Source of the DNA: a virus
Lineage: Duplodnaviria; Heunggongvirae; Uroviricota; Caudoviricetes
Reading direction: 5' to 3' (one strand)
Length of the DNA stretch: 51,277 nucleotides
IMG/VR virus record: IMGVR_UViG_2851955134_000001
Part shown: one piece after another, positions 1 through 51,277 of the stretch
Layout of the letters: the number at the start of each line of letters is the position of its first letter
Numbering within the stretch: the first letter of the stretch is position 1
The notes under the pieces: model-generated
Told to the model about the DNA's origin: nothing
Databases searched by the model: none
Seen by the model: the letters and a program-made list of their open reading frames with translations, nothing else
Translations under genes and position numbers: made by a program

Positions 1-576
1 TCACCATCCAACCCTGTACGCCAGAATGGTTTCACTGTCACTCAGTTCTGCTATTGCCTTTTTCATCTCCCTTTGCCTTATATGTATTTCAAGGCCTTTC
101 CTGAACATCGCTTTACCAGCAGCATCACTCAGGGATATCAGTTCATCTGCCGTCATCGGTACATCATTATTCTCTGCGTCCGTCCAGAAAAATCCTTCCG
201 GCAACACACCGCCTCTGGCCGCTGATGCCGACATTCCAAGACGTGTCATGGTTTCCTTTCCATAATCCCATTTCCGTCCTCTGTGCTCAAAAACATACCC
301 TGACGCCTCCATCGCATCACGCCAGGCATTTATCTCCGCGTTTTTCATCCTGCGTGCTTCTTCCACAGCCATATCATCATTTGCCCGGTACTCACCTACC
401 GGCCCTGCATCACCTCTTATGCAGGCTTCAAATATTTCACGACCGTAAGACTCAGGATCATCCGCACTTGCTGTAAATACACATTCTGTTTCCGCGTCTG
501 AAAACTTCACTATACAGTTTATGGTCGTATGACCCCTGTCAGCCCACACTGGTGACGTGATTTTATCGACCTTCAT
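1..576 (-). CDS. tail fibre assembly protein (Tfa-like); start at 576, 3' end runs off the window
   Basis: ORF open to position 1; ATG at 576 preceded by GGGGAG RBS; lies 15 bp downstream of stf as in lambda stf-tfa; Tfa-like from recalled lambda Tfa. Confidence 0.6.
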   Translation of the reverse strand: MKVDKITSPVWADRGHTTINCIVKFSDAETECVFTASADDPESYGREIFEACIRGDAGPVGEYRANDDMAVEEARRMKNAEINAWRDAMEASGYVFEHRGRKWDYGKETMTRLGMSASAARGGVLPEGFFWTDAENNDVPMTADELISLSDAAGKAMFRKGLEIHIRQREMKKAIAELSDSETILAYRVGW

Positions 577-591
577 TCATTTCTCCCCCTG

Positions 592-2325
592 TCACAGTAT
601 TCTCTGAAACAGGCCCCAAATCGTCCCACTGATATTATTCACCGCCATGTTAGTTGTGCATAACATCCATGTACCAAGCATAGGATTGCCAAATAAAAAG
701 CGGATATCTGTAAGTTTATCCGATGACGACGACACAATAACGGCCTGTCTGATACGATACCCGGGTATTTGACGGGTATTTGTTATCTCATGATTTCGTT
801 CTATGATCCCCAGAACATAAGACCCCACGGAATAAACACTTCCGACGCTCGCTGGCCGCCCCGCTTCTCCTCTTGGCCCCTGTGGACCTGCCGGACCGCG
901 TTCACCTGTATACCCTCTTGGCCCCTGTAGACCTGCCGGGCCGCGTGCTCCTGTATCCCCCTTTAGTCCCTGTGGACCTGCCGGGCCGCGTTCACCTGTT
1001 TCACCTTTTGGTCCCTGTGGACCTGCCGGGCCACGTTCACCTGTATCGCCCTTTGGTCCCTGTGGACCTGTCGGGCCACGTGCTCCTGTTTCACCTTTTG
1101 GTCCCTGTGGACCTGCCGGGCCGCGTGCTCCTGTATCCCCCTTTAGTCCCTGTGGACCTGCCGGGCCGCGTGCTCCTGTATCCCCCTTTAGTCCCTGTGG
1201 ACCTGCCGGACCGCGTTCACCTGTATCCCCCTTTAGTCCCTGTGGACCTGCCGGGCCACGTTCACCTGTATCGCCCTTTGGTCCCTGTGGACCTGCCGGG
1301 CCACGTTCACCTGTATCGCCCTTTGGTCCCTGTGGACCTGTCGGGCCACGTTCACCTGTTTCACCTTTTGGTCCCTGTGGACCTGCCGGGCCGCGTTCAC
1401 CTGTTTCACCTTTTGGTCCCTGTGGACCTCCCGGATCTCCTTTATCCCCCTTAGGGCCTTTTTCTCCTCGCTCACCCTTTTCTCCCTTCAGACCCTGAGG
1501 GCCTTCCGGACCACGTGCACCTGTTTCGCCCTTTGCTCCCTGTGGACCTGCCGGGCCGCGTTCACCTGTTTCACCTTTTGCTCCCTGTGGACCTTCCGGA
1601 CCACGTGCACCTGTTTCGCCTTTTGGTCCCTGTGGACCTGCCGGGCCGCGTTCACCTGTATCGCCCTTTGGTCCCTGTGGACCTGCCGGACCGCGTTCAC
1701 CTGTTTCACCTTTTGGTCCCTGTGGACCTGCCGGGCCGCGTTCACCTGTATCGCCCTTTGGTCCCTGTGGACCTGCCGGACCGCGTTCACCTGTTTCACC
1801 TTTTGGTCCCTGTGGACCTGCCGGGCCACGTGCTCCTGTTTCACCTTTTGGCCCCTGTGGCCCGGTAATGCCTCTTTCACCACGAGCGCCGGTATCCCCT
1901 TTCTCTCCTCGTGGTCCCCGGGCAGATGCTGCTCGCTTCCGGGCTTCCTCCGCCTCAGATGCCGCGGACTCTGCTCTGTGCAGTATGGACTGCACCACAG
2001 CCTCCAGCTCTGACAACGCCTTCGGATAATAAGCAGCATCTTCCATCTCCATCAGAAATTTATTCAGTGTTCCCGGTGAAGAATCCTCCCTGACCACGAT
2101 ATCTCCCACATACGAAGGACGGTAACCTTCTGTATTGAGTGTCACCCTGTATATTCCTGGCTCCACATCCATACTGTAACTCCCCGTCTCTTCCGGCATG
2201 CCATAAGCCACTGTCGTGGCGATGACTGTCTCGCTGGTTCTCTTCGCTTTCAGCTCAATAATGCATCCCGGTACCGGTTTTCCGGTTCCGTCCCTGAGCA
2301 CGCCTGAAATTTTTACAGCCGCCAT
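592..2325 (-). CDS. side tail fibre protein (Stf-like) with long collagen-like Gly-X-Y repeat region
   Basis: N-terminus [18 protein letters not shown] resembles recalled lambda Stf N-terminus; about 340 aa of GPxGPxGxxGxRG repeats; ATG at 2325. Confidence 0.8.
865..1870. repeat. tandem ~45-bp coding repeats (collagen-like GxY units) inside stf
   Basis: Visible periodic reiteration of cctgtggacctgccgggccgcgttcacctgt... units; all six frames stay open across the array. Confidence 0.85.
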
Positions 2326-2458
2326 ACTCGCTCCACAAATAAAAATAATCCCGCAAAATTGCGGGCGTCGTCATTCATTTACAATCGGGTGTTTTTATGA
2401 TTACTGTAACCGGCTCATTTAAACCGTCTGGTCTGTTTCCTCCGGCTCTACAAAAATA

Positions 2459-3136
2459 ATGTCCATCATTTTTAATGGACACTATCGTATGAAACACCGG
2501 ACCTGGATCACTGAAGCTTTACGTCTTCACTTTGAAGAACATTTACCCCGGGTTGTGGCCGGGCGTCGCCTGGGTGTACCAAAATCAACAGTTTGCAGTA
2601 TGTTCGTGCGCTTTCGGAGAGCTGGCCTTTCGTGGCCTTTGCCCGCAGGCATGTCGGAGCAGGAACTTGATGCCTGCCTTTACGGACAATTTTCCACGGT
2701 ACCAGTCGTACGTCCTGAAAGCACCGTTATATCCGAAGCCCCCGTGGTAAAAAAACGTCCCCGGCGGCCCAACTTCCCTTATGAGTTTAAAATCGCCTTA
2801 GTGGAACAGTCACTGCAGCCCGGAGCCTGTGTGGCGCAGATCGCCCGGGAAAACGGAATCAACGATAACCTGCTCTTCAACTGGCGCCATCAATACCGGA
2901 AAGGTGGCCTGCTGCCTTCCGGAAAAAATATGCCGGCACTGCTTCCCGTGACGTTAACGCCGGAGCCGGATAATAAAATCCCGGCTCCGGCACAGGAACC
3001 AGAGCAGATAAATACACCGTCCGACAGTCTGTGTTGTGAGCTGGTTCTGCCGGCCGGAACTCTCAGGCTTAAAGGTAAACTGACGCCGGCGTTATTACAG
3101 ACACTTATCCGCGAAATAAAAGGGAGCAGCCACTGA
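2459..3136 (+). CDS. IS66-family accessory protein TnpA (start may be the internal ATG at 2489)
   Basis: First ORF of the IS; stop overlaps the tnpB start (ATGA at 3136). Confidence 0.65.
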   Translation: MSIIFNGHYRMKHRTWITEALRLHFEEHLPRVVAGRRLGVPKSTVCSMFVRFRRAGLSWPLPAGMSEQELDACLYGQFSTVPVVRPESTVISEAPVVKKRPRRPNFPYEFKIALVEQSLQPGACVAQIARENGINDNLLFNWRHQYRKGGLLPSGKNMPALLPVTLTPEPDNKIPAPAQEPEQINTPSDSLCCELVLPAGTLRLKGKLTPALLQTLIREIKGSSH

Positions 3137-3483
3137 TGATATCTCTCCCTGCAGGTTCGCGTATCTGGCTGGTTGCCGGTATCACCGATATGCGAAATGG
3201 CTTTAACGGCCTGGCCTCAAAAGTTCAGAACGTCCTGAAGGATGACCCGTTCTCCGGACACCTGTTCATCTTCCGCGGACGCCGGGGTGACCAGATAAAA
3301 GTGTTGTGGGCTGACAGTGACGGACTGTGCCTCTTCACCAAACGCCTGGAGCGGGGCCGCTTCGTCTGGCCGGTTACCCGTGACGGCAAGGTGCACCTTA
3401 CTCCGGCTCAGTTATCTATGCTTCTTGAAGGTATCAACTGGAAGCACCCGAAACGAACGGAACGCGCTGGCATTCGCATATAA
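3136..3483 (+). CDS. IS66-family TnpB (Orf2)
   Basis: 115 aa with sequence MISLPAGSRIWLVAGITDMRNGFNGL... characteristic of IS66 Orf2, as recalled. Confidence 0.85.
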   Translation: MISLPAGSRIWLVAGITDMRNGFNGLASKVQNVLKDDPFSGHLFIFRGRRGDQIKVLWADSDGLCLFTKRLERGRFVWPVTRDGKVHLTPAQLSMLLEGINWKHPKRTERAGIRI

Positions 3484-3502
3484 CCCGTTGTAAAGTGAGG
3501 AT

Positions 3503-5074
3503 ATGGACACCTCACTTGCTCATGAGAATGCCCGCCTGCGGGCACTGTTGCAGACGCAACAGGACACCATCCGCCAGATGGCGAAATACAACCGCCTGCT
3601 CTCACAGCGGGTGGCGGCTTATGCTTCCGAAATCAACCGGCTGAAGGCGCTGGTTGCGAAACTGCAACGTATGCAGTTCGGTAAAAGCTCAGAAAAACTT
3701 CGTGCAAAAACCGAACGGCAGATACAGGAAGCACAGGAGCGAATCAGCGCACTTCAGGAAGAAATGGCGGAAACGCTGGGTGAGCAATATGACCCGGTAC
3801 TGCCATCCGCCCTGCGCCAGTCTTCAGCCCGTAAACCGTTACCGGCCTCACTTCCCCGTGAAACCCGGGTTATCCGGCCGGAAGAGGAATGCTGTCCTGC
3901 CTGTGGTGGTGAACTCAGTTCTCTGGGATGTGATGTGTCAGAGCAACTGGAGCTTATCAGCAGCGCCTTTAAGGTTATCGAAACACAACGTCCGAAACTG
4001 GCCTGTTGCCGGTGCGACCATATCGTGCAGGCACCGGTGCCTTCAAAACCCATTGCACGCAGTTATGCCGGAGCGGGGCTCCTGGCCCATGTCGTCACCG
4101 GAAAATATGCAGACCATCTGCCGTTATACCGCCAGTCAGAGATATACCGCCGTCAGGGTGTGGAGCTGAGCCGTGCCACACTGGGGCGCTGGACTGGTGC
4201 CGTTGCTGAACTACTGGAGCCGCTGTATGACGTCCTGCGCCAGTATGTGCTGATGCCCGGTAAAGTCCATGCTGATGATATCCCCGTCCCGGTCCAGGAG
4301 CCGGGCAGCGGTAAAACCCGGACAGCCCGGCTGTGGGTCTACGTCCGTGATGACCGTAACGCCGGTTCACAGATGCCCCCGGCGGTCTGGTTCGCGTACA
4401 GTCCGGACCGGAAAGGTATCCATCCACAAAATCACCTGGCCGGTTACAGCGGTGTGCTTCAGGCCGATGCTTACGGTGGTTACCGGGCGTTATACGAATC
4501 CGGCAGAATAACGGAAGCCGCGTGTATGGCTCATGCCCGGAGAAAAATCCACGATGTGCATGCAAGAGCGCCCACCGACATCACCACGGAAGCCCTGCAG
4601 CGTATCGGTGAACTGTATGCCATCGAGGCAGAGGTCCGGGGCTGTTCAGCAGAACAGCGTCTGGCGGCAAGAAAAACCAGAGCCGCGCCACTGATGCAGT
4701 CACTGTATGACTGGATACAGCAACAGATGAAAACACTGTCGCGTCACTCAGATACGGCAAAAGCGTTCGCATACCTGCTGAAACAGTGGGATGCACTGAA
4801 CGTGTACTGCAGTAATGGCTGGGTGGAAATCGACAACAACATCGCAGAGAACGCCTTACGGGGAGTGGCCGTAGGCCGGAAAAACTGGCTCTTCGCGGGT
4901 TCCGACAGCGGTGGCGAACATGCGGCGGTGTTGTACTCGCTGATCGGCACATGCCGTCTGAACAATGTGGAGCCAGAAAAATGGCTGCGTTACGTTATTG
5001 AGCATATTCAGGACTGGCCGGCAAACCGGGTACGCGATCTGTTGCCCTGGAAAGTTGATCTGAGCTCTCAGTAA
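3503..5074 (+). CDS. IS66-family transposase (TnpC)
   Basis: 523 aa; N-terminal leucine-zipper-like region, CxxC zinc motif and C-terminal region typical of IS66 transposases. Confidence 0.9.
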
Positions 5075-5107
5075 ATATCAATACGGTTCTGACGAGCCGC
5101 TTACTGA

Positions 5108-5353
5108 TTACTTCACGCACGAAACTTTCGTAAACATATCTTCACTCACCCACTGACCATAAAATCTCGGAGCTGATACTTTATACACAGTGCCGCTTTT
5201 CGTTTCTATTTTCCCTGTAAGATCTACCGTATAAGCTCGCTGTAAAACCCCGGGACTCAGCACACCGGTGCACCGGACTCTCTCCGTAACGGAACTGTAC
5301 CCCGCGCAACCTGATACAAGAAACAGCAAAAAAGTGCAGACGATTATTTTCAT
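5108..5353 (-). CDS. small lipoprotein downstream of tail genes; possibly Cor-like superinfection exclusion protein
   Basis: Signal peptide with lipobox LVSGC; 81 aa; the position after the J/tail region matches where cor sits in phi80/HK022-type phages. Confidence 0.45.
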   Translation of the reverse strand: MKIIVCTFLLFLVSGCAGYSSVTERVRCTGVLSPGVLQRAYTVDLTGKIETKSGTVYKVSAPRFYGQWVSEDMFTKVSCVK

Positions 5354-5374
5354 TACATGCCCTCAACATAACTA

Positions 5375-6037
5375 TCAGTACGCATCATAAATTTCTGCAT
5401 TTATGTAATAACAGAGGTTATTAACAACACCTGAATTATCATTGGGCGCCGCTACGTTATCTTCAGCAAAAGTTGACTGACGCCATAACTGTGAGTTTCT
5501 GGCATTAAAACTGGCGGTATACCAGTAATAACTCTCCCCTTCCTGAACTGTCGTCCACTGGGTACACCCCGGCATTACGGCCACATCATGTCCCACACTG
5601 ATCGGTACATCCTTTTCCCATATTCGCGTCATTTTTACTTCCAGTGGCAGCATTTCCGTGTTCCAGACCACCCTGCCATGACTGTCGCACAACTGTATTC
5701 CCCATTGCGGCCATACATTCACCATGTTGGCAAAAACATAAACAACATATGTGCTGTCCTGTTCCATGCCCGGCTCCTGCCCTGTACCAGCGCTGAAAAT
5801 GTCATACTGCCAGGTACCGTTAAGCTGAACCATTTCACCATGGAAGGACTGATTACCGCTTATCTGTTTAATAAAAATCACGCAACGATAATTCGTCGGC
5901 ACCCCGGTGTCGATAAACTGCATCACCGCATCACGCGCACTCAGTGTGAAATGAAAACGGCGCACAAGGTTCAGTGGCGGCGCAACAGGTGATATCCATT
6001 CTCTCCCCCGCTCATCAGTTAATTTAAGTGCAAACAT
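5375..6037 (-). CDS. hypothetical phage protein in the tail tip region
   Basis: ATG at 6037 with AAGGGGGA RBS; 220 aa; no recognisable motif. Confidence 0.5.
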   Translation of the reverse strand: MFALKLTDERGREWISPVAPPLNLVRRFHFTLSARDAVMQFIDTGVPTNYRCVIFIKQISGNQSFHGEMVQLNGTWQYDIFSAGTGQEPGMEQDSTYVVYVFANMVNVWPQWGIQLCDSHGRVVWNTEMLPLEVKMTRIWEKDVPISVGHDVAVMPGCTQWTTVQEGESYYWYTASFNARNSQLWRQSTFAEDNVAAPNDNSGVVNNLCYYINAEIYDAY

Positions 6038-6297
6038 CAGATCCCCCTTATCATGACCAGCACGGGTCTTAGCCAGCTTGTGTTGGCATAGTGCACTGTC
6101 CAGCCGGATACACTGGCACTGGTATGACTTCCCTGACCGTTAATCAGAATGGCCGGTGAACAGACTTCCAGACGCCAGCCCTGCAAAGGAGTATAAGAAC
6201 GCTGCCCCGTCCCTTCAGTGATCACATCCAGCACCCCTGTTGGGTTTATTTCATGTGTCACAAGGCGCCCTTTGCGCCATACCCGGACTCCGAACAT
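6037..6297 (-). CDS. hypothetical small protein translationally coupled to J
   Basis: ATG overlaps the J stop (TAATG); GGGGAG RBS inside the J 3' end. Confidence 0.4.
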   Translation of the reverse strand: MFGVRVWRKGRLVTHEINPTGVLDVITEGTGQRSYTPLQGWRLEVCSPAILINGQGSHTSASVSGWTVHYANTSWLRPVLVMIRGI

Positions 6298-9200
6298 TAC
6301 AGTCTCCCCAGTCGTACTCTTAACACATTGTTATCGTCATATACGTCGATTCGCTCGCCATTGAAAAACAGGCGGCCTGCGCCGGGCCTTCCTGAGTTAA
6401 TTTCAAGGCTGCCGTTTCTTGATAAACGCCACCCCGGACTACCGGAATGAAAATTATCTGACCGGATATCTCCCGTCACTCTGGCAAAATCCACGGTCAG
6501 TTTTTTCATGAAAACATCATTCATGAACAGCTGATCACCCTGAGCCACAAACAAAGGTGTTGTATTGCCATTTTCCGGGTTAATCATCGCAATACGATCT
6601 GCCTGCATCAGGATCTGACTCTGAATTCCGTCAGACGTATTTTCGATTCCGGCACCAATACCTGCAATATAGAGACGTCCATCCCGTGTCTGCTGCAGCT
6701 TCACAGCCCACATGCTGTTCAGGTTCCGGCGCGTGTCCTCCTGAACTTTCTGTATCTGCTCAATGCTGGCATTCCAGGATCCCAGTTTTTTATCCGTGCT
6801 CTGTGTGATCTGACTTCCCTTATCATCAACATACTGTCTGATCTGCGCTATCTGTCGGCTGTTCTCCTCCGTGCTCCTGCTTACTGTCTGCCGGATTTCG
6901 CTGCCCATCCTGTCAACTTTTCTGTCAACTTCCGCAATGGCCATTGACTGTTCAGCGCTCTTTTTCGCCACAACAGTACTTATTTGCGCACTTTTATCAT
7001 CAACATACTGCCTGACCTGCGCTATCTGTCGGCTGTTCTCCTCCGTGCTCCTGCTTACTGTCTGCCGGATTTCACTGCTCACGCTGTCAACTTTCCTGTC
7101 GACTTTCGCAATGGCCAGCGACTGTTCACCGCTCTTTTTCGCCACAACAGTACTTATTTGCGCACTTTTATCATCAACATACTGCCTGACCTGCGCTATC
7201 TGTCGGCTGTTCTCCTCCGTGCTCCTGCTTACTGTCTGCCGGATTTCACTGCTCACGCTGTCAACTTTCCTGTCGACTTTCGCAATGGCCAGCGACTGTT
7301 CACCGCTCTTTTTCGCCACCAGTTCCGTTATGCTGTTTTCAGACGCCGTGATTTTTTTCGTCACCTCTGCGATATCACGCTCCGCACGCTGCCTCACATC
7401 TTTCTCCAACTGCGTCATTTCGCGGTTAATCGCATTCTCCAGCTGCGTCATTTCGCGGTTAATCGCATTCTCCAGTTGCTCAACTTCAGTGCGCCGTGCA
7501 GAGGCATCAATGCGTTCATTGATCTCCCGTCCCAGATGCGTTTTATTTATCGCCCCCCTGAAAAAATTAAGGTAACCGGCAGGATCATTACTCGCCCGAC
7601 CGACTGCCTCCACGAATGCCGATTTACCGACAGTGTTAACACTGCGGATATAAAAGTAATAATCATGGCCAGGCTTAATATTCTGGCCGGAGACAAGCCA
7701 CTGAGTTCCGGTACCAAGATAACGGGCTGTGGTTTCAACCTGCCTGATATCGGTAATCCGCTTTTCCGAAAACCAGAACTCAAACTGCACCGTCGGATCA
7801 TAAACGGCAAGATGCGGCGTGGCGGTTATCTGAAAATAGCCCGGCGTCAGCTCAATCCGCGACGGCGCTGCCGGTGCGGCAATCCGGAACGATACCGACG
7901 CCGGGTCTCCCTGCTGCCCCCGGGCATTTACTGCCCGGACTGTCAGCCTGTAGTTCCCCGGCGCCAGCTGCCTGAAGCGGTATGTGGTTTCCGTCGTCCG
8001 GGCCGTGCTGACCAGCCGCTCACTGCCGTCATCCGCTGCCACGGTCAGGCGAAGCATGAAACTCACGCCTTTCACCACCTTCGGCGTGTCCCAGCGGGCC
8101 AGTACCTGATACTCCCCGCTGTCTGCGGTGACTTCGACAGTCAGGTGCTGCACTGCTGGCGGCGTGACACCATTCACCGTGCCGCTCTGGTCACCGTCAA
8201 AGTGTGCCCCGTTATCCACGATGCCCTCTTTTTCCGGTACATGCTGCACGGCAGTGATGGCATACGTGCCGTCGTCGTTCTCACGGATACTCACGCAGCG
8301 GAACAGGCGCTGGCGCAGCGTCGGCAGCTTCAGCCCCCACACGCTGTACTCGGCAACGCCGTCAGGAACCCGGCTCACTTTTACCTTCACGCCGTCGGTG
8401 ACGGACTGAACCTCCACGCTGACCGGATTGCCACTTCCGTCAACCAGGCTTATCAGCGTGGTACCGGAGGATGGCAGCGTGATTTCACGGTCGAGCGTCA
8501 GCGTCCGGGTCTGGCTGTTCACCGCCAGCACACGACCACCGGTGCTGATACCGGCATAGTCATCATCACAGATTTCAATGACATCGCCCGGTACATGGCG
8601 AAGCCCTTCAGCACCCACGCTGAAATCCACGGTCTGCGTCTCCAGCAGTTCTGTTTTAATCAGCCACAGCCCGGCGCGGTGTGCCTGCCCCCGGCTGGTA
8701 CAGCCAAAGGCATCCATCTTCGTGACGTTACGACCGTAACGGGCAATGGCCTGCGTATCTTCAACAAGCTCTGTCGCCGTCTCCTGGCCGTTATCCGGGT
8801 CACTCCAGTTCACCTCAACGGCATTATGGCGGTCCTTCAGGGCGCTGAAGCTGTAGCGGAACGGCGCGCCATCATCCGGCATCACCACATTACTGCGGTT
8901 ATAGGTCCACACCTTATCCGACGGTCGGTCCTGCACGAACGTCAGCGTCTGCCCGTTCCATACCGGCATACAGCGCATCGCCGAGCAGAAATCACTGAGC
9001 ACATCCCACGCCTTACGCTGTGTGGTCAGCCAGGCATTACAGGTGATGCGCGGCTCCGTGCCGCCAAAGCCGTCCGGCACTGACTGGTCGCAGTACTGGC
9101 CGATGACATACAGCGCCCATTTATCCACATCCGCTGCGCCAACACGTTTCCCCATGCCGTAGCGCGGATGGGTCAGCATATCCCACAGACACCAGGCCGG

Positions 9201-10013
9201 GTTGTTGCTGTATGCCGGTTTAAACGTTCCGTCCCAGATACCGCTGTATTGCCGCGTCTGCGGGTTATAGTTCGACGGCACCTGCAGAATGCGCCCGCGC
9301 AGATGATAATTACGGCTCACCTGCTGGCTGCCGAACTGCTCCGAATCCACCTGCACACCGACCAGTGCCGTGTTCGGGTAGCACTGTTTCACATCGATAA
9401 TTTCGGTGTATGACGACCAGAGCGTTTTGTTCTGCAGCTGGTCTGTGGTGCTGTCCGGCGTCATCCTGCGCATCCGGATACTGAACGGGCGCGGCGGCAG
9501 GTTATCCACCACCACCGAAGCCAGATACTGCGAGGTGGTTTTTCCCTTAATGGTGATGTCTTTTTCCGTTAACCAGCGACCGTTACGCTGTATCTGAACC
9601 AGCAGGCGGACTTCCGACGGATTCCGGTCCCCCTTTGAGGTGGTTTCCACCAGTGCCTGCACACCGAAGGTCAGGCGCAGACGGTCGATGTTTGCCGATG
9701 TGATGGTCCGGGTAATCGGCGTGTCGTACTTCACTTCCGTACCCAGCACCGTCTCGGAGCCGGAGGATTCAAATCCCTCCGGCGGCGTCTGCTCCTGCTC
9801 ACCGGCCCGGAATACCACCGTGACGCCGGATATATTGGTATTCCCCTCACTGTCCAGCACCGGCGTACCGTTCAGCAGCACGCTTTTTAATCCATCCACC
9901 GGTCCTTGTATCGGCCCTTCGCTGATGACATCGATCACACTCAGCAACTGCGTGGACTTCAGGTTGTCCTTCGCTTCGCGCGGGGTATGCCCCTTACTGC
10001 TGCCTTTACCCAT
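6297..10013 (-). CDS. J: tail tip / host specificity protein J with divergent C-terminal region
   Basis: First ~1000 aa closely match recalled lambda gpJ ([24 protein letters not shown]...); C-terminal part contains a coiled-coil repeat insertion and a short divergent end. Confidence 0.9.
6795..7320. repeat. three tandem ~174/177-bp repeats inside J (58-aa coiled-coil units)
   Basis: gctatctgtcggctgttctcctccgtgctcctgcttactgtctgccggatttc recurs at 6847, 7021 and 7198; a shorter 30-bp duplication follows at 7421/7451. Confidence 0.85.
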
Positions 10014-10073
10014 TCCTCACGCTCCATAAACGACAAAACCGCCCGGAGGCGGTTTCACATAAAACGTTTTTCA

Positions 10074-10721
10074 TCAGCGACCAATCACCACAACCCGGAC
10101 GCCATCCCCCTCATCCGCTGTGCTGATCTCCTGCGAAATTACCCGTGACCCCACGCGCATTTCACCGTACAGAACGGGCAGAGCATTCCCCTGGGCAACC
10201 ATGTTATCCAGTGAGGAGAAATAGGTGTTCTGTTTGCCGTTATCCGTGGCTGATACTCCGGGCATTCTGGCTTTCGGTGCCAGCATCTGCGCCACACCAC
10301 CGAGCACCATACTGGCCCCTGCCGCATACATGCCCGATAAAGCCGCAGCCCCCAGCCAGCCTGCAGGGTTCCACCATGCCACCGCAATCAGCGCCGCGCC
10401 CAGCACTGCCTGAAACACACCACCACGTTTGGCTCCCGCCAGACGCGGCACGATGTGGATCACGGCACCATTTGCCAGCGGTTCATTAAGACGGGCTGAT
10501 AATTCGTTTTCGCCTGTATCACGCCCGGCAATACGCACCTGATACCAGCCGTCGCTCAGTTTCTGACGAAACGCAGGGAGCTGCGTGGCCAGCGCCCGGA
10601 TGGCTTCGGCTCCCGTTTTCACACGAAGGTCGATGCGGCGGCCAAATCGTTGCAAATCCCCGTAAAGGCAGATGCGTGCCATGCCCGGTGACGCCAGAGG
10701 GAGTGTGTGCGTCGCTGCCAT
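10074..10721 (-). CDS. I: tail assembly protein I
   Basis: MAATHTLPLASPGMARICLYGDLQRFGRRIDLRV... matches recalled lambda gpI. Confidence 0.9.
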   Translation of the reverse strand: MAATHTLPLASPGMARICLYGDLQRFGRRIDLRVKTGAEAIRALATQLPAFRQKLSDGWYQVRIAGRDTGENELSARLNEPLANGAVIHIVPRLAGAKRGGVFQAVLGAALIAVAWWNPAGWLGAAALSGMYAAGASMVLGGVAQMLAPKARMPGVSATDNGKQNTYFSSLDNMVAQGNALPVLYGEMRVGSRVISQEISTADEGDGVRVVVIGR

Positions 10722-11362
10722 TTGTCGGTATACCTCTCTCGTTTGCTCAGTTGTTCAGGAATATGGTGCAGCAGCTCACCGTCGCCGCAGTAAATGGCGG
10801 CATGATTCGGCACCGATGAACCAAAACAGCACAGCAGCACATCGCCCGGTTGTGCTGATGACAACGCCACCTGATACAGCCCTGTGGCCTCCAGATTATC
10901 CAGATAGAGATTCTGACCTGATTTCCACCAGTCATCATGTCGGTAAAAATCCGGCAAATCGATACCTGCAAGATGATAGGCATCGCGGAACAGCGTGTAA
11001 CAGTCCGTCACCCCGTGCTCAAAACGCCGCCCGGTGAGATGCGGCACACAGCGGAACTTATGAATCGTCCCCCGGCAGACCAGCCACCACGGCAAATCAC
11101 TCTGCACCTGCAGCCGCCGGTCGGCCTCACTCAGCCAGGGCAGACCACCGGGGTGGCTGTGGACCAGCGCCACAATCTCACCCTGCATTTCTGCCCGCAG
11201 CCAGTCCTCCGGCGACATCCGGAAATACGCCTCCGGCTCACCGGAGATATTCACGCAGGGAAAATATCTTTCCCCCTCCGGCGCTCTCACCACGAAGCCG
11301 CACGACTCCGCTGGCGCACATCGCCGGGCGTGCGCCAGAATCGCTGATTCTGTCTCTGTCAT
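10619..11362 (-). CDS. K: tail assembly protein K
   Basis: Matches recalled lambda gpK from ...AESCGFVV onward; ATG at 11362; overlaps I as in lambda. Confidence 0.9.
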   Translation of the reverse strand: MTETESAILAHARRCAPAESCGFVVRAPEGERYFPCVNISGEPEAYFRMSPEDWLRAEMQGEIVALVHSHPGGLPWLSEADRRLQVQSDLPWWLVCRGTIHKFRCVPHLTGRRFEHGVTDCYTLFRDAYHLAGIDLPDFYRHDDWWKSGQNLYLDNLEATGLYQVALSSAQPGDVLLCCFGSSVPNHAAIYCGDGELLHHIPEQLSKRERYTDKWQRRTHSLWRHRAWHASAFTGICNDLAAASTFV

Positions 11363-11366
11363 GGAA

Positions 11367-12065
11367 TTACTGCGAAAGTTTGTGAATGGAAAGGAAGCCG
11401 CCAAAGTTGCCGACGTTATTGCGGAACTTACAGCCGCTCAGGCATTTGCTGCATTTATCCTTCGTGATATCGGACGTCGGCTGATCATATTCATCCGCGA
11501 CCGCCGGACCGCTATAACCGCACTCATCGCCGCGATAGGTCCAGGTGCAGGTGTTGGCCAGCATGATACGTCCCGGAAAAACAGCGCCGTCCGTTTCCGT
11601 CGGCGTGGCCAGTACAAAGGTCGCGCTGACCGCTGTCAAATCACTGCACTGCTCGATGCGCCAGCGGCTGATAACCTCCTGCTCCGGATCGGCGTCACGG
11701 TTTCCGTTGACGAAGTTCACCGCATCCAGAAAACGGGCATAAACTTTACGCCGGACCACCGTTCCGCCGACCAGACTCTGCATATCTTCCACCATACCGG
11801 TGACCATACCGTACAGGTTAGAAACCGTCAGCGTGGGGCGCGTACTGGTGCCTTTGCCATTCAGTTCAAAACCACTCCCCTGAATGGGATACGGCTGATA
11901 CTGCCGCTCCTGCCAGGTGACCGGCTCACCTTTTTCGTTCTGCTCATTACAGAAAAAATAACGTTCGCCACCGACCTCTGTCAGATCGATTTCCCAGAGC
12001 ACCACGCTGGCCGACTGCTCCGCACGGGTGCATTCATTCAGTGTTTCCTGCCGGATATCCTGCAT
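11367..12065 (-). CDS. L: minor tail protein L
   Basis: MQDIRQETLNECTRAEQSASVVLWEIDL... matches recalled lambda gpL. Confidence 0.9.
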   Translation of the reverse strand: MQDIRQETLNECTRAEQSASVVLWEIDLTEVGGERYFFCNEQNEKGEPVTWQERQYQPYPIQGSGFELNGKGTSTRPTLTVSNLYGMVTGMVEDMQSLVGGTVVRRKVYARFLDAVNFVNGNRDADPEQEVISRWRIEQCSDLTAVSATFVLATPTETDGAVFPGRIMLANTCTWTYRGDECGYSGPAVADEYDQPTSDITKDKCSKCLSGCKFRNNVGNFGGFLSIHKLSQ

Positions 12066-12394
12066 CAGTTCACCACCTGTTCAAACTCTGCGCTGAACTC
12101 AACACGCAGCATACTGACCCGCGACGACCATTTTGCGCAGGTCACCTTTATCTGCCGCCACTCATAAGGCGGCGTCCACAGAAAGGCCTTCCAGCCCCCG
12201 TGCTCAGCCAGAAACGACTCCAGCGCCGTGGCCTCCTCACGGGGGACAGAAAGCGTCACGCTGTACGTTTTCAGGTCGGCATTCAGCCCGGCAGGCGCTC
12301 GCTGGGAATAGCCATCACCAAAGCGCACTTTCCTGACGGAAGGGGCCGAAGCCACATCCATACCGGGTTTCACTTTCCAGCGGAAGGTCTTCAT
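12065..12394 (-). CDS. M: minor tail protein M
   Basis: MKTFRWKVKPGMDVAS... matches recalled lambda gpM. Confidence 0.9.
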   Translation of the reverse strand: MKTFRWKVKPGMDVASAPSVRKVRFGDGYSQRAPAGLNADLKTYSVTLSVPREEATALESFLAEHGGWKAFLWTPPYEWRQIKVTCAKWSSRVSMLRVEFSAEFEQVVN

Positions 12395-14970
12395 CGTCCA
12401 CCTCCGGAGAACAGACCACCATCGCGCATCTGTGCCTGAATTTCATCACGGGCACCCTTGCGGGCCATGTCATACACTGCCTTCATCATCTGTGGACCTG
12501 GCAGACCATTCGTACCGTCGTTCTGAATCACCACGTGATTGTTCTGATTAAAATTAATGCCTTCAGCCCGCCGCATCTGCGCCGGACTTCCGGCACCGCC
12601 CACATAACCACCTTCCGCATAGCCCCGCATCAGGCGGTACAGGTTGCCGACACCAATCCGGCTGGTTGCCTCCTTCGTGAAGACAAATTCACCACGGTGA
12701 ACAATCCCCGCTGGCTCATATTTGCCGCCGGTTCCCGTAAATCCCCCGGTCGCAAAATGGAATTTTGCCGCAGCAGCCTGAATGGCTGTACCGCCTGACA
12801 CTGATGCGCCACCACCGGCAGCACCGCCAATGACGCTGCCGATACTCCCGACAATTCCCACCATTGCCTGCTTAAGCAGAATTTCTGTCATCATGGACAG
12901 CACGGAGCGGGTGAAGCTGCGCCAGTTCTGTTCACTGCCGGTCAGCATCGCCGCCATATTCTGCGCAATACCATCAAAGGTCTGCGTGGCAGCACTTTTA
13001 ACCTGCGACATACTGTCCGTGGCACTCTCTTTCCACTCGCTCCAGCCGGACTTCAGGCCTGCCATCCAGCTCCCGCGAAGCTGGTCTTCAGCCGCCCAGG
13101 TCTTTTTCTGCTCTGACATGACGTTATTCAGCGCCAGCGGATTATCGCCATACTGTTCCTTCAGGCGCTGTTCCGTGGCTTCCCGTTCTGCCTGCCGGTC
13201 AGTCAGCCCCCGGCTTTTCGCATCAATGGCGGCCCGTTTTGCCCGTTGCTGCTGTGCGAATTTATCCGCCTGCTGCGCCAGCGCGTTCAGGCGCTCCTGA
13301 TACGTAACCTTGTCGCCAAGTGCAGCCAGCTGGCGTTTGTACTCCAGCGTCTCATCTTTATGCGCCAGCAGGGATTTCTCCTGTGCAGACAGCTGGCGAC
13401 GTTGCGCCGCCTCCTCCAGTACCGCGAACTGACTCTCCGCCTTCCACAAATCCCGGCGCTGCTGGCTGATTTTCTCATTTGCTCCGGCATGCTTCTCCAG
13501 CGTCCGGAGTTCAGCCTGAAGCGTCAGCAGGGCAGCATGAGCACTGTCTTCCTGACGATCGCCCGCAGACACCTTCACGCCGGACTGTTTCGGCTTTTTC
13601 AGCGTCGCTTCATAATCCTTTTTCGCCGCCGCCATCAGCGTGTTGTAATCTGCCTGCAGGATTTTCCCGTCTTTCAGTGCCTTGTTCAGTTCTTCCTGAC
13701 GGGCGGTATATTTCTCCAGCGGTGTCTGCAGGCGTTCGTAAGCCTTCTGCGCCTCTTCGGTATATTTCAGCCGTGATGCCTCAGAGTCGGCCCAGTCCTT
13801 TGCTGCCATCTCTCTGGCCTTTTCAAGATCGGCCTGCAACGTGGCGGCTGAAAGCCCAAGTTGCGCATTCGCTCTGTCCTCCCATGCTCCCCGGAGATTG
13901 GCAAGAAATGCTGAGGTTTTACCGCGCCGGTGGCTCCGGCTCTGATACCACTGCCATTTTTTGTCCGCCTCATCAAAAGCCTTTTCTGCTTTCTCCAGCA
14001 TTTCCCGGGCAGTGTCCGGGCGACCAATATCCAGCACCGAATCCCACATGGATTTGAATGCCCGCGCTGTCCTGTCTGCCCAGGTCTCCAGCGTGCCCAT
14101 GTTCTCTTTCAGGCGGCGGGTCTGGTCATCAAACCCTTTCGTTGCGGCCTCGTTCGCCGCCTGCAATGCCCCGGCCTCATCGCCGGAACGCTGCAACTGA
14201 GCAACATACGCAATCTGCTCCGCCGTCACGTTATGGAACTGACGCGCCATCGCTGTCAGCCCTGACGTCGGGTCTGTGGTCAGCTTCCCGAAGGCTTCAG
14301 CGACCTTGTCCACCTCCACGCCGGATGCAGAGGAGAAACGCGCCACACTCTGGCTGATGGATGCAATCTGAGCCTCACCGCTTACTCCCGCCTTAACCAG
14401 TGCGCTGAGTGACTCGCTGGTCTGGTTAAACGTCAGCCCTGCCGCCTGCCCGGCTCTGGACAGGACCAGCATGCGATCTGCCGTCAGACCCGACTGATTG
14501 CCGGAAAGGACCAGCGTTTTGTTGAAATCGGACAGGGTTGAGTTGCCCTGATACCAGGCATACGCCAGCGCACCGGTCGCCACCGCCAGCGAGGTGGCCC
14601 CGACCATCGGCAGGGTGATCGCACCGGCAAGCCCCCTGAACATGGGGATCATCCCGCCGAAGGAGTCCTTCACCTGACCACCCTGTTGCAGCAGGATCAG
14701 CCACGGACTTTGCCCGCCTGCAAGCTGCGTGGCCACGTCGGTGAACTGCGCAGGCAGCATACGCATGGCGGCTTTATACTGTCCGACGGAAATCCCCGCT
14801 TTCTGTGCAGCCAGCGCCTGTCGGCTCAGCGACTGTTCAACGACTGCCGCTGTTTTTTTCGCATCACTTTCCGTACCGGAAAAATGACGCCTGACTCTGG
14901 CCATCTGCTCGTCAAACCTGGCCGCATCCAGACTTAAATCAACGACCAGATCGCCTACCGGTTCAGCCAT
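12391..14970 (-). CDS. H: tail tape measure protein H
   Basis: 859 aa, lambda gpH-like in sequence and position. Confidence 0.9.
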   Translation of the reverse strand: MAEPVGDLVVDLSLDAARFDEQMARVRRHFSGTESDAKKTAAVVEQSLSRQALAAQKAGISVGQYKAAMRMLPAQFTDVATQLAGGQSPWLILLQQGGQVKDSFGGMIPMFRGLAGAITLPMVGATSLAVATGALAYAWYQGNSTLSDFNKTLVLSGNQSGLTADRMLVLSRAGQAAGLTFNQTSESLSALVKAGVSGEAQIASISQSVARFSSASGVEVDKVAEAFGKLTTDPTSGLTAMARQFHNVTAEQIAYVAQLQRSGDEAGALQAANEAATKGFDDQTRRLKENMGTLETWADRTARAFKSMWDSVLDIGRPDTAREMLEKAEKAFDEADKKWQWYQSRSHRRGKTSAFLANLRGAWEDRANAQLGLSAATLQADLEKAREMAAKDWADSEASRLKYTEEAQKAYERLQTPLEKYTARQEELNKALKDGKILQADYNTLMAAAKKDYEATLKKPKQSGVKVSAGDRQEDSAHAALLTLQAELRTLEKHAGANEKISQQRRDLWKAESQFAVLEEAAQRRQLSAQEKSLLAHKDETLEYKRQLAALGDKVTYQERLNALAQQADKFAQQQRAKRAAIDAKSRGLTDRQAEREATEQRLKEQYGDNPLALNNVMSEQKKTWAAEDQLRGSWMAGLKSGWSEWKESATDSMSQVKSAATQTFDGIAQNMAAMLTGSEQNWRSFTRSVLSMMTEILLKQAMVGIVGSIGSVIGGAAGGGASVSGGTAIQAAAAKFHFATGGFTGTGGKYEPAGIVHRGEFVFTKEATSRIGVGNLYRLMRGYAEGGYVGGAGSPAQMRRAEGINFNQNNHVVIQNDGTNGLPGPQMMKAVYDMARKGARDEIQAQMRDGGLFSGGGR

Positions 14971-15397
14971 ACCGGACTCCTCCTGCGACCCCTTCTGATA
15001 CTGTCATCAGCATTACGTCATCCTCCGTCATGTCCGCCACATCCGGGGATGCAGGGATAACTTCATTCCCGTCCGGACCAAAGCGGACGCCTCCGGCAAG
15101 CCCTGCCGCTTTCTGCATCAGCACATCATCTTCAGGCTCTTCGTCAGCCTCACGCCGGTTCAGCAGACTGAAATCCAGCGGATGCATATCCGGATCGCTG
15201 AAAAACAGGCTGAGCACGGTGTACGTCAGCCCGGAAAAGTGCATATCCAGCAGAACATCATGAAAATAATGGGTACTGTAAAAGCGGTGCCAGTCGGCAT
15301 ACTCCGTGGATGACATCCCGGCAAGCATGGCACGCCAGTCGGGTCGCCCCATCTCGCGCGCCAGTTTCAGGGCAAAACTCAGCTCACCGTCGAACAC
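14963..15397 (-). CDS. T: T segment of the G-T tail assembly chaperone (expressed by -1 frameshift from G)
   Basis: Overlaps the 3' end of G; slippery GGGAAAG lies just upstream of the G stop; lambda-like. Confidence 0.8.
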   Translation of the reverse strand: MFDGELSFALKLAREMGRPDWRAMLAGMSSTEYADWHRFYSTHYFHDVLLDMHFSGLTYTVLSLFFSDPDMHPLDFSLLNRREADEEPEDDVLMQKAAGLAGGVRFGPDGNEVIPASPDVADMTEDDVMLMTVSEGVAGGVRYG

Positions 15398-15801
15398 TTT
15401 CCCGCAGAAACAGGCTCTGCGGGCCCGGCGTCCTCTGTCTGTTCAGGGGCATTATTCACCACAAACTCAGACATACCGGACAGCCGGTACACCACGTTTT
15501 GAGCATGAGAAATTGCCTGCGTGGGCCAGGTGGTAAGCACTTCCTGCTCAATCTGTTTAACGGCTTCATTCATGGACGGCATCTGCGTTTTCTGTGGATG
15601 GTTATGCCACAGGGACATCGCCACCAGAAACGCGCCGGTTCTGACGAGATCTTCCACGCTTACCTGCAGGTTGCCGCTGGATTCTGCCTGTTCTGCACGC
15701 CGTTTCAGGAGGGCAAGATGCTCGATACGCTGCAGCGCAGACAATTCGGAAAGCGTGACAGACACACCGTTATATTCAAATTGTTCTGTTTTCAGAAACA
15801 T
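15379..15801 (-). CDS. G: tail assembly chaperone G
   Basis: MFLKTEQFEYNGVSVTLSELSALQRIEHLAL... matches recalled lambda gpG. Confidence 0.9.
   Translation of the reverse strand: MFLKTEQFEYNGVSVTLSELSALQRIEHLALLKRRAEQAESSGNLQVSVEDLVRTGAFLVAMSLWHNHPQKTQMPSMNEAVKQIEQEVLTTWPTQAISHAQNVVYRLSGMSEFVVNNAPEQTEDAGPAEPVSAGKCSTVS
15397..15403 (-). other. programmed -1 ribosomal frameshift slippery heptamer GGGAAAG (G to G-T)
   Basis: Plus-strand ctttccc at 15397-15403 is the reverse complement of GGGAAAG, placed at the G/T overlap. Confidence 0.75.
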
Positions 15802-15814
15802 GTATTACCTCCGT

Positions 15815-16567
15815 TTACCCTGCAGCGCCCGCTTCAGTAACGGTGACTTCAGCCACTGCGGCGAACTGACCATTTCCGCTCACCACAGGGATCTGCACCT
15901 TACCTGTCGCCACGCCGTTTACCGTAATTGTCATATCTTTCACACTAATGGTGGCTTTCGACGGATCGGCGGAAACCGCTCTGAACGTCTTGTCGGTTGC
16001 ACTTTCCGGCTCAAAAGAAACCGTCAGGGTGGTTGTTTTCCCTTTTGCCACCGTACCGGATGTCGGCGTCACCTTAATCGCACTGACCGGCGTAATTTTG
16101 CTGCGTTCTTCCGCTACAGAAGGTTTACCCACGTTAGTGACTTTCACCGTGCGGGTGATCACTTCCTTCGCTGTCACCGCCTTACCGATGCTGCTGACCC
16201 AGCCGCGGAACACATCGACCGTGCCGTTCGGGAAGCGGATTTTATAGGCACGGGTATCACCTTCATTAAACCACGCCAGCAGCGCCTGCTGCCCCTGCTC
16301 TCCGGGCATCCACGCCAGCGTGAAGCTGGTATCTCCGGCGGATTTCTGCCCCTGTCCGGTCGCGGCCCAGTCCGCATCTTCATCATCGAGATAACTGTCG
16401 TCATAGGACTCAGCGGTCAGTTCGCCGGGCGTCAGGTCTTTAACTTTAGCCAGACGCGACCAGTCAACGTCTGAAAGCGGATTCGCATAAGGGTCACCGT
16501 TCCCCTTATAAACCCACAGTGTGGTCCCGGCCCCTTTCACCGGTGCCAGAGGATTTGGTGTTGGCAT
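15815..16567 (-). CDS. V: major tail protein V
   Basis: [22 protein letters not shown]... matches recalled lambda gpV; ATG at 16567 with GAGGAC RBS. Confidence 0.9.
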
Positions 16568-16574
16568 ATCGTCC

Positions 16575-16970
16575 TCACATTTCATAGGTAATGACATAAG
16601 TCAGATCGGCTGAACTCCACAGGCCCGCATCATCGTCGCGCCGGTAGTCATAGCCACTGGCCACCATACTGGTGATCAAATCTGACAGTGCCGGGATATC
16701 GCTCATCACCGGATAAATCCGGGACTCCATCCACGAATCCAGCTCTGAATCCGGCACCTGAGCAGGCAGGAAAACTTCAATATGCAGCTCCGCCTGCCAG
16801 GTATCGCTGTCCAGCTCTTCGCCCGTGTATTCAGCGCCGGTGAGATAAACGGCAACTGCCGGAAAATCCGCCTCATCAAAAACAGCGGGGCGACCATCAA
16901 AAAGCGTCGCCCCGGTGTCATGTTTTTCCAGTGCATCCAGTACGGCTGTACGGATATCAGTATTTTTCAT
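16575..16970 (-). CDS. U: tail terminator protein U
   Basis: Matches recalled lambda gpU. Confidence 0.9.
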
Positions 16971-17542
16971 CGCTTTATCACAATCCTCAGTTGTTGTTTC
17001 AGCGCATAGCTCAGTTCTTTTGGCAGACGTTCGCGTCGGATACGGTTAACGTTCTCATCAAAAGCCTGTTTCAGTGGGGCCGACATCGGAATTTTCACCA
17101 CCTGAATGGGAAGACGATTACGCTTTTTCCTTCCCTTATCGTCATTGCCCTTCGCATACCTGGCTTCTGGCAGACGTTGCATAACATGCCAGCGCCCATT
17201 ATTCAGTCGCTGGATGAATGCCCGCTGATAACGATGCTGACCGGCTTTGAGTATGCTGTTCGGGCGACGTCCCAGCATCCTGATCCCCAGCTTAATCACA
17301 GGAAGATCGCCGCGGTTAACGATAATTTTTGCGTTCGGATTTCTGACCGTAGCCCGTTTCAGTCTGGATCGCTCTTTAACAAGTTTTCTCGGCACCCGGG
17401 TTTCACGGGCGACCTGAGACGAAGACTGATTAATCGCCGTTGTGGCCACGCGGTTAATGGCCATTGCTGACGCACCGGGCACCGCCGTTCTGCTGATACG
17501 GCTGAGGTTTTCAACGGCCTGCTCAAGACCCTGTATGGCCAT
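16967..17542 (-). CDS. Z: tail completion protein Z
   Basis: Matches recalled lambda gpZ. Confidence 0.9.
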   Translation of the reverse strand: MAIQGLEQAVENLSRISRTAVPGASAMAINRVATTAINQSSSQVARETRVPRKLVKERSRLKRATVRNPNAKIIVNRGDLPVIKLGIRMLGRRPNSILKAGQHRYQRAFIQRLNNGRWHVMQRLPEARYAKGNDDKGRKKRNRLPIQVVKIPMSAPLKQAFDENVNRIRRERLPKELSYALKQQLRIVIKR

Positions 17543-17553
17543 ACATCCCCCTT

Positions 17554-17916
17554 TCAGCGGCGACGATTAACGGCAGGCGGTACGCCCCGCCCAAGCCAGA
17601 GATGACAGCTTCCGCCATCATCCGGCGAAACCCGGTCTATCCAGAAGTTTTCCTCACCGATGGTCAGCGTGTCTCCACGCCGCAGTTGCCGCACATCATC
17701 AGTCCGGACAAACAGGGACGGGCTGGAGCCTTCAACGCGCACGCCCTGTCCGGCATAGCTGATATTTTCAGGGTCATCAAAAACACCACGTATTACTGCG
17801 CCGGGCTGCTCACCGGATGTAATGGTGGCTGACGTTCCCATATGCCCGCGTATCGTTTCATCAGCCCGGGCAATGGCTGTATCAAAACCGTTATCCCTGA
17901 TATTAATAACTTTCAT
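17554..17916 (-). CDS. FII: head-tail joining protein FII
   Basis: ...AIARADETIRGHMGTSATITSGEQ... matches recalled lambda gpFII; ATG at 17916. Confidence 0.85.
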   Translation of the reverse strand: MKVINIRDNGFDTAIARADETIRGHMGTSATITSGEQPGAVIRGVFDDPENISYAGQGVRVEGSSPSLFVRTDDVRQLRRGDTLTIGEENFWIDRVSPDDGGSCHLWLGRGVPPAVNRRR

Positions 17917-18265
17917 CTGTAACAAGCCCCTCCAGGACAAGTTCCGCAACATTCACTGGATCAACTCTGACAGTCATACCTGTAACAACAATCTCCATAT
18001 CACTGTCATCATGCGGATGTTTTCCCGCCACATGCAGGGTTTTGAGTACACGAACAGTGCTCATTTCATCCCCGCCAGTGGAGTGGCTATACGTCATCAA
18101 ATGCCTTTCGTTCTCATCACTCGCCTGGTTTTTGTCCTCTGCTTCCTCTTCCCATTCCGCCACCCGCTGCGCTATCTCTGCGGCACTCCCGGATATATCC
18201 GGCTCACGCCCCAGAATCAGGGCCAGTTCATCAAGCCGTTTCAGATTTTGCTCTTTCGTTGCCAT
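17903..18265 (-). CDS. DNA packaging protein in the FI position (not lambda FI-like in sequence)
   Basis: Located between E and FII; acidic 120-aa protein; ATG at 18265 with GGGGG RBS. Confidence 0.55.
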   Translation of the reverse strand: MATKEQNLKRLDELALILGREPDISGSAAEIAQRVAEWEEEAEDKNQASDENERHLMTYSHSTGGDEMSTVRVLKTLHVAGKHPHDDSDMEIVVTGMTVRVDPVNVAELVLEGLVTDESY

Positions 18266-18316
18266 ATCAGCCCCCTGTGAAAAAAGACACGGGGGCATTT
18301 CGCCCCCGCTCACGGA

Positions 18317-19345
18317 TTATTTCACCTGTACCACCACAAACTCATCCGGGTCCGGCAACACCATCAGCGGCGCGGACTGCGTCATGGTAAATTCACGGGC
18401 GGGATCCCCCACCGTCAGCCAGTGTTTCGGATAACGGGAAGAGGCCACCACTCCTTCAGACAACGCCTGTGCATCCTGAATGGCACCGTAACAACGGATC
18501 CCATCTGCAGCAGTATTCCCCAGGACCAGCGTGCCGTCTGGCAGATAACGTTTTTCGGTACCGTCCTCTGCCACATAAGACGTTTTCGCCACCACAATGG
18601 CCAGATCACCGTAATACCCTTTGAAAGACACCACCGCCCCCAGGTCTTTCACTGCCGTTTCGAGTTGCGAATTTGAACCGCGACGGGTATCCAGTTTTTC
18701 GCGGAACAGCTTAAAACCATTCAGCAGACGCCAGACGGTACCGTCCATAATGGCAATATTCACAAGGCCGCTGGCCTGGTCGCAGTAGAGGTCAATATCA
18801 TGCGCAGGATCGAACGTGTCACGATCGTGCTCAGACCATTTTTTACCACTGGCCTGCGTAATGTTATTCTTCGTCGACCTGCCAAAATCGACCTCAATTT
18901 TCTCGAACTGGTCTCCTTCCATGGTGTATTTGCCATACAGCACGGCATTTACCGCCTGCATTTCTTCCACCTGGACAATCGCGTGCTCTTCCTGTTTGAG
19001 GTTATCGGTAATGATACGCAGACGGCGGTAAGCCGGATCGTTCAGTTGAGCCGGATCTTCACCAGGAAGGCGCTCAACCGCCTGCCGGGAATTAAATTCG
19101 TGTTTCGGCTTGACGTAGCCCGGACGCAACACGCGGGTTTCACCACCACGATGACGCAGCACTTTTCCTTCAACAACCGGGGAGACATAGGCCGCCACCG
19201 GCGTTTTTCCGGTAATTTTGTCCAGCATCACCTCTTCGGTATGGAAATTCACCGTACGACGGAAAAACAGCTCCAGAAACAGCGCACGAAATTTCACTTT
19301 TTGTTCGGTATAACCGAGTAACTGGCGGGTCGTAAACAATCCCAT
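18317..19345 (-). CDS. E: major capsid protein E
   Basis: 342 aa, lambda gpE-like throughout. Confidence 0.9.
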   Translation of the reverse strand: MGLFTTRQLLGYTEQKVKFRALFLELFFRRTVNFHTEEVMLDKITGKTPVAAYVSPVVEGKVLRHRGGETRVLRPGYVKPKHEFNSRQAVERLPGEDPAQLNDPAYRRLRIITDNLKQEEHAIVQVEEMQAVNAVLYGKYTMEGDQFEKIEVDFGRSTKNNITQASGKKWSEHDRDTFDPAHDIDLYCDQASGLVNIAIMDGTVWRLLNGFKLFREKLDTRRGSNSQLETAVKDLGAVVSFKGYYGDLAIVVAKTSYVAEDGTEKRYLPDGTLVLGNTAADGIRCYGAIQDAQALSEGVVASSRYPKHWLTVGDPAREFTMTQSAPLMVLPDPDEFVVVQVK

Positions 19346-19402
19346 AAATCAGTTCCTTTCATTCAGAAATCAGTCAGGCCACCGCGGTGGCCTGATAACG
19401 TG

Positions 19403-19750
19403 TTACGGCAGCGCCGCGTGACTCAGGGCACTGCCTGCAAAGGCGTTGGCCTTTTTGTGTTCATCCACACTTTCAGGCCAGCGGATTGCCTCCGTCGCAA
19501 AGGTTCCCGACTTGTAATACGTCAGCACCGTCTCTGTGCCTTCAAGCGGCAGTACCAGTATGCCAACCGCACTACCGGCTTTCTGTCCGTCCCAGACCAC
19601 CAGTTTCCCGGTGGCTTCATCCAGCATCAGGGGCGTCAGTGCCGGTGTTGGCGAGGAAATCCCGCTGCTGCCTGTGGCGGTATGAGCCGGATCATTACCG
19701 GCAAAAATACGTACTTCCGCACGCTGTTCAGTGATGGTTTTCGTTACCAT
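19403..19750 (-). CDS. D: head decoration protein D
   Basis: Lambda gpD-like (…GNDPAHTATG…TPLMLD…). Confidence 0.9.
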   Translation of the reverse strand: MVTKTITEQRAEVRIFAGNDPAHTATGSSGISSPTPALTPLMLDEATGKLVVWDGQKAGSAVGILVLPLEGTETVLTYYKSGTFATEAIRWPESVDEHKKANAFAGSALSHAALP

Positions 19751-19786
19751 ATTGTAAAAACCTCCTATTGATGGTCAGCACTGGCT

Positions 19787-21292
19787 TCATGGCATGGCCA
19801 TGAGCATTTTCACGTCCGCATCACCGTCTGCTGACGTCTGTGGCACGCCACCCTGTACCGCTGCCGGTGAATGGTTCGCCATGAAATGTTCAAACATGGC
19901 GGTTGTGGATGCAGAGACCGGTTCTGCCTTACCTGATCCCGCAGCCAGCACAGCCCGGGCGTTCTCCACGGTCATTCCCGGGCAGGCAGCCAGCTGTTCA
20001 GCCTGCGCCTCAGCCCCTTTTGCCTCATCCAGGGCCATGATCTGATCACGGAGTGATGGTCCGGCATCCGCCTGCGGTGAAGCTGCCAGGATCGGGCGGG
20101 CTTTTTCCACCGTCATCTCCGGCATCGCCGCCAGCGTTGCCGCCAGTTGTTCACGACCTTTCGCCTCTTCACACGCCATAATGCGATCGGCTTCACTCTG
20201 CGCGGATGCCACCGGCTGCTGTGGTGCCGCCGCGGCCAGGATCTCCCGGGCCTGTTCAACACTCATGCCCTGTTGTCCCGCCAGCATCGTGGCAAGCTGT
20301 TCACGTCCTTTCGCTTCCTTACTCGTCAGGATCCCCATCACTCGCTGGTTCTCCTGCGCGGCGGCTTCCGTTGCAGTTAATTGCGGCATAGTGCCTCCTG
20401 TATCATGTGTGTACAGCGCCGTGGTCATCACACTGATGGCATCCGACGCATTGACTAATTCATCCGCCAGCCCGGCCTCAATGCCGGACTGACCTTCAAA
20501 AACGGCGGCCTCTGTTCCCGTGACCACATCCACAGACAGCCCGGTATACATCGCCACTTTTTCGGCAAACATCCGGTGTGCCGCATCAATGCGCTGCTGC
20601 ATGTCCTGACGCACCTCTTCCGGTAAGGCTTCAAACTGATTGCCATCCACCTTGTGCGCCCCGGCATAAATCAGCGTGATATCCACACCGGCCTGCGCCA
20701 GATGACCGGCATAGCTGAGATGGCTCATCATCACGCCAATGGAGCCGATACGGGATGTCTGGGTAACCAGCCGTCGGGAGCAGGCCGACGCCAGCAGCAT
20801 GGCTGCAGAACAGGCCGTGTCATTGCACAGTGCCCAGACCGGCTTCTGCTGACGGAGGCGGTAAATCATGTCAGCGCAGTCAAACGCGCCTGCGGCCTGC
20901 CCGCCCGGACTGTCAATGTCCAGCAGTACGCCCCGGACAGCGGTGTCCGCCATTGCCTGCTGAAGACAGGCGACAATGCCGTCATAGCCTGTCATTCCGG
21001 AAAATGGCCGCATACCACCCAGCCGGTGCACCAGCATGCCGGTCACCGGCAGTACAGCAATACCGTTCACCACCCGGTAAACACGGGCCGGTCGTTTACC
21101 TCCGGCCATGTACTCGTCCGTTTCAGCCAGCATTCCGGGAGCATCAAGCTGTACCTGCTGTTGTGGTACCGAAAGACTTGCTGCCCCCATCTCGCGCCCG
21201 AGCGCGCAAAAGAAAACCCGCGCATAGGCGGGCTCCAGAAGCAGCGGTTCATTGAATGCTGCGGCAATAATGTGTGAAAGATTACGTCTCAC
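19787..21292 (-). CDS. C: head maturation protease / scaffold C (with nested Nu3-type frame)
   Basis: ...AAFNEPLLLEPAYARVFFCAL... matches recalled lambda gpC; GTG start overlapping the end of B. Confidence 0.85.
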   Translation of the reverse strand: MRRNLSHIIAAAFNEPLLLEPAYARVFFCALGREMGAASLSVPQQQVQLDAPGMLAETDEYMAGGKRPARVYRVVNGIAVLPVTGMLVHRLGGMRPFSGMTGYDGIVACLQQAMADTAVRGVLLDIDSPGGQAAGAFDCADMIYRLRQQKPVWALCNDTACSAAMLLASACSRRLVTQTSRIGSIGVMMSHLSYAGHLAQAGVDITLIYAGAHKVDGNQFEALPEEVRQDMQQRIDAAHRMFAEKVAMYTGLSVDVVTGTEAAVFEGQSGIEAGLADELVNASDAISVMTTALYTHDTGGTMPQLTATEAAAQENQRVMGILTSKEAKGREQLATMLAGQQGMSVEQAREILAAAAPQQPVASAQSEADRIMACEEAKGREQLAATLAAMPEMTVEKARPILAASPQADAGPSLRDQIMALDEAKGAEAQAEQLAACPGMTVENARAVLAAGSGKAEPVSASTTAMFEHFMANHSPAAVQGGVPQTSADGDADVKMLMAMP

Positions 21293-31711: not shown

Positions 31712-32764
31712 TTATTTCCCCACCAGCTCGTTTATCTCTTTCACTGTCTGATTAAACCGCTCTGACTCAAGCTCAACACCTAAGGCCCGACGCCCCAGCG
31801 CCATTGCTGCTTTTATTGTGGAACCGGATCCCATAAAAAAATCAGCAACCAGATCACCTGGTCGACTACTGGCATTGATTATTTGCCTGAGCATATCCGC
31901 CGGTTTCTCACACGGATGTTTACCCGTGTAGAACTGAACGGGTTTATGCATCCAGACATCGGTATAAGGCACGGAGACTGATACGGAAAAATAGCGCCGG
32001 AGAGATTTAAACTCATCCAGCAATTCAGAATATTTGCGATTCAGTGAATCATAAGATGCCACCAGCTGGTGGTGTGGTTGTTCCAGTTGTTGTTCCTGAA
32101 ACTTCTCTGCCGCTATACGGGAAAACAGTGCCTGTAACTTCCGATAGTCAGCCTCATTCGGCAACTGCCACTGACTGGCACCAAACCAGTGGGAAACCAT
32201 ATTTTTCTTACCTGTGGCTTCGGCAATTTGTTTTGCCGTTATACCCAGTTCGGCACGAGCATCCCTGAAATACGAAATCAGCGGTGCCATTATGTGCTGT
32301 TTGAGTTCCCTTTCTTTTGCTGCATAGCCGTCACTTTTGCCGCGATATGGCCCCTGGTAATGTTCAGCAAACAGAACGCGCTCTGTGGCAGGAAAATATG
32401 CGCGCAGACTTTCTTTATTGCACCCGTTCCATCGTCCGGACGGCTTCGCCCAGATAATGTGGTTCAGCACATTAAAGCGTTCACGCATCATGATTTCGGT
32501 ATCAGATGCCAGACGATGACCGCAGAACAGGTAAAGGCTTCCGGCAGGTTTTAACACCCGCCAGAACTGCGCCAGACACTGATCCAGCCATTTCAGGTAA
32601 TCATCATCGCCCTTCCACTGGTTATCCCAGCCTTCGTGTTTCACTTTAAAGTATGGCGGGTCTGTGACAATCAGATCGACAGAGTTTTCCGGTAAGGTCT
32701 GGATAAATTCCAGGCAATCAGCGTTGATTAACTCACAACTGGATATTTTTACAGTATTAGCCAT
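31712..32764 (-). CDS. DNA methyltransferase (N6-adenine/N4-cytosine family, DPPY motif)
   Basis: DPPY at residues ~35-38 and a C-terminal FxGxG-type AdoMet motif (DFFMGSGST); 350 aa. Confidence 0.8.
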
Positions 32765-32914
32765 AGATCAATAAGCGCTTCTCTGATAGGCTCATACCGC
32801 TTTTGCGCAAAGCAGATGGGCCTGAGGTTTGCTTGTGACCCCAACGCATGAGCAGATGGCTGGCAGGTGCCGCTAACACCCACCAGCCGCCCATTACCAC
32901 AAATTAAAAAGCCT

Positions 32915-33136
32915 TCACTGCGGAAGGCGTCTGTAACAACCGAACTGATAATCTGCCAGGCCCGCCATAACAAGCTGGGTCAGTATTAACTGGCAGCATT
33001 CGCGTGAAAGGTAAGTATTCTGCGCAATCTCCCCGACGGTCGCCGGTTCGGTGACGCTTAATTCATTAAGCACCACTCTGGCGGTTTCTGTCATATCTTG
33101 CTGTTTTAGCATGTCTTTTTCCCTTCTGGTTAACAT
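32915..33136 (-). CDS. small winged-helix-like protein (start uncertain)
   Basis: 73 aa from the internal ATG at 33136 (the track ORF starts at a TTG); HTH-like TVGEIAQNTYLSRECCQLILTQL. Confidence 0.35.
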   Translation of the reverse strand: MLTRREKDMLKQQDMTETARVVLNELSVTEPATVGEIAQNTYLSRECCQLILTQLVMAGLADYQFGCYRRLPQ

Positions 33137-33233
33137 GACATACCAATAACTCTTGTCTAAAAAGCCAGCAAGCTGAAAGACCTGTATTCGCAACCACCAG
33201 CGCGTTTAACGTCCTGTGCTGTTTTTCGGACAC

Positions 33234-33258
33234 AAAAAAACCCGCACGGCGGCGGGTT
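33234..33258 (-). terminator. intrinsic terminator (tR'-like) downstream of the late promoter
   Basis: Minus-strand hairpin ACCCGC-CGCCGT-GCGGGT followed by seven T residues. Confidence 0.65.
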
Positions 33259-33305
33259 GTAAAAAATCTTTTAACGTCAGGTATAAAACGCCCATCGTTA
33301 GTGCG

Positions 33306-33333
33306 AATTTACCACAGATTCGGGAAAAATCAA
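33306..33333 (-). promoter_or_regulatory. candidate late promoter pR' (-35 TTGATT, 16-bp spacer, -10 TAAATT)
   Basis: Sigma70-like hexamers on the minus strand directly downstream of the Q-like gene and ~50 nt upstream of the terminator. Confidence 0.4.
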
Positions 33334-33338
33334 CAACA

Positions 33339-34160
33339 CTATCGCGTTACCCTCTTCAACTGCCGCTCCGCCCATGACTCTTCAATGTCAAACCGAACCA
33401 CCAGCGTATCGTAAAAACGCTTCACTGATTTTTTCCACGTATCAAGAGTGATAGCGCTCGTCACTTTGCATATGGCATTAAACGCCTCTGTTGACGGTAA
33501 TCTTTCATAGCCACGACCACCACAACGCTGGCAGTCTCTGATAACAGGCATACCACGTTTTACCGACTCTTCACGATGAATGGCGACACCACGCCCACGG
33601 CAATCATTACAGGCGGTGGAGACCTCACCCTTTCCCCCGCATTCAGGACAGGCAACTTTTACCACTTCCCGGACTTTTTTCCATTCTTCCCAGTAAGACG
33701 GATACACACCCTTTGTACACTTTGCCCATACCGGCGGTTTACCATCCGGATACTGGACCTTGTTTGTAAAAACTACGCTTTCAATAAATTTTTTCCCACC
33801 GCAACAAGGGCACTGTTTTTTACTCGCTGCACTACGGGCATAATCCTCAAAAGCGTACGAAGCCATAATGCGCATCACTGTCGGTTTTATTTCTGCCGGA
33901 AGTTTTCTCAACGCCGCCACGCGATCGCACCGACTGAGTGCATAATCTGCCAGTAATTCTGTTGCCCGCGTTCTGTCATTCATACTGATGCCCATTTTCC
34001 CCAGGAACGCAGAAAATCCCATCTCAGCCCGGTTTTGTGTCATACCCTGCGCAGCCATCACATCAGTGATGCTCAGCGCATCTTTTGACGTCGAGACGGA
34101 TGCATCAGTCAGGCCTGGCGATTTTGGGGAATAGTATTTCGGTAAATCTTCCAGTTTCAT
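33339..34160 (-). CDS. putative late antiterminator Q with DnaJ-like CxxCxGxG zinc-finger repeats
   Basis: Positioned between rusA and the pR'/tR' signals; contains CPCCGGKK, CPECGGKG, CNDCRGRG and CQRCGGRG motifs. Confidence 0.5.
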   Translation of the reverse strand: MKLEDLPKYYSPKSPGLTDASVSTSKDALSITDVMAAQGMTQNRAEMGFSAFLGKMGISMNDRTRATELLADYALSRCDRVAALRKLPAEIKPTVMRIMASYAFEDYARSAASKKQCPCCGGKKFIESVVFTNKVQYPDGKPPVWAKCTKGVYPSYWEEWKKVREVVKVACPECGGKGEVSTACNDCRGRGVAIHREESVKRGMPVIRDCQRCGGRGYERLPSTEAFNAICKVTSAITLDTWKKSVKRFYDTLVVRFDIEESWAERQLKRVTR

Positions 34161-34531
34161 TTTTGGACCTCCCCGTCATGCATTATTTCGTAAATCTTCA
34201 CGCCCAGCCGCCCACCAGGAACAGGCTGACCGCGCACAATATTGATTTCATCAAACTGCTCGTCGTCTATGAGAAGTCCGGCATGCGTCAGCGCATCCAG
34301 TGGTGCTTTCAGGATATTGTCCAGGTCACGACGGCGCTTATCCGGTGGCTCTGCAATAATCTTTATCGCCAGCCTTCCGGACAGGTTTAATTTCAGCCGC
34401 TGCTGGCGAACAATAAGTGCCACATCACGGCGATAACACTCACCGGCTTTTGATACAAAATATGTGCTGCCACGACGTCGCCAGTAGGTGTTCACCGTCG
34501 GCGGGTAAGGCAAAACAAACTCTATACGCAT
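34157..34531 (-). CDS. rusA: Holliday junction resolvase RusA
   Basis: 124 aa; RusA-like DKRRRDLDN region; nin-region position. Confidence 0.8.
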   Translation of the reverse strand: MRIEFVLPYPPTVNTYWRRRGSTYFVSKAGECYRRDVALIVRQQRLKLNLSGRLAIKIIAEPPDKRRRDLDNILKAPLDALTHAGLLIDDEQFDEINIVRGQPVPGGRLGVKIYEIMHDGEVQK

Positions 34532-34543
34532 CAGTAACCTCTT

Positions 34544-35590
34544 TTACCCGAGCACGCCGGTTGCAAAGGCGTGATCAAGAAAACGAAAAATTAAATCAAT
34601 CTGGGAACCATGCTTTTCTTCAAATGCCAGCGGATCAGCATGAAGTTCATTGTGATGCTCCCGGCACAGCGGTAGCGTAAAAATATCGTGGGATTTTGTT
34701 CCCATTCCGCCCTGACCATGACCAATCAGGTGATGGGGATCGTCGGCTGGCTTACCACAACACGCACACGGCTGTGTCTTTACCCAGCGCGTATATTTCT
34801 CATTTACCCAACGGCGACGTTTAGGTCGCTTCATGAAAGATTCAGGAGACTCCGGATCAACGGCAATGCTGACCACCGTCTTTTCCTGTGGTGGGTTTTG
34901 CTGGTGGGCGTGAGGCAGCGGCGCAAGATTTTTTGTGCGCTGCTTCAGTATGCTGGTGGCGGTCTGCTCTCCCGGTACGATGTCGCTTTCACGGTATACA
35001 GAGCGGATTTTTTCCGCACGCAACCCCAGCGAACGACGTAATACCGCTTCCGGTAGCGCGTCCGCCACCTGATTGCGGACCGCCCACCAGGATAATTCAG
35101 CCAGAGATAATTCACGCTCCTGCGTACCGCTTATTGCGTGACCGATGACGTCAATCATCCATGCTGACAGGTTTTGATGAGCAAGTTGCTCGAGTGATTC
35201 GGATGTCTGGTCACGCAGCTGGTTGTCGCAGTGCCAGCACAACACCATCGCGCCGGTACCGTAACGATGTATGACGATTTCACTGTGATGATAGTCACCA
35301 TGAGGCCACTGGCAGGATTTGACATGACGCAACAGCCAGTCAGACAGTGCCCCAGCGCCGCCAACAGCACGAATCACCCGATCATCGCTGAAAAATGGCA
35401 GTAATGATTTATCCTCCGCCAGCGGCTGGCGAACGGCAGGGACGACTCCGGATGGCAGGCCGCACATACTTTTCGGTTCCGGCTCCACCAGCACTCGAGG
35501 ATTGTGAAATACCGGCATGGATTCACGACCGGGCTTAAGGACCACCAGCCCGAGTTCCGGTACCAGAACAGGTCGAAGTAATACCCGCAC
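34544..35590 (-). CDS. DUF968-like nin-region protein with C-terminal HNH-like motif
   Basis: GTG start with GGAGGT RBS; C-terminal CACCGKPADDPHHLIGHG...LCREHHNELH. Confidence 0.55.
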   Translation of the reverse strand: MRVLLRPVLVPELGLVVLKPGRESMPVFHNPRVLVEPEPKSMCGLPSGVVPAVRQPLAEDKSLLPFFSDDRVIRAVGGAGALSDWLLRHVKSCQWPHGDYHHSEIVIHRYGTGAMVLCWHCDNQLRDQTSESLEQLAHQNLSAWMIDVIGHAISGTQERELSLAELSWWAVRNQVADALPEAVLRRSLGLRAEKIRSVYRESDIVPGEQTATSILKQRTKNLAPLPHAHQQNPPQEKTVVSIAVDPESPESFMKRPKRRRWVNEKYTRWVKTQPCACCGKPADDPHHLIGHGQGGMGTKSHDIFTLPLCREHHNELHADPLAFEEKHGSQIDLIFRFLDHAFATGVLG

Positions 35591-35591
35591 G

Positions 35592-35864
35592 TTACCTCCA
35601 GATCCGTTGCTGGAATGTGCGAGACGGACGCGGTGGGCGTTCGGAGTAAGGAAGCCTGACGGAGATTATCCAGTGACGATAATCGAGGCTGAGGGCTTTC
35701 TTAATCTCGTATCCGTGTCTGCGGTAACACTGAATCAGCCATTCGGCCTGTTCTTCAGTGCATGGAGGGTGTTGGTACCAGTCGGTTTTAAATACGCGAG
35801 AACGCCGCCCATGCCTGCTGGCACGAACGGCATCAGAATTGTGATTTTTGGTATTGTGCGCCAT
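35592..35864 (-). CDS. hypothetical nin-region protein
   Basis: ATG at 35864 (the track ORF begins at an upstream TTG); 90 aa. Confidence 0.4.
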   Translation of the reverse strand: MAHNTKNHNSDAVRASRHGRRSRVFKTDWYQHPPCTEEQAEWLIQCYRRHGYEIKKALSLDYRHWIISVRLPYSERPPRPSRTFQQRIWR

Positions 35865-36056
35865 TTGTTTTCTCTGCTGGCGCAGCAGGTGCCAGTTGTT
35901 CAGGCTAGCGTGCAGATTGTAAACCAGAATTCCCGGAAAAAACAAAACTCGCTGAGGCTGGTATGTTAATCATCACAGTCATGTTTGATGGGGTTAGCTC
36001 ACATTGGGTGAGGGTTCACGGCGTTTTCACTAATAATTTACCCTCCCCGCTATACA

Positions 36057-36449
36057 CTACTGCCCAGTTCTAACGAAGTTTTTGAAGGAAACAACTGCCT
36101 GATAGAGGTTTGGTTGACAGCCAAACATATTATCGCAAAAAGGCTGGATGAAAATTCTTGAGGATCCATCTTCATTTGGCATTTTACTCACTTGATAAGC
36201 GAGGAGTGGACTATTTGGTGAGGGGTTATAAGTGGAGATTAGCGTGTCTGTCGCCGTTTGAATTTTCCATGCGGAATTATTAGCCAACCAGAATTGCGCG
36301 CGTTTCCAATAAAAGTCACATTGCTTTTCATCTTTACATGTTAGTGGCTTCATTGCTTCTGCTTTCAACGCAGGATCGACCTTTGCTGCACACCCTCCCA
36401 ACATTACTGTTGCAATCATTACACCTGCAACTAAAACAAGTTTCTTCAT
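36057..36449 (-). CDS. lipoprotein of unknown function (moron)
   Basis: Signal peptide with lipobox LGGC; ATG at 36449 with AGGGAG RBS. Confidence 0.6.
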   Translation of the reverse strand: MKKLVLVAGVMIATVMLGGCAAKVDPALKAEAMKPLTCKDEKQCDFYWKRAQFWLANNSAWKIQTATDTLISTYNPSPNSPLLAYQVSKMPNEDGSSRIFIQPFCDNMFGCQPNLYQAVVSFKNFVRTGQ

Positions 36450-36592
36450 CTCCCTGCCCCCATCAGTAAAAGTTCGGTTCTCTGATAACTAGAGTTAATC
36501 AACGGAAAAACGCCGAAGCGGGTTAAGTGTGGGTGCATTGAGGATGCCTGACACATCAGAGGTGGCGAGGGATTTCTCCCCCGCCTGGTCTC

Positions 36593-36748
36593 TTACTCCT
36601 CAGGTTCGTAAGCTGTGAAGACAGCGACCTCCGTCTGGCCGGTTCGGATTCGTACCTCGCAGAGGTCTTTCCTCGTTACCAGTGCCGTCACTATGACGGT
36701 TAAACAGATGACGATCAGGGCGATTAACATCGCCTTTTGCTGCTTCAT
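36593..36748 (-). CDS. hok: Hok/Gef-family type I toxin
   Basis: 51-aa MKQQKAMLIALIVICLTVIVTALVTRKDLCEVRIRTGQTEVAVFTAYEPEE recognised as Hok family. Confidence 0.85.
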   Translation of the reverse strand: MKQQKAMLIALIVICLTVIVTALVTRKDLCEVRIRTGQTEVAVFTAYEPEE

Positions 36749-36984
36749 AGCCTGCTTCTCCTTGCCTTTCGGCGCGTAAGAGGCTAACCTACGTTTGTGA
36801 AGCATAGATTGGGCCTCAGATTAATGTTAAGCGTCTTGCAGGACGCGTAATGTTAACTGGGGCTTTTATCTATCTGCCGTTGGTGTTCATGCCCGAGGCA
36901 GATAGCCTCAAGCACCCGCAGCAATTCTACTTAACTCACGTCACCTCGCCAATATAAAATCAATCAGAAAGGTGCCCCATAAAA

Positions 36985-37650
36985 TCACTCCTTCTCTTCT
37001 TTACCGTAGTGGAGTTGGCCAATTTTTATAAGAGGGCGTCCCTGAGATTTGCGGTGTAGATTGGTATCGCGCAGAGAATACACACAGCCACAATATTCCT
37101 GCTGATAGAATTTTTCGCGCTTGCTGATTTCAATCATACGGGACGAGCCGCCCTGCTTGCGCCAGTTATAATCCCAGTACACCATACCCGGATAATGCGC
37201 AACAGCTCGCCGCCCACACTCGTTAACCTGCTGCATATTTTTCCAGCGTGAAATGCCCAGTGAACTGCTGATCACACTGAAACCATTTTCAGCAGCGTAT
37301 AACGCTGTCCGCTCAAAACGCATGTCAAAACACATGGTACAACGGATCCCCCTCTCAGGCTCCCATTCCATTCCTTTGGCACGTTCAAACCAGTTGTCGG
37401 TGTCGTAATCAGCATCGATAAACGGCACGCCGTGTTGTTCAGCAAAGCGAATATTTTCATCCTTACGAATTAAATACTCTTTCTGAGGATGAATGTTCGG
37501 GTTGTAGAAAAAGATGGTGTAGTCGATTCCCGAGGCCTGAAGCGCCTCCATCACTTCACCGGAACATGGAGCACAGCAAGAGTGCAGTAGTAGTTTGTTT
37601 GCCCCGTTCGGGAGCTCCAATTTAGGCCGTTTGAAATCAGCAATAGTCAT
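36985..37650 (-). CDS. QueH-like (DUF208) putative epoxyqueuosine reductase
   Basis: [11 protein letters not shown] motif near the N-terminus plus downstream RCTMC and EYCGCVYS cysteine motifs, recalled as DUF208/QueH signatures. Confidence 0.6.
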
Positions 37651-37825
37651 AAATATTTTTATTGGGGGTCATGAAAATAGCACAGAGTGTAGCATCAGAG
37701 CAGGGCTATCGGGAATATATGTCTAAATCTGGTAATATCTGGTTTTGACGCAAAGCGGACAACCACACTAGCTCTACCCTGCGCCATGAAAATGTCAATT
37801 CACATCTGAACTAATGCTCTTTAAT

Positions 37826-38251
37826 CTAGTAAAGTCTAAAATACCTAACATTTCCTTGATAAAATGCCAGTACACGCTGCATAGCTTCGCTCTTCCGGCA
37901 CTCGCGACAGATTATATTCAGGCGCCTGTCGTAGCGGCGTATTTCTCCGTCTGGTAATGACCGGATAAGGTCAGGATCAACCACAGATGGTTTTTTCACC
38001 TTTGCCCTAGATGGTTTTTTGCGGGCATTTTGCCAGTCCTTACGAGCCTGTTCAGACGGGAATAACCCGTAACCAGAGTTGTATACATCGCCACTGGCAA
38101 CCAGCTCTCTGGCAAGAACGCTCAGCAGATATCTTGTCGCACCTGTTTTCGCTTCCAGTTGTCGTAACGTCTCGCGCCCACTCCGGCGAACCAGCTCAAC
38201 AACCTGCCCTTTAATTTTTTCCCGCTCTTCTTGTGTAAATACTTTTGCCAT
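37826..38251 (-). CDS. hypothetical phage protein
   Basis: ATG at 38251 with GGAGG RBS; 141 aa. Confidence 0.45.
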   Translation of the reverse strand: MAKVFTQEEREKIKGQVVELVRRSGRETLRQLEAKTGATRYLLSVLARELVASGDVYNSGYGLFPSEQARKDWQNARKKPSRAKVKKPSVVDPDLIRSLPDGEIRRYDRRLNIICRECRKSEAMQRVLAFYQGNVRYFRLY

Positions 38252-38266
38252 AAGCGCCTCCGACAA

Positions 38267-39037
38267 TCACTTTTCCGGTGCAACGTGGCGGGAAGAATCG
38301 ACAATCTGTCGGACAATATCCCGGTGCTTGTTCAGTTCCCGCAGCGCGGCGCAGAGTCGCTCCCACTTCCGGACATGATTTTTCGCCCGACGCAGTTCGC
38401 GGTTTGCCATATGCAGCGATGGTAAAACCAGGTCATCCGCTCGCGTTTCAGTAAACGATGGCAACGATTGCACAATATCAGCCACAGTTTCTGTTTTAAT
38501 ATCTTCCTGTGTTGCAGCTTCCTGTACTGGTAACGCAACACCTGCTGGCTGAGGAAAGGCTTTACCATCAGTTTCCGCTACCGATGCAGACTCCGGCCCT
38601 GCCGGTAAGTTGTCGTCCGGCAGGAAGTAACGAAATTTACCGTTCCGATTAACGCGTGCCAGCCGCCCCGTTGCGGTTACTACCGCCAGTGTGGAAGCAA
38701 CCTTGCGAGTGCTGACACCGAACTTACCCGCCAGTTCCTCACACGTTTTAGCCCCCTCCTGACTGATAAACTCAATCATCATGTCTGCGGTAACTTTTTG
38801 TTCGACCTCCCCGGTCAGCATATCCTGTGCTTCAGATTTTACTGGTCGCTCTTCGGTTACCCGGGATTCACCTTCGCCAGCCAGAAACCAGGTGTGACCA
38901 GTTTTATCAACGACGCCATTTCTTTTGAGTTCCCACAGCTCGTTCAGCACTTCTTCACGACTGATATCAAGTCGCGTAGCCAGTTCTACCGATGTGGCTT
39001 TTCCCATCGCTTTCAGTGCGTCAAAAACAGTCTCCAT
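38267..39037 (-). CDS. hypothetical phage protein with N-terminal winged-helix-like domain
   Basis: ATG at 39037 with GGGAGG RBS; 256 aa. Confidence 0.45.
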   Translation of the reverse strand: METVFDALKAMGKATSVELATRLDISREEVLNELWELKRNGVVDKTGHTWFLAGEGESRVTEERPVKSEAQDMLTGEVEQKVTADMMIEFISQEGAKTCEELAGKFGVSTRKVASTLAVVTATGRLARVNRNGKFRYFLPDDNLPAGPESASVAETDGKAFPQPAGVALPVQEAATQEDIKTETVADIVQSLPSFTETRADDLVLPSLHMANRELRRAKNHVRKWERLCAALRELNKHRDIVRQIVDSSRHVAPEK

Positions 39038-39069
39038 AAATTTCCTCCCGGTAAAAATTACTTCTCAAC

Positions 39070-39735
39070 TCAGACAAAACCAGCCGCTTTCCGGCGTTCA
39101 TATTCCTGTTTCAGCAACTCAATTGGCGTTGGTCCCGCAGGACGTTTGGGTGCTGCCAGTTGTCGCCGGACAGGCGGAACACTCAGGCCGTTGCTAACAT
39201 GCTTTGCCCATTTCGTCAGCTGCCGTTCTGCAAGCCGTTTTAACTCCCCTTCGGTCATCTGGCGTTCAATCCCCTTTGAACGCATCTCGAGGCATATGTG
39301 ATACAGCACAGGCTGAGACCACGGGTATTTATCGCTTCCGTCGTATCGCCAGGACTCATTGCGCCAGCGTCGGTACTCCTCCATCACAGCCCCCACCGTC
39401 AGACCGAATGGATTGGCCCCGCTTTCCGGAATCAGTGCCACAAACTCAGCCAGGTCAGGAGGCCATGTTTCACCCGCCCGGCAGCGGTCCATGCACTGGC
39501 GGCAGACCTGCCGGATTTGCTGCTCAGTCATCGCGCCAATCTGTGCAATCCAGAGCTTCGAAGGTGCGGCCCCGTTCTTCCGGGTCCAGCGGTCCGAATA
39601 AACCTCCCCCATGAGTTCCCACAGCTTCCAGGCTGTTTCCGTCGCTGATAAATCCGTTTTCACGTTCCCACTGCTCACGTGCTGCCCGAATTTCCTGAAC
39701 TGCCCGTGATGCGGTGCCACCTGGTGCTGCTGCAT
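39070..39735 (-). CDS. replication protein P-like (helicase loader)
   Basis: C-terminal half resembles recalled lambda gpP (…YPWSQPVLYHICLEM…); ATG at 39735 with AAGGGGG RBS; overlaps the upstream gene by ~210 nt. Confidence 0.65.
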   Translation of the reverse strand: MQQHQVAPHHGQFRKFGQHVSSGNVKTDLSATETAWKLWELMGEVYSDRWTRKNGAAPSKLWIAQIGAMTEQQIRQVCRQCMDRCRAGETWPPDLAEFVALIPESGANPFGLTVGAVMEEYRRWRNESWRYDGSDKYPWSQPVLYHICLEMRSKGIERQMTEGELKRLAERQLTKWAKHVSNGLSVPPVRRQLAAPKRPAGPTPIELLKQEYERRKAAGFV

Positions 39736-40534
39736 GGTTCACCCCCTTGCTGACTGGTTTAACCTGCGCCCTGACGTGATTTACGTGACGGGCGAATTTC
39801 TGCTCCCACTGAACCTGTGTGAACACTTTCCCCTCCGCCATCCAGTAATCCCGGAAGGCGGCAAGTTCAGCAGGTGTAAATTCCGGTTCCGGCAAAGCCG
39901 CTCCCCACAACGCAGCCCGTCGTCGAAAATCCAGCGACGGATGCCAGCCATCGGCCATCGGAAATTTCCCGATGGGTTCACTCAGGCCATCCGGAAATTC
40001 AGGTTCCGCCACCTGCAACGGCGTACCGTTCGGTTCACTGGTCGGAGCACTCTCGCGCACGCGCGCGTTATGTGTGGGGTTTAATTCTTTATCTGTATCT
40101 TTATTAGTTGCCTTTGTGTTTGCGTTATGTTCAAACACCACACCAACATTTGTTTGAACACCTGTTAAATCTCTCTCTTGTTTTGTTTGAACATCTGCTT
40201 CCTTTCTGCTTCTTCTGGCCTGAACAGATGCTTTTCCGGCGGCTGATTTTTTGGTTAATTTTTCCCTGACTGATGCCAGATCTTCCTCAATCCGAAGATG
40301 CACCCATTCATCGCCGTTATCGTGAAAAAACTCCCGCAAGGATGGCTCCACATCAGCCCATCGCTCATTAGTCAGACGGGCAATTTTTGCCAGCCTGTTT
40401 TTAGGTATTGGCTTTCCTGTTTGCCAGTAATTGAACATCAGCAACAAATATGCACCGTGCTCCTCTGCTGATAAATGCATGGTGTCAGCCAGGTAATCAG
40501 CGATGTACAGTTGCATGTATGGTAATGCGGCCAT
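39524..40534 (-). CDS. replication initiation protein (DUF1376 / YdaU-like, O analogue)
   Basis: N-terminus MAALPYMQLYIADYLADTMHLSAEEHGAYLLL typical of DUF1376 phage replication proteins. Confidence 0.65.
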   Translation of the reverse strand: MAALPYMQLYIADYLADTMHLSAEEHGAYLLLMFNYWQTGKPIPKNRLAKIARLTNERWADVEPSLREFFHDNGDEWVHLRIEEDLASVREKLTKKSAAGKASVQARRSRKEADVQTKQERDLTGVQTNVGVVFEHNANTKATNKDTDKELNPTHNARVRESAPTSEPNGTPLQVAEPEFPDGLSEPIGKFPMADGWHPSLDFRRRAALWGAALPEPEFTPAELAAFRDYWMAEGKVFTQVQWEQKFARHVNHVRAQVKPVSKGVNHAAAPGGTASRAVQEIRAAREQWERENGFISDGNSLEAVGTHGGGLFGPLDPEERGRTFEALDCTDWRDD

Positions 40535-40604
40535 AATTGCCTCTTCTGATACCGAATTCCTTAATCACGTACTACCGAAAGCGATCCGGTATAACTATTG
40601 CCAG

Positions 40605-41030
40605 TCAGTGCATCACCGCAGCATTACCCGCCGGGCCACCACGATTCATCTGATTGAAACCGGCGATTGCCACTGCGATAAAATCATCCGCGTCTCTCAC
40701 CAGCCGTTCTCGTGTCTCCAGCAGCTCCCTGAAATAGGCTGAGCTGTGGCTACGCATTCTGGCCACCAGCAAAGGCGGCATTGCCTTTTCGATCGCTGGT
40801 AGTAACGCCTGAATTTTTTCAACCGCATCAGGGGTGTCTTTCTCCACCCAGCGGAAAATTTTCTGGGTATTACGGGCCAGGGCTTCCGGATGGCTGTCGT
40901 CGTACAGCTCAGGAAACGTCATGCCCAGCTCGAAATAAACCCTGGTTATCTCGGCTGCCGGAACTTTTTCACCATCCGGACGCGACCAGGCATTCATCGC
41001 CATGCGGATGTGTTCATGCTTGATTTTCAT
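40605..41030 (-). CDS. YdaT-like protein (cII-position regulator of Rac-type phages)
   Basis: Starts MKIKHEHI... like recalled Rac YdaT; follows the cro-like gene. Confidence 0.6.
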   Translation of the reverse strand: MKIKHEHIRMAMNAWSRPDGEKVPAAEITRVYFELGMTFPELYDDSHPEALARNTQKIFRWVEKDTPDAVEKIQALLPAIEKAMPPLLVARMRSHSSAYFRELLETRERLVRDADDFIAVAIAGFNQMNRGGPAGNAAVMH

Positions 41031-41295
41031 GAATCAAGCTCCTAGTAAGTGGTTGTGTTAACGTTTTGGTATCTTCCAGCTCGGGCCAAATATTCATCCA
41101 ATCAAAAGGCCTTAGTTGCTGACGTGTAACTTCACCATTACTGGCTCGCTCAATAAGGACACATAACGATGCCCCTAACATTTGACCTTTACTCAATGCC
41201 TTTCTTAGATAACCGATGCTAGTACCACACTCACATGCAAACATACGCTGTTCATCTGACGAAAGAGAATTGAGAAATATTCTTAATTCTTCCAT
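41014..41295 (-). CDS. Cro-like HTH regulator (YdaS family)
   Basis: Divergent from the repressor gene; AAGGAG RBS; HTH-like region. Confidence 0.6.
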   Translation of the reverse strand: MEELRIFLNSLSSDEQRMFACECGTSIGYLRKALSKGQMLGASLCVLIERASNGEVTRQQLRPFDWMNIWPELEDTKTLTQPLTRSLIHENQA

Positions 41296-41325
41296 AGCTA
41301 CTCCTTAGTAAACACAGCAAAAGAA

Positions 41326-41361
41326 TACCCACAGGTAAACAAAAGTCAATACCCTTGGGTT
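41326..41361. promoter_or_regulatory. oR-like operator pair between divergent cro-like and repressor genes
   Basis: Half-palindromes tacccacaggta (41326-41337) and tacccttgggtt (41350-41361), related to the perfect TACCCATGGGTA sites downstream of the repressor gene. Confidence 0.5.
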
Positions 41362-41396
41362 GTTTACCTTGCGGTAATCGCATCTATTATTTACCT

Positions 41397-41816
41397 ATGG
41401 ACAAATATGAATTTAGACGACAACAACTCATCAAAATTCGTGATGAGAAATGCGATGGTAAAGCGGTTAACGTGGCCAGAAAGATCGGTCGCGAGCCTTC
41501 TTATGTATCAAGAATGTTGTACCCAGAGGGGAAAAAAGGAAAAAAACGGATCGCTGATGATATGGTGGAGATTATAGAAGAGTCCTTTGGGTTACCCCGG
41601 GGATGGATGGATGGTATCGTTTCATCATCAACGAACACAGCCTCCAATTATGAAACAAGGGTTCTAACGCCACGACAACGTATTTTTTTAGATCTCTTAG
41701 ACGAACTGCCTGAAAGTGAAGCGGATAACTTATTAAAAACTCTTGAAGAGAAAAAACAGTATTACAATATGATCTACGAAGAAATCCGTAAAAAGAAAGC
41801 ACAAAACGCATCATAA
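41397..41816 (+). CDS. CI-type prophage repressor (short RacR-like form without peptidase domain)
   Basis: ATG at 41397; HTH around AVNVARKIGREPSYVSRML; divergent from the cro-like gene and flanked by operator palindromes. Confidence 0.6.
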   Translation: MDKYEFRRQQLIKIRDEKCDGKAVNVARKIGREPSYVSRMLYPEGKKGKKRIADDMVEIIEESFGLPRGWMDGIVSSSTNTASNYETRVLTPRQRIFLDLLDELPESEADNLLKTLEEKKQYYNMIYEEIRKKKAQNAS

Positions 41817-41859
41817 CTCACCAAACAACCAGTCACCAGTTAAGATACATCAAAAAAAT

Positions 41860-41906
41860 TACCCATGGGTATTTACTTTTTGGATACCCATGGGTATCCT
41901 TTTTTT
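41860..41906 (+). promoter_or_regulatory. oL-like operators (two perfect TACCCATGGGTA palindromes); the second forms a hairpin plus T7 that can also act as a terminator
   Basis: tacccatgggta at 41860-41871 and within ggatacccatgggtatcc at 41882-41899, followed by ttttttt at 41900-41906. Confidence 0.55.
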
Positions 41907-42082
41907 CATACCAACCCACCCCGCCCCACAGAACGCAGGGCAATACTTCGAGTTACCAGGCAGTGGTCAGGGGTTAAGTAGCCAGCCCGAGGCGTATGAA
42001 CATGACGGCAGGGTTCAACTTTAATAACTATGCAGCAGGTTTTTGTTCCGCTACCCCGGCGTTAAGGGGAAATGAGGTCAGC

Positions 42083-42238
42083 ATGGATACTATCGATCTT
42101 GGCAACAACGAATCTCTGGTGTACGGCGTGTTTCCAAACCAGGACGGCACCTTCACCGCAATGACGTATACCAAAAGCAAAACGTTTAAAACCGAAAATG
42201 GTGCCCGTCGCTGGCTGGAAAGAAACTCAGGTGAGTGA
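42083..42238 (+). CDS. small early protein (YdaF-like)
   Basis: ATG at 42083 with GAGGT RBS; 51 aa; first gene after the oL region. Confidence 0.5.
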   Translation: MDTIDLGNNESLVYGVFPNQDGTFTAMTYTKSKTFKTENGARRWLERNSGE

Positions 42239-42239
42239 T

Positions 42240-42368
42240 ATGGATTTTGACACAATCATGGAAAAGGCTTACGAAGAATACTTCGAAGGCCTTGCCGAAG
42301 GCGAAGAAGCTCACAGCTTCAACGAATTTAAACAGGCGCTTTCCAGTTCGGCAAAATCTAACGGCTGA
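42240..42368 (+). CDS. small acidic protein (YdaG-like), 42 aa
   Basis: ATG one nt after the previous stop; below the ORF-track size cut-off; translated by hand. Confidence 0.4.
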   Translation: MDFDTIMEKAYEEYFEGLAEGEEAHSFNEFKQALSSSAKSNG

Positions 42369-42397
42369 TAAGCGAAACAGCACCGCGAGGAATCAGT

Positions 42398-42616
42398 ATG
42401 CAGAAACGAGAACCCGTCATCATCGCGCCAGACTATACCGATGATGAACTTTATGAGTGGATGCGCCAGAAAATTAATGCAGCGCAGGATCTGAAATGGG
42501 CCAATGAAGCCAGGGCTAAGCAGGCTGAAAATCTGTCCGCTCTGGAGCAGGATATCACCAATCTGGAAAAAGCAGCGGCATTAAGCATTGCCAGAATGAT
42601 TACATACCCGCGTTAA
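42398..42616 (+). CDS. small early protein (RacC-like)
   Basis: ATG at 42398 with GAGGA RBS; 72 aa. Confidence 0.5.
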   Translation: MQKREPVIIAPDYTDDELYEWMRQKINAAQDLKWANEARAKQAENLSALEQDITNLEKAAALSIARMITYPR

Positions 42617-43500
42617 TAGCTAACCAACGAAGCTAAGGTTGGTAATTAAGGAGTTCTCCACGGGTGAGGTGGAGTACGTGCGCCGGACACGGGTGAGCAT
42701 CCGGCACTGACAGTTTACTGAAAGGATATTTCCCTGAAAAGTCAGACCATAACGCGAAAGCGCACGGCGAGGTAGCTGGTTCATAGATAGCCTGTCGTTA
42801 AATTTTCGTCGACCGTGCGCTTCCGGTTGTGGCAACCCGCGAAATGGTGCGGCGGTAAGTATGGCGGGGTTATTTCTTCCCCGTTGAGGACACCGGGTTG
42901 TCAGGTTGACCATGCGCCTGAGTGACAACCCCGCTGCAACGCCATCTGTTATCAATTTTCTGGTGACGTTTGGCGGTATCAGTTTTACTCCGTGACTGCT
43001 CTGCCGCCCTTTTTAAAGTGAATTTTGTGATGTGGTGAATGCGGCTGATCGCACGTGGAACAGTTAAAACCAAAAACAGTGTTATGGGTGGATTCTCTGT
43101 ATCCGGCGTTAATTGTTAACTGGTTAACGTCACCTGGAGGCACCCTGGAGGCACCAGGCACCGCATCAACAAAGTTCACTTCGGTGATGAAAGGTAAGAG
43201 AAAATGTTGAATGTAGCTATTGAAAACCAGTACGGGTGGAATTATAGTGCACCTGCACCTCATAAACCGGGTGCCGGGCGTGGAAACCCGAAGTCAAACG
43301 TAGCGCACAACCGCGCTCAGGCGGTTTTTTTATGCGTGAAGCACAGCCACATTCAGATTATGGTGGGGCGTGCAGGGCAGCCGCAAGGCTGGCCGGGTTC
43401 TACGTTGACCGGTATTTCCACCCCTGTACGTCTCACCACCATTATGGTCGTGGAAAGCCTCGGTGGTGAGTTATCAATACTCAACGTGGAGGCTGCCATT
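42617..43500 (+). other. ~880-bp ORF-free, hairpin-rich segment inside the early-left operon (candidate structured RNA / regulatory leader)
   Basis: No plus-strand ORF of 60 aa or more; multiple stable stems, e.g. gggttgtca...tgacaaccc, gcgcacgg...ccgtgcgc, cgggg-ttatttctt-ccccg. Confidence 0.4.
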
Positions 43501-44055
43501 ATGGCTACTACCCTTACCCTTTCTCACCCTGACGTAACCATTGAAAATGGTCGCGCTGTCACTACGTCTGTTGCGATCGCGGAATTCTTTGGCAAGCGTC
43601 ACGACAATGTTATCCAAAAAATAAAATTACTGGACTGCTCCGCTGAGTTCACTGCCCTTAATTTTAAGGCGAGCGAATACACCGACTCAACAGGACGCAA
43701 ACTCCCTATGTACCAAATCACCAAAAACGGCTTCGTTTTCCTTGTGATGGGCTTCACGGGCAAAAAGGCCGCTGCATTCAAGGAAGCCTACATTGCCGAG
43801 TTCGACCGCATGGAGGAAGAACTGCGCCGGAATAACACCACACCCGCTGACAAAATAATCCCGGGTGATGGCCGCACCCTGGTTATCCGCTTCGACGAAC
43901 ACGGCTACATCAAATTCACCGAAACCGTTCCTGATGGCGCACTGGTCTGTACTCTGGATACTTTCCGTTTTTATCTGGAAAAGCAGGGATGGACTCTCAT
44001 AAACCGGGGCGCAATTAAAAATATGACCGTCGAGCAGTTGCTGAGTATTAAATAG
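43501..44055 (+). CDS. Rha-family phage regulatory protein
   Basis: ATG at 43501 with GTGGAGG RBS; motif ENGRAVTTSVAIAEFFGKRHDNVIQKI typical of Rha N-terminal domain. Confidence 0.65.
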   Translation: MATTLTLSHPDVTIENGRAVTTSVAIAEFFGKRHDNVIQKIKLLDCSAEFTALNFKASEYTDSTGRKLPMYQITKNGFVFLVMGFTGKKAAAFKEAYIAEFDRMEEELRRNNTTPADKIIPGDGRTLVIRFDEHGYIKFTETVPDGALVCTLDTFRFYLEKQGWTLINRGAIKNMTVEQLLSIK

Positions 44056-44100
44056 TTTTCTGGAATTTCCTTCATATCACAAATTATTAAGGAGATTATT

Positions 44101-44322
44101 ATGATTGCTCATCACTTCGGAACCGATGAAATACCACGCCAGTGCGTCACTCCCGGCGATTACGTTATTTACGAAGGCCGGACATATATCGCCTCGGCAA
44201 ACAATATCGAAAAGCAAAAACTTTATATCCGTGATTTCACTACAAAAACATGCATTACTGACCGCATGATTAAAGTCTTCCTCGGTCGTGATGGTTTACC
44301 TGTAAAGGCGGAGGCATGGTGA
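44101..44322 (+). CDS. hypothetical protein
   Basis: AAGGAG RBS 8 nt upstream; 73 aa. Confidence 0.45.
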
Positions 44323-44441
44323 GCTGTAATAAATAACTGACCCAATACGACATTCAGCTTAATAAATACATAAGGGTCGATTCTTATATGCCAGCAATGG
44401 CAGGGATTCGCACAACCTTAAAACAGCAATGAGGTTTATCA

Positions 44442-46895
44442 ATGAGCACTGATAAAGAAACTTTTGCGCTATATTGCGAAGCTAAAAATGACAAAGTCAG
44501 AAAACGCCTTGGGATTAAAGGTGGTTTTTACTGGACTACAGCAAAAAAATTATCTGTTGCCATCTCCCGCTGCATTACCGCAATGGATGATAACGATTAT
44601 GATGAAGACGACTTTAAAAAACCTGTTCGCGTCCATTTGCCCGTTGTTGATGACCTTCCACCGGAAGGCGTGTTTGATACCGAATTCTGTAACCGGTATG
44701 AAAAAGGCGGCGAAGATGGCATCACAATGATATTTATCGCGCCTCCGCCATCCGCGCAGGACAAACCAGCCAGCACTGACAACACCAATGTTAATGGCGA
44801 AGACATGACTGAGATTGAGGAGAATATGCTTCTGCCGGTTTCAGGTCAGATTCTGCCTGTTCGCTGGCTGGCGCAACACGGCGGCGAAAAACCAGTAACG
44901 CACGTTTCGCGGGATGAACTGCGCTCATTACATAACGCACAGGAAGAAAAACTTCCCGCCGTTACCGCGCTGGCCATCTCAAATAAAGCAGCGCAACTCG
45001 AACCGCTGGAGATTCGGGATTTGTACAAACTGGTGCGGGACACTGACAAAGTTTTTCCCGCCCCCGTAAATTCAGACCTGGGACTGATGACCTCCTTCAT
45101 CGAAGCATACCTGGACGCTGACTACACTGATCGTGGTCTGCTTACAAAAGAGTGGATGAAAGGAAATCGTGTTTCTCGCATCAGTCGCACACCATCCGGC
45201 GCTAACGCTGGCGGCGGTATCCTTACCGATCGCGGCGAAGGTTTTGTGCATGATAATGCGTCAATGGCATTCGATGTTGCTACAGGAAAACTGGCTCGTT
45301 CGATGGATGTGGATATTTACAACATGCATCCTTCACATACCAGACGTGTTAACGAAATTATCGCAGAAAATGATCCCTGTTTCTCCGTCTTCCTTAAGGC
45401 TTTTCTGAACATGCCAGGCGGGATGGATTATTCCCGCGCCATCGTGGTTGCCTCCGTGAAAGAAGCACCGGTTGGTATAGAGGCTATGCCCCAGCGCGTC
45501 ACCGAATACCTGAATAAAGTGCTGACCGAAACCGATCATGCCAACCCTGATCCGGAAATCGTGGATATTGCCTGCGGTCGTTCCTCTGCCCCAATGCCGC
45601 AGCGTGTAACAGAAGAAGGAAAACAGGATGATGAAGAAAAACCGCAACCGTCTGGCGCAATGGCAGATGAACAGCCAACGACTGAAACAGTGGAACCGGA
45701 TACAACTGAACATCATCCGGACACGCAGCCGCTGGATGCTCAGCCGCAGGTGAATTCTGTTGATGCGAAATATCAGAAACTGCGGGCAGAACTCCATGAA
45801 GCTAGGAAAAACATTCCGCCCAAAAATCCTGTCGATGCAGACAAATTACTGGCGGCCTCGCGTGGTGAGTTCGTTGAAGGGATTAGCGACCCGAATGATC
45901 TGAAATGGGTTAAGGGAGTCCAGACTCGCGATTCAGTGAACCAGAACCAGCAAGAAACGGAACAGAACGACCAGAAAGCGGAACAAAACAGCCAAAATGC
46001 GTTACAAAACGAGCCAGAAACGAAACAACCTGAGCCAGTAGCGCAACAGGAACCGGAAAAAGTCTGCACCGCCTGCGGTCAGACCAGCGGCGGCAACTGC
46101 CCTGATTGTGGCTCAGTAATGGGTGACGCAACATACCAGGAAACATTCAATGGAGAAAATCAGGCTGAATCTCAGGAAAAAAATCCGGAGGAAACGGAAG
46201 GCACTGAGCATCCGCACAAGGAGAACACTGGCGGCGCTCAGGGCCACGCCAGCGATAATAAAACTGGCGAAACAGAAAATTCCTTAATTAAGATGAACGG
46301 TCATCGTGAAATCACATCCACCAGCAGAGTATGGAATCACCTGTCAGTCGACCTTGAAACAATGGGAGCCAACACCAATGCACCCATAGTAGTTATTGGT
46401 GCGGTTTTCTTCGACCCGGAAACAGGGGAAATCGGGCCGGTATTTTATATCGTTATCAGCCTGACTGACGCAATGAATACAGGGGCTGTTCCTGATGGTG
46501 GCACCATCGAATGGTGGCTGAAGCAGTCCAGCGAAGCCAGAGCTGCCATTTTAACTGACCAGGTAAAAATGAAAGATGCCCTTTTGCGTTTTCGGCAATT
46601 CGTCAATGAACACTCTGATGAAAAATTCGTTCAGGTGTGGGGTAATGGCGCAACGTTCGATAACGCAATTTTGCGCACCTCATACGAACGTCTGGACATC
46701 CCCTGTCCGTGGCATTACAGCAACGATCGTGATGTACGCACAATCGTTGAGATGGGGAAAATCACAGACTTCAATGCCAGAAGCGTAATTCCATTCGAAG
46801 GCGTGCGCCATAATGCTCTGGATGACGCTCTTCACCAGGCAAAATACGTAACAGCCACTATACAAAAACTGATCCCGAATCAGGCTGATTTTTAA
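44442..46895 (+). CDS. large exonuclease: RecE-like N-terminal region, zinc ribbon, C-terminal DEDDh 3'-5' exonuclease domain
   Basis: C-terminal motifs DLET (Exo I), [12 protein letters not shown] (Exo II), HNALDDALH (Exo III); [16 protein letters not shown] zinc ribbon; N-terminal part resembles recalled RecE-type exodeoxyribonuclease VIII. Confidence 0.7.
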
Positions 46896-46953
46896 TGTTC
46901 AACCCTAATCGCCGCTAACCGCATATAGTTAGCGGCGGTTATGAGATATAGCT

Positions 46954-47157
46954 ATGAGCAGCTTATTTTTAACCGAAGATGAATTGCTAATATTAACGGG
47001 CTGCAAATATGCAAGCCACCAGCGAAAATGGTTAATGGAAAACGGGCTTCCGTTCTATACCAATCGTAGTGGCAAACCGATTGTCAGCCGGGATCTATTT
47101 ACCTGCAATAAAACTTTACCACCACGCGAGGTAGAGCCGAATTTTGGTGCGATCTGA
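46954..47157 (+). CDS. excisionase-like protein
   Basis: 67 aa; stop overlaps the int start (TGATG); immediately upstream of int. Confidence 0.55.
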   Translation: MSSLFLTEDELLILTGCKYASHQRKWLMENGLPFYTNRSGKPIVSRDLFTCNKTLPPREVEPNFGAI

Positions 47158-48182
47158 TGGGAAGACGAAGGAAAAATCCTGAACACGAAAAATTACCTCC
47201 AAATGTATACCCAAATAAATATAGTTATGTATGGAAACCAACATCCAGAGAATCTGTAACACTAACCGCCATCAAGGATGGTTTAGCTGCTTTATGGAAA
47301 AAGTATGAGGAAACTGTAAATAATCGCGATCGTGCAATGACATTCGGTCGCTTGTGGGAAAAATTCCTCGCCAGCGCCTGTTACAGTGACCTTAGTCCAA
47401 GAACACAAAAAGATTATCTGCAACATCAAAAAAAGTTGCTTGCCGTATTCGGTAAGGTACCAGCGGATTCCATAAAACCAGAACACATCCGTCGATACAT
47501 GGACAAAAGAGGGGAACAGAGTAAAACGCAAGCCAACCATGAAAAAAGCAGTATGTCCCGTGTTTACAGTTGGGGGTATGAGCGAGGGTACGTGAAGGCT
47601 AACCCATGTGCAGGTGTAAGTAAATTCAAGGCCAAAAACCGCGAACGATATGTAACCGACAAAGAATACCAGGCAGTATTAAGCGTGGCACCCCTTCCTG
47701 TTTTTATCGCAATGGAAATTGCCTATCTGTGTGCAGCGAGGGTTTCCGATGTGTTATCGCTGAAATGGGAGCAGATTGGAAACGACGGGATCTTTATCCA
47801 GCAAGGGAAAACAGGGAAAAAACAGATAAAAGCATGGAGTCCACGATTACAGGCAGCGGTCGAAAAAGCAAAACAGTTACCAAAATCCGCCTATGTGATC
47901 AGCAATCAATACGGCAACCGATATATGTACAAAGGCTTTAACGAAATGTGGGTAGAAGCAAGAAATCGCGCAGGCAAAGTTTCAGGTATTTTAACCGACT
48001 TCACCTTTCATGATCTGAAGGCGAAAGGAATTTCAGACTATGAAGGAAGCAGCCGGGATAAGCAACTTTTCTCTGGTCACAAAACCGAAGGGCAAGTGCT
48101 AATCTATGACCGGAAGGTTAAAGTTTCACCAACACTTGATGTCCCGTTACCTGAAAATATTCCAAGAAAATATTCCAAGTAA
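47157..48182 (+). CDS. tyrosine integrase (lambda Int-like)
   Basis: N-terminus MGRRRKNPEHEKLPPNVY like lambda Int MGRRRSHERRDLPPNLY; C-terminal ...FHDLKAKG... and LIYDRK Tyr region; adjacent to a tRNA. Confidence 0.85.
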   Translation: MGRRRKNPEHEKLPPNVYPNKYSYVWKPTSRESVTLTAIKDGLAALWKKYEETVNNRDRAMTFGRLWEKFLASACYSDLSPRTQKDYLQHQKKLLAVFGKVPADSIKPEHIRRYMDKRGEQSKTQANHEKSSMSRVYSWGYERGYVKANPCAGVSKFKAKNRERYVTDKEYQAVLSVAPLPVFIAMEIAYLCAARVSDVLSLKWEQIGNDGIFIQQGKTGKKQIKAWSPRLQAAVEKAKQLPKSAYVISNQYGNRYMYKGFNEMWVEARNRAGKVSGILTDFTFHDLKAKGISDYEGSSRDKQLFSGHKTEGQVLIYDRKVKVSPTLDVPLPENIPRKYSK

Positions 48183-48234
48183 TTCCAAGTGTGATTTTTG
48201 TCACTGACTTAATGATGTATAAGTGATTGAATTT

Positions 48235-48324
48235 TGGCGGAGAGAGGGGGATTTGAACCCCCGGTGGAGTTGCCCCCACTCCGGTTTTCGAGACCGGTCC
48301 GTTCAGCCGCTCCGGCATCTCTCC
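48235..48324 (-). tRNA. serU: tRNA-Ser (anticodon CGA)
   Basis: Reverse complement reads GGAGAGATGCCGGAGCGGCTGAACGGACCGGTCTCGAAAACCGG...GGTTCAAATCCCCCTCTCTCCGCCA with long variable arm and CGA anticodon; K-12 serU neighbours mtfA. Confidence 0.9.
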
Positions 48325-48417
48325 GTTCAGATGGTTGCCATGATGCCAGGAAATTTGGCATTTTAACAGTCCCTGTCCGTGCAATTTTGTTCAAGTGACG
48401 AGTTTGCGAGCAAAACG

Positions 48418-49215
48418 ATGATTAAGTGGCCCTGGAAAGTACAAGAATCAGCACATCAAACTGCCCTTCCCTGGCAGGAAGCACTATCGATCCCCCTTTT
48501 AACGTGTCTGACGGAACAGGAACAAAGCAAATTAGTCACTCTTGCCGAACGTTTTTTACAGCAAAAACGGCTTGTTCCTTTACAGGGCTTTGAGCTGAAT
48601 TCATTAAGAAGCTGCCGGATAGCACTTCTATTTTGCCTGCCCGTTCTGGAGTTAGGACTGGAATGGCTGGATGGTTTTCATGAAGTCTTAATTTATCCTG
48701 CGCCATTTGTGGTCGATGATGAATGGGAAGACGATATCGGTCTGGTGCATAACCAACGTATTGTTCAGTCAGGTCAGAGCTGGCAGCAAGGGCCTATCGT
48801 TTTGAACTGGTTGGATATACAAGATTCTTTTGATGCTTCTGGTTTTAACCTGATTATTCATGAAGTCGCTCATAAGCTGGACACCCGTAACGGCGATCGC
48901 GCCAGCGGAGTTCCCTTTATTCCGTTGCGTGAGGTTGCTGGCTGGGAACACGATCTTCATGCTGCAATGAACAACATTCAGGAAGAAATCGAATTGGTTG
49001 GCGAGAATGCGGCGAGCATCGATGCTTATGCTGCCAGTGATCCTGCTGAATGTTTTGCCGTACTTTCTGAATATTTCTTTAGCGCCCCAGAACTTTTTGC
49101 TCCTCGTTTCCCTTCATTGTGGCAACGTTTCTGCCAATTTTATCAACAAGATCCTTTGCAGAGACTGCATCACGCTAATGATACAGACTCGTTTTCGGCG
49201 ACGAATGTTCATTAA
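48418..49215 (+). CDS. mtfA: Mlc titration factor A
   Basis: [23 protein letters not shown]... recognised as E. coli MtfA (YeeI); HEVAH zinc-peptidase motif. Confidence 0.9.
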
Positions 49216-49268
49216 TTAACAACTTTGCAGATTAATTAACCAATTGAAATGACTTATGAAATTTAGTG

Positions 49269-49297
49269 TTGACAGACAAGGTACCGCTAAGTAATAT
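49269..49297 (+). promoter_or_regulatory. candidate sigma70 promoter of tRNA-Asn (-35 TTGACA, 17-bp spacer, -10 TAATAT)
   Basis: Consensus-like hexamers ~20 bp upstream of the tRNA 5' end. Confidence 0.5.
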
Positions 49298-49315
49298 GCG
49301 CCCCGTTCTCACGAT

Positions 49316-49391
49316 TCCTCTGTAGTTCAGTCGGTAGAACGGCGGACTGTTAATCCGTATGTCACTGGTTCGAGTCCAGTCAGAGGAGCCA
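49316..49391 (+). tRNA. asnT: tRNA-Asn (anticodon GTT)
   Basis: TCCTCTGTAGTTCAGTCGGTAGAACGGCGGACTGTTAATCCGT...GGTTCGAGTCCAGTCAGAGGAGCCA, 76 nt. Confidence 0.9.
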
Positions 49392-49537
49392 ATTTTCTGT
49401 TTTCTTGCATCCTTGCGAATCTTTATCTGATGTTGATTCAACAGGTTAGTGTGAAAACTCTTCTCGGTGCATTTTGATTTTACCCTACGCATCGGGAAAA
49501 ATTGGTGGTCAAATCTGGGGTCAGGTTAGTTCGATAA

Positions 49538-50524
49538 TGGAGTGACCCCCATATATCCCTTACCGACGCAAAAATCCGCACCCTCAAGCCTTCTGATAAA
49601 CCCTTTAAAGTCTCCGATTCTCACAGTCTGTATCTGCGGGTCAAGCCGGGTGGCTCCCGCCACTGGTATCTCAAATACCGTATTAGCGGTAAAGAATCCC
49701 GCATTGCGCTGGGTGCCTATCCAGCCATCTCCCTGTCTGATGCGCGACAGCAACGTGAAGGTATCCGTAAAATGCTGGCGCTGAATATCAACCCGGTACA
49801 GCAGCGGGCTGCTGTACGTGGCTCACGAACACCGGAGAAAGTTTTTAAAAACGTGGCGCTGGCGTGGCATAAAAGTAACAGGAAATGGTCGCAGAACACC
49901 GCCGACCGTCTGCTTGCCAGCCTGAACAATCACATCTTTCCGGTCATCGGGAACCTACCTGTATCAGAACTTAAACCCCGTCATTTCATTGACCTGCAGA
50001 AAGGGATCGAGGAAAAAGGTCTGCTGGAGGTTGCGTCCCGCACACGGCAGCACCTGAGTAACATAATACGCCATGCGGTCCATCAGGAGTTAATCGATAC
50101 GAACCCTGCAGCAAACCTTGGCGGCGTGACCACACCTCCTGTCAGACGGCACTATCCTGCCCTGCCGCTGGAGCGGCTGCCTGAACTGCTTGAACGTATT
50201 GGGGCATATCATCAGGGCCGTGAACTGACCCGGCATGCCGTTCTGCTGATGCTGCATGTGTTCATTCGCTCCAGTGAACTGCGTTTCGCCCGCTGGTCAG
50301 AGATTGATTTCACAAACCGAGTCTGGACGATACCCGCGACGCGAGAACCCATTATTGGCGTGCATTATTCCGGCCGCGGGGCAAAAATGCGAATGCCGCA
50401 TATCGTCCCCCTCTCAGAACAGTCCATCGCCATTCTGAAACAGATTAAGGATATCACCGGTAATAATGAACTGATCTTCCCCGGCGACCATAACCCGTAT
50501 AAGCCAATGTGTGAAAACACGGTC
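49538..50524 (+). pseudogene. P4-type integrase remnant beside tRNA-Asn: no canonical start codon and 3' end truncated by IS1
   Basis: Frame encodes ...SLTDAKIRTLKPSDKPFKVSDSHSLYLRVKPGGSRHWYLKYRISGK... (P4-integrase-like N-terminus); ATA where the ATG is expected (49553); ORF runs into the IS1 left end at 50525. Confidence 0.65.
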
Positions 50525-50579
50525 GGTGATGCTGCCAACTTACTGATTTAGTGTATGATGGTGTTTTTGAGGTGCTCCA

Positions 50580-50855
50580 GTGGCTTCCATTTCCATCAGA
50601 TGTCCTTCCTGCTCCGCTACTGAAGGCGTGGTGCGTAACGGCAAAAGCACTGCCGGACATCAGCGCTATCTCTGCTCTCACTGCCGTAAAACATGGCAAC
50701 TGCAGTTCACTTACACCGCTTCTCAACCCGGTACGCACCAGAAAATCATTGATATGGCCATGAATGGCGTTGGATGCCGGGCAACAGCCCGCATTATGGG
50801 CATTGGCCTCAACACGATTTTACGTCACTTAAAAAACTCAGGCCGCAGTCGGTAA
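50580..50855 (+). CDS. insA: IS1 InsA
   Basis: 91 aa [23 protein letters not shown]... Confidence 0.9.
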
Positions 50856-51277
50856 CCTCGCGCATACAGCCGGGCAGTGACGTCATCGTCTGCGCGGAAA
50901 TGGACGAACAGTGGGGCTATGTCGGGGCTAAATCGCGCCAGCGCTGGCTGTTTTACGCGTATGACAGGCTCCGGAAGACGGTTGTTGCGCACGTATTCGG
51001 TGAACGCACTATGGCGACGCTGGGGCGTCTTATGAGCCTGCTGTCACCCTTTGACGTGGTGATATGGATGACGGATGGCTGGCCGCTGTATGAATCCCGC
51101 CTGAAGGGAAAGCTGCACGTAATCAGCAAGCGATATACGCAGCGAATTGAGCGGCATAACCTGAATCTGAGGCAGCACCTGGCACGGCTGGGACGGAAGT
51201 CGCTGTCGTTCTCAAAATCGGTGGAGCTGCATGACAAAGTCATCGGGCATTATCTGAACATAAAACACTATCAATAA
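50774..51277 (+). CDS. insB: IS1 InsB (expressed as InsAB' via -1 frameshift at the A6C motif)
   Basis: 167-aa ORF overlapping insA; ttaaaaaac slippery run near 50827. Confidence 0.9.

Follow-up and report, generated by a model that had tools for sequence, protein, structure and literature searches.

A lambdoid prophage gene for a probable side tail fibre with a long collagen-like shaft, and variation of its 45-bp repeat number among related loci

The window, by which we mean the whole stretch of 51,277 nucleotides that was analysed (IMG/VR record IMGVR_UViG_2851955134_000001), carries near its first end a minus-strand gene for a protein of 577 aa in which a long run of Gly-X-Y triplets lies between a tail-attachment domain and a small C-terminal domain. 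The remainder of the window belongs to a lambdoid prophage that is situated beside tRNA-Ser and mtfA and has a full lambdoid set of head, tail and lysis ORFs. The features in and around the gene are as follows.

1..576, minus strand: DUF4376 gene, 191 aa, in the position of lambda tfa (Pfam PF14301, E 2e-20; PHROG 1141 'tail fiber protein')
592..2325, minus strand: side tail fibre gene, 577 aa, with collar, helical neck, collagen-like shaft and 86-aa C-terminal domain (Pfam and PHROG)
595..852, minus strand: C-terminal domain, 86 aa, presumed trimerisation and receptor-binding knob, of narrow distribution
853..1419, minus strand: collagen block 2, aa 303-491, 63 triplets, the expanded block (17-37 triplets in relatives)
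869..1860, no strand assigned: tandem 45-bp array (Tandem Repeats Finder and a second repeat search)
1417..1440, minus strand: GDPGGPQG register break, aa 296-303, the single one-residue interruption of Gly-X-Y
1423..1917, minus strand: collagen block 1, aa 137-301, 55 triplets (triplet scan and unit table)
1918..2043, minus strand: neck, aa 95-136, 42 aa, within the PF08400 match, presumed alpha-helical
2044..2319, minus strand: collar (tail-attachment) domain, aa 3-94, homologous to lambda Stf residues 2-93
2350..2365, minus strand: terminator-like hairpin CCCGCAATTTTGCGGG with a T-run, between the IS and the fibre start codon (consensus scan only)
2406..5104, plus strand: IS66-family element, 2699 bp, with tnpA, tnpB and tnpC (Pfam matches, ends and target duplication)

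The N-terminal part of the protein is that of a phage tail fibre. Pfam assigns residues 3-133 to the prophage tail fibre N-terminal family (PF08400, E 3e-40), the product as a whole matches PHROG 366 'tail fiber protein' (E 1.5e-129), and a phmmer search against the PDB aligns residues 3-94 with the collar of the Ur-lambda side fibre Stf (9E7M chain Ta and 9MGH, E 3.4e-30) at 61% identity (56 of 92 positions). These PDB entries represent the tail tip complex with the side-fibre collar domain of Ur-lambda, where residues 1-91 of Stf form the collar and its loops touch gpV and gpM; the virion has four trimeric side fibres, whose binding to OmpC speeds adsorption, and Stf is an accessory, non-essential protein (PMC12617516). 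The neck that follows the collar is presumed to be alpha-helical by analogy with PfN, the last ~30 residues of which were predicted to be helical (Ghosh 2012, PMC3368898). The genetic context agrees with this, as the tip protein gene J, recognised by J-specific Pfam domains, lies upstream at 6297-10013 and the order of J, small ORFs (two here), fibre and a small gene matches that of annotated relatives. We put at roughly 90% the probability that the product of the gene at 592-2325 is the side tail fibre of a lambdoid prophage, in which a collagen-like shaft replaces that of lambda and lengths vary by whole units.

The shaft is encoded by a single tandem array, for which Tandem Repeats Finder reports 22.4 copies of 45 bp with 83% matches and a score of 1142, and in which the second repeat search found 18 copies in register, spaced 45 bp apart except for one jump of 75 bp across divergent central units. 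In the ORF list the array falls within the 1734-bp minus-strand frame, and a triplet scan of the translation places Gly at every third residue through 55 triplets, then one extra residue, then a further 63 triplets. The total is 118 triplets or 354 residues, or 355 aa (137-491) when the break residue is counted, spanning positions 853-1917. The GDPGGPQG break is kept in those relatives whose sequence was printed, in the form GNPGGPQG in strain Ch1. Cut into lengths of 15 aa, the region yields 24 units, the last of which extends into the C-terminal domain, with 18 distinct DNA sequences; identical neighbours occur as C-D-C-D at 1648-1827, L-L at 1240-1329 and N-N at 1105-1194, and two divergent central units lie at 1423-1512. 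The longest exact direct repeat has 119 bp (offset 90), and next come repeats of 75 bp (offset 270) and 64 bp (offset 45); the array has a G+C content of 63% against 52% for the whole window. The other long ORFs in the array, at 873-1454 and 1515-1868 on the plus strand and, out of frame, at 1233-1475 and 1488-2039 on the minus strand, are by-products of the repeat.

An earlier, sequence-only reading had described this region as a collagen-like side tail fibre, and both parts of that description are borne out: the first by the 118 triplets and by the match to Pfam Collagen (PF01391), whose E-value of 1.2e-59 excludes chance, and the second by PF08400, the collar homology and the place of the gene downstream of J, between it and the DUF4376 gene. 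Its extent of 865-1870 and its figure of about 340 residues were close, though slight underestimates, and gave no strand. The term 'near-identical' suits some neighbouring units and not the array as a whole, given the 18 sequences among 24 units and the divergent pair at its centre.

The C-terminal 86 aa have no Pfam match and none in the PDB at E<=10. Among 1.84 billion representative proteins searched with phmmer, the domain's own cluster was its sole true relative, the other matches being spurious hits to unrelated repetitive proteins, and a word-indexed search returned only four partial proteins. Relatives are identical to it at 79-86 of 86 residues, and because the available homologues are >90% identical no deeper alignment is possible. 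Pairwise BLASTP gives a weak similarity to the C-terminus of ORF-401 of phage P-EibA (27% identity, E 0.001; the ending ...LFQRI is common to both), which phmmer did not recover. A single-sequence AlphaFold2 model of aa 476-577 is all-beta, of low confidence (mean pLDDT 48) and too poor for a fold search. The PfC domain of EPclA trimerises and renucleates the triple helix (Ghosh 2012, PMC3368898), and by analogy with it the domain described here probably serves in trimerisation and receptor binding.

Of the genes around the fibre, that for the DUF4376 protein is kept beside it in relatives; the protein has no relative that we could find in the PDB and is predicted to be probably a fibre assembly or accessory protein, outside the lambda Tfa family. 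The remaining scanned proteins adjoining the fibre gene were those of the IS66-family element, J, and small ORFs without assignment. The IS66-family element lies 80 bp upstream of the fibre start codon and is oriented against the fibre gene. It is bounded by inverted repeats, GTAACCGGCTC and GTAAGCGGCTC, and by an 8-bp target duplication, TGATTACT, at 2398-2405 and 5105-5112, and its insertion site is uninterrupted in E. coli TUM1886. With the element so close upstream and the terminator-like hairpin lying between it and the start codon, late transcription of the fibre gene may be reduced or abolished, so that the fibre may be poorly expressed in the window's prophage.

For comparison of repeat number, 13 loci with the same N- and C-terminal domains were taken from complete E. 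coli genomes, and ten of these were tabulated alongside the window gene. In the ten relatives the 136-aa N-terminal and 86-aa C-terminal regions are nearly unchanged, with 403-407 of 408 bases identical in the DNA of the former and 253-261 of 261 in that of the latter (97-100%). Triplet counts, in contrast to these flanks, run from 73 to 102 in the relatives against 118 in the window, mostly in steps of five triplets (45 bp).

118 triplets: window locus
102 triplets: Ch1
102 triplets: 24A16CRGN010
97 triplets: NRZ14408
97 triplets: LR-31
97 triplets: F1022
97 triplets: B771
92 triplets: strain 135
82 triplets: ECCNB12-2
78 triplets: TUM1886
73 triplets: GF60
73 triplets: TUM9803

Individual collagen blocks measure 35, 45 or 55 triplets, 17, 23, 28, 32, 37 or 63, and 15, 20 or 21. 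GF60 differs from the window at one of 669 flanking coding bases and has 45 fewer triplets, equivalent to two units of block 1 and seven of block 2. The TUM1886 prophage, which is 99.8% identical to the window over 19 kb and mosaic elsewhere, has the same block 1 but for one base change, and its deficit of 40 triplets (eight units) falls entirely in block 2. An 87-aa globular insert separates the collagen blocks in eight of ten relatives and is not present in the window, TUM1886 or GF60, a distribution consistent with the collagen repeats acting as recombination sites for gain and loss of domains. Among approximately 115 database relatives with the PfN domain the maximum is 97 triplets, and the window has the longest collagen run among the relatives examined. 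As to the tip protein, a 174-bp (58-aa) repeat in J is present in three copies in the window and two in TUM1886, and the few annotated J lengths of the relatives show no obvious pattern against side-fibre length.

The suggestion that fibre length might vary between strains was therefore well founded, since the number of repeats differs among relatives (73, 78, 82, 92, 97 and 102 triplets against 118) between flanks that are 97-100% identical in DNA. This variation holds at the level of lineages. Six genome records from five strains, namely NRZ14408 (two independent assemblies), LR-31, F1022, DG342-2 and DG341-1, carry one and the same 601-aa allele (WP_202888934.1), which tempers the idea that length may differ between cells; the array is thus not hypermutable on short timescales and has been stable over epidemiological time.

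The same reading had warned of assembly collapse, and for trouble in assembly there is indirect support, in that draft contigs often break inside the array. Among the database relatives there are many 'partial' collagen-like proteins, which form clusters of 8-41 sequences and come from contigs of 0.3-2.3 kb with ends inside the array. A difference between full-length draft proteins (35-64 triplets) and complete genomes (73-118) was considered as a sign of collapse and dropped, as a 441-aa form also occurs on multi-Mb contigs.

These observations bear on the first of three rival explanations, in which the array is real and the copy number in the window is an assembly artefact, units having been placed in excess or left out. 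Short reads do not resolve exact repeats that reach 119 bp within a 45-bp periodicity extending over ~1 kb, and the contig edges of relatives inside the array point the same way. The window also has the highest triplet count in the family sample; its 577-aa sequence is found nowhere else, the exact protein being absent from a collection of 15 billion proteins; no complete E. coli genome covers >=80% of window positions 1-2460; and the DNA of that interval matches no phage record apart from the IS end. The unit count of the window therefore rests on one assembly. We nevertheless think an artefact quite unlikely, as the frame is intact, the variants stand in an ordered and non-trivial succession with 18 distinct units among 24, block 1 agrees with that of TUM1886 unit for unit except for the one base change, and complete genomes independently carry 97-102 triplets. 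The intact frame and the order of the variants argue that the unit count is real.

A more serious alternative, possible in our view though doubtful, grants that the gene is intact and holds that the prophage is decaying, with the IS cutting off the genes for the fibre and the DUF4376 protein from the late operon and the array being a neutral expansion in an unexpressed gene. The IS with its target duplication 80 bp from the start codon, its opposed orientation and the intervening hairpin all speak for this, as do the TUM1886 prophage, where a near-identical arm that aligns to the window gap-free has an integrase annotated as frameshifted, and the IS66-family elements that adjoin or truncate the DUF4376 gene in GF60, TUM9803 and strain 135. 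Drift, however, should lose such features as a 1734-bp frame that stays open through ~1 kb of repeats and glycines that are kept in 118 of 118 triplets; IS-free relatives have almost the same flanking domains, the head, tail and lysis ORF set of the prophage is full, and late transcription antiterminated by a Q-type protein could pass through the IS. It is far less probable that the gene encodes a bacterial cell-surface adhesin of the Scl1/Scl2 or Legionella Lcl type, carried by the prophage as cargo and forming no part of the virion. The NCBIfam models adhesin_Lcl, SclA and SclB do match the collagen region (E 1e-70 to 4e-76), and relatives adjoin genes for eib/YadA-like surface proteins, but the bit scores are far short of the curated cut-offs (256 against 500, 252 against 400 and 239 against 325), the N-terminus is the lambda Stf collar domain in place of a signal peptide, and the gene sits in the stf position after J. 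With scores below threshold and confined to the Gly-X-Y repeats, the Scl/Lcl identity was rejected.

For a side tail fibre of variable length, which remains the preferred reading, we infer the following mode of action. The collar domain, comprising the ~94 N-terminal residues, would dock the fibre on the tail in the manner of Ur-lambda Stf trimers at the gpV/gpM junction, presumably with four trimers per virion. Three chains would form a collagen-like triple helix of 354 residues with a length of ~100-102 nm (354 x 0.288 nm per residue), split into 47.5 and 54.4 nm at the GDPGGPQG break, which may act as a kink. At its far end the 86-residue C-terminal domain would probably nucleate trimerisation and contact the host surface, and the DUF4376 protein would probably help in fibre assembly. 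Whole 45-bp units (15 aa, five triplets) could be gained or lost in frame, by unequal homologous recombination or replication slippage, because exact matches between units reach 119 bp, more than the few tens of bp that RecA needs for efficient recombination in E. coli. Each such event would change the length of the shaft and the reach of the fibre, with a possible effect on adsorption, and would leave both ends of the fibre the same.

It is tempting to go further and to regard fibre length as a selected trait, in which changes of 45-bp units adapt reach, between ~63 nm (73 triplets) and ~102 nm (118 triplets), to a thicker or thinner layer of O-antigen or capsule, with J tuned in parallel by its 174-bp repeat. 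We consider this unlikely on present evidence; if true, it would amount to a repeat-based adjustment of adsorption that does not change the receptor-binding tips. Whatever the role of length, near-identical prophages that stand eight to nine whole units apart constitute a natural allelic series (73, 78 and 118 triplets with the same ends), of value for asking whether shaft length affects adsorption or host range. For annotation, the gene is better described as a side tail fibre of the EPclC type than as a bacterial collagen adhesin, and since draft assemblies break in the ~1-kb repeat, copy number in such genes needs confirmation with long reads.

Collagen-like proteins of E. coli prophages (EPclPs) were described by Ghosh in 2012 as EPclA to EPclD, among which Col domain lengths differ in multiples of three residues; formation of a thermally stable triple helix was demonstrated for EPclA and EPclB only, and recombinant EPclA was found to be a trimer with the circular dichroism (CD) signature of collagen and the form of a dumbbell-shaped rod of expected length (PMC3368898). 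The window protein resembles these proteins in having PfN followed by a (Gly-X-Y)n Col domain with the same residue preferences. In EPclPs the X position holds Pro in 48.1% and D or E in 35.6% of cases, K/R, T, Q and A are preferred in Y, and GPQ, GPK, GPA, GER and GET are the commonest triplets (PMC3368898). In the window protein X is Pro in 48.3% and D or E in 34.8%, Y is R or K in 43%, T in 20%, Q in 18% and A in 14%, and the commonest triplets are GPQ, GPA, GER and GPK; its GDPGGPQG break also fits the G-X-P-G-G-P-X-G interruption.

Within this group the C-termini of EPclC and EPclD are unrelated to PfC, and EPclC often has no PCoil (PMC3368898). The window protein likewise has no PF06820 match and no PCoil, with a 42-aa neck between collar and collagen, and its domain order, X/Y composition and interruption motif fit the EPclC architecture. 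The nearest phage counterpart is the EPclC type member, P-EibA ORF-401-like (AF151091), the only phage record to align end to end by tblastn. The two share 102 of 133 identical residues in PfN, the lack of a long PCoil region, the GDPGGP break and a C-terminus that is not PfC and ends in LFQRI(L/V), as well as the context of J ... fibre - orf191, with ORF-191A identical to the window's DUF4376 protein at 98 of 169 residues. They differ in their collagen, which in ORF-401 forms two short domains, of 117 and 75 aa, on either side of a non-collagen segment and in the window protein runs for 355 aa with only the one-residue break; ORF-401 also follows lom, the place of which is filled in the window by two other small genes and the IS. 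EPclA (for example ECs2717 of O157:H7 Sakai) resembles the window protein in its PfN start, its collagen shaft with the same X/Y preferences and its C-terminal globular domain, but its 116-aa PCoil, its 81-111 collagen residues and its C-terminus of the PfC type (PF06820) are all features that the window protein does not have. The EPclD protein Stx2-86_gp21 is similar in that its collagen domain is very long and has one G-X-P-G-G-P-X-G interruption, and differs in its 88-aa PCoil and its C-terminus; at 322 aa its collagen domain was by far the longest of any EPclP in 2012 (PMC3368898), compared with the 355 aa found here.

Ur-lambda Stf (P03764) shares the tail-module position and the collar domain, 61% identical over 92 aa, whereas the remainder of that fibre consists of a coiled coil and beta shaft with a T4 gp37-like OmpC-binding tip and is served by the chaperone Tfa. 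In Pfam the window fibre has no match to PF03406 (Phage_fiber_2) or PF07484 (Collar), its 86-aa tip domain is unrelated to the tip of Stf, and the gene downstream is DUF4376 with no match to Caudo_TAP. Outside this group, variable-length Gly-X-Y stretches also occur in the host-recognition proteins of Streptococcus thermophilus phages (antireceptor/Tal) and in ORF8 of the virophage Guarani, which are unrelated proteins from unrelated hosts; collagen repeats in host-recognition proteins of other phages have already been proposed as recombination hotspots, and an in-frame loss of repeats in Guarani ORF8 has been linked to a change of host range. The locus is accordingly an unusually long member of a known family, whose variability was already outlined in 2012, and no new kind of system; what is novel here is minor, and consists of the longest collagen run among the relatives examined, the IS upstream of the gene and the 174-bp repeat polymorphism in J.

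Relative to TUM1886, an E. coli genome with a closely related prophage (locus L005), the prophage of the window is a mosaic. Identity is 99.8% over the early and lysis arm (31433-50524) and 97-99.8% over the tail-tip region (5101-12069); the head and tail-shaft genes between them (12069-29781) have no match there. Further features of the window, by position, are as follows.

595-852, minus strand: orphan C-terminal domain of the fibre protein, 86 aa
2350-2365, minus strand: terminator-like hairpin CCCGCAATTTTGCGGG, then ATTATTTTTA (consensus match only)
2398-2405 and 5105-5112: 8-bp target duplication TGATTACT flanking the IS66-family element
2406-5104: IS66-family element (tnpA, tnpB, tnpC), 2699 bp
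5108-5353, minus strand: ORF of 81 aa whose product has a lipoprotein-like signal (…LVSGC…); sub-cut-off match to the Cor model
6297-10013, minus strand: gene J (tail tip protein and central fibre), 1238 aa
6820-7319, minus strand: tandem repeat in gene J, with 2.9 copies of a 174-bp (58-aa) unit at 96% matches
47157-48207: integrase region, with an ORF at 47157-48182

The array in gene J is a second length-variable tandem repeat of this prophage, beside that of the collagen-like side tail fibre gene. It has three copies of the 174-bp unit in the window and two in TUM1886, where J is 1180 aa long, and outside this difference the two genes are 97-99.8% identical. The central and the side fibre are thus both longer in the window prophage than in TUM1886, its closest relative.

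In most relatives of the fibre protein the collagen blocks are separated by an 87-aa non-collagen insert (SARGQLLNGDLNRLGRVTDQGDYYQ…WSEWKELGA), found at aa 384-470 and aa 369-455 in two loci of complete E. coli genomes (L001 and L003, respectively) and also in most database relatives (P0001-P0033), and absent from the fibre proteins of the window, TUM1886 and GF60. This insert looks like a globular knob that was acquired or lost via recombination within the collagen repeats. The C-terminal domain has no match in Pfam or PDB, and comparison with 1.84 billion representative proteins gave no true relative beyond its own cluster.

The IS66-family element is inserted upstream of the fibre gene, 80 bp from the start codon; in TUM1886 the corresponding site is empty. 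Since IS66-family elements adjoin the fibre gene or truncate the neighbouring DUF4376 gene in three further genomes (GF60, TUM9803 and strain 135; ISCro1-type in the first two), insertion around the fibre locus is recurrent. The hairpin lies immediately upstream of the fibre ribosome-binding site. On the other side of the element, the stop codon of the 81-aa ORF falls inside the target duplication; this ORF scores 28.7 bits against the model of the phage exclusion lipoprotein Cor, slightly under the 31-bit cut-off, and the equivalent stretch of TUM1886 carries no annotation.

In the near-identical arm of TUM1886 the integrase is annotated as frameshifted, and as the window aligns with it without gaps and its ORF ends 25 bp before the annotated end, the window integrase may be defective at its C-terminus.

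An eib/YadA-like gene, for an immunoglobulin-binding surface protein, lies closely downstream of the fibre–DUF4376 pair in relatives (L001, L003, L006-L008, L010 and L012-L016). The window starts within this fibre–DUF4376–eib module, such that the eib position lies outside its sequence. Like these relatives, P-EibA, the prophage of the EPclC type member (ORF-401), has an eib-type gene downstream of its fibre–DUF4376 pair.

Follow-up and report, generated by a model that had tools for sequence, protein, structure and literature searches.

A lambda-like prophage of Escherichia coli carries, in the spacer between a Cor-like lipoprotein gene and the side tail fibre gene stf, a complete ISCro1-type insertion sequence of the IS66 family, and we propose that this element lowers the expression of stf and its neighbour tfa mildly, or at most moderately, rather than abolishing it. 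In the explanation that we prefer, an intact ISCro1-type element (tnpA, tnpB, tnpC) has transposed into this spacer and duplicated the target TGATTACT. During lytic growth, stf-tfa would still be transcribed from the Q-dependent late promoter ~31 kb upstream, with Q-modified RNA polymerase expected to ignore terminators and to read through the 2.7-kb insertion. Taken as a whole, from transposition to Q-mediated read-through and its mild effect on stf-tfa, we assign this explanation a probability of about 0.62.

The window, that is the whole stretch of 51,277 nucleotides that was analysed, consists almost entirely of this prophage. Its integrase gene (47157-48182) adjoins tRNA-Ser(cga), and the prophage is lambda-like and integrated at tRNA-Ser (serU) in E. 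coli. All late genes lie on the minus strand, in the order Q, endolysin/Rz, nu1, the head and tail genes to J, stf and tfa (Table 1), which is the layout of a lambdoid Q-dependent late operon, with Q upstream, a single coding strand, and J and stf-tfa last. Each late gene from nu1 to J is an intact open reading frame, and the structural region is ~93% identical to those of phage 21, lambda-named and other lambdoid coliphages. Downstream of J are three small genes with products of 86, 220 and 81 amino acids; sensitive blastn against 50,697 phage records gave no nucleotide match to this three-gene module. The tfa-like gene at the distal end has the same length (576 nt) as in relatives. A second insertion sequence, an IS5 copy with a TTAA duplication (26318-27512), lies in this operon as well, after the lysis genes and before nu1.

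Table 1. Features of the inserted element and of the prophage late genes, positions counted from the first nucleotide of the window.
Feature	Position	Strand	Evidence or remark
tfa-like tail-fibre assembly gene (DUF4376), 191 aa, intact	1..576	-	Pfam PF14301; PHROG 1141
stf, side tail fibre with collagen-like repeats, 577 aa, intact	592..2325	-	Pfam phage_tail_N E 3.1e-40 (from residue 3), Collagen; PHROG 366
Native terminator-like hairpin, CCCGCAATTTTGCGGG then AUUAUUUUUAUUU	2350..2365	-	on the stf side of the IS, before the stf ribosome-binding site; retained in the centroid fold
Left target-site duplication copy, TGATTACT	2398..2405	.	single copy in IS-free relatives
Complete ISCro1-type IS66-family IS, 2699 bp	2406..5104	+	identity to PGAP-named copies
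IRL, GTAACCGGCTCATTTAAACCGT	2406..2427	+	inverted-repeat detection; 17/22 identical to IRR
tnpA, accessory protein with helix-turn-helix domain, 225 aa	2459..3136	+	NF038385 295.8 bits (cut-off 150); Pfam HTH_Tnp_1
tnpB, IS66 accessory protein, 115 aa	3136..3483	+	PF05717 E 4.7e-40; NF033819 128.9 bits (cut-off 50)
tnpC, DDE transposase, 523 aa	3503..5074	+	PF13007, PF13005, PF03050, PF13817; NF033517 480.5 bits (cut-off 180)
IRR, GTAAGCGGCTCGTCAGAACCGT when read inward	5083..5104	-	inverted-repeat detection and alignment
Right target-site duplication copy, contains the lipoprotein-gene TAA (5110..5108)	5105..5112	.	direct reading
81-aa lipoprotein gene, Cor-like, CDS intact	5108..5353	-	PHROG 1119 'Cor superinfection exclusion protein' E 8.6e-7
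J, last of the head and tail genes	6297-10013	-	
nu1	24961-25470	-	late operon
Endolysin and Rz	29762-30753	-	late operon
Q-like late-gene antiterminator, head of the late operon	33339..34160	-	PHROG 127 E 1.3e-111

The boundaries of the element can be read directly from the DNA: the insertion sequence proper is an intact ISCro1-type element of the IS66 family that occupies 2406-5104 (2699 bp), and the octamer TGATTACT flanks it at 2398-2405 and 5105-5112 with an 8/8 match. The octamer has only these two copies on the plus strand of the 51-kb window, and the chance of an 8/8 identity at one fixed pair of positions is ~1.5e-5. A sequence-only reading of this DNA had assigned the interval 2398-5112 to an IS66-family element with a perfect 8-bp target duplication; that interval comprises the insertion sequence plus both 8-bp repeats, and the perfect duplication is confirmed. 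The ends were also checked for inverted repeats, and these are present as well: they are 22 nt long and imperfect (17/22 identical), both starting with GTAA. Imperfect inverted repeats of ~15-30 bp with a 5'-GTAA start, and an 8-bp target-site duplication are features of IS66 elements, and both were found here.

With respect to the phage genes, the insertion sequence is separated by 3 bp from the stop codon of the Cor-like gene and by 80 bp from the stf ATG that follows, and its tnp genes run antisense to the late genes. It leaves every phage coding sequence, ribosome-binding site and start codon undamaged. Direct reading agrees with the earlier placement of the stf ATG at 2325 and of the element within the stf leader, and with the claim that the duplicated target holds the stop codon of the lipoprotein gene, the TAA being on the minus strand inside the right-hand repeat. 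The element also physically separates stf-tfa from the remaining late operon, as had been stated.

The assignment to the IS66 family, likewise made from the sequence alone, holds: TnpA, TnpB and TnpC match their models far above the curated cut-offs (Table 1). The tnpA stop and the tnpB start overlap by 1 nt (TGATG), and 19 nt lie between the tnpB stop codon and the tnpC ATG, so that the genes have the IS66 arrangement of a tnpA-tnpB overlap, a short gap and then tnpC. According to Pfam, TnpC contains leucine-zipper (LZ_Tnp_IS66), zinc-finger (zf-IS66), DDE and C-terminal (IS66_C) domains, and PF03050 aligns to it from profile position 1 to 283 of 284 (E 2e-104). Every structural defining feature of the family that was tested is present, and the element is an IS66-family member; the family-level definitions used for this are general knowledge together with the Pfam and NCBIfam models. 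Three full-length open reading frames and intact ends make it plausible that this copy is active in transposition. The more specific name ISCro1 is suggested by near-identity (99.0-99.8%) to copies that bear it in PGAP annotation. The closest copy is found in E. coli TUM9757 (99.8% nucleotide identity), and many chromosomal and plasmid copies in E. coli, called 'IS66-like element ISCro1 family' by PGAP, are 99.0% identical. Such elements are common, with a copy covering at least 80% of the element in 1,492 of 5,426 complete E. coli genomes.

Comparison with relatives that lack the element, proposed earlier as a check, was carried out and gave a clear picture of the empty site. In the related prophages of E. 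coli TUM1886 and GF60 the two flanks are joined through a single TGATTACT, and an uninterrupted site with one octamer in two IS-free relatives proves a simple transposition. LH50-c has the IS-free site as well. The ends of 14 further ISCro1 insertions, all independent, were compared, and 13 of these copies are uninterrupted. A perfect 8-bp duplication accompanies all of the 14 except one, where it is 9 bp, and each of the 13 uninterrupted copies is exactly 2699 bp long with identical terminal bases. A chance repeat or an assembly artefact in place of a real transposition finds encouragement only in the general possibility of mis-assembly at multicopy insertion sequences, and it is set against a perfect duplication of the length typical for ISCro1 (13/14 other copies), exact ends common to all other copies, and empty sites in relatives that join precisely via one repeat copy; we regard it as negligible.

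Searches with the junctions in the 5,426 complete E. coli genomes returned no match covering at least 80% of either one, and the insertion is therefore private to the source strain. The closely related strain E. coli TUM9803 has a prophage of this kind integrated at this tRNA-Ser, in which the cor-like/stf site is uninterrupted, and its chromosomal flank beside the prophage is 100% identical to that in the window, an IS1 included. Taken together, the sequence comparisons show a genuine, simple and recent transposition that is confined to the source strain. A preference for a particular target had been considered on account of the T-rich flanks of the top junction matches. That ranking itself selects for flank similarity, and eight copies ranked by identity of the insertion sequence, their flanks disregarded, had no target consensus; since this sample is unbiased, the idea was dropped.

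The label given to the gene on the right-hand side of the element stands in part. The 81-aa product begins with MKIIVCTFLLFLVSGC and has the lipobox LVSG|C, i.e. it is a small secreted lipoprotein (~75-80 aa in Cor proteins) with a signal peptide and a lipobox cysteine, and it matches PHROG 1119. The Cor family model of NCBIfam (NF047972) gave 28.7 bits, below its cut-off of 31, and the unannotated PHROG 27799 outscores PHROG 1119. Judged by these matches, the protein may be a distant Cor-like exclusion protein; 'cor-like' is then a fair, if weak, label for a candidate member of the family.

How the insertion acts on stf-tfa depends on how these genes are normally reached. On the minus strand of the IS-free spacer, ~40 nt after the Cor-like stop codon, there is a terminator-like hairpin (CCCGCAAUUUUGCGGG then AUUAUUUUUAUUU), which is conserved in IS-free relatives. 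Hairpin and U-tract (2365..2350) end ~12 nt before the Shine-Dalgarno sequence of stf (GGAG). Standard and lenient scans found no promoter-like site between the hairpin or the insertion sequence and stf, nor one directed outward from IRL. A terminator-like hairpin before stf with no promoter after it implies that stf-tfa is normally reached only by terminator-resistant transcription, and we infer that in the ancestral arrangement this would be Q-modified polymerase coming from the late promoter.

The same reasoning leads us to expect that the insertion sequence is largely read through, because the native hairpin already needs antitermination and the Q gene is apparently full length: residues 1-273 of the 273-aa Q-like protein align to positions 1-252 of 253 in the PHROG 127 profile. 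Antitermination by this protein is assumed by analogy with lambda, 21 and 82. Q suppresses polarity, and Q complexes resist both intrinsic and Rho-dependent termination (PMC12360218). Two properties of the element count against a mild effect, namely a best terminator-like site on its antisense strand at 3003..2980 (about -18 kcal/mol, z -2.5) and the 2.7 kb of untranslated antisense RNA, on which Rho can act well. Q-modified polymerase would read through efficiently, though not necessarily completely, and some loss of stf-tfa transcript is plausible. It had been claimed from the sequence alone that the element probably reduces or abolishes side tail fibre expression; this is likely an overstatement, although some reduction is possible. 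In the prophage state, any transcript of the Cor-like gene would be expected to extend antisense into tnpC, because the insertion sequence separates the gene from its own terminator.

A more severe outcome is that late transcription ends inside the antisense element, so that stf and tfa are silenced and particles are formed that are viable without side tail fibres. We hold this to be possible, and appreciably less probable than read-through. The minus strand of the element has further terminator-like hairpins besides the one at 3003..2980 (3475..3460, 4121..4109 and 4532..4515), and it contains 25-34 stop codons per reading frame in all three frames, so that the antisense RNA is untranslated and open to Rho. 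There is also a precedent in the afa promoter region, where ISCro1 lowered downstream transcription by ~2.5 log2 (PMC8764528). In lambda, stf and tfa are non-essential and dispensable for plaque formation (PMC10695390), so that the prophage would stay viable either way, and ISCro1 copies within stf or tfa are tolerated in related prophages. The afa locus differs from the prophage in that no antitermination operates at the insertion site there. Against silencing stands the resistance of Q-modified polymerase to terminators and to Rho, including the polarity suppression described for lambda Q (PMC12360218). The IS-free layout, moreover, already has a terminator directly before stf, so that the transcription that arrives there is antiterminated, and stf and tfa are both full-length open reading frames with no sign of decay.

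The opposite possibility, that the left end of the element supplies an outward or hybrid promoter from which stf-tfa would be expressed without Q, for instance in the lysogen, is in our view very improbable. Other insertion sequences are known to carry such promoters (PMC8764528), but a standard scan of 2200-5500 detected no sigma-70-like site on either strand, and a lenient scan gave only two 8/12 matches. The match inside the element faces stf, yet it sits upstream of the native terminator. At afa, too, ISCro1 lowered expression rather than raising it (PMC8764528).

The read-through that we favour likens the window prophage, by inference from the lambda paradigm, to lambda itself, where a polar element within the Q-dependent late unit is read through; PMC12360218 cites Forbes and Herskowitz 1982 for this suppression of polarity by lambda Q. 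Lambda PaPa, cited in PMC10695390 as a case of natural side-tail-fibre loss by an stf frameshift, is comparable in that the module affected is again the dispensable stf-tfa, distal in the late operon, on which viability does not depend. It differs in that its stf coding sequence is broken, whereas stf and tfa in the window are intact and only the spacer upstream of them is interrupted. The prophage offers a natural test case of a Q-type antiterminator against the polarity of a 2.7-kb insertion sequence in a wild prophage. For annotation, the late genes are all apparently intact, and the insertion sequence alone is no ground for scoring the prophage as defective.

The stf-tfa module has also been hit by ISCro1, independently, in related prophages. 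In ECCNB12-2 the element is inside stf (equivalent to 2099-2106 of the window) with IS1414 nested in it, in GF60 and TUM9803 it is in tfa (equivalent to 455 and 167, respectively), and in F1022 it is just downstream of tfa. The cor-like/stf junction occurs in only ~9 complete genomes. It seems doubtful that the stf-tfa end of this rare prophage family is a preferred or selected landing zone for ISCro1; if it were, the element might favour targets there, or lysogens might be under selection to switch off or adjust the making of side tail fibres. The recurrent insertions may instead reflect only the tolerance of a dispensable region in strains that are rich in insertion sequences. The insertion in the window places its source strain in an E. 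coli lineage rich in ISCro1, and the two junctions are a strain-specific marker. Beyond this and the annotation its significance is small: it is an ordinary event, a known element at a new position in an ordinary lambdoid prophage.

ISCro1 was named from Citrobacter rodentium ICC168. In that genome it is the most expanded insertion sequence, with 24 copies (PMC3072379). The window copy is like the PGAP-named E. coli copies in its length of 2699 bp, its ends, its tnpA-tnpB-tnpC layout and its 8-bp duplication, and it differs from them in insertion site only and in nothing structural. The length given for the copy in strain EC958 is 2,824 bp (PMC8764528), as compared to 2699 bp for the 13 uninterrupted copies analysed here. 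An exact search with 40 nt of the left end, in one genome per species, returned Escherichia sp. MOD1-EC7003, with many matches at contig ends, and two MAG contigs; C. rodentium was not returned by this search, to which we attach little weight given that it required an exact match.

Other enterobacterial members of the family are similar in architecture. The comparison with IS679 and its enterobacterial IS66-family relatives reportedly goes back to work published in 2001, and IS679, ISEc8 and ISEc22/23 are said to have, like the element in the window, tnpA, tnpB and tnpC, imperfect inverted repeats with an initial GTAA, target duplications of 8 bp and a length of ~2.4-2.7 kb. IS679 and its kin differ from it at the sequence level, and PGAP separates the IS679 and ISCro1 families; an example of the IS679 family in H87 is ~92% identical at the right end.

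Between the Cor-like lipoprotein gene and the side tail fibre gene stf, a native hairpin followed by a U-tract is kept in related prophages whose junction is free of ISCro1. For the Cor-like gene it is a moron-style terminator, and expression of stf requires that late transcription pass through it. The lipoprotein itself, an 81-aa product, belongs to a three-gene module lying between the tail gene J and stf, whose 220-aa product is a 'membrane associated protein' (PHROG 425). The module was found only in a few E. coli prophages, in which PGAP left the lipoprotein ORF unannotated, and no nucleotide match to it was present among 50,697 deposited phage genomes.

The junction of the cor-like gene and stf is itself rare, being present in only about 9 of 5,426 complete E. 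coli genomes. Independent ISCro1 insertions were also seen in the stf-tfa module of related prophages, and the copy of ECCNB12-2 carries an IS1414 nested within it. The recurrence of ISCro1 in stf-tfa suggests a hot spot, tolerance of insertions in a dispensable region, or selection.

Features of the prophage and of related prophages (L-numbers denote loci extracted from other genomes; other positions are those of the window)
Feature	Position	Strand	Remarks
ISCro1, ECCNB12-2	L001:2514-6535		inside stf; target duplication ATATCTCC
ISCro1, GF60	L002, IRL adjoining window-equivalent 455		in tfa
ISCro1, TUM9803	L017:49146, window-equivalent 167		in tfa, position differs from GF60
ISCro1, F1022	L020, about 300 bp past tfa		just downstream of tfa
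Native terminator-like hairpin and U-tract	2337-2365	-	immediately adjoins stf ribosome-binding site
Three-gene module, J to stf	5108-6297		products of 86, 220 and 81 aa
Complete IS5 copy, 1195 bp	26318-27512		within 26314-27516
IS5 transposase, 326 aa	26464-27444	-	

Collagen-like G-X-Y repeats make up about 370 aa of the stf product (592-2325), the length of which varies from 442 to 604 aa across relatives. In the C-terminal third of J (6297-10013), a unit of about 59 aa occurs three times in tandem.

A second insertion sequence, IS5, lies within the Q-dependent late operon, upstream of every head and tail gene. This copy, inserted between the small terminase gene and the lysis cassette, ends in GGAAGGTGCGAATAAG inverted repeats and has a 4-bp TTAA duplication on both sides.

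Beyond these prophages, the exact 40-nt left end of ISCro1 sits at the termini of about 30 draft contigs of Escherichia sp. MOD1-EC7003 (L021-L053), which indicates a large expansion of the element and an assembly broken by its copies. The same exact end was found on a stand-alone 2699-bp contig and on a 2749-bp contig from two gut MAGs, a Clostridiales bin and a Segatella copri bin, most likely due to mis-binning. Finally, the direct repeats that flank one ISCro1 copy in E. coli N96 (L008:about 3017-5720) are 9 bp long, AAGTTAATG, rather than the usual 8 bp.

Follow-up and report, generated by a model that had tools for sequence, protein, structure and literature searches.

Downstream of the tail tip gene in a stretch of viral DNA of 51,277 nucleotides (IMG/VR record IMGVR_UViG_2851955134_000001, hereafter the window), a short open reading frame (ORF) encodes an apparent lipoprotein, and the question raised by this locus is whether the product is a superinfection exclusion factor of the Cor type and, if so, which outer-membrane receptor it would block. 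Cor/Llp-type lipoproteins decide phage entry into the lysogen and also mark the receptor used by the phage, and the recognition of divergent Cor-like proteins would improve both prophage annotation and the in silico prediction of receptors. The original prediction of a Cor-type factor had relied on a product of 81 aa, a lipobox and the position of the gene. Length, lipobox and position were all found as described; the strand, which had been left out, is the minus strand. The remainder of the window is a lambdoid prophage. Features that bear on the question are listed in Table 1.

Table 1. Features of the Cor-like locus and other genes of the window referred to in the text
Feature	Position	Strand	Basis and remarks
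DUF4376 gene	1-576	minus	
Collagen-repeat side tail fibre gene	592..2325	minus	Pfam phage_tail_N and Collagen, RefSeq; follows cor in the canonical order
Terminator-like hairpin CCCGCAATTTTGCGGG with T-run	2350..2365	minus	Pattern scans
8-bp target duplication TGATTACT	2398-2405 and 5104-5111		
IS66-family element, tnpA/tnpB/tnpC, 2698 bp	2406..5103	plus	Comparison with the uninterrupted L001; identical IS annotated by RefSeq in L002
Cor-like lipoprotein gene	5108..5353	minus	ATG to TAA, 81 aa; ORF list, PHROG and NCBIfam matches, Cor alignments, dN/dS
Signal peptide (residues 1-15) and C16 codon	5306..5353 (C16 codon 5308..5306)	minus	Read from the translation
Shine-Dalgarno GAGGG	5364..5360	minus	6 nt 5' of the ATG; read from the sequence
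220-aa ORF, homologue of phi80 gp23 and N15 gp23 ('membrane associated protein')	5375..6037	minus	phrog_425, E 3.3e-27
86-aa ORF, homologue of phi80 gp22 and N15 gp22 ('outer membrane protein')	6037..6297	minus	phrog_557, E 2.8e-4
Tail tip protein J gene, 1238 aa, 'short' type	6297..10013	minus	ORF, RefSeq gpJ; ends ...VLRVRLGRL as in HK022, phi80 and T1
Rz gene	29762-30238		PF03245
Lysozyme gene	30220-30753		

The 81-aa open reading frame is a gene

The ORF translates as MKIIVCTFLLFLVSGCAGYSSVTERVRCTGVLSPGVLQRAYTVDLTGKIETKSGTVYKVSAPRFYGQWVSEDMFTKVSCVK and begins 21 nt after the upstream 220-aa ORF has ended, behind a ribosome-binding site of its own. RefSeq/PGAP placed no annotation at the ORF in any of the nine carriers found among 5,426 complete E. 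coli genomes, and this silence would suit a chance ORF, not a gene, lying inside a 339-bp gap unannotated by RefSeq. Such a reading is nevertheless extremely improbable and was rejected on the grounds of conservation and dN/dS. The same 81-aa ORF was intact in a related E. coli genome that lacks the insertion sequence (L001), and the homologue carried by another E. coli element (protein P0009 at locus L011) also has 81 aa and could be aligned without gaps at an identity of 48% in amino acids and 54% in nucleotides. Comparison of these two ORFs gave a dN of 0.55 and a dS of 1.84, a ratio of about 0.3, and the overlapping 62-aa alternative frame was interrupted by stop codons throughout in the L011 relative. 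The significant family matches in PHROGs and NCBIfam, described below, also speak against a chance ORF, as do the calls made by other pipelines; the exact protein occurs on 777 public contigs, where it is labelled just 'Uncharacterised protein' or 'Lipoprotein', and a UniProt entry exists. No database attached the name 'Cor' to the exact protein. The 81-aa ORF is a real gene.

The IS66-family element lies immediately 3' of the gene. The target duplication that it produced covers part of the Cor-like stop codon and the element itself starts 4 nt beyond the stop, leaving the reading frame unchanged. An artificial end of the ORF, created by the insertion, was ruled out, as the ORF is identical in uninterrupted genomes; strain TUM1886 (NZ_CP128970) is one carrier of the prophage in its uninterrupted form. 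In those genomes the terminator-like hairpin is situated 35 nt past the Cor-like stop codon, and in the window it has been moved 2.7 kb away by the IS.

Lipoprotein signals and conserved residues

The N-terminus of the protein has the features of a typical signal peptide, with Lys2 followed by a hydrophobic core, and a lipobox, V13-S14-G15-C16, which fits the pattern [LVI][ASTVI][GAS]C; the signal peptide and its lipobox context read MKIIVCTFLLFLVSG ahead of C16-A17. The mature form would have 66 aa (C16-K81). In E. coli, a residue other than Asp at the +2 position leads to Lol-dependent sorting to the outer membrane. As Ala17, and not Asp, occupies +2, an outer-membrane destination is predicted under this rule, and we infer that the lipoprotein should be localised to the outer membrane.

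Alignment with the Cor proteins of HK022, phi80, N15, T1, Stx2-86 and Midgardsormr38 showed that G15 and C16 are invariant. Across Cor-family alignments of 7, 12 and 63 sequences, C28 and C79 displayed no variation; in those of 12 and 63 sequences C16 and F74 were likewise invariant, and G30, V43, Y57 and W68 were invariant or nearly so. An intramolecular disulfide is shared by Cor and Llp as a family feature (PMC9586334). The two further cysteines of the family, C28 and C79, are both present here and are probably joined by a disulfide in the mature domain.

Relation to the Cor family

Searches of protein families were used to place the lipoprotein. The best match in PHROGs was the unnamed phrog_27799 (E 1.7e-8), alongside phrog_1119, 'Cor superinfection exclusion protein' (E 8.6e-7, residues 1-79), and the sole family matched in NCBIfam was NF047972 (lamb_exclu_cor, 'phage exclusion lipoprotein Cor'; E 9.5e-7, residues 2-80). 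On the latter model the ORF scored 28.7 bits, slightly under the curated equivalog cut-off of 31 bits, and the scores of its subfamily relatives ranged from none to 33.5 bits. With the same model, the Cor proteins of HK022, N15 and Midgardsormr38 scored 130-139 bits, the Cor-like protein of Stx2-86 scored 71.5 and T1 Cor 56. In full-length BLASTP alignments, identity was 30% with HK022 Cor and 36% with the Cor of Erwinia phage Midgardsormr38; for HK022, phi80 and Midgardsormr38 Cor together the range was 30-36%, and the alignments were collinear. Between HK022 Cor and T1 Cor the identity is no higher than about 35%, and thus the divergence of the Cor-like ORF falls inside the range of the family.

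Because a signal peptide is common to any lipoprotein, the comparison was repeated with the mature domain only. The leader, comprising signal peptide and lipobox, was found to account for roughly half of the family score before this restriction. When a profile was made from the mature domains of 116 canonical Cor proteins, the mature domain scored 16.1 bits on it (E 0.0019, set size 5007) and exceeded all 5000 of 5000 shuffled sequences, the best of which reached 12.6 bits; hhalign of the mature subfamily alignment against the mature canonical alignment gave a P value of 8.8e-5 over the Cys-to-Cys region. On these comparisons the homology to Cor is real but distant, and extends beyond the signal peptide. 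As the cut-off was narrowly missed, we describe the protein as Cor-like; by profile score it is a member of a divergent sister subfamily (phrog_27799) and not a canonical Cor or an equivalog. The earlier identification, which was positional, thus finds support at the level of the family from alignment, profiles and synteny: the alignment to Cor proteins that had been suggested as a check gave 30-36% identity over the full length, with significant matches to both PHROG 1119 and NF047972.

Other searches added little to this assignment. No Pfam family matched the lipoprotein, the matches of the partner ORFs stayed below threshold and were taken as noise, and PADLOC reported nothing. A profile of 63 Cor-family sequences searched against the PDB matched T5 Llp (8a60_B) at an E value of 0.73, through the signal peptide only, and a match to insect prothoracicotropic hormone in a PDB profile search (E 0.014) was dismissed as a coincidence of cysteine pattern.

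An AlphaFold2 model built from the 63-sequence alignment had a mean pLDDT of 79, with values of 85-92 over residues 21-80, and a pTM of 0.58; in it, five strands form a small barrel. Foldseek yielded no match at E <= 0.001 in the PDB, and generic matches to Tudor, SH3 and BAH domains were set aside as evidence of function. The BFVD list was headed by lipoproteins from Proteus and Providencia phages of the T5-like type (E 1.2e-3, TM 0.69); a DT571/2 protein and, from Dhillonvirus CEC_Kaz_2018, an exclusion protein of the Cor type were also among the top matches, and the phiR2-01 'receptor-blocking protein' came lower. The predicted model is compatible with a Cor/Llp fold, and is too unspecific to serve as independent proof.

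The gene is the third of a cassette that follows J

The gene had been placed directly downstream of the tail tip genes. It lies two small genes downstream of J, those of the 86-aa and 220-aa proteins, and the resulting order (J, 86-aa ORF, 220-aa ORF, Cor-like gene, hairpin, side tail fibre) corresponds to the canonical position of the cor cassette. In HK022, phi80 and N15, J is followed by a 100-aa ORF, an ORF of 212-225 aa, cor and a tail fibre gene, with a terminator annotated immediately 3' of cor in phi80 and N15; the gene order of Erwinia phage Midgardsormr38 is identical, and in T1 the same three cassette genes adjoin J. Exactly this arrangement has been described as an 'extended cor cassette' that goes with the use of FhuA and is present in the FhuA-dependent phages T1, HK022, N15, ES18 and phi80 (2026 paper, PMC13164509).

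The last 200 aa of J were 33-37% identical to J of HK022 and phi80 and 32% to that of T1, aligned through to the end, and the terminus shared with HK022 and phi80 is ...VLRV.(V/L)GRL. Attempts to read the receptor from the J C-terminus by way of other phages proved uninformative: the phage-plasmid SSU5, the best full-length match (35% over the last 300 aa), has no cassette after J, and in PhiR49_2 the J is of the lambda type and lom comes next.

The 86-aa protein displayed weak similarity to its counterparts in HK022 (a 100-aa ORF), phi80 and tiwna. The 220-aa protein, in which inspection by eye found no signal peptide or transmembrane segment, was 23% identical to the 212-aa protein of HK022 over the N-terminal 128 residues, and 21-25% identical to FhuA-linked alleles over the N-terminal half only. 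It was nearer to the allele of tiwna and Zar3M (E 1e-14) than to FhuA-type alleles (E 1e-7 to 1e-4). For the lipoprotein the order was the opposite, with FhuA-type Cor ahead (E 1e-8 to 6e-10) and the lipoproteins of tiwna (E 0.06) and Zar3M (E 5e-5) behind. As judged from these identities, all three genes of the cassette are strongly diverged from the FhuA-linked alleles.

The distribution of relatives was analysed in several collections. A word-indexed protein search returned near-identical copies only, and when 1.84 billion cluster representatives were scanned in full with HMMER, five clusters were recovered at E <= 0.001, indicating that the subfamily is small. Ten clusters were obtained by profile search; a broader profile retrieved 263 clusters of the Cor family, most of which bear the name 'phage exclusion lipoprotein Cor'. 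When the lipoprotein was compared with 50,697 phage records by tblastn, one phage was found (in two records), Midgardsormr38, and the matching protein is annotated as Cor; among 72,556 plasmids the lipoprotein was not found. For the 220-aa partner, tblastn identified no phage isolate at more than 26% identity, and hence the receptor is not transferable by homology. By these searches, the allele of the Cor-like cassette is carried by no sequenced phage isolate.

The cassette is kept, however divergent, with the relatives of the lipoprotein at loci L011 and L010. At L011, P0009 comes after a Phage_Tail_Tip protein and two ORFs of 86 aa and 219 aa, and identities to the trio of the window were 48% for the lipoprotein, 51% for the 220-aa protein and 66% for the 86-aa protein, so that the three genes diverge together. 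P0005 is encoded straight after J and ahead of ORFs of 108 aa and 227 aa. More distant members of the subfamily matched the lipoproteins of tiwna (Warwickvirus) and Zar3M (Dhillonvirus). The Cor-like gene thus occupies the third place in a module of three co-evolving genes 3' of J, the module also present in FhuA-dependent phages.

Expression timing

Lytic growth is the phase in which T1 Cor and T5 Llp are produced. A consensus scan of positions 2200-6400 gave one promoter-like site where 3.6 were expected, and this site lies about 530 nt upstream of the Cor-like gene, within the 220-aa ORF; no promoter-like site above chance was thus seen 5' of the gene, in a scan which is crude and misses weak or activator-dependent promoters. 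The spacer 5' of the gene is 21 nt, against approximately 107-112 nt before cor in HK022, phi80 and N15. Given this short spacer and the result of the scan, expression from the repressed prophage is unsupported, and the gene may be expressed solely together with the tail genes, late in infection.

A receptor blocker that is made solely late in lytic growth, as in the lytic conversion by T5 Llp and T1 Cor, would shield progeny from debris and would confer no immunity on the lysogen. We regard this restricted timing as rather unlikely. The gene does follow the preceding gene of the tail module at a distance of only 21 nt, with its own ribosome-binding site and the paucity of promoter-like sites noted above, and HK022 cor, an annotated moron, has an AT-rich upstream spacer of 107 nt; the scan is a blunt instrument, however, and the Cor-like gene has its own terminator 3', as a moron would. 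Late-only expression is in any case compatible with receptor blocking, of which it alters the timing alone.

Proposed function and the identity of the receptor

We consider it likely, from sequence relationships and gene order, that the product of the ORF is a divergent Cor/Llp-class lipoprotein which acts by blocking a receptor. In such a mechanism, the precursor would be exported, lipidated on Cys16 and cut by signal peptidase II, and the lipoprotein would be held via C16 in the outer membrane, on its inner leaflet. Its mature domain of 66 aa, a predicted five-stranded barrel, would then bind the periplasmic face of the outer-membrane receptor used by the phage's own tail tip, and this binding would lock the external loops of the receptor in a form unusable by phage, by analogy with T5 Llp on FhuA. 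The FhuA-Llp complex has been solved and provides a model for such switched external loops (PMC9586334). The expected outcome is that phages sharing the receptor would be excluded and that progeny would not be lost on cell debris.

A prophage lipoprotein with an unrelated role, whether a Bor-like fitness or virulence moron, a YgdI/YgdR-type envelope-stress protein or an o-spanin, is improbable. It would account for the absence of Pfam and PADLOC matches and for database labels that go no further than 'Lipoprotein' or 'Uncharacterised protein', and Foldseek did list DUF903 (YgdI/YgdR-like) lipoproteins of the PDB at an E value of 0.3. Those structural matches are non-significant, however, and Cor was the sole named sequence family found. 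Moreover, linkage to the J-proximal cassette is kept in four independent genome types, which would be unexpected for an unrelated moron. The o-spanin was rejected on account of location, as the lysis genes Rz and lysozyme lie 24 kb from the Cor-like ORF.

Within the receptor-blocking interpretation, FhuA is the single likeliest target, a choice that we make tentatively because the order of the genes and the type of J match FhuA-dependent lambdoid phages and the nearest named relatives are FhuA-specific Cors. The claim that FhuA is blocked is less secure than the family assignment, since the entire cassette is a distinct allele; with all three genes distinct, the target has almost the same chance of being a different outer-membrane protein or TonB-dependent transporter. 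The family and mechanism would then be the same and the target, for instance BtuB, FepA, YncD or another outer-membrane protein, would be matched to the divergent 86-aa and 220-aa tip proteins. Such a target would be in keeping with the distance of the cassette from FhuA alleles (28-36% identity for Cor, 21-25% over the N-terminal half of the 220-aa protein and barely detectable similarity for the 86-aa protein), and with the co-variation of the trio as a set with that of L011. It would also agree with the absence of the allele from sequenced phage isolates, the best of which reached 26% identity to the 220-aa protein. Warwickvirus isolates have been reported to be FhuA-independent (PMC10373560), and the closeness of the 220-aa protein to the tiwna/Zar3M allele therefore argues against simply assuming FhuA. 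Alleles at the J-proximal locus were found to track the terminal receptor in the BASEL study (PMC8594841), and Cor-like proteins occur in BtuB-using phages too (PMC13164509). Against a different receptor, the lipoprotein itself is closer to FhuA-type Cor than to the tiwna and Zar3M lipoproteins, the gene order and the C-terminus of J are of the FhuA-dependent lambdoid type, and true FhuA-specific Cors, as in HK022 and T1, are mutually so divergent that the distance seen here is not exceptional.

It is possible, though on balance doubtful, that the three-gene module represents an uncharacterised allele of the siphophage locus for receptor recognition and exclusion, directed at some outer-membrane receptor distinct from FhuA. 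If so, the lipoprotein would be the first Cor-type factor from a lambdoid prophage for which action on a different transporter is shown, and would offer a matched pair of receptor-binding protein and blocker of new specificity; a J-proximal cassette whose distinct allele is unmatched in isolated phages is a practical handle for finding such a specificity. Were the target FhuA, the outcome would be merely an improved annotation.

Comparison with known systems

The closest parallels are with the Cor proteins of the lambdoid phages and N15, for which FhuA exclusion has been demonstrated (papers including PMC13164509). The precursor of 81 aa compares with precursors of 77-78 aa in HK022, phi80, N15 and mEp167 and of 75-78 aa among the reference Cors, its mature form of 66 aa with one of about 60 aa in the family, and the protein shares with them an SGC-type lipobox, a small +2 residue, two further cysteines and the C-terminal motif W-V-S...F...C. 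As in those phages, the gene is the third past J, ahead of a terminator and the side tail fibre gene. In contrast, identity to the lambdoid and N15 proteins is only 28-34% with a score slightly under the family cut-off, two short insertions (at about residue 27 and at 36-37 in the alignment) are present in the barrel, the upstream spacer is 21 nt instead of about 110 nt, and the partner genes are strongly diverged. The Cor proteins of T1, other Drexlerviridae and Dhillonvirus belong to the same family, and T1 has the same three cassette genes beside J. T1 Cor, however, scores 56 bits on the family model compared with 28.7 here, and in T1 cor is on the strand opposite to both partner genes.

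The phages tiwna and Zar3M, with the relatives P0005-P0007, possess another allele of the three-gene module, encoding a lipoprotein and proteins of about 92 aa and 204 aa, and among the sequenced phages compared it is their allele to which the 220-aa protein of the window is most similar. Their arrangement differs in that the lipoprotein gene comes first and the module is convergent with J, and their lipoprotein, of 89 aa, is 21-28% identical to the one described here. T5 Llp, known in complex with FhuA (PDB 8A60 chain B), has no significant sequence similarity to the protein, and its gene adjoins pb5, outside any J-gp22-gp23 cassette. Finally, Rtp45 of phage Rtp (receptor LptDE), although set apart by its description as a member of another protein family with another receptor, is likewise a small exclusion lipoprotein encoded beside the receptor-binding protein just past J.

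Organisation and distribution of the lipoprotein locus

Among 5,426 complete E. coli genomes, nine carry the 246-nt gene for the Cor-like lipoprotein (5108-5353), which occurs 13 times in all and in no more than three copies per genome; one carrier is the RefSeq genome NZ_CP128970.1 (TUM1886). None of the nine matches listed among these genomes had an annotated feature under the gene. An IS66-family element, flanked by an 8-bp target duplication (TGATTACT), has inserted 4 nt downstream of the lipoprotein stop codon and lies between the gene and both its terminator and the side tail fibre gene. The related genome L002 was found to contain the same element together with an IS1414, by which a tail fibre copy is truncated.

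Features of the window and of the related loci (L011, locus of the 48%-identical lipoprotein; L016, phage tiwna; L017, phage Zar3M)
Feature	Location	Description
Side tail fibre gene	592-2325	collagen-like Gly-X-Y region; repeat array 869-1860
IS66-family element	2406-5103 (2398-5111 with duplications)	tnpA, tnpB, tnpC
tnpA	2459-3136	
tnpB	3136-3483	
tnpC	3503-5074	
Tandem repeat within J (6297-10013)	6820-7319	174-nt unit, 2.9 copies, 96% matches
Second repeat within J	7402-7479	33-nt unit
Hok/Gef-family toxin ORF, 46 aa	L011 7505-7645	next gene after the lipoprotein
Three-gene module, tiwna	L016 5001-6165	89-aa lipoprotein, 92-aa and 204-aa proteins
Three-gene module, Zar3M	L017 5001-6157	89-aa lipoprotein, 92-aa and 204-aa proteins

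The longer repeat unit of the tail tip protein J encodes a 58-aa, coiled-coil-like repeated segment, and J itself differs in length between genomes (1238 aa in the window versus 1180 aa in L001, a related locus lacking the insertion). The Gly-X-Y region of the side tail fibre comprises 22.4 copies of a 45-nt unit, and the length of this fibre is variable among otherwise near-identical prophages: it measures 577 aa in the window, against 457 aa in one RefSeq genome and 543 aa in another.

Partner genes and relatives of the lipoprotein

Inspection by eye revealed no signal peptide or hydrophobic segment in the product of either partner ORF (86 aa, for which PGAP also makes a shorter, 74-aa call, and 220 aa). 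The locus corresponding to 5375-6297 was regarded in the BASEL paper (PMC8594841) as coding for receptor-binding proteins.

The L011 contig also codes for a giant LPD/MuF-domain protein, a context more suggestive of a phage-plasmid-like element than of a lambdoid prophage. In a profile search with the Cor-family alignment, an insect prothoracicotropic hormone chain (PDB 5aoq_L) gave a weak match (E 0.014), in which the Cys-to-Cys pattern and a WV motif line up; this was set aside, most likely being a coincidence of cysteine spacing.

The three-gene module has a third allele, found in tiwna, a Warwickvirus, and Zar3M, a Dhillonvirus; its genes are all annotated as hypothetical and are transcribed convergently with J. 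Warwickvirus isolates have been reported to lack FhuA dependence (PMC10373560).

Follow-up and report, generated by a model that had tools for sequence, protein, structure and literature searches.

In the central tail fibre of phage lambda, the J protein, an alpha-helical shaft made of a three-helix bundle is followed by a central straight fibre and by a receptor-binding domain (PMC11101478). In other phages, receptor recognition has been ascribed to a locus of the gp22/gp23 type (PMC8594841; PMC12309495; bioRxiv 10.64898/2026.04.02.716166 and 10.64898/2026.04.10.717836), the term "bona fide RBP locus" having been used by Maffei et al. (2021) for this locus downstream of J. For Stx-type phages, it has been suggested that the two small proteins form a heterodimer which caps the needle and binds the receptor (PMC12309495; bioRxiv 10.64898/2026.04.10.717836), and phi24B gp54, a protein of 204 aa, has been found in virions, along with extra density at the needle tip (bioRxiv 10.64898/2026.04.10.717836). 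The locus analyzed here lies in a stretch of 51,277 nucleotides (the window, to which all coordinates refer) and shows a gene arrangement that has already been described, of which it represents a rare allele. Its source is a lambda-like prophage of E. coli, and the gene under study is the tail-tip gene J. With a probability of about 0.72, we read J as a three-part mosaic central tail fibre for which the product of a downstream gene, p220, possibly together with p86, would act as the receptor binder, while a third product, p81, would have a role in exclusion. The features of J are the following:

6297-10013, minus strand: J, central tail fibre or tip attachment protein, an intact ORF of 1238 aa
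7569-10013, minus strand: lambda-type hub domains plus two FNIII/Ig domains, aa 1 to ~815 (alignment A1, megablast)
6714-7568, minus strand: expanded alpha-helical shaft, aa ~816-1100 (~285 aa; no prolines, 3.63 period, helix in AF2)
7407-7472, minus strand: two copies of an 11-aa unit (33-bp duplication), within the array found at 7402-7479
7146-7319, minus strand: 58-aa unit 1 (type A), aa 899-956, sharing 174/174 nt with unit 2
6972-7145, minus strand: 58-aa unit 2 (type A), aa 957-1014, a recent extra copy
6798-6971, minus strand: 58-aa unit 3 (type B), aa 1015-1072, matching units 1 and 2 at 146/174 nt and 46/58 aa
6504-6713, minus strand: core of the central straight fibre (beta-prism), aa ~1101-1170, conserved with lambda J (Pfam Phage_Tail_Tip, PF09327, aa 1084-1209)
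6300-6503, minus strand: T1/N15-type terminal tip, aa 1171-1238 (68 aa), in place of the lambda receptor-binding domain

The protein scored above the curated cutoff of the NCBIfam model for lambda_TipJ (NF049904; 1988 bits, cutoff 1950), and its Pfam domains appear in the order FNIII-A_GpJ, Phage-tail_3, Ig_J, Ig_J_second and Phage_Tail_Tip, with PF24801, PF13550, PF24421, PF24489 and PF09327 each exceeding its own cutoff. Its first part, from aa 1 to ~815, would be the lambda hub with its FNIII domains, closing the tail tube. This part is ~95% identical to J of lambda and phage 21 (alignment A1), and megablast gave 91-93% identity of the hub region to phage 21, mEp460 and lambda-like phages. 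GC content is ~60% in the hub and FNIII part (7569-10013) and ~50% further downstream. The original prediction, made from the sequence alone, had J matching lambda gpJ for ~1000 aa; this was an overestimate, as high identity in alignment A1 stops near aa 815-830, and it returns within the central straight fibre over ~90 aa (1083-1172 here, 844-941 in lambda). An IS66 element, the ends of which were not defined by an inverted-repeat scan, lies immediately downstream, and the prophage may be defective. Promoter and terminator scans of positions 4900-10200 gave sites no more numerous than in shuffled controls.

The shaft is the part in which J has grown most visibly, with ~285 aa versus ~50 aa in lambda. 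The segment contains 0 prolines in 280 aa and has a single dominant hydrophobic period of 3.63 residues, and AF2, run on the monomer, placed helix at residues 2-160 and 171-285 of the modelled shaft segment with low confidence (pLDDT 54). For the C-terminus of J, AF2 gave a poor monomer model (pLDDT 54, pTM 0.22), from which secondary structure alone was taken; as a monomer model it cannot show a trimer. The shaft is presumed to be a trimeric coiled coil by analogy with lambda J, from which its trimer status is taken (PMC11101478). Tandem Repeats Finder reported two arrays in this segment, one at 6820-7319 (period 174, 2.9 copies, 96% matches, score 916) and another at 7402-7479 (period 33, 2.4 copies, 95% matches); the exact identity of units 1 and 2 over 174 nt makes a chance origin impossible. 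The prediction had spoken of three tandem repeats of 174/177 bp, accompanied by a duplication of 30 bp, in a coiled-coil insertion. The three units and the duplication are indeed there, with sizes that need correction, since every unit measures 174 bp and the duplication 33 bp, and the segment that holds them corresponds, relative to lambda, to an expansion of the alpha-helical shaft (lambda alignment; PMC11101478). At the measured period of 3.63 residues, 58 aa amount to 16 turns and 11 aa to 3 turns, so that changes in length by a 58-aa unit preserve the helical register. The second part of J could be pictured as a very long alpha-helical shaft that leads into the conserved beta-prism of the central straight fibre. 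If wholly helical, this shaft would measure ~40 nm, versus ~7 nm in lambda. Its growth would have taken place by in-frame tandem duplication of the 58-aa and 11-aa units, and gain or loss of 58-aa units by unequal crossing-over would produce length steps of ~8.6 nm, leaving the register of the core unbroken.

Copy number of the 58-aa unit is polymorphic, ranging from 1 to 3 across E. coli J alleles, in the arrangements AB (the commonest), AAB, A-(B/A hybrid)-B and a single A/B hybrid; the single-unit alleles are short-read drafts and may be collapsed repeats. These patterns are as would be expected from unequal crossing-over. Among the 22 closely related alleles in complete genomes, 21 lack unit 2 according to match lengths, the remaining one having three units, and most protein alleles lack unit 2 as well; the 11-aa unit is found as a single copy in other alleles. 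The three-unit allele is present as well in an independent complete genome (NZ_CP033635.1) and in P0012 (4.7-Mb contig), making an assembly artefact unlikely. The literature searched contained no account of J shafts that vary in their number of repeats.

Beyond the shaft, the protein returns to known structures before it departs from lambda again. A phmmer search with J retrieved chains of lambda J with solved structures (8iyk, 8xcj and 9wca; E 1e-29), while the terminal 68 aa are homologous to the ends of J in T1, N15, SSU5 and HK639. This tip shares 28% identity with the end of N15 gp21, in an alignment that extends to the last residues (...VLRVQIGKI in N15, ...VLRVRLGRL in J here), and matches residues 1028-1168 of the 1172 of solved T1 gp33 (9l9p), reaching that C-terminus, as well as other J-like tips. 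The lambda-type Ig-like receptor-binding domain is absent, ~190 aa of lambda and phage 21 J having no counterpart in the alignment. The short C-terminal segment had been predicted to be unlike the LamB-binding end of lambda, and the alignment bears this out: the last 68 aa differ from those of lambda, and no standard lambda-type domain was seen. The tip had also been called divergent, which is correct with respect to lambda; it is not unusual, belonging to the common T1/N15 type, with tblastn matches in 971 phage records (SSU5, HK639, Drexlerviridae, Klebsiella T1-like phages, and the "J-like tail tip protein" of Bas11 and Bas-type Drexlerviridae). When the region was compared by blastn with the NRZ14408 allele, identity was 99.5% down to position 6505 and then stopped abruptly, which places a sharp recombination junction with the long-RBD alleles (those with a long receptor-binding domain) at 6504/6505. 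On the evidence of these comparisons, the receptor-binding locus has been swapped in at this point. In the third part of J, from ...FMNDVFMK on, a 1.4-kb cassette (5108-6504) would replace the Ig-like receptor-binding domain of lambda; it would comprise the 68-aa T1/N15-type tip, a gp22-like protein of 86 aa, a gp23-like protein of 220 aa and a Cor-like lipoprotein. The genes downstream of J are:

6037-6297, minus strand: p86, small gp22-like protein of 86 aa, with an ATG overlapping the J stop (TAATG); phrog_557, E 2.8e-4
5375-6037, minus strand: p220, gp23-like candidate receptor-binding protein of 220 aa, with an ATG overlapping the p86 stop (TGATG); phrog_425
5108-5353, minus strand: p81, Cor-like lipoprotein and candidate superinfection-exclusion factor, with signal peptide and lipobox MKIIVCTFLLFLVSGC

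The clearest assignment among them is that of p220 to phrog_425, the family of N15 gp23 and T1 ST31 (E 3.3e-27, full length). Motifs are conserved from end to end in the alignment of this family (A2), and a profile search with p220 recovered a family of ~220-230-aa proteins from enterobacterial phages and prophages. The relationship is distant, with 18% identity to N15 gp23 and 19% to T1 ST31 in alignment A2, and 24% in a pairwise comparison with N15 gp23 that covers the N-terminal 120 aa only. The protein search gave 2 clusters by a word-based method and 41 representative clusters by exhaustive HMMER; no cultured phage represents the p220 subfamily, the best phage match being 28% identical. 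In the case of p86, the family match is weak (phrog_557, the N15 gp22 family, E 2.8e-4; pairwise E 0.046 to N15 gp22) and identity to known gp22-like proteins is 12-27% (alignment A5, which includes N15 gp22, T1 ST32 and Stx2-86 gp27), and its position, size and overlapping stop and start fit a gp22-like gene between J and a gp23-like gene. No match to p86 was obtained by tblastn against 50,697 phage records, and neither p86 nor p220 has a model in Pfam or NCBIfam. Searches of PDB sequences by phmmer with p220 and with T1 ST31 returned nothing meaningful, and Foldseek gave no PDB match. As for p81, it matches the Cor family phrog_1119 (E 8.6e-7), is 28% identical to N15 Cor, and scores slightly under the cutoff of the NCBIfam model lamb_exclu_cor (NF047972; 28.7 bits, cutoff 31). 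It has a lipobox, LVSGC, whose Cys is conserved in alignment A6 along with two further Cys residues, and tblastn against phage records gave one weak match only, to the cor gene of an Erwinia phage. The p81 gene had been overlooked in the first reading of the sequence, and the near-identical RefSeq record NZ_CP033635.1 likewise lacks an annotation for the Cor-like gene.

The order of the genes J-p86-p220-p81 and the overlaps of their starts and stops agree with those of N15, T1 and Stx phages, and by homology and arrangement p86, p220 and p81 correspond to the known receptor-binding locus that follows gpJ in T1, N15, Dhillonvirus and Stx phages. We infer that p220, possibly with p86, would dock non-covalently on the trimeric tip and bind an outer-membrane beta-barrel protein. 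From there, as in lambda and T5, a signal would run up the straight fibre and the shaft and open the hub. For its part, p81, made in the lysogen, would act on the periplasmic side to block this same receptor and would exclude phages of the same specificity. FhuA is the leading guess for this receptor, because the proteins belong to the Cor/gp22/gp23 family, and BamA or other barrels may serve instead.

These proposals have to be weighed against other ways of explaining the same genes. The short tip of J could itself be the receptor-binding element, p86 and p220 being chaperones, lysogenic-conversion or membrane proteins rather than parts of the virion. This would be in line with the names "outer membrane protein" and "membrane associated protein" given to their families in PHROG and GenBank, with the structural or chaperone-like role also raised by Matusiak et al. 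(PMC12309495), with the fact that the small protein gp55 of phi24B was not detected in virions (bioRxiv 10.64898/2026.04.10.717836), and with the Foldseek search without a PDB match. We consider it improbable. The family labels are probably wrong, and the idea put forward in the original prediction, that specificity may involve the two ORFs downstream of J, fits both the homology data (phrog_425, the weak phrog_557 match and the gene order) and the published role of the locus. Within the preferred reading, with p220 as the binder, there is the question of how far FhuA can be taken. Cor acts on FhuA, and the module could be FhuA-specific, making this one more cor+ lambdoid phage that depends on FhuA, in the manner of phi80, HK022, N15 and many mEp phages, as the shared gene order with N15 and T1 and the family-level homology to gp22, gp23 and Cor would suggest. 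However, the family of FhuA-specific RBPs has been delimited by >30% identity and >99% coverage (bioRxiv 10.64898/2026.04.02.716166), and p220, at 18% to N15 gp23 and 19% to T1 ST31, falls short of that identity; its nearest relatives (26-52% identity) are in Stx-type short-tailed phages, whose reported receptor is BamA, and p81 lies under the Cor equivalog cutoff. On these grounds a firm call of FhuA was rejected, and FhuA specificity is retained as a possibility that we regard as somewhat doubtful.

Regarding the repeats, the chances are close to even that their expansion has no function, having arisen by recombination in a decaying prophage as a neutral and transient change, or being partly an artefact of assembly, with a J allele that is possibly nonfunctional. 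The complete identity of units 1 and 2 implies that the third copy is very recent, three units occur in just one of the 22 closely related complete-genome alleles, IS66 adjoins the module, related strains also carry IS elements, and many of the related J sequences lie at contig ends and are incomplete. Nevertheless, the ORF of 1238 codons is intact and all length variants are in frame, the 58-aa and 11-aa units each span an integral number of helical turns for the hydrophobic period measured, the three-unit state occurs in two arrangements (AAB and A-hybrid-B), with variation across two tip types, and the divergence between A and B units indicates that the two-unit state is old and has been maintained. 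A bolder proposal, which seems unlikely to us, is that the shaft repeats are a length-tuning device, the reach of the fibre being selected according to O-antigen or capsule thickness whatever the tip cassette, and that in addition the p86/p220/p81 cassette may set a receptor specificity unrecorded for lambdoid phages (not LamB, OmpC or FhuA). If that were true, recurrent unequal crossing-over of register-neutral units would generate fibres differing by steps of ~8.6 nm and 1.6 nm.

On the reading of J as a mosaic fibre with a separate receptor binder, this locus illustrates in one place how the host range of lambdoid phages may be built from exchangeable parts, in which a lambda hub and a shaft of variable length are combined with a 1.4-kb tip cassette exchanged where a conserved ...FMNDVF(M/L)K marks the junction; cassettes of this family occur in T1-like, N15-like and Stx phages alike. 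The closest relatives of the cassette are found in Stx-phage-like prophages, and the locus thus documents that siphovirus and podovirus prophages of E. coli have exchanged receptor modules. For host-range prediction, the receptor of this p220 subfamily, in which cultured phages are lacking, is a tractable question.

Among the systems already described, genes 21-24 of N15 and ST33-ST30 of T1 (and those of phi80 and HK022) show the same succession of a fibre, an ORF of ~90-100 aa, another of ~220 aa and a lipoprotein of ~80 aa. N15 and T1 also share with the present locus a homologous short C-terminal tip and family-level matches for all three small proteins. In contrast, identities are low (28% for the tip, 18-24% for p220, 28% for Cor), the N-terminal 815 aa here are those of lambda J and not of an N15/T1-type hub, and the shaft is much longer and has near-identical repeats. 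The receptor of N15, T1, phi80 and HK022 is FhuA, which for this locus is a candidate. Similar architecture need not mean the same family, as p86 and p220 showed no similarity in pairwise BLASTP to the equally placed gp24 and gp25 of HK639. Another system compared is that of the Dhillonvirus Oekolampad (Bas18), with an RBP in complex with LptDE, and the exclusion lipoprotein Rtp45 (PMC12685063). This RBP belongs to a separate family with LptD as its receptor; sequence similarity was not detectable (10% identity in the structural alignment), and the hit was not confirmed by Foldseek.

The closest relatives of p86, p220 and p81 are those of Stx-type short-tailed phages (gp56/gp55/gp54 of the Traversvirus phi24B, gp26-28 of Stx2-86) and of the L011-L015 cassette. 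In the paralogous L015 cassette, p86 is 63%, p220 52% and p81 48% identical to the proteins described here; this cassette sits behind a stand-alone fibre of 421 aa in an Stx-phage-like prophage, the end of the fibre being ...VYDQNGVVRVRIGRL. The fibres of Stx-type phages finish in the same tip, without a receptor-binding domain, but they are stand-alone proteins of ~420 aa on a podovirus nozzle, whereas here the fibre is the C-terminus of a siphovirus hub protein. Their reported receptor is BamA, and phi24B-type loci have lom, not a Cor-like gene, after the 205-aa ORF. With lambda J (8iyk, 8xcj and others) the locus shares the hub, FNIII-1/2 and the succession of shaft and central straight fibre. 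It differs in the length of the shaft (~50 aa in lambda, ~285 aa here), in the replacement of the ~190-aa C-terminal Ig-like LamB-binding domain by 68 aa plus separate genes, and in having no lom directly after J. Finally, J alleles of E. coli prophages with a phage-21-like long receptor-binding domain, such as NRZ14408 (1302 aa), are 99.5% identical up to position 6505 and have the A, B and 11-aa units, mostly with two 58-aa units, but they continue into a covalent receptor-binding domain of ~200 aa followed directly by the side-fibre gene, in place of the p86/p220/p81 cassette.

J, the lambda-type tail-tip (central fibre) protein, is encoded on the minus strand ahead of three small ORFs:

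6297-10013, minus strand: J, ORF of 1238 aa
6037-6297, minus strand: p86, ATG overlapping the J stop codon (TAATG)
minus strand: p220, 220 aa, ATG overlapping the p86 stop codon (TGATG)
5108-5353, minus strand: p81, 81 aa, starting 21 nt past the p220 ORF

J scored 1988 bits with the NCBIfam model lambda_TipJ (cutoff 1950) and contains the Pfam domains FNIII-A, Phage-tail_3, two Ig_J and Phage_Tail_Tip (PF09327, aa 1084-1209). When it was aligned with the J proteins of lambda and phage 21 (alignment A1), residues 1 to ~815 were almost identical to both, so the lambda match of ~1000 aa originally claimed was slightly off. After this point J has ~230 additional residues and then realigns over a conserved block, while its final 68 residues are wholly divergent, lambda and phage 21 J running on there for ~190 residues. 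This alignment and the Tandem Repeats Finder results bear out the core of the original prediction, a repeat-bearing J with a C-terminus divergent from that of lambda. The GC content drops at ~7600: the 5' 2.4 kb of J, which is lambda-like, has ~60%, and the shaft, the straight fibre and the tip cassette have 48-52%. This fits a separate ancestry for all parts downstream of the FNIII domains.

Tandem Repeats Finder identified a 174-bp array at 6820-7319 (2.9 copies, score 916) and a 33-bp array at 7402-7479 (2.4 copies). The repeats had been described as 174/177 bp with a further 30-bp duplication; both exist, the first as 58-aa units with a period of 174 bp (177 bp being slightly off) and the second with a period of 33 bp. 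An 11-aa unit is present twice in J, and the 58-aa units are:

aa 899-956: unit 1, type A
aa 957-1014: unit 2, type A
aa 1015-1072: unit 3, type B

Units 1 and 2 are identical (174/174 nt), and unit 3 shows 28 differences from them over 174 nt and 12 over 58 aa. Residues 821-1100 lack proline and show a single dominant hydrophobic period of 3.63 residues; AF2 assigned a continuous helix to the repeat-bearing segment, in a monomer model of low confidence (pLDDT 54). The counterpart in solved lambda J is the alpha-helical shaft, in which three helices form a bundle that separates FNIII-2 from the beta-prism central straight fibre (PMC11101478); the block 3' of the repeats aligns with residues 844-941 of solved lambda J (E 1e-29). 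Given the position of the lambda shaft, the helix prediction and the conserved straight-fibre block that follows, the repeats are an expansion of the shaft, from ~50 aa in lambda to ~285 aa here. At 3.63 residues per turn, 58 and 11 aa correspond to 16.0 and 3.0 turns; since these are whole numbers, gain or loss of either unit would keep the core register, judging from the hydrophobic period. No description of register-neutral, copy-number-variable shaft repeats was found in the literature searched.

Among 5,426 complete E. coli genomes, the shaft was found at at least 95% identity in 22 records, 21 with two units and one (NZ_CP033635.1) with three, as judged by match length; the tip and downstream genes accompanied it in only nine. 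Four unit arrangements were found among J alleles from a large protein database: AB, the commonest; AAB (the window, ECCNB12-2 and P0012); A, a B-head/A-tail hybrid and B (P0015 and P0017); and a single A-head/B-tail hybrid (P0014, P0020 and P0028-30), these single-unit forms stemming from short contigs and being possibly collapsed assemblies. Such arrangements are what unequal crossing-over between units is expected to yield. P0011, an E. coli J fragment, has extra duplications of ~22 aa before unit A and ~28 aa within the straight-fibre block, which could reflect either further slippage in J or an assembly error. The same shaft is also joined to a long phage-21-like receptor-binding domain, as in NRZ14408 (1302 aa), and phage PhiR49_2 carries a diverged single-unit version; shaft length thus varies independently of tip type.

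Compared with the long-RBD allele of NRZ14408, the window is 99.5% identical at the DNA level as far as 6505, within J codon 1170 (the K of ...FMNDVFMK), where the identity stops. Given this sharp end, the exchanged unit, as read from the alignment, is 5108-6504, comprising the tip codons, p86, p220 and p81; this exact junction was likewise not found in the literature searched. A paralogous cassette (identities of 63% for p86, 52% for p220 and 48% for p81) lies behind a stand-alone 421-aa fibre, ending ...VYDQNGVVRVRIGRL, in prophages with the gene order of Stx-type short-tailed phages. Tip end, p86, p220 and p81 co-vary, as physically interacting partners would. In the E. coli drafts (L011-L015) this cassette is within a Stx-phage-like (Sepvirinae-type) prophage, adjoined by hok/gef and a ~2,790-aa polyvalent protein (LPD5/LPD1/MuF_C/LPD38); L011 has a transposase gene (HTH_Tnp_1, rve) at the site, upstream of the fibre gene, where L012-L015 carry a gene of 541 aa.

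The J tip is of a common type. Its last 67 aa match 971 phage records, including SSU5, HK639, BASEL Drexlerviridae ('J-like tail tip protein') and Klebsiella T1-like phages, as well as Pseudomonas, Ralstonia and Burkholderia phages. It is 28% identical to N15 gp21, aligned to the very end (...VLRVRLGRL vs ...VLRVQIGKI), and matches solved T1 gp33 as far as its C-terminus. p86, p220 and their N15/T1 homologues have similar N-terminal motifs, M-x-[YF]-G-x-x-[IV]-x-x-x-x-G, with a proline-containing segment next to it, and a similar hairpin-like motif occurs within the tip (6240-6297 in p86, 5960-6037 in p220, 6300-6440 in the tip); speculatively, these may be a shared strand-exchange docking element.

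p220 matches phrog_425 (N15 gp23/T1 ST31 family; E 3e-27) and aligns with this family end to end (alignment A2), while the match of p86 to phrog_557 (N15 gp22 family) is weak. p81, which carries a lipoprotein signal (LVSGC), resembles Cor: it matches phrog_1119 (E 9e-7), shares 28% identity with N15 Cor and scores 28.7 bits with the NCBIfam Cor model, slightly below the cutoff of 31. Neither a signal peptide nor a membrane segment was found in p86 or p220, which makes the inherited family names 'outer membrane protein' and 'membrane associated protein' doubtful; such names have likewise been disputed (PMC12309495). RefSeq and some gene callers set the p86 start 12 codons further in, giving 74 aa. 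Because the 86-aa form, with its ATG overlapping the J stop codon, is conserved in the paralogous cassette (L015, 3555-3815) and has an N-terminus like that of N15 gp22, it is probably the correct one. The Cor-like gene (5108-5353) is unannotated in the 99.7%-identical RefSeq record NZ_CP033635.1, with no CDS between 11934 and 12274 of that locus (L003).

An IS66-family element (tnpA, tnpB, tnpC; 2459-5074, plus strand) lies between the Cor-like gene and the side tail fibre gene, possibly cutting the side-fibre genes off from late transcription:

592-2325: side tail fibre gene, apparently intact, with phage_tail_N and collagen repeats
1-576: DUF4376 assembly protein, accompanying the side tail fibre gene

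The AF2 model of p220 is all-beta (pLDDT 76, pTM 0.75; 62-sequence alignment). In Drexlerviridae, Dhillonvirus and relatives, receptor specificity tracks alleles of the homologous locus (PMC8594841; bioRxiv 10.64898/2026.04.02.716166). AlphaFold-Multimer docks a single 'hand-like' protein of the gp23 type onto a trimeric 'knife-like' tip (PMC12309495), and in phi24B a 204-aa p220 homologue is in the virion proteome, with extra density on the needle tip (bioRxiv 10.64898/2026.04.10.717836). This published work supports a receptor-binding role for homologues of p220, itself a candidate receptor-binding protein. The gp22/gp23/Cor family of the cassette points to FhuA as a candidate receptor (T1, N15, Dhillonvirus JLBYU60). 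A firm assignment to FhuA was rejected, since p220 shares only 18-19% identity with N15 gp23 and T1 ST31 (A2), below the 30% at which receptor-specific families are defined (bioRxiv 10.64898/2026.04.02.716166), and its nearest relatives are in Stx-type phages, whose reported receptor is BamA (bioRxiv 10.64898/2026.04.10.717836). No close p220 homologue was found in cultured phages, the best match being 28% identical.

The original interpretation holds in that the shaft is expanded, a lambda-type receptor-binding domain is absent and the two downstream ORFs match the N15 gp22 and gp23 families (p86 weakly). The J locus is a mosaic of known modules and not a new kind of system, and its J-p86-p220-p81 order is the same four-gene layout as that of N15 (genes 21-24) and T1 (ST33-ST30).

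What the first reader, a model, noticed from the sequence alone, without database searches (positions are those of the whole stretch)
31712..32764. Orphan DNA methyltransferase between the late promoter and the lysis genes
A DPPY-motif N6A/N4C methyltransferase with no adjacent restriction endonuclease suggests phage anti-restriction by self-methylation or epigenetic effects on the host.
Basis: partly seen in the sequence, partly recalled or inferred. Interest (0 to 1): 0.35.

Follow-up and report, generated by a model that had tools for sequence, protein, structure and literature searches.

The report
Prophage M.EcoGII-type adenine methyltransferase
The gene is real and intact, but it is a close relative of M.EcoGII, a well-known phage enzyme that methylates every adenine regardless of sequence and stays silent until the prophage turns lytic; the only new item is a conserved folded RNA leader directly in front of it.

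Summary
The ORF at 31712-32764 (minus strand, 350 aa) is a genuine beta-class N6/N4 DNA methyltransferase, with DPPY at aa 35-38 and FxGxG at aa 310-314. It is 82% identical over its full length to M.EcoGII. It is 88% identical to the reconstructed ancestor Anc291. M.EcoGII is shown to be non-site-specific on DNA, and both enzymes showed no motif on RNA. The nearest site-specific relative, M.PflMI, is only about 27% identical to M.EcoGII. The gene lies downstream of a Q antiterminator gene, a lambda-like late promoter with its pause element, and a tR'-like terminator. It lies upstream of the lysis cassette and is bracketed by two more terminator-like hairpins. No restriction gene is nearby. 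The likeliest role is Q-dependent, late-lytic hypermethylation of progeny phage DNA. Host epigenetic effects in the lysogen are unlikely, because three published methylome studies found close homologues silent. The family is known and very common: related DNA occurs in 4729 of 5426 complete E. coli genomes. One thing appears undescribed. A ~130-nt non-coding leader abuts the start codon in 140 of 142 loci whose methyltransferase is at least 60% identical. It is far more conserved than synonymous sites and folds into two hairpins.

The parts
33339..34160 (-). Q-family late antiterminator gene (273 aa)
   Evidence: Pfam PF03589 Antiterm, E = 3.5e-51, plus DnaJ-type zinc fingers. RefSeq annotates the 100%-identical copy in E. 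coli TUM1886 as an antitermination protein.
33306..33333 (-). Late promoter PR'-like: -35 TTGATT (33333..33328), 16-nt spacer, extended -10 TGG+TAAATT (33314..33306)
   Evidence: Read from the sequence. The -10 hexamer TAAATT is identical to that of lambda PR'. It was too weak for the generic scan, which needs 9 of 12 matches. Assignment as the late promoter is an inference from position and from the match to lambda.
33291..33299 (-). AACGATGGG, a -10-like promoter-proximal pause element
   Evidence: Same 9-mer at the same 6-nt distance from TAAATT as in lambda PR' (window; lambda 'TAAATTtgactcAACGATGGG'). Its role as the sigma70-dependent pause site where Q loads rests on my own knowledge of lambda.
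33232..33258 (-). tR'-like intrinsic terminator (7-bp GC-rich stem plus T7)
   Evidence: Terminator scan. The phage SfV record annotates a rho-independent terminator at the equivalent place. It would give a short PR' RNA of about 65 nt, analogous to lambda 6S RNA and StxS (PMC7547250).
32915..33112 (-). Small winged-helix-like ORF (65 aa from MLKQQDM; alternative upstream starts at 33136 and 33193)
   Evidence: PHROG 331, E = 3.7e-37. Sources name it 'TrmB family' or 'DprA-like winged helix'. All 25 aligned members give weak DprA_WH and TrmB Pfam hits, best 6.8e-6. dN/dS is 0.1-0.3. It lies upstream of the methyltransferase in 80 of 84 close loci but in only 31 of 47 species-level loci that carry the leader.
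32901..32928 (-). Terminator-like hairpin overlapping the stop codon of the small ORF
   Evidence: Terminator scan: 6-bp stem followed by TTTTTAATTT.
32765..32895 (-). Conserved non-coding leader abutting the methyltransferase ATG. Hairpin P1 is 32894..32848 (about 20 bp with a 4-nt 3' internal loop). A second irregular hairpin is 32841..32765, and its base pairs the 6 nt just upstream of the AUG. An invariant GATC lies 3 nt upstream of the ATG.
   Evidence: nhmmer finds it in 140 of 142 loci with a methyltransferase at least 60% identical, in 0 of 23 loci below 60%, and with no strong hit elsewhere in 1.28 Mb; one weak partial match (E = 2e-4) lies about 210 nt upstream of the 58%-identical methyltransferase of Vibrio locus L155. 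It is 79-84% identical between genera where 4-fold sites of the gene are 32-37% identical. P1 folds in all 40 distinct variants. 94% of cells pair against 26-44% in slid controls, and 7 pairs show double changes against 2.8 in shuffles. MFE z-scores are about -2.7. No Rfam hit. It is not coding: the ORF from its ATG is only 7 codons in 23 of 47 sequences.
31712..32764 (-). M.EcoGII-family beta-class N6-adenine methyltransferase (350 aa). DPPY at nt 32662..32651, helix-turn-helix target recognition domain at about nt 32287..32054, FxGxG at nt 31837..31823.
31679..31705 (-). Terminator-like hairpin between the methyltransferase stop and the holin start
   Evidence: Terminator scan. In related loci the stem is conserved and variation falls in or next to the loop, whatever gene follows. 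The SfV record annotates a rho-independent terminator here.
29762..31644 (-). Lysis cassette: S21-type holin/antiholin 31644..31429, DUF1327/YdfR 31425..31114, lysozyme 30753..30220, Rz 30238..29762 with embedded Rz1 30003..29821
   Evidence: Pfam PF04971, PF07041 and PF00959; ORF list; RefSeq annotation of relatives.

Best explanation
The ORF encodes a sequence-non-specific, SAM-dependent N6-adenine methyltransferase of the M.EcoGII family, carried in the late operon of a lambdoid prophage. In the lysogen it is kept off. The late promoter fires, but RNA polymerase stops at the tR'-like terminator, and a second terminator-like hairpin lies before the gene. After induction, Q-modified polymerase reads through all of them. 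The enzyme is then made together with the lysis and morphogenesis proteins and methylates adenines throughout the replicating phage DNA before packaging. Progeny genomes thus carry m6A inside the recognition sites of most adenine-dependent Type I, II and III restriction systems of the next host.

A conserved structured leader with no Shine-Dalgarno sequence probably limits or times translation of this toxic enzyme.

Shown here: the gene is intact, belongs to this family, has the motifs and domain layout, sits in this position, lacks a restriction partner, is under purifying selection, and carries a conserved leader. Taken from the literature on homologues: non-specificity, toxicity and silence in lysogens. 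Inferred: Q-dependent read-through, the anti-restriction benefit, and the leader's function.
For: Identity and motifs:
- Pfam, PHROG and PADLOC all call a methyltransferase. Both catalytic motifs are intact and in beta-class order.
- The protein is 82% identical (287/349) to M.EcoGII as printed in Table S1 of PMC11551740.
- It is 88% identical to Anc291, which methylates DNA 2.4-fold better than M.EcoGII and shows no motif on RNA.
- It is 83% identical to the phage 1720a-02 enzyme, which Murray et al. name as very similar to M.EcoGII. That enzyme is 93% identical to the printed M.EcoGII sequence, which validates the printed sequence.
- The nearest enzyme with confirmed site-specific activity, M.PflMI, is 27% identical to M.EcoGII.

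Domain layout:
- The alignment to M.EcoGII has no gap through the helix-turn-helix target recognition domain (77% identical).
- It also has no gap through the charged linkers, which are absent from M.PflMI.
- The dimer-interface segments are 36 of 39 identical.
- dN/dS is 0.12.

Expression context:
- The order on the minus strand is Q gene, lambda-like PR' with an identical -10 hexamer and AACGATGGG pause element, a tR'-like terminator, two further terminator-like hairpins, then the lysis genes.
- PR' is constitutively active and constitutively terminated at tR' in lysogens (PMC7547250).

Behaviour of homologues:
- They are silent in lysogens and deleterious when expressed (PMC5778455; PMC4659465, RT-PCR; PMC6602927; PMC12707154).
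- M.EcoGII methylation blocked all 12 restriction enzymes tested.

Conserved gene order:
- The same order, Q then methyltransferase then lysis, recurs with different Q families and different lysis cassettes in Escherichia, Shigella, Salmonella, Klebsiella and Lelliottia.
Against: - No activity or specificity data exist for this allele. Its target recognition domain differs from M.EcoGII at 18 of 78 positions, so a sequence preference cannot be excluded.
- The anti-restriction benefit has not been demonstrated in a phage infection even for M.EcoGII. The authors say only that it 'appears likely'.
- Heavily m6A-modified DNA should be a target for methyladenine-dependent Type IV systems such as Mrr. 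This rests on my own knowledge, though the expression host used for M.EcoGII was mrr-deleted. The net benefit is therefore host-dependent.
- The gene has no recognisable ribosome-binding site, and its start region is predicted to be base-paired. Output may be very low.
- The prophage carries an IS5-type and an IS66-type insertion and may not be inducible.
Confidence: 0.75

Rival explanations
1. It is a site-specific orphan adenine (or N4-cytosine) methyltransferase that is active in the lysogen and changes host gene expression.
For: Beta-class enzymes include many site-specific ones, such as M.RsrI, MboIIA and CcrM. The target recognition domain is only 77% identical to that of M.EcoGII. PR' is constitutively active, so some read-through is conceivable.
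Against: Identity is 82-88% to enzymes reported as non-site-specific, against 27% for the nearest site-specific relative. Scores against the curated models for YhdJ (111 vs cut-off 292) and CcrM (73 vs 830) are far below threshold. Homologues gave no signal or no transcript in three lysogen methylome studies. Two terminator-like hairpins lie between the promoter and the gene. Constitutive expression is harmful.
Confidence: 0.07
2. The enzyme's main substrate in the lytic cycle is not phage DNA for anti-restriction. It could be RNA (host or phage transcripts, rRNA or tRNA) or host DNA, as a host-takeover or anti-defence device. Alternatively, methylation could serve phage replication or packaging.
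For: M.EcoGII methylates RNA, single-stranded DNA and DNA:RNA hybrids. Other phage methyltransferases serve packaging, for example the P1 Dmt enzyme at pac sites. The gene is co-transcribed with late genes rather than early ones, which leaves limited time to modify all progeny DNA.
Against: RNA activity is about 100-fold lower than DNA activity for M.EcoGII (V0 0.12 vs 11.12; Table S3). In vivo about 85% of DNA adenines can be modified. No data link the family to packaging.
Confidence: 0.12
3. It is the modification half of a restriction-modification or other defence system whose nuclease partner is an unrecognised neighbour. Candidates are the DUF968/HNH protein (34544..35590) and the two unknown genes at 27582..29186.
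For: DUF968 carries an HNH-like motif and PHROG 96 is labelled 'HNH endonuclease'. It is present in 78 of 84 related loci.
Against: DUF968 lies in the early nin region, upstream of Q. It occurs without the methyltransferase in the K-12 Qin prophage as ydfU. The methyltransferase occurs without it in Lelliottia. Neither DUF968 nor the other eight neighbours scanned hit PADLOC. The 27582..29186 pair reaches 80% coverage in only 27 genomes, against 1820 for the methyltransferase region. A context-free methyltransferase has no defined site for a partner to spare.
Confidence: 0.02
4. It is an inactive relic in a decaying prophage.
For: Two IS elements interrupt the prophage. There is no Shine-Dalgarno sequence.
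Against: The ORF is full length with intact motifs. dN/dS is 0.12. Alleles 95-99% identical occur in at least 600 viral contigs. The leader is conserved.
Confidence: 0.04

Closest known systems
M.EcoGII and M.EcoGI (E. coli O104:H4 C227-11 prophages; Murray et al. 2018, PMC5778455)
   Same: Beta-class order of DPPY, then helix-turn-helix target recognition domain, then FxGxG. Length is 349-350 aa. Identity is 82% over the full length with no indel in the recognition domain or linkers. Prophage-borne and orphan.
   Different: About 60 substitutions, 18 of them in the 78-residue recognition domain. Activity of this allele is untested. The published work does not describe the promoter and terminator context or the conserved leader.
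Reconstructed ancestor Anc291 of the M.EcoGII clade (Ochiai et al. 2024, PMC11551740)
   Same: 88% identical, so closer to the window protein than M.EcoGII is. Shown to methylate DNA and RNA, with no motif found on RNA.
   Different: A synthetic inferred sequence, not a natural gene.
Annotated phage homologues: SfV orf48, mEp460 gp53, cdtI, phiP27, 1720a-02, Stx2a/c/d phages; also M.EcoMV of ST131
   Same: Same gene in the same slot between Q and the lysis or stx region. 83-96% protein identity. M.EcoMV is not transcribed in the lysogen.
   Different: Different Q types, lysis cassettes and inserted cargo genes (tRNAs, stx, nanS-p). Two alleles of the upstream small ORF.
M.PflMI (CCANNNNNTGG), the nearest relative with confirmed site-specific activity
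   Same: Same overall predicted fold, including a helix-turn-helix recognition domain.
   Different: Only about 27% identical to M.EcoGII, and lacks the charged interdomain linker. The window protein keeps that linker.
Phage Mu mom
   Same: A works-like analogy only. [quoted passage not shown] From my own knowledge, it is expressed late and its translation is held back by an mRNA stem-loop that the small upstream-encoded Com protein opens.
   Different: Unrelated protein and chemistry: Mom makes an acetamido-type adenine modification, not methylation. Here the small upstream ORF is not obligatory, and no translational activator is identified.
Alpha-class promiscuous adenine methyltransferases (M.HaeV, Hia5-type; Drozdz et al. 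2012, cited in PMC5778455)
   Same: Near context-free adenine methylation by phage-related enzymes.
   Different: Opposite motif order (FxGxG, then recognition domain, then DPPY) and unrelated recognition domain.

Membership tests
Beta-class N6A/N4C amino-methyltransferases (Pfam PF01555) | Profile match above the curated threshold | tested here: met
   147.1 bits against a cut-off of 26.7, covering profile positions 1-220 of 221.
Beta-class N6A/N4C amino-methyltransferases (Pfam PF01555) | Catalytic motif IV (D/N/S)PP(Y/F) N-terminal, SAM-binding motif I FxGxG C-terminal, recognition domain between them | tested here: met
   DPPY at aa 35-38, FMGSG at aa 310-314, and an insert of about 125 aa between the core halves.
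M.EcoGII family (non-specific adenine methyltransferases of enterobacterial prophages) | High full-length identity to M.EcoGII/M.EcoGI, well inside the clade separated from site-specific M.PflMI | tested here: met
   82% to M.EcoGII, 88% to Anc291, 83% to the 1720a-02 enzyme. M.PflMI is 27% identical to M.EcoGII.
M.EcoGII family (non-specific adenine methyltransferases of enterobacterial prophages) | Four-helix helix-turn-helix recognition domain (aa 160-237), charged interdomain linkers, and conserved dimer interface (aa 97-110 and 116-140) | tested here: met
   No gap in the alignment across aa 135-259. Recognition domain 77% and linkers 72-73% identical. Interface 36 of 39 identical. This is by sequence only; no structure was predicted here.
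M.EcoGII family (non-specific adenine methyltransferases of enterobacterial prophages) | Methylates adenine in any sequence context | not testable with these tools
   Needs enzyme assay or methylome sequencing. Inferred from homology only.
M.EcoGII family (non-specific adenine methyltransferases of enterobacterial prophages) | Prophage-encoded and silent in the lysogen | tested here: inconclusive
   The prophage location is met: the window runs from a tail-fibre gene at its left edge to an integrase, with the gene in the late operon behind terminators. Silence itself cannot be measured here; it is reported for homologues.
Type II restriction-modification system | Cognate restriction endonuclease gene adjacent to the methyltransferase | tested here: not met
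   Neighbours are the winged-helix ORF, Q, holin, DUF1327 and lysozyme. Nine neighbours scanned gave no PADLOC hit. DUF968/HNH is distributed independently of the methyltransferase.
YhdJ (NF008572) and CcrM (NF050803) equivalogs | Score above the NCBIfam equivalog cut-off | tested here: not met
   111 vs 292 bits for YhdJ and 72.8 vs 830 bits for CcrM.
Controller (C-protein)-regulated methyltransferase | Small helix-turn-helix regulator gene obligatorily linked upstream of the methyltransferase, with its operator | tested here: not met
   The small winged-helix ORF is absent from 16 of 47 species-level loci that keep both the leader and the methyltransferase. Unrelated genes sit there instead. 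The AlphaFold2 model was too poor (pLDDT 61.7) for fold comparison.
Known RNA families (Rfam 15) for the leader | Covariance-model match | tested here: not met
   No hit at gathering thresholds across the window, and none at E <= 1 in 31600..33400 apart from two chance-level hits elsewhere.

The most novel reading that the evidence does not exclude
The ~130-nt sequence between 32895 and 32765 may be an undescribed cis-regulatory RNA leader specific to the M.EcoGII clade. It consists of a ~20-bp hairpin with an asymmetric internal loop, followed by a second long hairpin. The second hairpin pairs the nucleotides just upstream of an AUG that has no Shine-Dalgarno sequence. The leader would gate translation or processing of a toxic, context-free methyltransferase. 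Possible mechanisms are RNase III-type processing, autoregulation by the RNA-binding enzyme itself, or a late phage factor. This would explain how prophages carry such an enzyme safely.
Probability: 0.5. Interest if true: 0.45.

Novelty: already known. Interest (0 to 1): 0.25.

Why it matters
The methyltransferase itself changes little. It adds one more allele to a family that is already in REBASE-based annotations, is a widely used laboratory reagent, and recurs in most E. coli genomes. Identifying it correctly still matters for annotation. [quoted passage not shown] That predicts no methylome signature in the lysogen and heavy m6A in virion DNA.

The leader is the part that could matter. It is conserved across more than 20 named genera (nearly all Enterobacterales) at a level that neutral sites do not approach. 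It is a testable candidate for the mechanism that keeps the enzyme harmless until lysis. It is also relevant to anyone expressing M.EcoGII-type enzymes from native fragments.

Tried and rejected
- **Small winged-helix ORF as an obligatory partner or controller of the methyltransferase.** Rejected. It is present in 80 of 84 close loci but in only 31 of 47 species-level loci that keep the leader. Unrelated genes replace it in the rest.
- **Structure of that ORF.** AlphaFold2 with 25 sequences gave pLDDT 61.7, too low for a fold search, so none was run.
- **Peptide-coding leader (MGGWWVL...).** Rejected. The ORF stops after 7 codons in 23 of 47 sequences, and frames differ among the rest.
- **Known riboswitch or leader, including the idea of a SAM riboswitch.** No Rfam hit.
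- **A sigma70 promoter inside the leader or just upstream of the gene.** The scan found none. The only promoter-like site lies inside the coding region.
- **DUF968/HNH, or the unknown pair at 27582..29186, as a cognate nuclease.** Rejected on distribution and for lack of any defence-family hit.
- **Lambda orf-64, in the same slot after PR', as a homologue of the small ORF.** The sequences are unrelated on inspection.
- **Literature search for the leader's core sequence.** No paper contains it.
- **Supplement of the M.EcoGII paper.** Not held. The M.EcoGII sequence was taken from the machine-read Table S1 of PMC11551740, which may contain a few reading errors, and was cross-checked against phage 1720a-02.
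- **Not attempted:** structure prediction of the methyltransferase. It was judged unnecessary at 82-88% identity to characterised enzymes.
Full report

Yes. The ORF listing gives a single 350-aa ATG-started ORF at exactly 31712..32764 on the minus strand.

- It matches Pfam PF01555 (N6_N4_Mtase) at 147 bits, E = 9.6e-43, over the whole profile.
- It matches PHROG DNA-methyltransferase families at E = 1e-104.
- It matches a PADLOC Type II methyltransferase model at E = 5.8e-154.
- The nearest solved structures are beta-class amino-methyltransferases: 8urk/9c3u, M.RsrI, MboIIA, CcrM and DpnA, with E from 7e-24 to 1e-14.

DPPY is at residues 35-38 (nt 32662..32651). FxGxG is at residues 310-314 (nt 31837..31823). 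A ~125-residue insert lies between the two core halves, which is the beta-class order. Against 68 other alleles the gene has a median dN/dS of 0.12, so it is a maintained gene and not a relic.

**2. What is it precisely?**

The DNA is typical of lambdoid phages and prophages. A 2-kb query around the gene matches 109 phage records, including mEp460, cdtI, SfV, phiP27, 1720a-02 and many Stx2 phages. It also matches 4729 of 5426 complete E. coli genomes, with a median of two places per genome.

Murray et al. 2018 (PMC5778455) described M.EcoGII, a 349-aa beta-class enzyme from an O104:H4 prophage.

- It methylates adenine in any context.
- It is not expressed in the lysogen.
- It is harmful when expressed constitutively.
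- It has 'a very similar MTase' in phage 1720a-02 and other enterobacterial phages.

The M.EcoGII sequence is printed in Table S1 of Ochiai et al. 2024 (PMC11551740).

| Comparison with the window protein | Identity |
|---|---|
| M.EcoGII, full length | 82% (287/349) |
| Phage 1720a-02 enzyme | 83% |
| Reconstructed ancestor Anc291 | 88% |

The 1720a-02 enzyme is 93% identical to the printed M.EcoGII. This validates the machine-read sequence. Anc291 and the deeper ancestors all methylate DNA and RNA, and no motif was found on RNA. The nearest enzyme with confirmed site-specific activity, M.PflMI, is only 27% identical to M.EcoGII and lacks the charged interdomain linker.

Using the domain limits from that paper, identity to M.EcoGII by region is as follows.

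| Region | Identity |
|---|---|
| N-terminal catalytic half | 94% |
| Helix-turn-helix recognition domain (aa 160-237) | 77% |
| Two linkers | 72-73% |
| Dimer-interface segments | 36 of 39 residues |

There is no indel anywhere between residues 135 and 259. The protein therefore lies well inside the non-specific clade. It fails the curated NCBIfam thresholds for YhdJ and CcrM.

**3. Context and likely expression**

The whole window is a lambdoid prophage.

- An integrase lies next to tRNA-Ser at the right end.
- Then come a RecE-like gene, DicF/isrK/C4 RNAs, replication genes and a nin region with hok/sok, QueH, DUF968 and RusA.
- Q is at 33339..34160 (PF03589).
- The small ORF, the methyltransferase and the lysis cassette follow.
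- An IS5-type insertion comes next, then terminase, head and tail genes, gpJ, an IS66 insertion and the tail fibre.

Immediately after the Q stop codon the minus strand reads TTGATT, then 16 nt ending in TGG, then TAAATT, cgcact, AACGATGGG. Lambda PR' reads TTGACT, 17 nt, TAAATT, tgactc, AACGATGGG. The -10 hexamer, the 6-nt spacing and the 9-nt pause element are identical.

From my own knowledge of lambda, that element is the sigma70-dependent pause at which Q engages RNA polymerase. A strong terminator-like hairpin follows at 33258..33232. This would give a PR' RNA of about 65 nt, analogous to lambda 6S RNA and to StxS of Stx phages. In Stx phages PR' is constitutively active and constitutively terminated in lysogens (PMC7547250).

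Two further terminator-like hairpins bracket the methyltransferase.

- One is at the end of the small ORF, at 32928..32901.
- The other lies between the methyltransferase stop and the holin start, at 31705..31679.

Across related loci the second hairpin keeps its stem, and variation falls in or next to the loop, whatever gene follows. The SfV record annotates rho-independent terminators at the two equivalent places. The scan found 7 terminator-like sites in this 2.2-kb stretch against 2.6 expected.

The arrangement fits Q-dependent, late-only expression. That last step is inference; no expression data exist for this locus.

**4. Is it an orphan?**

Yes, as far as sequence can show. The immediate neighbours are the 65-aa winged-helix-like ORF, Q, an S21-type holin, DUF1327/YdfR and a lysozyme. 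None of the nine neighbours scanned hits a PADLOC defence model.

Two candidate nucleases were considered and rejected.

- **DUF968/HNH protein, 1.8 kb upstream.** It belongs to the early nin region. It occurs without the methyltransferase in the K-12 Qin prophage as ydfU. The methyltransferase occurs without it in a Lelliottia prophage.
- **Two unknown genes at 27582..29186.** They reach 80% coverage in only 27 genomes, against 1820 for the methyltransferase region.

A context-free methyltransferase also has no defined site that a cognate endonuclease could be kept away from.

**5. Mechanism and rivals**

The best-supported reading has five parts.

- The enzyme is a SAM-dependent, context-free N6-adenine methyltransferase.
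- It is off in the lysogen.
- It is made late after Q antitermination.
- It methylates progeny phage DNA.
- The modification blocks restriction in the next host.

M.EcoGII methylation blocked all twelve restriction enzymes tested. The authors and a 2025 review propose exactly this role.

The host-epigenetics option is not supported. M.EcoGI and M.EcoGII gave no signal in O104:H4. M.EcoMV, which is 99% identical to M.EcoGI, was predicted inactive in ST131 from RT-PCR. The two homologues in O111 gave no motif.

Other roles remain open: RNA methylation, host takeover, or help with replication or packaging. The enzyme does act on RNA and single-stranded DNA, and the anti-restriction benefit has never been shown in an infection. 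An expected cost is sensitivity to methyladenine-dependent Type IV restriction; this point rests on my own knowledge.

**6. What I found beyond the finding**

*(a) The small upstream ORF (32915..33112).*

- It is a real gene. It matches PHROG 331, has dN/dS of 0.1-0.3, and occurs as two alleles about 53% identical.
- It has weak but consistent winged-helix signals.
- It accompanies the methyltransferase in 80 of 84 close loci, and in Klebsiella, Salmonella and Lelliottia.
- It is missing from 16 of 47 species-level loci, where other genes sit instead. It is therefore a frequent neighbour and not an obligatory partner.

*(b) The ~150-nt spacer between that ORF and the methyltransferase ATG.* This is the most interesting item.

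- **Conservation.** Between the window and the Salmonella or Lelliottia copies, 4-fold degenerate sites of the methyltransferase are 32-37% identical, which is saturated. The spacer is 79% identical, and up to 84-85% between other inter-genus pairs.
- **Distribution.** An nhmmer profile of its 3' 134 nt finds it ending at the ATG in 140 of 142 loci whose methyltransferase is at least 60% identical. These include Escherichia, Enterobacter, Citrobacter, Klebsiella, Kluyvera, Kosakonia, Mixta, Erwinia, Buttiauxella, Rosenbergiella and Tatumella. It finds none in the 23 loci below 60%. It finds no strong hit elsewhere in 1.28 Mb; the only stray match is weak and partial (E = 2e-4) and lies about 210 nt upstream of a 58%-identical Vibrio methyltransferase.
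- **Not coding.** The ORF from its ATG is 7 codons long in 23 of 47 sequences.
- **Structure.**
  - All 40 distinct variants fold the same ~20-bp hairpin with a 4-nt 3' internal loop, with dG about -30 kcal/mol in most. G-C to A-U changes are compensated in the divergent copies.
  - Two diverged full leaders independently give the same two-domain MFE structure. The second hairpin pairs the nucleotides just before the AUG, with z about -2.7.
  - On a 48-sequence MAFFT alignment, 94% of cells pair against 26-44% in slid controls. Seven pairs carry double changes against 2.8 in shuffles, a value reached by 1 of 500 shuffles.
  - Covariation power is limited because the element is 84% identical on average. 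The start-proximal helix has only one-sided changes.
- **Other features.** There is no Shine-Dalgarno sequence, and a GATC 3 nt upstream of the ATG is invariant.
- **Prior description.** Rfam has no match. No paper in the library contains its core sequence. The M.EcoGII paper does not mention upstream elements.

I regard it as a candidate cis-regulatory leader that limits or times translation of a toxic enzyme. The mechanism is open. RNase III-type processing, autoregulation by the RNA-binding enzyme, and a trans-acting late factor are all speculation.

**7. Verdict**

- The gene belongs to a known, common and biochemically characterised family, so its novelty is 'already known' and its interest is low.
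- The conserved leader raises the score slightly and is the one lead worth an experiment.

Noticed in passing
window 32765..32895 (-): A highly conserved, non-coding, structured leader abuts the methyltransferase ATG. It is present in 140 of 142 loci with a methyltransferase at least 60% identical, and there is no strong hit elsewhere. It is 79-84% identical where synonymous sites are saturated. It forms two hairpins, has no Shine-Dalgarno sequence, has an invariant GATC 3 nt upstream of the ATG, and gives no Rfam hit.
   Followed up: yes
window 32915..33112 (-): A small winged-helix-like ORF (65 aa, PHROG 331, annotated 'TrmB family' or 'DprA-like WH') usually lies about 150 nt upstream of the methyltransferase. 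It has two alleles about 53% identical and is under purifying selection. It is absent from about one third of species-level loci. Function unknown.
   Followed up: partly
window 33232..33333 (-): The late promoter has a -10 hexamer and an AACGATGGG pause element identical to lambda PR'. It is followed by a terminator about 65 nt downstream. It should produce a short constitutive RNA in the lysogen, analogous to lambda 6S RNA or StxS. Whether that RNA has an sRNA function is unknown.
   Followed up: partly
window 36985..37650 (-): A full-length QueH-type epoxyqueuosine reductase homologue (PF02677, E = 9.6e-66; PHROG 3217) lies in the prophage nin region. RefSeq annotates the same gene in other E. 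coli prophages. A tRNA-modification enzyme carried by a phage is odd, and I did not explain it.
   Followed up: no
window 36743..36917 (-): A sok antitoxin RNA (Rfam RF01794, 111 bits) lies next to where hokD is annotated in related prophages. This indicates a hok/sok type I toxin-antitoxin module in the nin region.
   Followed up: no
window 42958..43443 (+): A cluster of three known prophage sRNAs: DicF (42958..43009), isrK (43255..43331) and C4 antisense RNA (43356..43443).
   Followed up: no
window 26464..27444 (-) and 2459..5074 (+): There are two insertion sequences inside the prophage. One is an IS5-family DDE transposase between the lysis region and terminase. The other is an IS66-family unit with TnpB and TnpC matched (the first ORF, 2459..3136, was not scanned), lying between a 220-aa membrane-protein ORF (5375..6037) that follows gpJ and the tail-fibre gene. 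The prophage may be defective.
   Followed up: no
window 27582..29186 (-): Two genes of unknown function lie in a low-GC (39%) patch downstream of bor and Rz: 164 aa (PHROG 3054) and 343 aa (PHROG 2571). They reach 80% coverage in only 27 complete E. coli genomes and look like a rare cargo ('moron') pair.
   Followed up: partly
window 44442..46895 (+): An 817-aa early-region protein combines an exodeoxyribonuclease VIII (RecE-like) domain with a C-terminal Rv2179c-like 3'-5' exoribonuclease domain.
   Followed up: no
window 47157..50551: The prophage integrase (47157..48182) abuts tRNA-Ser(cga) (48235..48324, minus strand). Further right lie an M90 peptidase gene, tRNA-Asn (49316..49391) and a second integrase-like ORF that looks partial (49772..50551). 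This suggests a tRNA-associated integration hotspot with remnants of another element.
   Followed up: no
window 34544..35590 (-): A DUF968 protein with an HNH-like C-terminus (PHROG 96, 'HNH endonuclease') is present in 78 of 84 related loci and in K-12 Qin as ydfU. Its function in lambdoid nin regions is unknown. It is not linked to the methyltransferase.
   Followed up: partly

What the first reader, a model, noticed from the sequence alone, without database searches (positions are those of the whole stretch)
33339..34160. Q-position protein with four DnaJ-type CxxCxGxG zinc-finger repeats
The gene sits exactly where the late antiterminator is expected, but its central region resembles the cysteine-rich domain of DnaJ, which I do not associate with lambda Q.
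Basis: partly seen in the sequence, partly recalled or inferred. Interest (0 to 1): 0.45.

Follow-up and report, generated by a model that had tools for sequence, protein, structure and literature searches.

The report
Ordinary lambda-type Q antiterminator, long-arm form
The gene is a normal member of the phage lambda Q family of late-gene antiterminators, whose own zinc site is built from these same "DnaJ-like" cysteine motifs; this common, already annotated subtype simply carries a second pair of them on a 68-residue insertion.

Summary
Window 33339..34160 (minus strand) encodes a 273-aa protein with four CxxC knuckles: three exact CxxCxGxG and one CxxCxGxK. It lies between the nin-region genes (DUF968, RusA) and a late promoter, terminator and lysis cassette.

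The interpretation that such motifs are foreign to lambda Q does not hold. The protein matches Pfam PF03589 (the lambda Q family) at 171.7 bits and lambda Q itself at E=7.6e-40 over its whole length. Motifs 3 and 4 align, with identical 23-residue spacing, to lambda Q's zinc ligands C118/C121/C144/C147. In lambda those ligands are themselves CRDCHGTG and CGRCKGVG.

Motifs 1 and 2 lie in a 68-aa insertion at the junction of lambda Q's body and arm. AlphaFold2 predicts that insertion as a long beta-hairpin closed by the two knuckles, that is, a second, tandem zinc ribbon.

The long form is widespread and already annotated: YdfT of the E. coli K-12 Qin prophage, phages HK225, ES18, SfV, mEp460 and mEp021, and about half of complete E. 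coli genomes. Downstream lies a lambda-like late-promoter cassette: -10 TAAATT, pause element AACGATGGG identical to lambda, then an intrinsic terminator.

Only the role of the extra ribbon is unknown. Low interest.

The parts
33339..34160 (-). Q gene: 273-aa antiterminator of the lambda Q family (PF03589), long-arm form
   Evidence: Pfam Antiterm E=3.5e-51. PHROG_127 E=1.3e-111. Lambda Q (PDB 7ubm_Q) E=7.6e-40. Foldseek top hit 7ubn_Q at E=2.2e-13. RefSeq WP_072740635.1 is named 'antitermination protein'.
34029..34160 (-). Residues 1-44, homologous to the lambda Q segment that refolds into the 'torus' (nozzle) in the RNA-exit channel
   Evidence: The alignment to lambda Q 1-113 keeps SPKSP, TDVMAA and G39. 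The role in lambda is taken from PMC9388147. pLDDT is low here, as expected for a segment that is disordered when free.
33618..33821 (-). 68-aa insertion (residues 114-181) relative to lambda Q, at the body/arm junction. It carries knuckles 1 and 2 and a long beta-hairpin with a variable tip. Predicted to be a second zinc ribbon.
   Evidence: Searches show the gap in lambda Q. predicts strands 125-136 and 159-170. Searches show the hairpin length varying between homologues while the knuckles are kept. One search shows the module is found only in Q-like proteins. One search gives a net charge of +6.
33789..33812 (-). Knuckle 1, CPCCGGKK (residues 117-124); degenerate last position
   Evidence: The family consensus is CDCCxGxG.
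33627..33650 (-). Knuckle 2, CPECGGKG (residues 171-178)
   Evidence: C171 and C174 are invariant.
33507..33617 (-). Lambda-type arm (residues 182-218): a zinc ribbon with knuckle 3 CNDCRGRG (33588..33611) and knuckle 4 CQRCGGRG (33510..33533), equivalent to lambda Q C118/C121/C144/C147
   Evidence: The C-to-C spacing of 23 residues is the same as in lambda Q. The arm's function in lambda is taken from PMC9388147.
33306..33333 (-). Late promoter pR'-like: -35 TTGATT (33328..33333), 16-nt spacer, -10 TAAATT (33306..33311). The spacer holds the conserved box TTTTCCCGAA (33319..33328), the candidate Q-binding element.
   Evidence: The box is conserved in 7 loci from Escherichia, Klebsiella, Salmonella, Serratia and Pantoea, and differs from lambda at the same place. 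Binding was not tested. The consensus scanner did not call this site, because it matches 8 of 12 positions and the scanner's threshold is 9.
33291..33299 (-). Sigma-dependent pause element AACGAT + GGG, 6 nt downstream of the -10, in the same position and with the same sequence as lambda pR' +1..+9
   Evidence: It is identical in 6 of 7 long-Q loci and in lambda.
33232..33258 (-). Intrinsic terminator (tR'-like): 7-bp GC-rich stem followed by T7. Predicted terminated transcript of about 67 nt.
   Evidence: Terminators at the equivalent place were read by eye in the downstream sequences and alignment of five related loci (L003, L007, L008, L009, L010); no terminator scan was run on them, and none was evident in L005.
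34157..35590 (-). Upstream nin-region genes: RusA resolvase (34157..34531) and a DUF968 protein (34544..35590). The rusA stop overlaps the Q start.
31429..33112 (-). First genes of the Q-dependent late transcript: 65-aa ORF (32915..33112), second terminator (32911..32928), N6/N4 DNA methyltransferase (31712..32764), class II holin (31429..31644/31707)

Best explanation
The gene encodes the late-gene antiterminator Q of an E. coli lambdoid prophage. It is a member of the lambda Q family (PF03589).

By homology with lambda Q, the four-helix body with its helix-turn-helix, together with the zinc-ribbon arm (knuckles 3 and 4), would bind a Q-binding element in the spacer of the adjacent late promoter. 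That happens while RNA polymerase is held at the sigma-dependent pause AACGAT just downstream. The N-terminal ~44 residues would then fold into a nozzle at the RNA-exit channel. This blocks terminator hairpins, so transcription reads through the terminator at 33232..33258 into the methyltransferase and lysis genes.

Compared with lambda Q, the protein has a 68-residue insertion at the hinge between body and arm. Knuckles 1 and 2 close the base of a long beta-hairpin, making a second zinc ribbon in tandem with the lambda-type one. The two sites are therefore not nested as in DnaJ.

Shown here: family membership, the homology of knuckles 3 and 4 to lambda's zinc ligands, the insertion and its conservation, and the conserved promoter, pause element and terminator.

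Inferred: zinc binding by knuckles 1 and 2, DNA binding at the TTTTCCCGAA box, and antitermination activity. The role of the extra ribbon is unknown. My best guess is a positively charged brace along the DNA, or an added contact at the arm hinge.
For: - Pfam Antiterm scores 171.7 bits against a cut-off of 26.7, and no J-domain or DnaJ_C is found. PHROG_127 'anti-termination protein Q-like' matches at E=1.3e-111 over residues 1-273.
- Lambda Q structures are the only significant PDB sequence hits. Query 1-113 aligns to lambda 1-113 and query 182-273 to lambda 116-207. Overall identity is 40%, with one gap block.
- Foldseek places the AF2 model (pLDDT 81.5) on lambda Q chains 7ubn/7ubm/7ubj/4mo1 at E=2e-13 to 2e-6.
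- Knuckle 3 (xACNDCxGRGKAV) resembles lambda's ARCRDCHGTGRAV far more than knuckle 1 does, and the spacing to knuckle 4 is identical at 23 residues.
- AF2 puts 12-residue strands 125-136 and 159-170 directly between knuckles 1 and 2, both in the full-length and in the arm-only model.
- Homologues form a graded series of hairpin lengths with both knuckles retained: mEp021 with a 31-aa insert, K-12 YdfT, ES18 gp73, and the window with 68 aa. The knuckle 3-to-4 spacing stays constant throughout.
- The cassette downstream is conserved across genera: a -35, the TTTTCC(C/G)GAA box, a -10 of TAAATT or TAATTT, AACGATGGG, then a terminator.
- The same gene order, nin genes then Q then holin and lysozyme, is seen in Klebsiella, Salmonella, Serratia, Pantoea and E. 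coli loci.
- The lambda Q mechanism is taken from PMC9388147.
Against:
- The promoter is weak by consensus (4 of 6 plus 4 of 6) and the generic scanner did not call it.
- The last Gly of knuckle 1 is replaced by Lys in this copy.
- The prophage carries an IS5-like transposase in its late region and an IS66 element nearby. The element may therefore be defective, so Q may no longer serve a lytic cycle.
- I could not read the AF2 coordinates, so Cys-Cys distances were not measured. The tandem zinc topology rests on homology and predicted secondary structure.
- The arm-only model has only moderate confidence (pLDDT 72, pTM 0.38).
Confidence: 0.9

Rival explanations
1. The protein is a Q antiterminator, but its four knuckles form a DnaJ-type nested cysteine-rich domain. 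Zinc 1 would be held by knuckles 1+4 and zinc 2 by knuckles 2+3. Under this reading the insertion would really be residues ~125-191, carrying knuckles 2 and 3.
For: - Because knuckles 1 and 3 are both CxxCxG motifs, sequence alone leaves the boundaries of the insertion ambiguous. Lambda's first knuckle starts at residue 118 and this protein's knuckle 1 at 117.
- Pfam DnaJ_CXXCXGXG aligns residues 171-218 to profile positions 1-52.
Against: - Around the cysteines, lambda's first knuckle matches knuckle 3 and not knuckle 1. The following 23-residue segment is collinear with the segment after knuckle 3.
- AF2 predicts one long hairpin directly bracketed by knuckles 1 and 2.
- The distance from knuckle 1 to knuckle 2 varies from about 20 to 54 residues among homologues, while the distance from 3 to 4 is fixed. 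This does not fit paired antiparallel segments in a nested fold.
Confidence: 0.1
2. The protein is a DnaJ-like zinc-finger chaperone, co-chaperone or redox protein that merely occupies the Q position. Late-gene control would then be exerted by something else.
For: - The CxxCxGxG motifs give weak hits to NCBIfam DnaJ_bact (E=1.5e-5) and to anti-TRAP RtpA.
- Some databases name homologues 'chaperone protein DnaJ' or 'molecular chaperone'.
Against: - There is no J-domain, no HPD motif, no G/F region and no DnaJ C-terminal domain.
- DnaJ_bact scores 24.6 bits against a cut-off of 377.
- The protein is homologous to lambda Q over its full length, including the N-terminal nozzle segment and the HTH body.
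- A canonical Q-dependent cassette lies immediately downstream.
- No other Q-family gene showed up among the ORFs listed for window 31000-37000 or in the homologous TUM1886 annotation. Other window ORFs were not screened against the Q21 or Q82 families.
Confidence: 0.02
3. The gene is an intact-looking but functionally idle relic of a defective prophage. Either the Q protein is no longer needed, or it only drives expression of the downstream accessory genes (methyltransferase, small ORF).
For: - An IS5-like transposase lies inside the late region (26464..27444) and an IS66 element at 2459..5074.
- The K-12 homologue YdfT sits in the cryptic prophage Qin.
- Knuckle 1 departs from the family consensus at its last Gly.
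Against: - The ORF is complete and translationally coupled to rusA. All eight zinc cysteines and the conserved body residues are kept.
- The promoter, pause element and terminator are intact.
- Proteins 92-96% identical are found in sequenced phages Evi and vB_EcoS-640R1.
- This rival concerns present use, not identity.
Confidence: 0.15

Closest known systems
Bacteriophage lambda Q (Q-lambda; Pfam PF03589; PDB 4MO1, 7UBJ-7UBN)
   Same: 40% identity over the whole lambda Q sequence. Same N-terminal nozzle-forming segment, same four-helix HTH body, and same zinc ribbon arm with CxxCxGxG knuckles at identical spacing. Same genomic position. Same -10 (TAAATT) and an identical pause element AACGATGGG.
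   Different: A 68-aa insertion between lambda residues 113 and 116 carries two more knuckles and a long beta-hairpin. The promoter-spacer sequence, which is the candidate Q-binding element, is different (TTTTCCCGAATCTGTGG against TATTGAATAAAATTGGG). The terminated transcript is much shorter, about 67 nt; lambda's is 194 nt by my own recollection, not a tool result.
YdfT (QuuQ) of the E. coli K-12 cryptic prophage Qin, and the long-form Q proteins of phages HK225, mEp237, ES18 gp73, SfV, mEp460, mEp021, Evi and Stx2c phages
   Same: For YdfT, ES18 gp73 and mEp021 Q, alignment shows the same architecture: a lambda Q scaffold plus an inserted knuckle pair, giving four CxxC motifs. They are annotated as (putative) antitermination protein Q or late gene regulator Q and occupy the same position next to DUF968/RusA/NinG. 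For the other phages only tblastn matches of long-form length and their annotation were seen. Identity to the window protein is 96% for Evi, 61% for HK225, 43% for YdfT and 35% for mEp021.
   Different: The inserted hairpin differs in length (31 to about 70 aa) and its tip differs in sequence. K-12 Qin has a different promoter spacer. I found no experimental study of any long-form member in the searchable literature.
DnaJ cysteine-rich domain (Pfam PF00684; PDB 1EXK) and the stand-alone relatives anti-TRAP and BSD2
   Different: Scores are below the family thresholds (29.6 against 32.7 bits; Z no higher than 4.2). There is no J-domain or DnaJ C-terminal domain. The spacing is different. The inferred pairing of knuckles is tandem (1+2, 3+4) rather than nested (1+4, 2+3). 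The rest of the protein is lambda Q.
Q21 (PF06530) and Q82 (PF06323) antiterminator families
   Same: The same biological role and gene position, and the same nozzle mechanism where known (PMC9388147).
   Different: Neither family appeared in the Pfam scan at E up to 0.1, and no Q21 or Q82 structure appeared among the PDB sequence or fold hits.

Membership tests
Lambda Q family of antiterminators (Pfam PF03589) | Significant match to the family profile above the curated cut-off | tested here: met
   171.7 bits against a 26.7-bit cut-off, E=3.5e-51. PHROG_127 E=1.3e-111.
Lambda Q family of antiterminators (Pfam PF03589) | Collinear homology to lambda Q across the N-terminal nozzle segment, the four-helix HTH body and the C-terminus | tested here: met
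   phmmer against 7ubm_Q gives E=7.6e-40, with residues 1-113 and 182-273 aligned to lambda 1-113 and 116-207. Foldseek against 7ubn_Q gives E=2.2e-13 and TM 0.71 normalised on the target.
Lambda Q family of antiterminators (Pfam PF03589) | Four-cysteine zinc ribbon 'arm' equivalent to lambda C118/C121/C144/C147 | tested here: met
   C184/C187/C210/C213 align with identical spacing and are invariant in 65 homologues. Zinc binding itself was not measured.
Lambda Q family of antiterminators (Pfam PF03589) | Gene placed after the nin region and directly before a cassette of promoter, sigma-dependent pause element, terminator and late genes | tested here: met
   DUF968 and RusA lie upstream. Downstream are TTGATT-16-TAAATT, AACGATGGG and a terminator at 33232..33258, then a methyltransferase and a holin. 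In the homologous TUM1886 locus the annotation continues with lysozyme and lysis protein; I did not test the window's own lysozyme-like and Rz-like ORFs.
Lambda Q family of antiterminators (Pfam PF03589) | Sequence-specific binding to a Q-binding element in the promoter, and terminator read-through activity | not testable with these tools
   Only a conserved candidate box, TTTTCC(C/G)GAA, in the promoter spacer of 7 loci.
DnaJ / Hsp40 (type I) | N-terminal J-domain with an HPD motif | tested here: not met
   No PF00226 hit at E up to 0.1. No HPD tripeptide in the sequence.
DnaJ / Hsp40 (type I) | Cysteine-rich domain matching PF00684 above the curated cut-off | tested here: not met
   29.6 bits against a 32.7-bit cut-off, covering residues 171-218 only. 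TIGR02349 DnaJ_bact scores 24.6 bits against 377.
DnaJ / Hsp40 (type I) | C-terminal substrate-binding domains (DnaJ_C) | tested here: not met
   No hit. The C-terminal 90 residues are the lambda Q body.
DnaJ / Hsp40 (type I) | Nested zinc topology (knuckles 1+4 and 2+3) | tested here: inconclusive
   Homology to lambda's zinc site, the predicted hairpin between knuckles 1 and 2, and the variable 1-to-2 spacing all favour a tandem arrangement. Model coordinates could not be inspected.

The most novel reading that the evidence does not exclude
The inserted second zinc ribbon is positively charged, sits at the hinge where lambda Q's arm swings about 75 degrees onto DNA, and has a hypervariable hairpin tip. 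It may be more than a passive decoration. It could give long-form Q proteins an extra contact, for example with DNA between the two half-sites of the Q-binding element, with repositioned sigma region 4, with the beta flap, or with NusA. That would change how Q loads onto the paused polymerase, for instance through a pre-extended arm or a different dependence on NusA. No long-form member has a solved structure or a published functional dissection that I could find.
Probability: 0.25. Interest if true: 0.4.

Novelty: already known. Interest (0 to 1): 0.15.

Why it matters
It matters little for discovery. The gene is a correctly annotated member of a textbook family, and its 'odd' motifs are that family's normal zinc ligands.

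Two modest points remain. First, the CxxCxGxG knuckles cause occasional mis-annotation of long-form Q proteins as DnaJ or 'molecular chaperone', which this analysis explains. Second, the long-arm form is very common in E. coli prophages and also occurs in Stx2c-converting phages, yet the only structural knowledge comes from the short lambda protein. A structure or a deletion analysis of the second zinc ribbon would fill a small but real gap in the Q-loading mechanism.

Tried and rejected
- **Insertion as a duplication of the lambda-type arm.** BLASTP of insert against arm gives only knuckle-level matches (E=0.008-0.065). hhalign of the two sub-alignments aligns 10-14 columns at 13% probability. 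A duplication is not supported beyond the motif.
- **Insertion as a mobile domain found elsewhere.** A search of 1.84 billion representative proteins with the insert alone gave 18 hits. The full-length ones I read (P0125, P0133, P0136) are Q-family proteins, most of the rest are short Q-like fragments, and one (P0138) is an unrelated repeat protein.
- **Generic promoter scan.** It found nothing in 32700..34300. The promoter was identified instead by alignment to lambda pR' and to six related loci.
- **Rfam on the short pR'-tR' transcript.** No family was matched; the best hits had E about 0.3 and are chance. The fold is no more stable than shuffled sequence, z = -0.19.
- **Hairpin-tip type against promoter box.** Loci with different hairpin-tip types share the same TTTTCCCGAA box, so the tip does not appear to set DNA specificity. 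This rests on only 7 loci.
- **Literature.** Searches for QuuQ/YdfT and for Q together with DnaJ or zinc ribbon gave no functional work on long-form Q. Guo & Roberts 2004 (PMC415771) and Vorobiev 2014 (PMC3951671) are not held. The lambda Q-binding-element sequence could not be retrieved from the text of the structure papers.
- **Structure libraries.** The afdb50 library was unavailable. BFVD gave only weak hits to small cysteine-rich proteins.
- **Zinc geometry.** Coordinates of the AF2 models cannot be read with these tools, so zinc-site geometry was not measured.

Full report
**Observation**

Its ATG overlaps the stop codon of the upstream rusA gene (ATGA) and follows a GGAGG.

It contains four CxxC knuckles: CPCCGGKK at residue 117, CPECGGKG at 171, CNDCRGRG at 184 and CQRCGGRG at 210. 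Three are strict CxxCxGxG. The first lacks only the final Gly, and in the family consensus it is a strict CDCCxGxG.

This is far beyond chance. About 0.54 strict motifs are expected in the entire six-frame translation of the window. Three are seen, all in this ORF, and none of 100,000 shuffles of the protein reaches three.

**What it is**

- Pfam gives PF03589 'Antitermination protein Q' at 171.7 bits (cut-off 26.7, E=3.5e-51). The DnaJ cysteine-rich model PF00684 reaches only 29.6 bits, below its 32.7-bit cut-off. No J-domain or DnaJ C-terminal domain is found.
- PHROGs gives 'anti-termination protein Q-like' at E=1.3e-111 over the full length.
- NCBIfam gives only far sub-threshold DnaJ and anti-TRAP hits.
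- Against the PDB, the only significant sequence hits are lambda Q structures (7ubm_Q at E=7.6e-40). Residues 1-113 align to lambda Q 1-113 and residues 182-273 to lambda Q 116-207. A pairwise alignment gives 40% identity with a single gap block.
- An AlphaFold2 model (65-sequence alignment, mean pLDDT 81.5) is matched by Foldseek to lambda Q chains 7ubn, 7ubm, 7ubj, 7ubl, 7ubk and 4mo1 at E=2e-13 to 2e-6. The next hit, DnaJA2, has E=0.67.

PF03589 is the lambda Q family as defined in the structural literature (PMC9388147, PMC7171158).

**The motifs are the family's normal zinc site**

Lambda Q's own sequence carries CRDCHGTG and CGRCKGVG. These are its zinc ligands in the 'arm', described as a type I shuffled zinc ribbon spanning residues 114-152 (PMC9388147).

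Knuckles 3 and 4 of the window protein align to them. The spacing is the same, 23 residues between the second Cys of one knuckle and the first Cys of the next. The flanking residues are similar: family consensus xACNDCxGRGKAV against lambda ARCRDCHGTGRAV.

**What is different from lambda Q**

Residues 114-181 are an insertion located exactly at the junction of lambda Q's body (ending at residue 113) and arm (starting at 114). The insertion carries knuckles 1 and 2.

Both AlphaFold2 models, full-length and arm-only, predict two 12-residue strands (125-136 and 159-170). Knuckle 1 directly precedes them and knuckle 2 directly follows them. That is a beta-hairpin closed at its base by two knuckles, in other words a second zinc ribbon.

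Homologues form a graded series in which both knuckles are retained while the hairpin varies from about 20 to 54 residues between them. The series runs from mEp021 Q through K-12 YdfT and ES18 gp73 to this protein. The spacing between knuckles 3 and 4 never changes.

Together with the homology of knuckles 3 and 4 to lambda's single zinc site, this argues for two tandem ribbons (1+2 and 3+4). It argues against the nested DnaJ arrangement (1+4 and 2+3). This is an inference, because model coordinates could not be inspected.

The insert carries a net charge of +6. Searched alone against 1.84 billion representative proteins, it gave 18 hits. The full-length ones I read are Q-family proteins, most of the rest are short Q-like fragments, and one is an unrelated repeat protein. 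Evidence that it arose by duplication of the lambda-type arm does not go beyond the knuckle motif.

**Context and mechanism**

Upstream are a DUF968 protein and RusA.

Downstream, read on the minus strand, the sequence aligns with lambda pR'. The elements are:

| Element | Sequence | Window coordinates |
|---|---|---|
| -35 | TTGATT | 33328..33333 |
| spacer | 16 nt | between -35 and -10 |
| -10 | TAAATT | 33306..33311 |
| pause element | AACGAT + GGG | 33291..33299 |
| intrinsic terminator | stem + T7 | 33232..33258 |

The pause element starts six bases after the -10. It has the same sequence and position as lambda's sigma-dependent pause element at +1..+9.

The same cassette follows long-form Q genes in Klebsiella, Salmonella, Serratia, Pantoea and other E. 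coli loci. In all of them the promoter spacer holds a conserved box, TTTTCC(C/G)GAA, at the place where lambda has a different sequence. By my knowledge of lambda, this spacer is where the Q-binding element lies.

Beyond the terminator come a 65-aa ORF, a second terminator, a DNA methyltransferase and a holin. In the homologous TUM1886 locus the annotation continues with lysozyme and lysis protein. I did not test the window's own lysozyme-like and Rz-like ORFs.

By homology with lambda Q (PMC9388147), the expected sequence of events is as follows. The body and arm bind the promoter element while polymerase is paused. The arm tip contacts repositioned sigma region 4. The N-terminal ~44 residues, well conserved here including G39, fold into a nozzle in the RNA-exit channel that prevents terminator hairpins. 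None of this was tested here.

**How known it is**

The 1.6-kb region is 100% identical to E. coli TUM1886, where the gene is annotated 'antitermination protein' (WP_072740635.1). Of 5426 complete E. coli genomes, 3678 have a match to the region, and 2473 have one covering at least 80% of it.

The top 120 database homologues include partial fragments. The full-length ones are mostly 260-277 aa, come from across the Enterobacteriaceae, are mostly named antitermination protein, and already carry precomputed PF03589 and PF00684 hits.

E. coli K-12 itself carries a long form, YdfT in the cryptic prophage Qin. It is 250 aa, 43% identical, and has four knuckles.

Sequenced phages give matches of long-form length (250-276 aa): Evi (96%), HK225, mEp237, ES18, SfV, mEp460, mEp021 (238 aa) and Stx2c phages. 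Lambda, P22 and HK97 have the 207-aa short form. The knuckle pattern itself was checked by alignment only for ES18 gp73 and mEp021 Q.

A few records name the long form 'chaperone protein DnaJ' or 'molecular chaperone'.

I found no experimental work on the inserted ribbon in the searchable literature.

**Verdict**

The feature is already known and annotated. The only open point is the function of the second zinc ribbon in the long-arm subfamily. Interest 0.15.

Noticed in passing
window 26464..27444 (-) and 2459..5074 (+): An IS5-like DDE transposase lies inside the prophage late region, between the lysis genes and the head genes. A complete IS66-family element (HTH ORF, TnpB_IS66, DDE_Tnp_IS66) lies near the tail end. 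The prophage may therefore be defective.
   Followed up: partly
window 36985..37650 (-): A QueH homologue (epoxyqueuosine reductase, PF02677, E=1e-65) is encoded inside the prophage, upstream of the nin region and next to a hokD-type toxin gene (36593..36805). It is annotated the same way in strain TUM1886.
   Followed up: no
window 31712..33112 (-): Between the late terminator and the holin lie a 65-aa ORF with weak winged-helix-like hits, a second intrinsic terminator (32911..32928) and an N6/N4 DNA methyltransferase. A similar order (64-aa ORF with no Pfam hit, N6/N4 methyltransferase, holin) follows the long-form Q gene in a Pantoea locus (L008), which suggests a conserved set of accessory genes in the Q-dependent transcript. 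The two small ORFs were not compared.
   Followed up: partly
L005:3335-3376, L009:3284-3325, L007:3323-3364, L010:3323-3364: In several related loci a repeat of AAATAGCT / (G)AGCTATTTAC lies just upstream of, and overlapping, the -35 of the Q-dependent promoter. It is inverted in the Salmonella and E. coli loci and direct in the Serratia locus. It is absent from the window. It could be an extra operator or a terminator for transcription coming out of Q.
   Followed up: no
window 33230..33299 (-): If the late promoter is constitutive, as described for Stx phages (PMC7547250), lysogens should make a terminated RNA of about 67 nt with two hairpins. It matches no Rfam family, and its fold is no more stable than shuffled sequence. 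A segment GTATAC..GACGTT after the pause element is shared with K-12 Qin.
   Followed up: partly
window 47157..48324: A tyrosine integrase (47157..48182, +) lies next to tRNA-Ser(cga) (48235..48324, -), with tRNA-Asn at 49316..49391. This is the probable attachment end of the prophage.
   Followed up: no
P0043 (Serratia quinivorans); H49 (Klebsiella phage ST13-OXA48phi12.4): Long-form Q proteins are named 'chaperone protein DnaJ' or 'molecular chaperone' in public records. This mis-annotation is caused by the CxxCxGxG knuckles.
   Followed up: yes
P0022 (alignment): One database homologue shows systematic A-to-V, S-to-F/L, P-to-L/S/F, T-to-I/M and R-to-C/W replacements along its whole length. 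This is the pattern expected from C-to-T changes in the DNA, as after deamination or bisulfite-type treatment, and is probably a sequencing artefact. I left it out of the alignment used for structure prediction.
   Followed up: no

Follow-up and report, generated by a model that had tools for sequence, protein, structure and literature searches.

Does the region between positions 36057 and 36952 of this DNA hold a complete hok/sok toxin-antitoxin locus, and does the small lipoprotein gene next to it belong to that locus? The window, by which we mean the whole stretch of 51,277 nucleotides analyzed, carries an ordinary lambdoid prophage of E. coli. A preliminary description made from its letters had placed in the prophage accessory region a 51-amino-acid Hok/Gef toxin, its frame extended upstream, next to a 130-amino-acid lipoprotein and a QueH gene. 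Open reading frames, a lipobox and profile matches bore out all of these assignments. We consider it likely (probability of about 0.85) that the region consists of a complete hok/mok/sok locus of the hokD/hokW lineage, located in the nin region, plus a separate lipoprotein cassette. The hok/sok part is ordinary and already known, and the lipoprotein is the sole uncharacterized part.

The toxin gene, its upstream frame and their setting

The hok gene lies on the minus strand (36593-36748) and encodes a peptide of 51 residues, MKQQKAMLIALIVICLTVIVTALVTRKDLCEVRIRTGQTEVAVFTAYEPEE. This peptide matched the Pfam HOK_GEF profile over its entire length (E 3e-23; 81.6 bits, with a cut-off of 22; profile positions 1-42/42) as well as PHROG 251, "MokW-like host killing" (E 7.7e-33). 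It is identical to K-12 HokD/RelF at 51/51 positions, to HokW at 47/51, to HokC at 41/51 and to R1 Hok at 23/52, and it has the layout of Hok peptides, with about 50 residues, a transmembrane helix at the N terminus and conservation in the C-terminal part. The corresponding locus of strain TUM1886, 99.8% identical, is annotated as hokD in RefSeq.

The upstream extension turned out to be mok, a reading frame of 70 codons in frame and overlapping with hok (36593-36805, minus strand). It starts with an ATG at 36805 and has its own ribosome-binding site, GAGG at 36817-36814, 8 nt 5' of the AUG; both ribosome-binding site and start codon fall within the stretch complementary to Sok. The product is identical to MokW at 62 of 70 positions and to MokC at 49 of 70, both of which are annotated with the same layout. 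Neither hok nor mok is interrupted. The PGAP annotation of this locus contains neither mok nor Sok.

The module has the orientation of the early-right operon; on one side it is bordered by queH and the replication genes, on the other by YdfU/RusA/Q. The queH gene (epoxyqueuosine reductase; 36985-37650, minus strand; Pfam QueH, E 9.6e-66) is a neighbor outside the toxin-antitoxin module, and its call agrees with the RefSeq annotation of the identical locus.

The hok messenger and the Sok antisense RNA

On the minus strand, a promoter for hok and mok was found at 36924-36952 by a consensus scan (9/12 matches), with a -35 box TTGGCG (36952-36947), a 17-nt spacer and a -10 box TAGAAT (36929-36924). 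In alignments, this promoter coincides with the promoter region of hokW and with the hokC box TATAAT, which lies just 5' of the conserved mRNA start GGGTGCTTGAGG. The full-length hok mRNA is predicted to be about 412 nt long (36506-36917, minus strand), extending from GGGUGCUUGAGG to the U-run that follows a short UUCG hairpin. Both of its ends are predictions: the 5' end near 36917 was set from where the Rfam model begins and from the alignment to hokW, hokC and R1-type hok, and the 3' end from the terminator-like sequence CCCGCUUCGGCG-UUUUU. For the 423-nt stretch 36917-36495, which includes this mRNA, the folding energy is -164.4 kcal/mol (z = -6.0). The terminator-like hairpin with its five U residues, at the end of the locus (36506-36522, minus strand), is weak, as it lacks two G residues of the K-12 hokD terminator. 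Indeed, the 33-nt stretch around it folds at -4.5 kcal/mol with the hairpin not formed, whereas the stronger K-12 counterpart folds at -12.8 kcal/mol with the hairpin formed. Because of this weakness, the real 3' end of the mRNA may differ from the predicted one. The same truncation occurs in phage vB_EcoS-689R5, in which the lipoprotein gene is also present.

The preliminary description had expected Sok and the fold-back elements of the mRNA within 36750-36920. This holds for Sok, for the leader and for tac, but not for fbi, which is located 3' of the hok stop codon. The tac element is the 5' end of the mRNA (36906-36917, minus strand), and the fold-back inhibition element fbi, CCUCAAUGCACCC (36531-36543, minus strand), pairs with these first 12 nt in the minimum free energy (MFE) structure (36917-36906 with 36543-36531; duplex -21.5 kcal/mol). 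This long-range pairing, seen in silico, is kept in R1-type hok despite changes on both sides (GGCGCUU with AAGCGCC). The sole difference in fbi from 933W, K-12 and phage 689R5 is a U for a C, at the bulged base of the duplex.

Next to tac, a 5' hairpin of the hok mRNA (36870-36905, minus strand) is formed by stems at 36905-36897 and 36878-36870. These stems are the 9-bp inverted repeat that had been noticed earlier, CTATCTGCC at 36870-36878 and GGCAGATAG at 36897-36905; the repeat is exact, but it is part of this hairpin and not of Sok, which ends at 36867, or of fbi. Among 5000 shuffles of 36750-36920, 65 contained a perfect 9-bp inverted repeat with a loop of 3-40 nt. The stems pair both in the consensus structure from Rfam and in the MFE fold, and the hairpin is kept in R1-type hok by a two-sided change (CTTTCTGCC/GGCAGAAAG) and in hokC with G-U pairs.

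The predicted Sok promoter lies on the plus strand at 36762-36790 and comprises a -35 box TTGCCT (36762-36767), a 17-nt spacer and a -10 box TAACCT (36785-36790), the same sequence as in 933W. In sokW, exactly this -10 box was replaced by means of primer YO-421, and the mutant had no antitoxin activity (Takada et al. 2021, PMC8621323). At the aligned place, R1-type hok harbors TTGCGC-17-TATCCT. With 7/12 matches, the promoter was not called by the generic consensus scan, which has a threshold of 9.

The predicted Sok RNA has 71 nt (36797-36867, plus strand). The annotated sokW of 933W maps to precisely this interval, with 66/71 nt identical, and the 5' ends of both sokW and K-12 sokC map to 36797; alignment to these RNAs and to MokW delimited Sok and mok, as the preliminary description had proposed. 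Sok is predicted to consist of a single-stranded 5' tail of 14 nt, a long hairpin and a final CUUUU. It folds at -29.2 kcal/mol (z = -5.2), a stability equaled by none of 200 shuffles. The candidate thus has the features of a cis-antisense RNA, with a length of about 60-70 nt, a promoter of its own, a single-stranded 5' tail, a terminator hairpin and complementarity to the mok start. A generic scan for terminators in 35900-37100 found none; it misses the Sok hairpin because stem and loop exceed the limits of that scan, and folding was used instead.

An Rfam scan, also proposed earlier as a check, returned the model RF01794, "sok", at 36743-36917 (111.2 bits, gathering score 59; E 1.6e-24; model positions 1-157/157), so that the conserved leader structure is recognized by a covariance model. 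Since this match is on the minus strand, the sense strand of the hok mRNA, it marks the hok leader, while the real Sok is the antisense RNA on the plus strand; automated annotation can therefore put Sok on the wrong strand. In the MFE fold of the full-length mRNA, CUUCACAAA (36802-36794), which contains UUCA, belongs to the loop of a hairpin, and this loop is complementary to the first six nucleotides of Sok. This candidate YUNR-loop target hairpin was seen in the full-length fold, not in the refolded active form, for which the 3'-truncated mRNA served as a model and gave a diffuse ensemble (MFE frequency 0.0003) with a centroid different from the MFE structure. A lack of a sok-like promoter or terminator and of the conserved hok mRNA elements had been named as evidence against a hok/sok assignment; instead, the TAACCT box, the Sok hairpin and the tac/fbi pairing are all there.

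By homology to R1 hok/sok and hokW/sokW, the constitutive promoter at 36952-36924 would yield a stable mRNA in which pairing of tac at the 5' end with fbi at the 3' end closes the molecule to translation and to antisense binding. Slow 3' trimming would strip off fbi, upon which the leader would refold and expose the mok ribosome-binding site and the target hairpin. The abundant but unstable Sok would first use its single-stranded 5' tail to pair with the loop that immediately follows the mok AUG, and would cover the mok ribosome-binding site and start, thereby blocking translation of mok and hence of the coupled hok and making the duplex a target for RNase III. A fall in Sok, which was reported for sokW on prophage induction, would allow Hok to be made, enter the inner membrane and collapse the membrane potential. 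We infer the toxicity of Hok and its repression by Sok from hokW/sokW, whose DNA is 94% identical; these were found to be toxin and antitoxin, in a manner dependent on RNase III and Hfq (PMC8621323).

The adjacent lipoprotein gene

The neighboring gene (36057-36449, minus strand) encodes a lipoprotein of 130 residues with the N terminus MKKLVLVAGVMIATVMLGGC. Its signal peptide, MKKLVLVAGVMIATVM-LGG-C20, ends in the lipobox LGGC (context MLGG-C20), which conforms to the pattern L-(A/S/G)-(G/A)-C; Cys20 is invariant in both alignments, and the pattern is present in 125/146 representative homologs. Alanine at position +2 suggests, by the +2 rule, sorting to the outer membrane. Cys38, Cys44 and Cys105 are invariant as well, and Cys111 is kept in at least 90% of the family members.

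No family match was found in Pfam, NCBIfam or PADLOC, and PHROG 16082, of unknown function, matched at E 1.4e-81. An exhaustive profile search recovered at least 1277 clusters at 50% identity (E<=1e-3). The family is widespread; it occurs outside prophages too, some members being fused to PDZ domains. A genome-contig search with one alignment of the lipoprotein gave 17 pattern matches, 0 of them confirmed. The AF2 model is confident (pLDDT 85.8) and shows an alpha+beta fold. Foldseek of this model against PDB and BFVD gave nothing significant (best E ~0.01, TM <=0.53); the top matches, to AMPK/KA1 domains, BamC and Flpp3, amount to unspecific alpha+beta resemblance, and no function was deduced from them. 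The lipoprotein profile found nothing below E 0.4 among PDB sequences. When 43 family members were scanned against Pfam and NCBIfam at E<=1, DUF6491 recurred weakly in 8/43 members (best 0.0065), which we regard as too weak for a family assignment. The same scans also returned signal-peptide-type lipoprotein matches.

Cor (phi80/N15/HK022), Llp (T5) and Bor (lambda) are likewise small secreted lipoproteins from accessory cassettes of temperate phages. Homology to Cor or Llp was found neither in sequence nor in fold (PHROG, PDB, BFVD): the Cor family, PHROG 1119, matched with E 0.0091, but no stretch passed and the match was confined to residues 1-44, the region of the signal peptide. Genes for receptor-masking lipoproteins are often found beside tail-tip genes, and some homologs of the present gene are immediate neighbors of the tail-tip gene J or are located between M and L. 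Masking of the phage's own receptor gained no support from an indirect test, as the J proteins of two carriers, the present prophage and one from Pantoea, are only ~21% identical in the C-terminal receptor region (33% over the N-terminal 740 residues).

We picture a protein that would be Lol-sorted, disulfide bonded and probably located in the outer membrane, from an uncharacterized family. Most likely it would be a lysogenic-conversion or exclusion factor in the cell envelope. A farther-reaching proposal, which we hold to be unlikely, is that it represents the prophage member of a large, unnamed, periplasm-facing family with two conserved cysteine pairs, captured time and again as a moron by temperate phages of Enterobacterales and acting as a new envelope-level exclusion or conversion factor.

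Could hok and the lipoprotein gene instead form one unit, cotranscribed through the weakened terminator, with the lipoprotein modulating or complementing Hok, whether, for instance, as an accessory in the envelope or in lysis or as an immunity factor? Of 254 complete E. coli genomes with the lipoprotein gene, 246 have it next to hok, the terminator between the two genes is truncated here and in phage 689R5, and a generic scan found no promoter-like or terminator-like site flanking the lipoprotein gene in the window, so that neither a promoter of its own after hok nor an obvious terminator behind it is apparent. However, the E. coli copies are 95-96% identical, and the adjacency therefore reflects a single prophage lineage rather than repeated selection. 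In Pantoea, Phytobacter, Yersinia and a metagenomic prophage, diverged homologs (55-75% identity) have tail genes on either side or ParDE as a neighbor and are followed by strong terminators of their own; in temperate phages, the family occupies at least 3 different prophage slots, including the nin region, sites between tail-tip genes and sites beside ParDE/SieB. In a tblastn search of Hok against 11 homolog loci, hok was absent within 6 kb, and a conserved linkage was therefore rejected. Conversely, the slot 3' of hok is variable, being occupied in related prophages by unrelated genes (rem in Qin, a YgiW-like gene in 933W). The lipoprotein gene also has a GC content of 41.7%, compared to 51.8% for the window, and the sharp contrast of 41.7% versus 52.7% argues against a single unit as well. 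A joint unit is thus very unlikely. Since the homologs in other genera reside in other slots and never beside hok, we regard the lipoprotein gene as probably an independent moron that moves between prophage slots and, as far as context can show, is functionally unrelated to hok.

Role of the module and comparison with known hok/sok systems

For hok/sok itself, a role in phage defense by abortive infection, or in prophage addiction, rather than in lysis is a real but doubtful possibility. R1 hok/sok reportedly excludes T4, a finding ascribed to Pecota and Wood in 1996. In addition, the GenBank note of hokW reads "prophage maintenance," and a recent survey found hok about fourfold enriched in prophages and discussed defense as possible (bioRxiv 10.1101/2025.08.07.668861). 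In the same survey, however, hok was not enriched beside defense systems, and PADLOC has no matching model, returning nothing for Hok, QueH, the rem-like ORF or the lipoprotein. Intact chromosomal hokA, hokB and hokC are moreover cited there as having failed to mediate post-segregational killing. The sole experimental study of the closest homolog points elsewhere: after mitomycin C, sokW was lost and HokW was made, phage yield was halved in the deletion, this deletion had no growth phenotype when uninduced, and the role found was to assist lysis and phage release on induction (PMC8621323). A silent relic, little transcribed or never activated and hitchhiking in the prophage like several K-12 hok loci, is very unlikely. 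K-12 hokD did lose mok, sok and tac, and chromosomal hok loci are often inactive (bioRxiv 10.1101/2025.08.07.668861). Here, in contrast, all regulatory elements and both reading frames are intact, the leader is identical to that of the functional hokW at 160/169 nt, fbi has a single substitution, at the bulged base, and of 5426 complete E. coli genomes, 4727 contain related sequence. By analogy with hokW, Hok would most plausibly speed lysis and phage release from the prophage, and the locus may also penalize loss of the element.

The closest relative is hokW/mokW/sokW of the Stx2 phage 933W and the Sakai prophage Sp5 (AF125520), with 94% DNA identity over 417 nt, that is over the whole module. 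It shares the Sok -35 and -10 boxes, the 12-nt 5' tac and the in-frame mok, while fbi differs at the bulged base alone. The present locus is accordingly one more intact copy of a module that most E. coli genomes harbor and that has been characterized experimentally as hokW/sokW. The C terminus of Hok reads TAYEPEE here and VDYESEK in HokW, with four substitutions. The homology stops at 36521, just 3' of fbi, and the downstream neighbor is a lipoprotein gene here but a YgiW/YdeI-like gene in 933W. The 933W locus sits at the far right end of its genome and not in the nin region; because of this, the induction-linked behavior may not transfer.

K-12 hokD (relF) of the cryptic prophage Qin has an identical coding sequence at the nucleotide level, is 97.7% identical over 36506-36762 and occupies the same prophage position, upstream of ydfU/Q. 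Its homology to the present locus starts only at 36762, about 14 nt 5' of the hok AUG, as its leader has been replaced by relBE, without tac, mok or the Sok promoter and RNA, and it is followed by rem rather than by the lipoprotein gene. The value of the present locus, modest as it is, lies in its being the complete form of hokD; next to it stands a lipoprotein family that has no Pfam model.

R1 hok/sok (parB), the family prototype, is more distant, with 23/52 identical residues in Hok and 29/71 identical positions in the aligned Sok region. Nevertheless, the order of elements is shared, namely tac, 5' hairpin, Sok terminator region, mok ribosome-binding site and AUG, Sok promoter, hok and fbi, and the blocks GCTTGAGGCT.TCTGCCTC, GGCAGA.AGA, AGCCCC, TAGCCTCTTAC and CAAGGAGAAG are conserved. 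Unlike the present locus, R1 hok/sok is plasmid borne, and demonstrated post-segregational killing is a feature of R1 and not of the prophage copies.

The hok locus and its prophage setting

The window corresponds to a lambdoid E. coli prophage, and its segment 35950-37000 is 99.8% identical to the TUM1886 chromosome. The minus-strand gene order runs from a regulator through YdaT, an O-like protein, P, DUF1627, DUF977 and QueH to hok, and after hok come two hypothetical proteins, DUF968 (YdfU), RusA, Q, a methyltransferase, holin, lysozyme and Rz. This order therefore places the hok locus in the nin region, in the direction shared with the early-right operon. The preliminary description had reported a 51-aa Hok/Gef toxin with an in-frame upstream extension, next to a lipoprotein and a QueH-like gene. 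This observation was confirmed, and the reading given to it is supported apart from minor corrections. The hok ORF (36593-36748, minus strand, 51 aa) matched Pfam HOK_GEF (E 3e-23), and an in-frame ATG at 36805 on the same strand yields a 70-aa product identical to MokW at 62 of 70 residues. Flanking hok are the 130-aa lipoprotein ORF (36057-36449, minus strand) and the 221-aa ORF of QueH, an epoxyqueuosine reductase (36985-37650, minus strand; Pfam QueH, E 9.6e-66), whose gene (GC 48%), also in the nin region, immediately precedes the hok promoter. As a system, the hok/sok locus is not new. Megablast matches were found in 102 phage records, including 933W, VT2-Sakai and many Stx phages, with 94% identity over 36521-36937, where hokW, mokW and sokW are annotated.

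Several other features of the prophage were recorded. Rfam matches above the gathering score were obtained for DicF (76.7 bits), isrK (67.1 bits) and C4 antisense RNA (78.6 bits) at 42958-43009, 43255-43331 and 43356-43443 on the plus strand, which together span less than 500 nt of the early/immunity region. An IS66-family element (2459-5074, plus strand), composed of an HTH_Tnp_1 ORF (2459-3136) and a DDE_Tnp_IS66 transposase (3503-5074), lies between a collagen-repeat tail-fibre gene (592-2325, minus strand) and, on the other side, an ORF at 5375-6037 and J (6297-10013, minus strand). A tRNA-Ser(CGA) (48235-48324, minus strand) and a tRNA-Asn(GTT) (49316-49391, plus strand) are located close to a 341-aa ORF (47157-48182), and this region is probably the prophage-chromosome junction.

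Sok RNA and the hok mRNA elements

The Rfam scan returned RF01794 ("sok") at 36743-36917 on the minus strand, with 111 bits and the full model covered. Because the match is on this strand and its final model positions extend to the hok start codon, what it represents is the leader of the hok mRNA rather than the antisense transcript. As annotated, sokW and sokC are each encoded opposite their respective hok genes. In a four-way alignment, sokW mapped to 36797-36867 on the plus strand, and the 5' end of sokC also fell at 36797. The real Sok (71 nt) is thus opposite to the RF01794 "sok antitoxin" match, and pipelines copying the Rfam strand would misplace it; in the RefSeq annotation of the identical TUM1886 locus, both mok and Sok are absent. 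A Sok promoter (TTGCCT at 36762-36767, a 17-nt spacer and TAACCT at 36785-36790, plus strand) ends 6 nt before the Sok start, and replacing exactly this TAACCT(A) by means of a primer inactivated sokW, with loss of antitoxin activity (Takada et al. 2021, PMC8621323). In the predicted fold of Sok (-29.2 kcal/mol; z = -5.2, none of 200 shuffles being equally stable), the first 14 nt are left unpaired as a 5' tail, and CUUUU comes after a long hairpin. The mok GAGG (36817-36814) and AUG (36805-36803) are complementary to Sok.

The conserved start GGGUGCUUGAGG of the hok mRNA, at 36917, is closely preceded on the minus strand by a promoter, TTGGCG-17-TAGAAT (36952-36924). In the minimum-free-energy fold of 36917-36495 (z = -6.0 as a whole), nt 1-12 paired with CCUCAAUGCACCC at 36543-36531. 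As modelled, this is the tac/fbi pairing between the two mRNA ends, with -21.5 kcal/mol for the duplex in isolation. R1-type hok keeps the same end-pairing with different bases (GGCGCUU with AAGCGCC), and the window fbi differs from those of 933W, K-12 and phage 689R5 by a single base, which is bulged. Sok and the fold-back elements had been expected within 36750-36920; this held for Sok and the mRNA 5' end, but not for fbi. The 9-bp inverted repeat noticed there is exact (36870-36878/36897-36905; matched by 65 of 5000 shuffles, hence unlikely by chance). It is outside Sok and forms the conserved hairpin at the 5' end of the hok mRNA. The Rfam consensus structure shows it paired, and it is kept in R1-type hok by an exchange of A-U for U-A and in hokC by G-U pairs.

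The hok terminator (36506-36522, minus strand) lacks two G of K-12 hokD (CCCGCUUCGGCG-UUUUU versus CCCGCUUCGGCGGG-UUUUU in K-12), and the surrounding stretch gave -4.5 kcal/mol compared to -12.8 for K-12. This truncation is shared with phage vB_EcoS-689R5, also a carrier of the lipoprotein gene.

A widespread lipoprotein family

The lipoprotein is the only route to something new at this locus. Its N terminus reads MKKLVLVAGVMIATVMLGG-C20-A. Cys20, 38, 44, 105 and 111 are invariant in 15 close relatives; across 43 diverse relatives, only Cys111 of these five varies, being present in at least 90%. Such cysteines would suit a periplasmic or outer membrane protein with a lipid anchor and disulfide bonds. 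A word-indexed search retrieved only 19 relatives; an exhaustive profile search gave 1277 clusters at E<=1e-3, 601 of them at E<=1e-10, with a lipobox pattern in 125 of the 146 listed representatives and a C-terminal PDZ domain in a few members. Named members, from Enterobacterales, Achromobacter and Burkholderiales, are called "hypothetical protein". The lipoprotein matched PHROG 16082 (unknown function) and no Pfam, NCBIfam or PADLOC model; 8 of the 43 family members matched DUF6491 weakly. AlphaFold2 gave a confident alpha+beta model (pLDDT 85.8, pTM 0.74), with no significant match for the model in PDB and viral structures or for the profile in PDB sequences. The family is uncharacterised but widespread.

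The lipoprotein gene is most probably an independent moron, outside the toxin-antitoxin system. Homologues lie between tail genes I and J in a Pantoea ananatis prophage, between M and L in a metagenomic prophage, next to a tail-gene remnant in Phytobacter and alone in the chromosome in Achromobacter. In two Yersinia enterocolitica prophage loci (L012 and L013, 5314-6402), the homologue directly follows a ParD/ParE pair, with SieB about 1.1 kb away in L012; this is a second case of adjacency to a toxin-antitoxin module, of a type differing from hok/sok. The regions upstream of these copies are AT-rich, their terminators are strong, and no hok was found within 6 kb. Among 5426 complete E. coli genomes, 254 carry the gene, always on the chromosome, and since hok accompanies it in 246 of these at 95-96% identity, the E. 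coli adjacency points to a single prophage lineage. Only 2 of 50,697 phage records contain the gene, whose GC content is 41.7% (window, 51.8%). Because no promoter or terminator of its own was predicted in the window and the hok terminator upstream is weakened, co-transcription with hok by read-through is possible but unproven. A function in exclusion or conversion would be a guess by analogy, and shared J receptor domains, compared as an indirect test, gave it no support.

Proposed role and comparison with known loci

By homology, the hok mRNA would be constitutive, stable and translationally closed until fbi is lost by trimming from the 3' end, which opens the leader. Sok pairing would start from the loop CUUCACAAA (predicted fold, 36802-36794); bound Sok would block translation of mok, and hence of the coupled hok, and trigger RNase III cleavage. 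Once Sok is gone, Hok would be made and damage the inner membrane. The module most likely helps with lysis and release after induction, a reading based on the hokW/sokW findings: hokW is toxic, its repression depends on the Sok promoter and partially on RNase III and Hfq, after mitomycin C sokW is lost and HokW appears in a RecA-dependent way, and the deletion brings phage yield to about half (PMC8621323). Addiction and defence are the alternatives. In a recent survey, hok was about fourfold enriched in prophages and showed no enrichment close to defence systems, and the same paper notes that intact chromosomal hok loci did not produce post-segregational killing (bioRxiv 10.1101/2025.08.07.668861).

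The window Hok is identical to K-12 HokD (RelF) at 51/51 residues, to HokW at 47/51, to HokC at 41/51 and to R1 Hok at 23/52. The annotated mokW and mokC are in-frame N-terminal extensions of hok, an arrangement that the 70-aa product reproduces exactly. Codon 47 of hok (Tyr, UAC; 36608-36610, minus strand) is followed by G (GCUUACGAA), as in K-12 hokD; UAC-G is the context of TadA A-to-I editing (Tyr to Cys), mentioned for hokB, C, D and E (bioRxiv 10.1101/2025.08.07.668861). The site immediately 3' of hok (35881-36506) is a variable accessory-gene slot, harboring rem in the Qin cryptic prophage of K-12, the YgiW/YdeI-like gene L0136 in 933W and the lipoprotein in the window; homology with Qin restarts at 35881. 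The ORF at 35592-35945 (minus strand; a 90-aa protein in the RefSeq call) matched PHROG 1212 (unknown function), and a homologue is labelled "toxin to Rem" in one phage record; homologous DNA is present, unannotated, between ydfU and rem in Qin. Qin matches the window only at 34544-35881 and 36506-36762, and K-12 therefore retains the coding region and 3' UTR of hok, with relBE in place of the leader. In the window, the K-12 hokD locus is present in its intact form.
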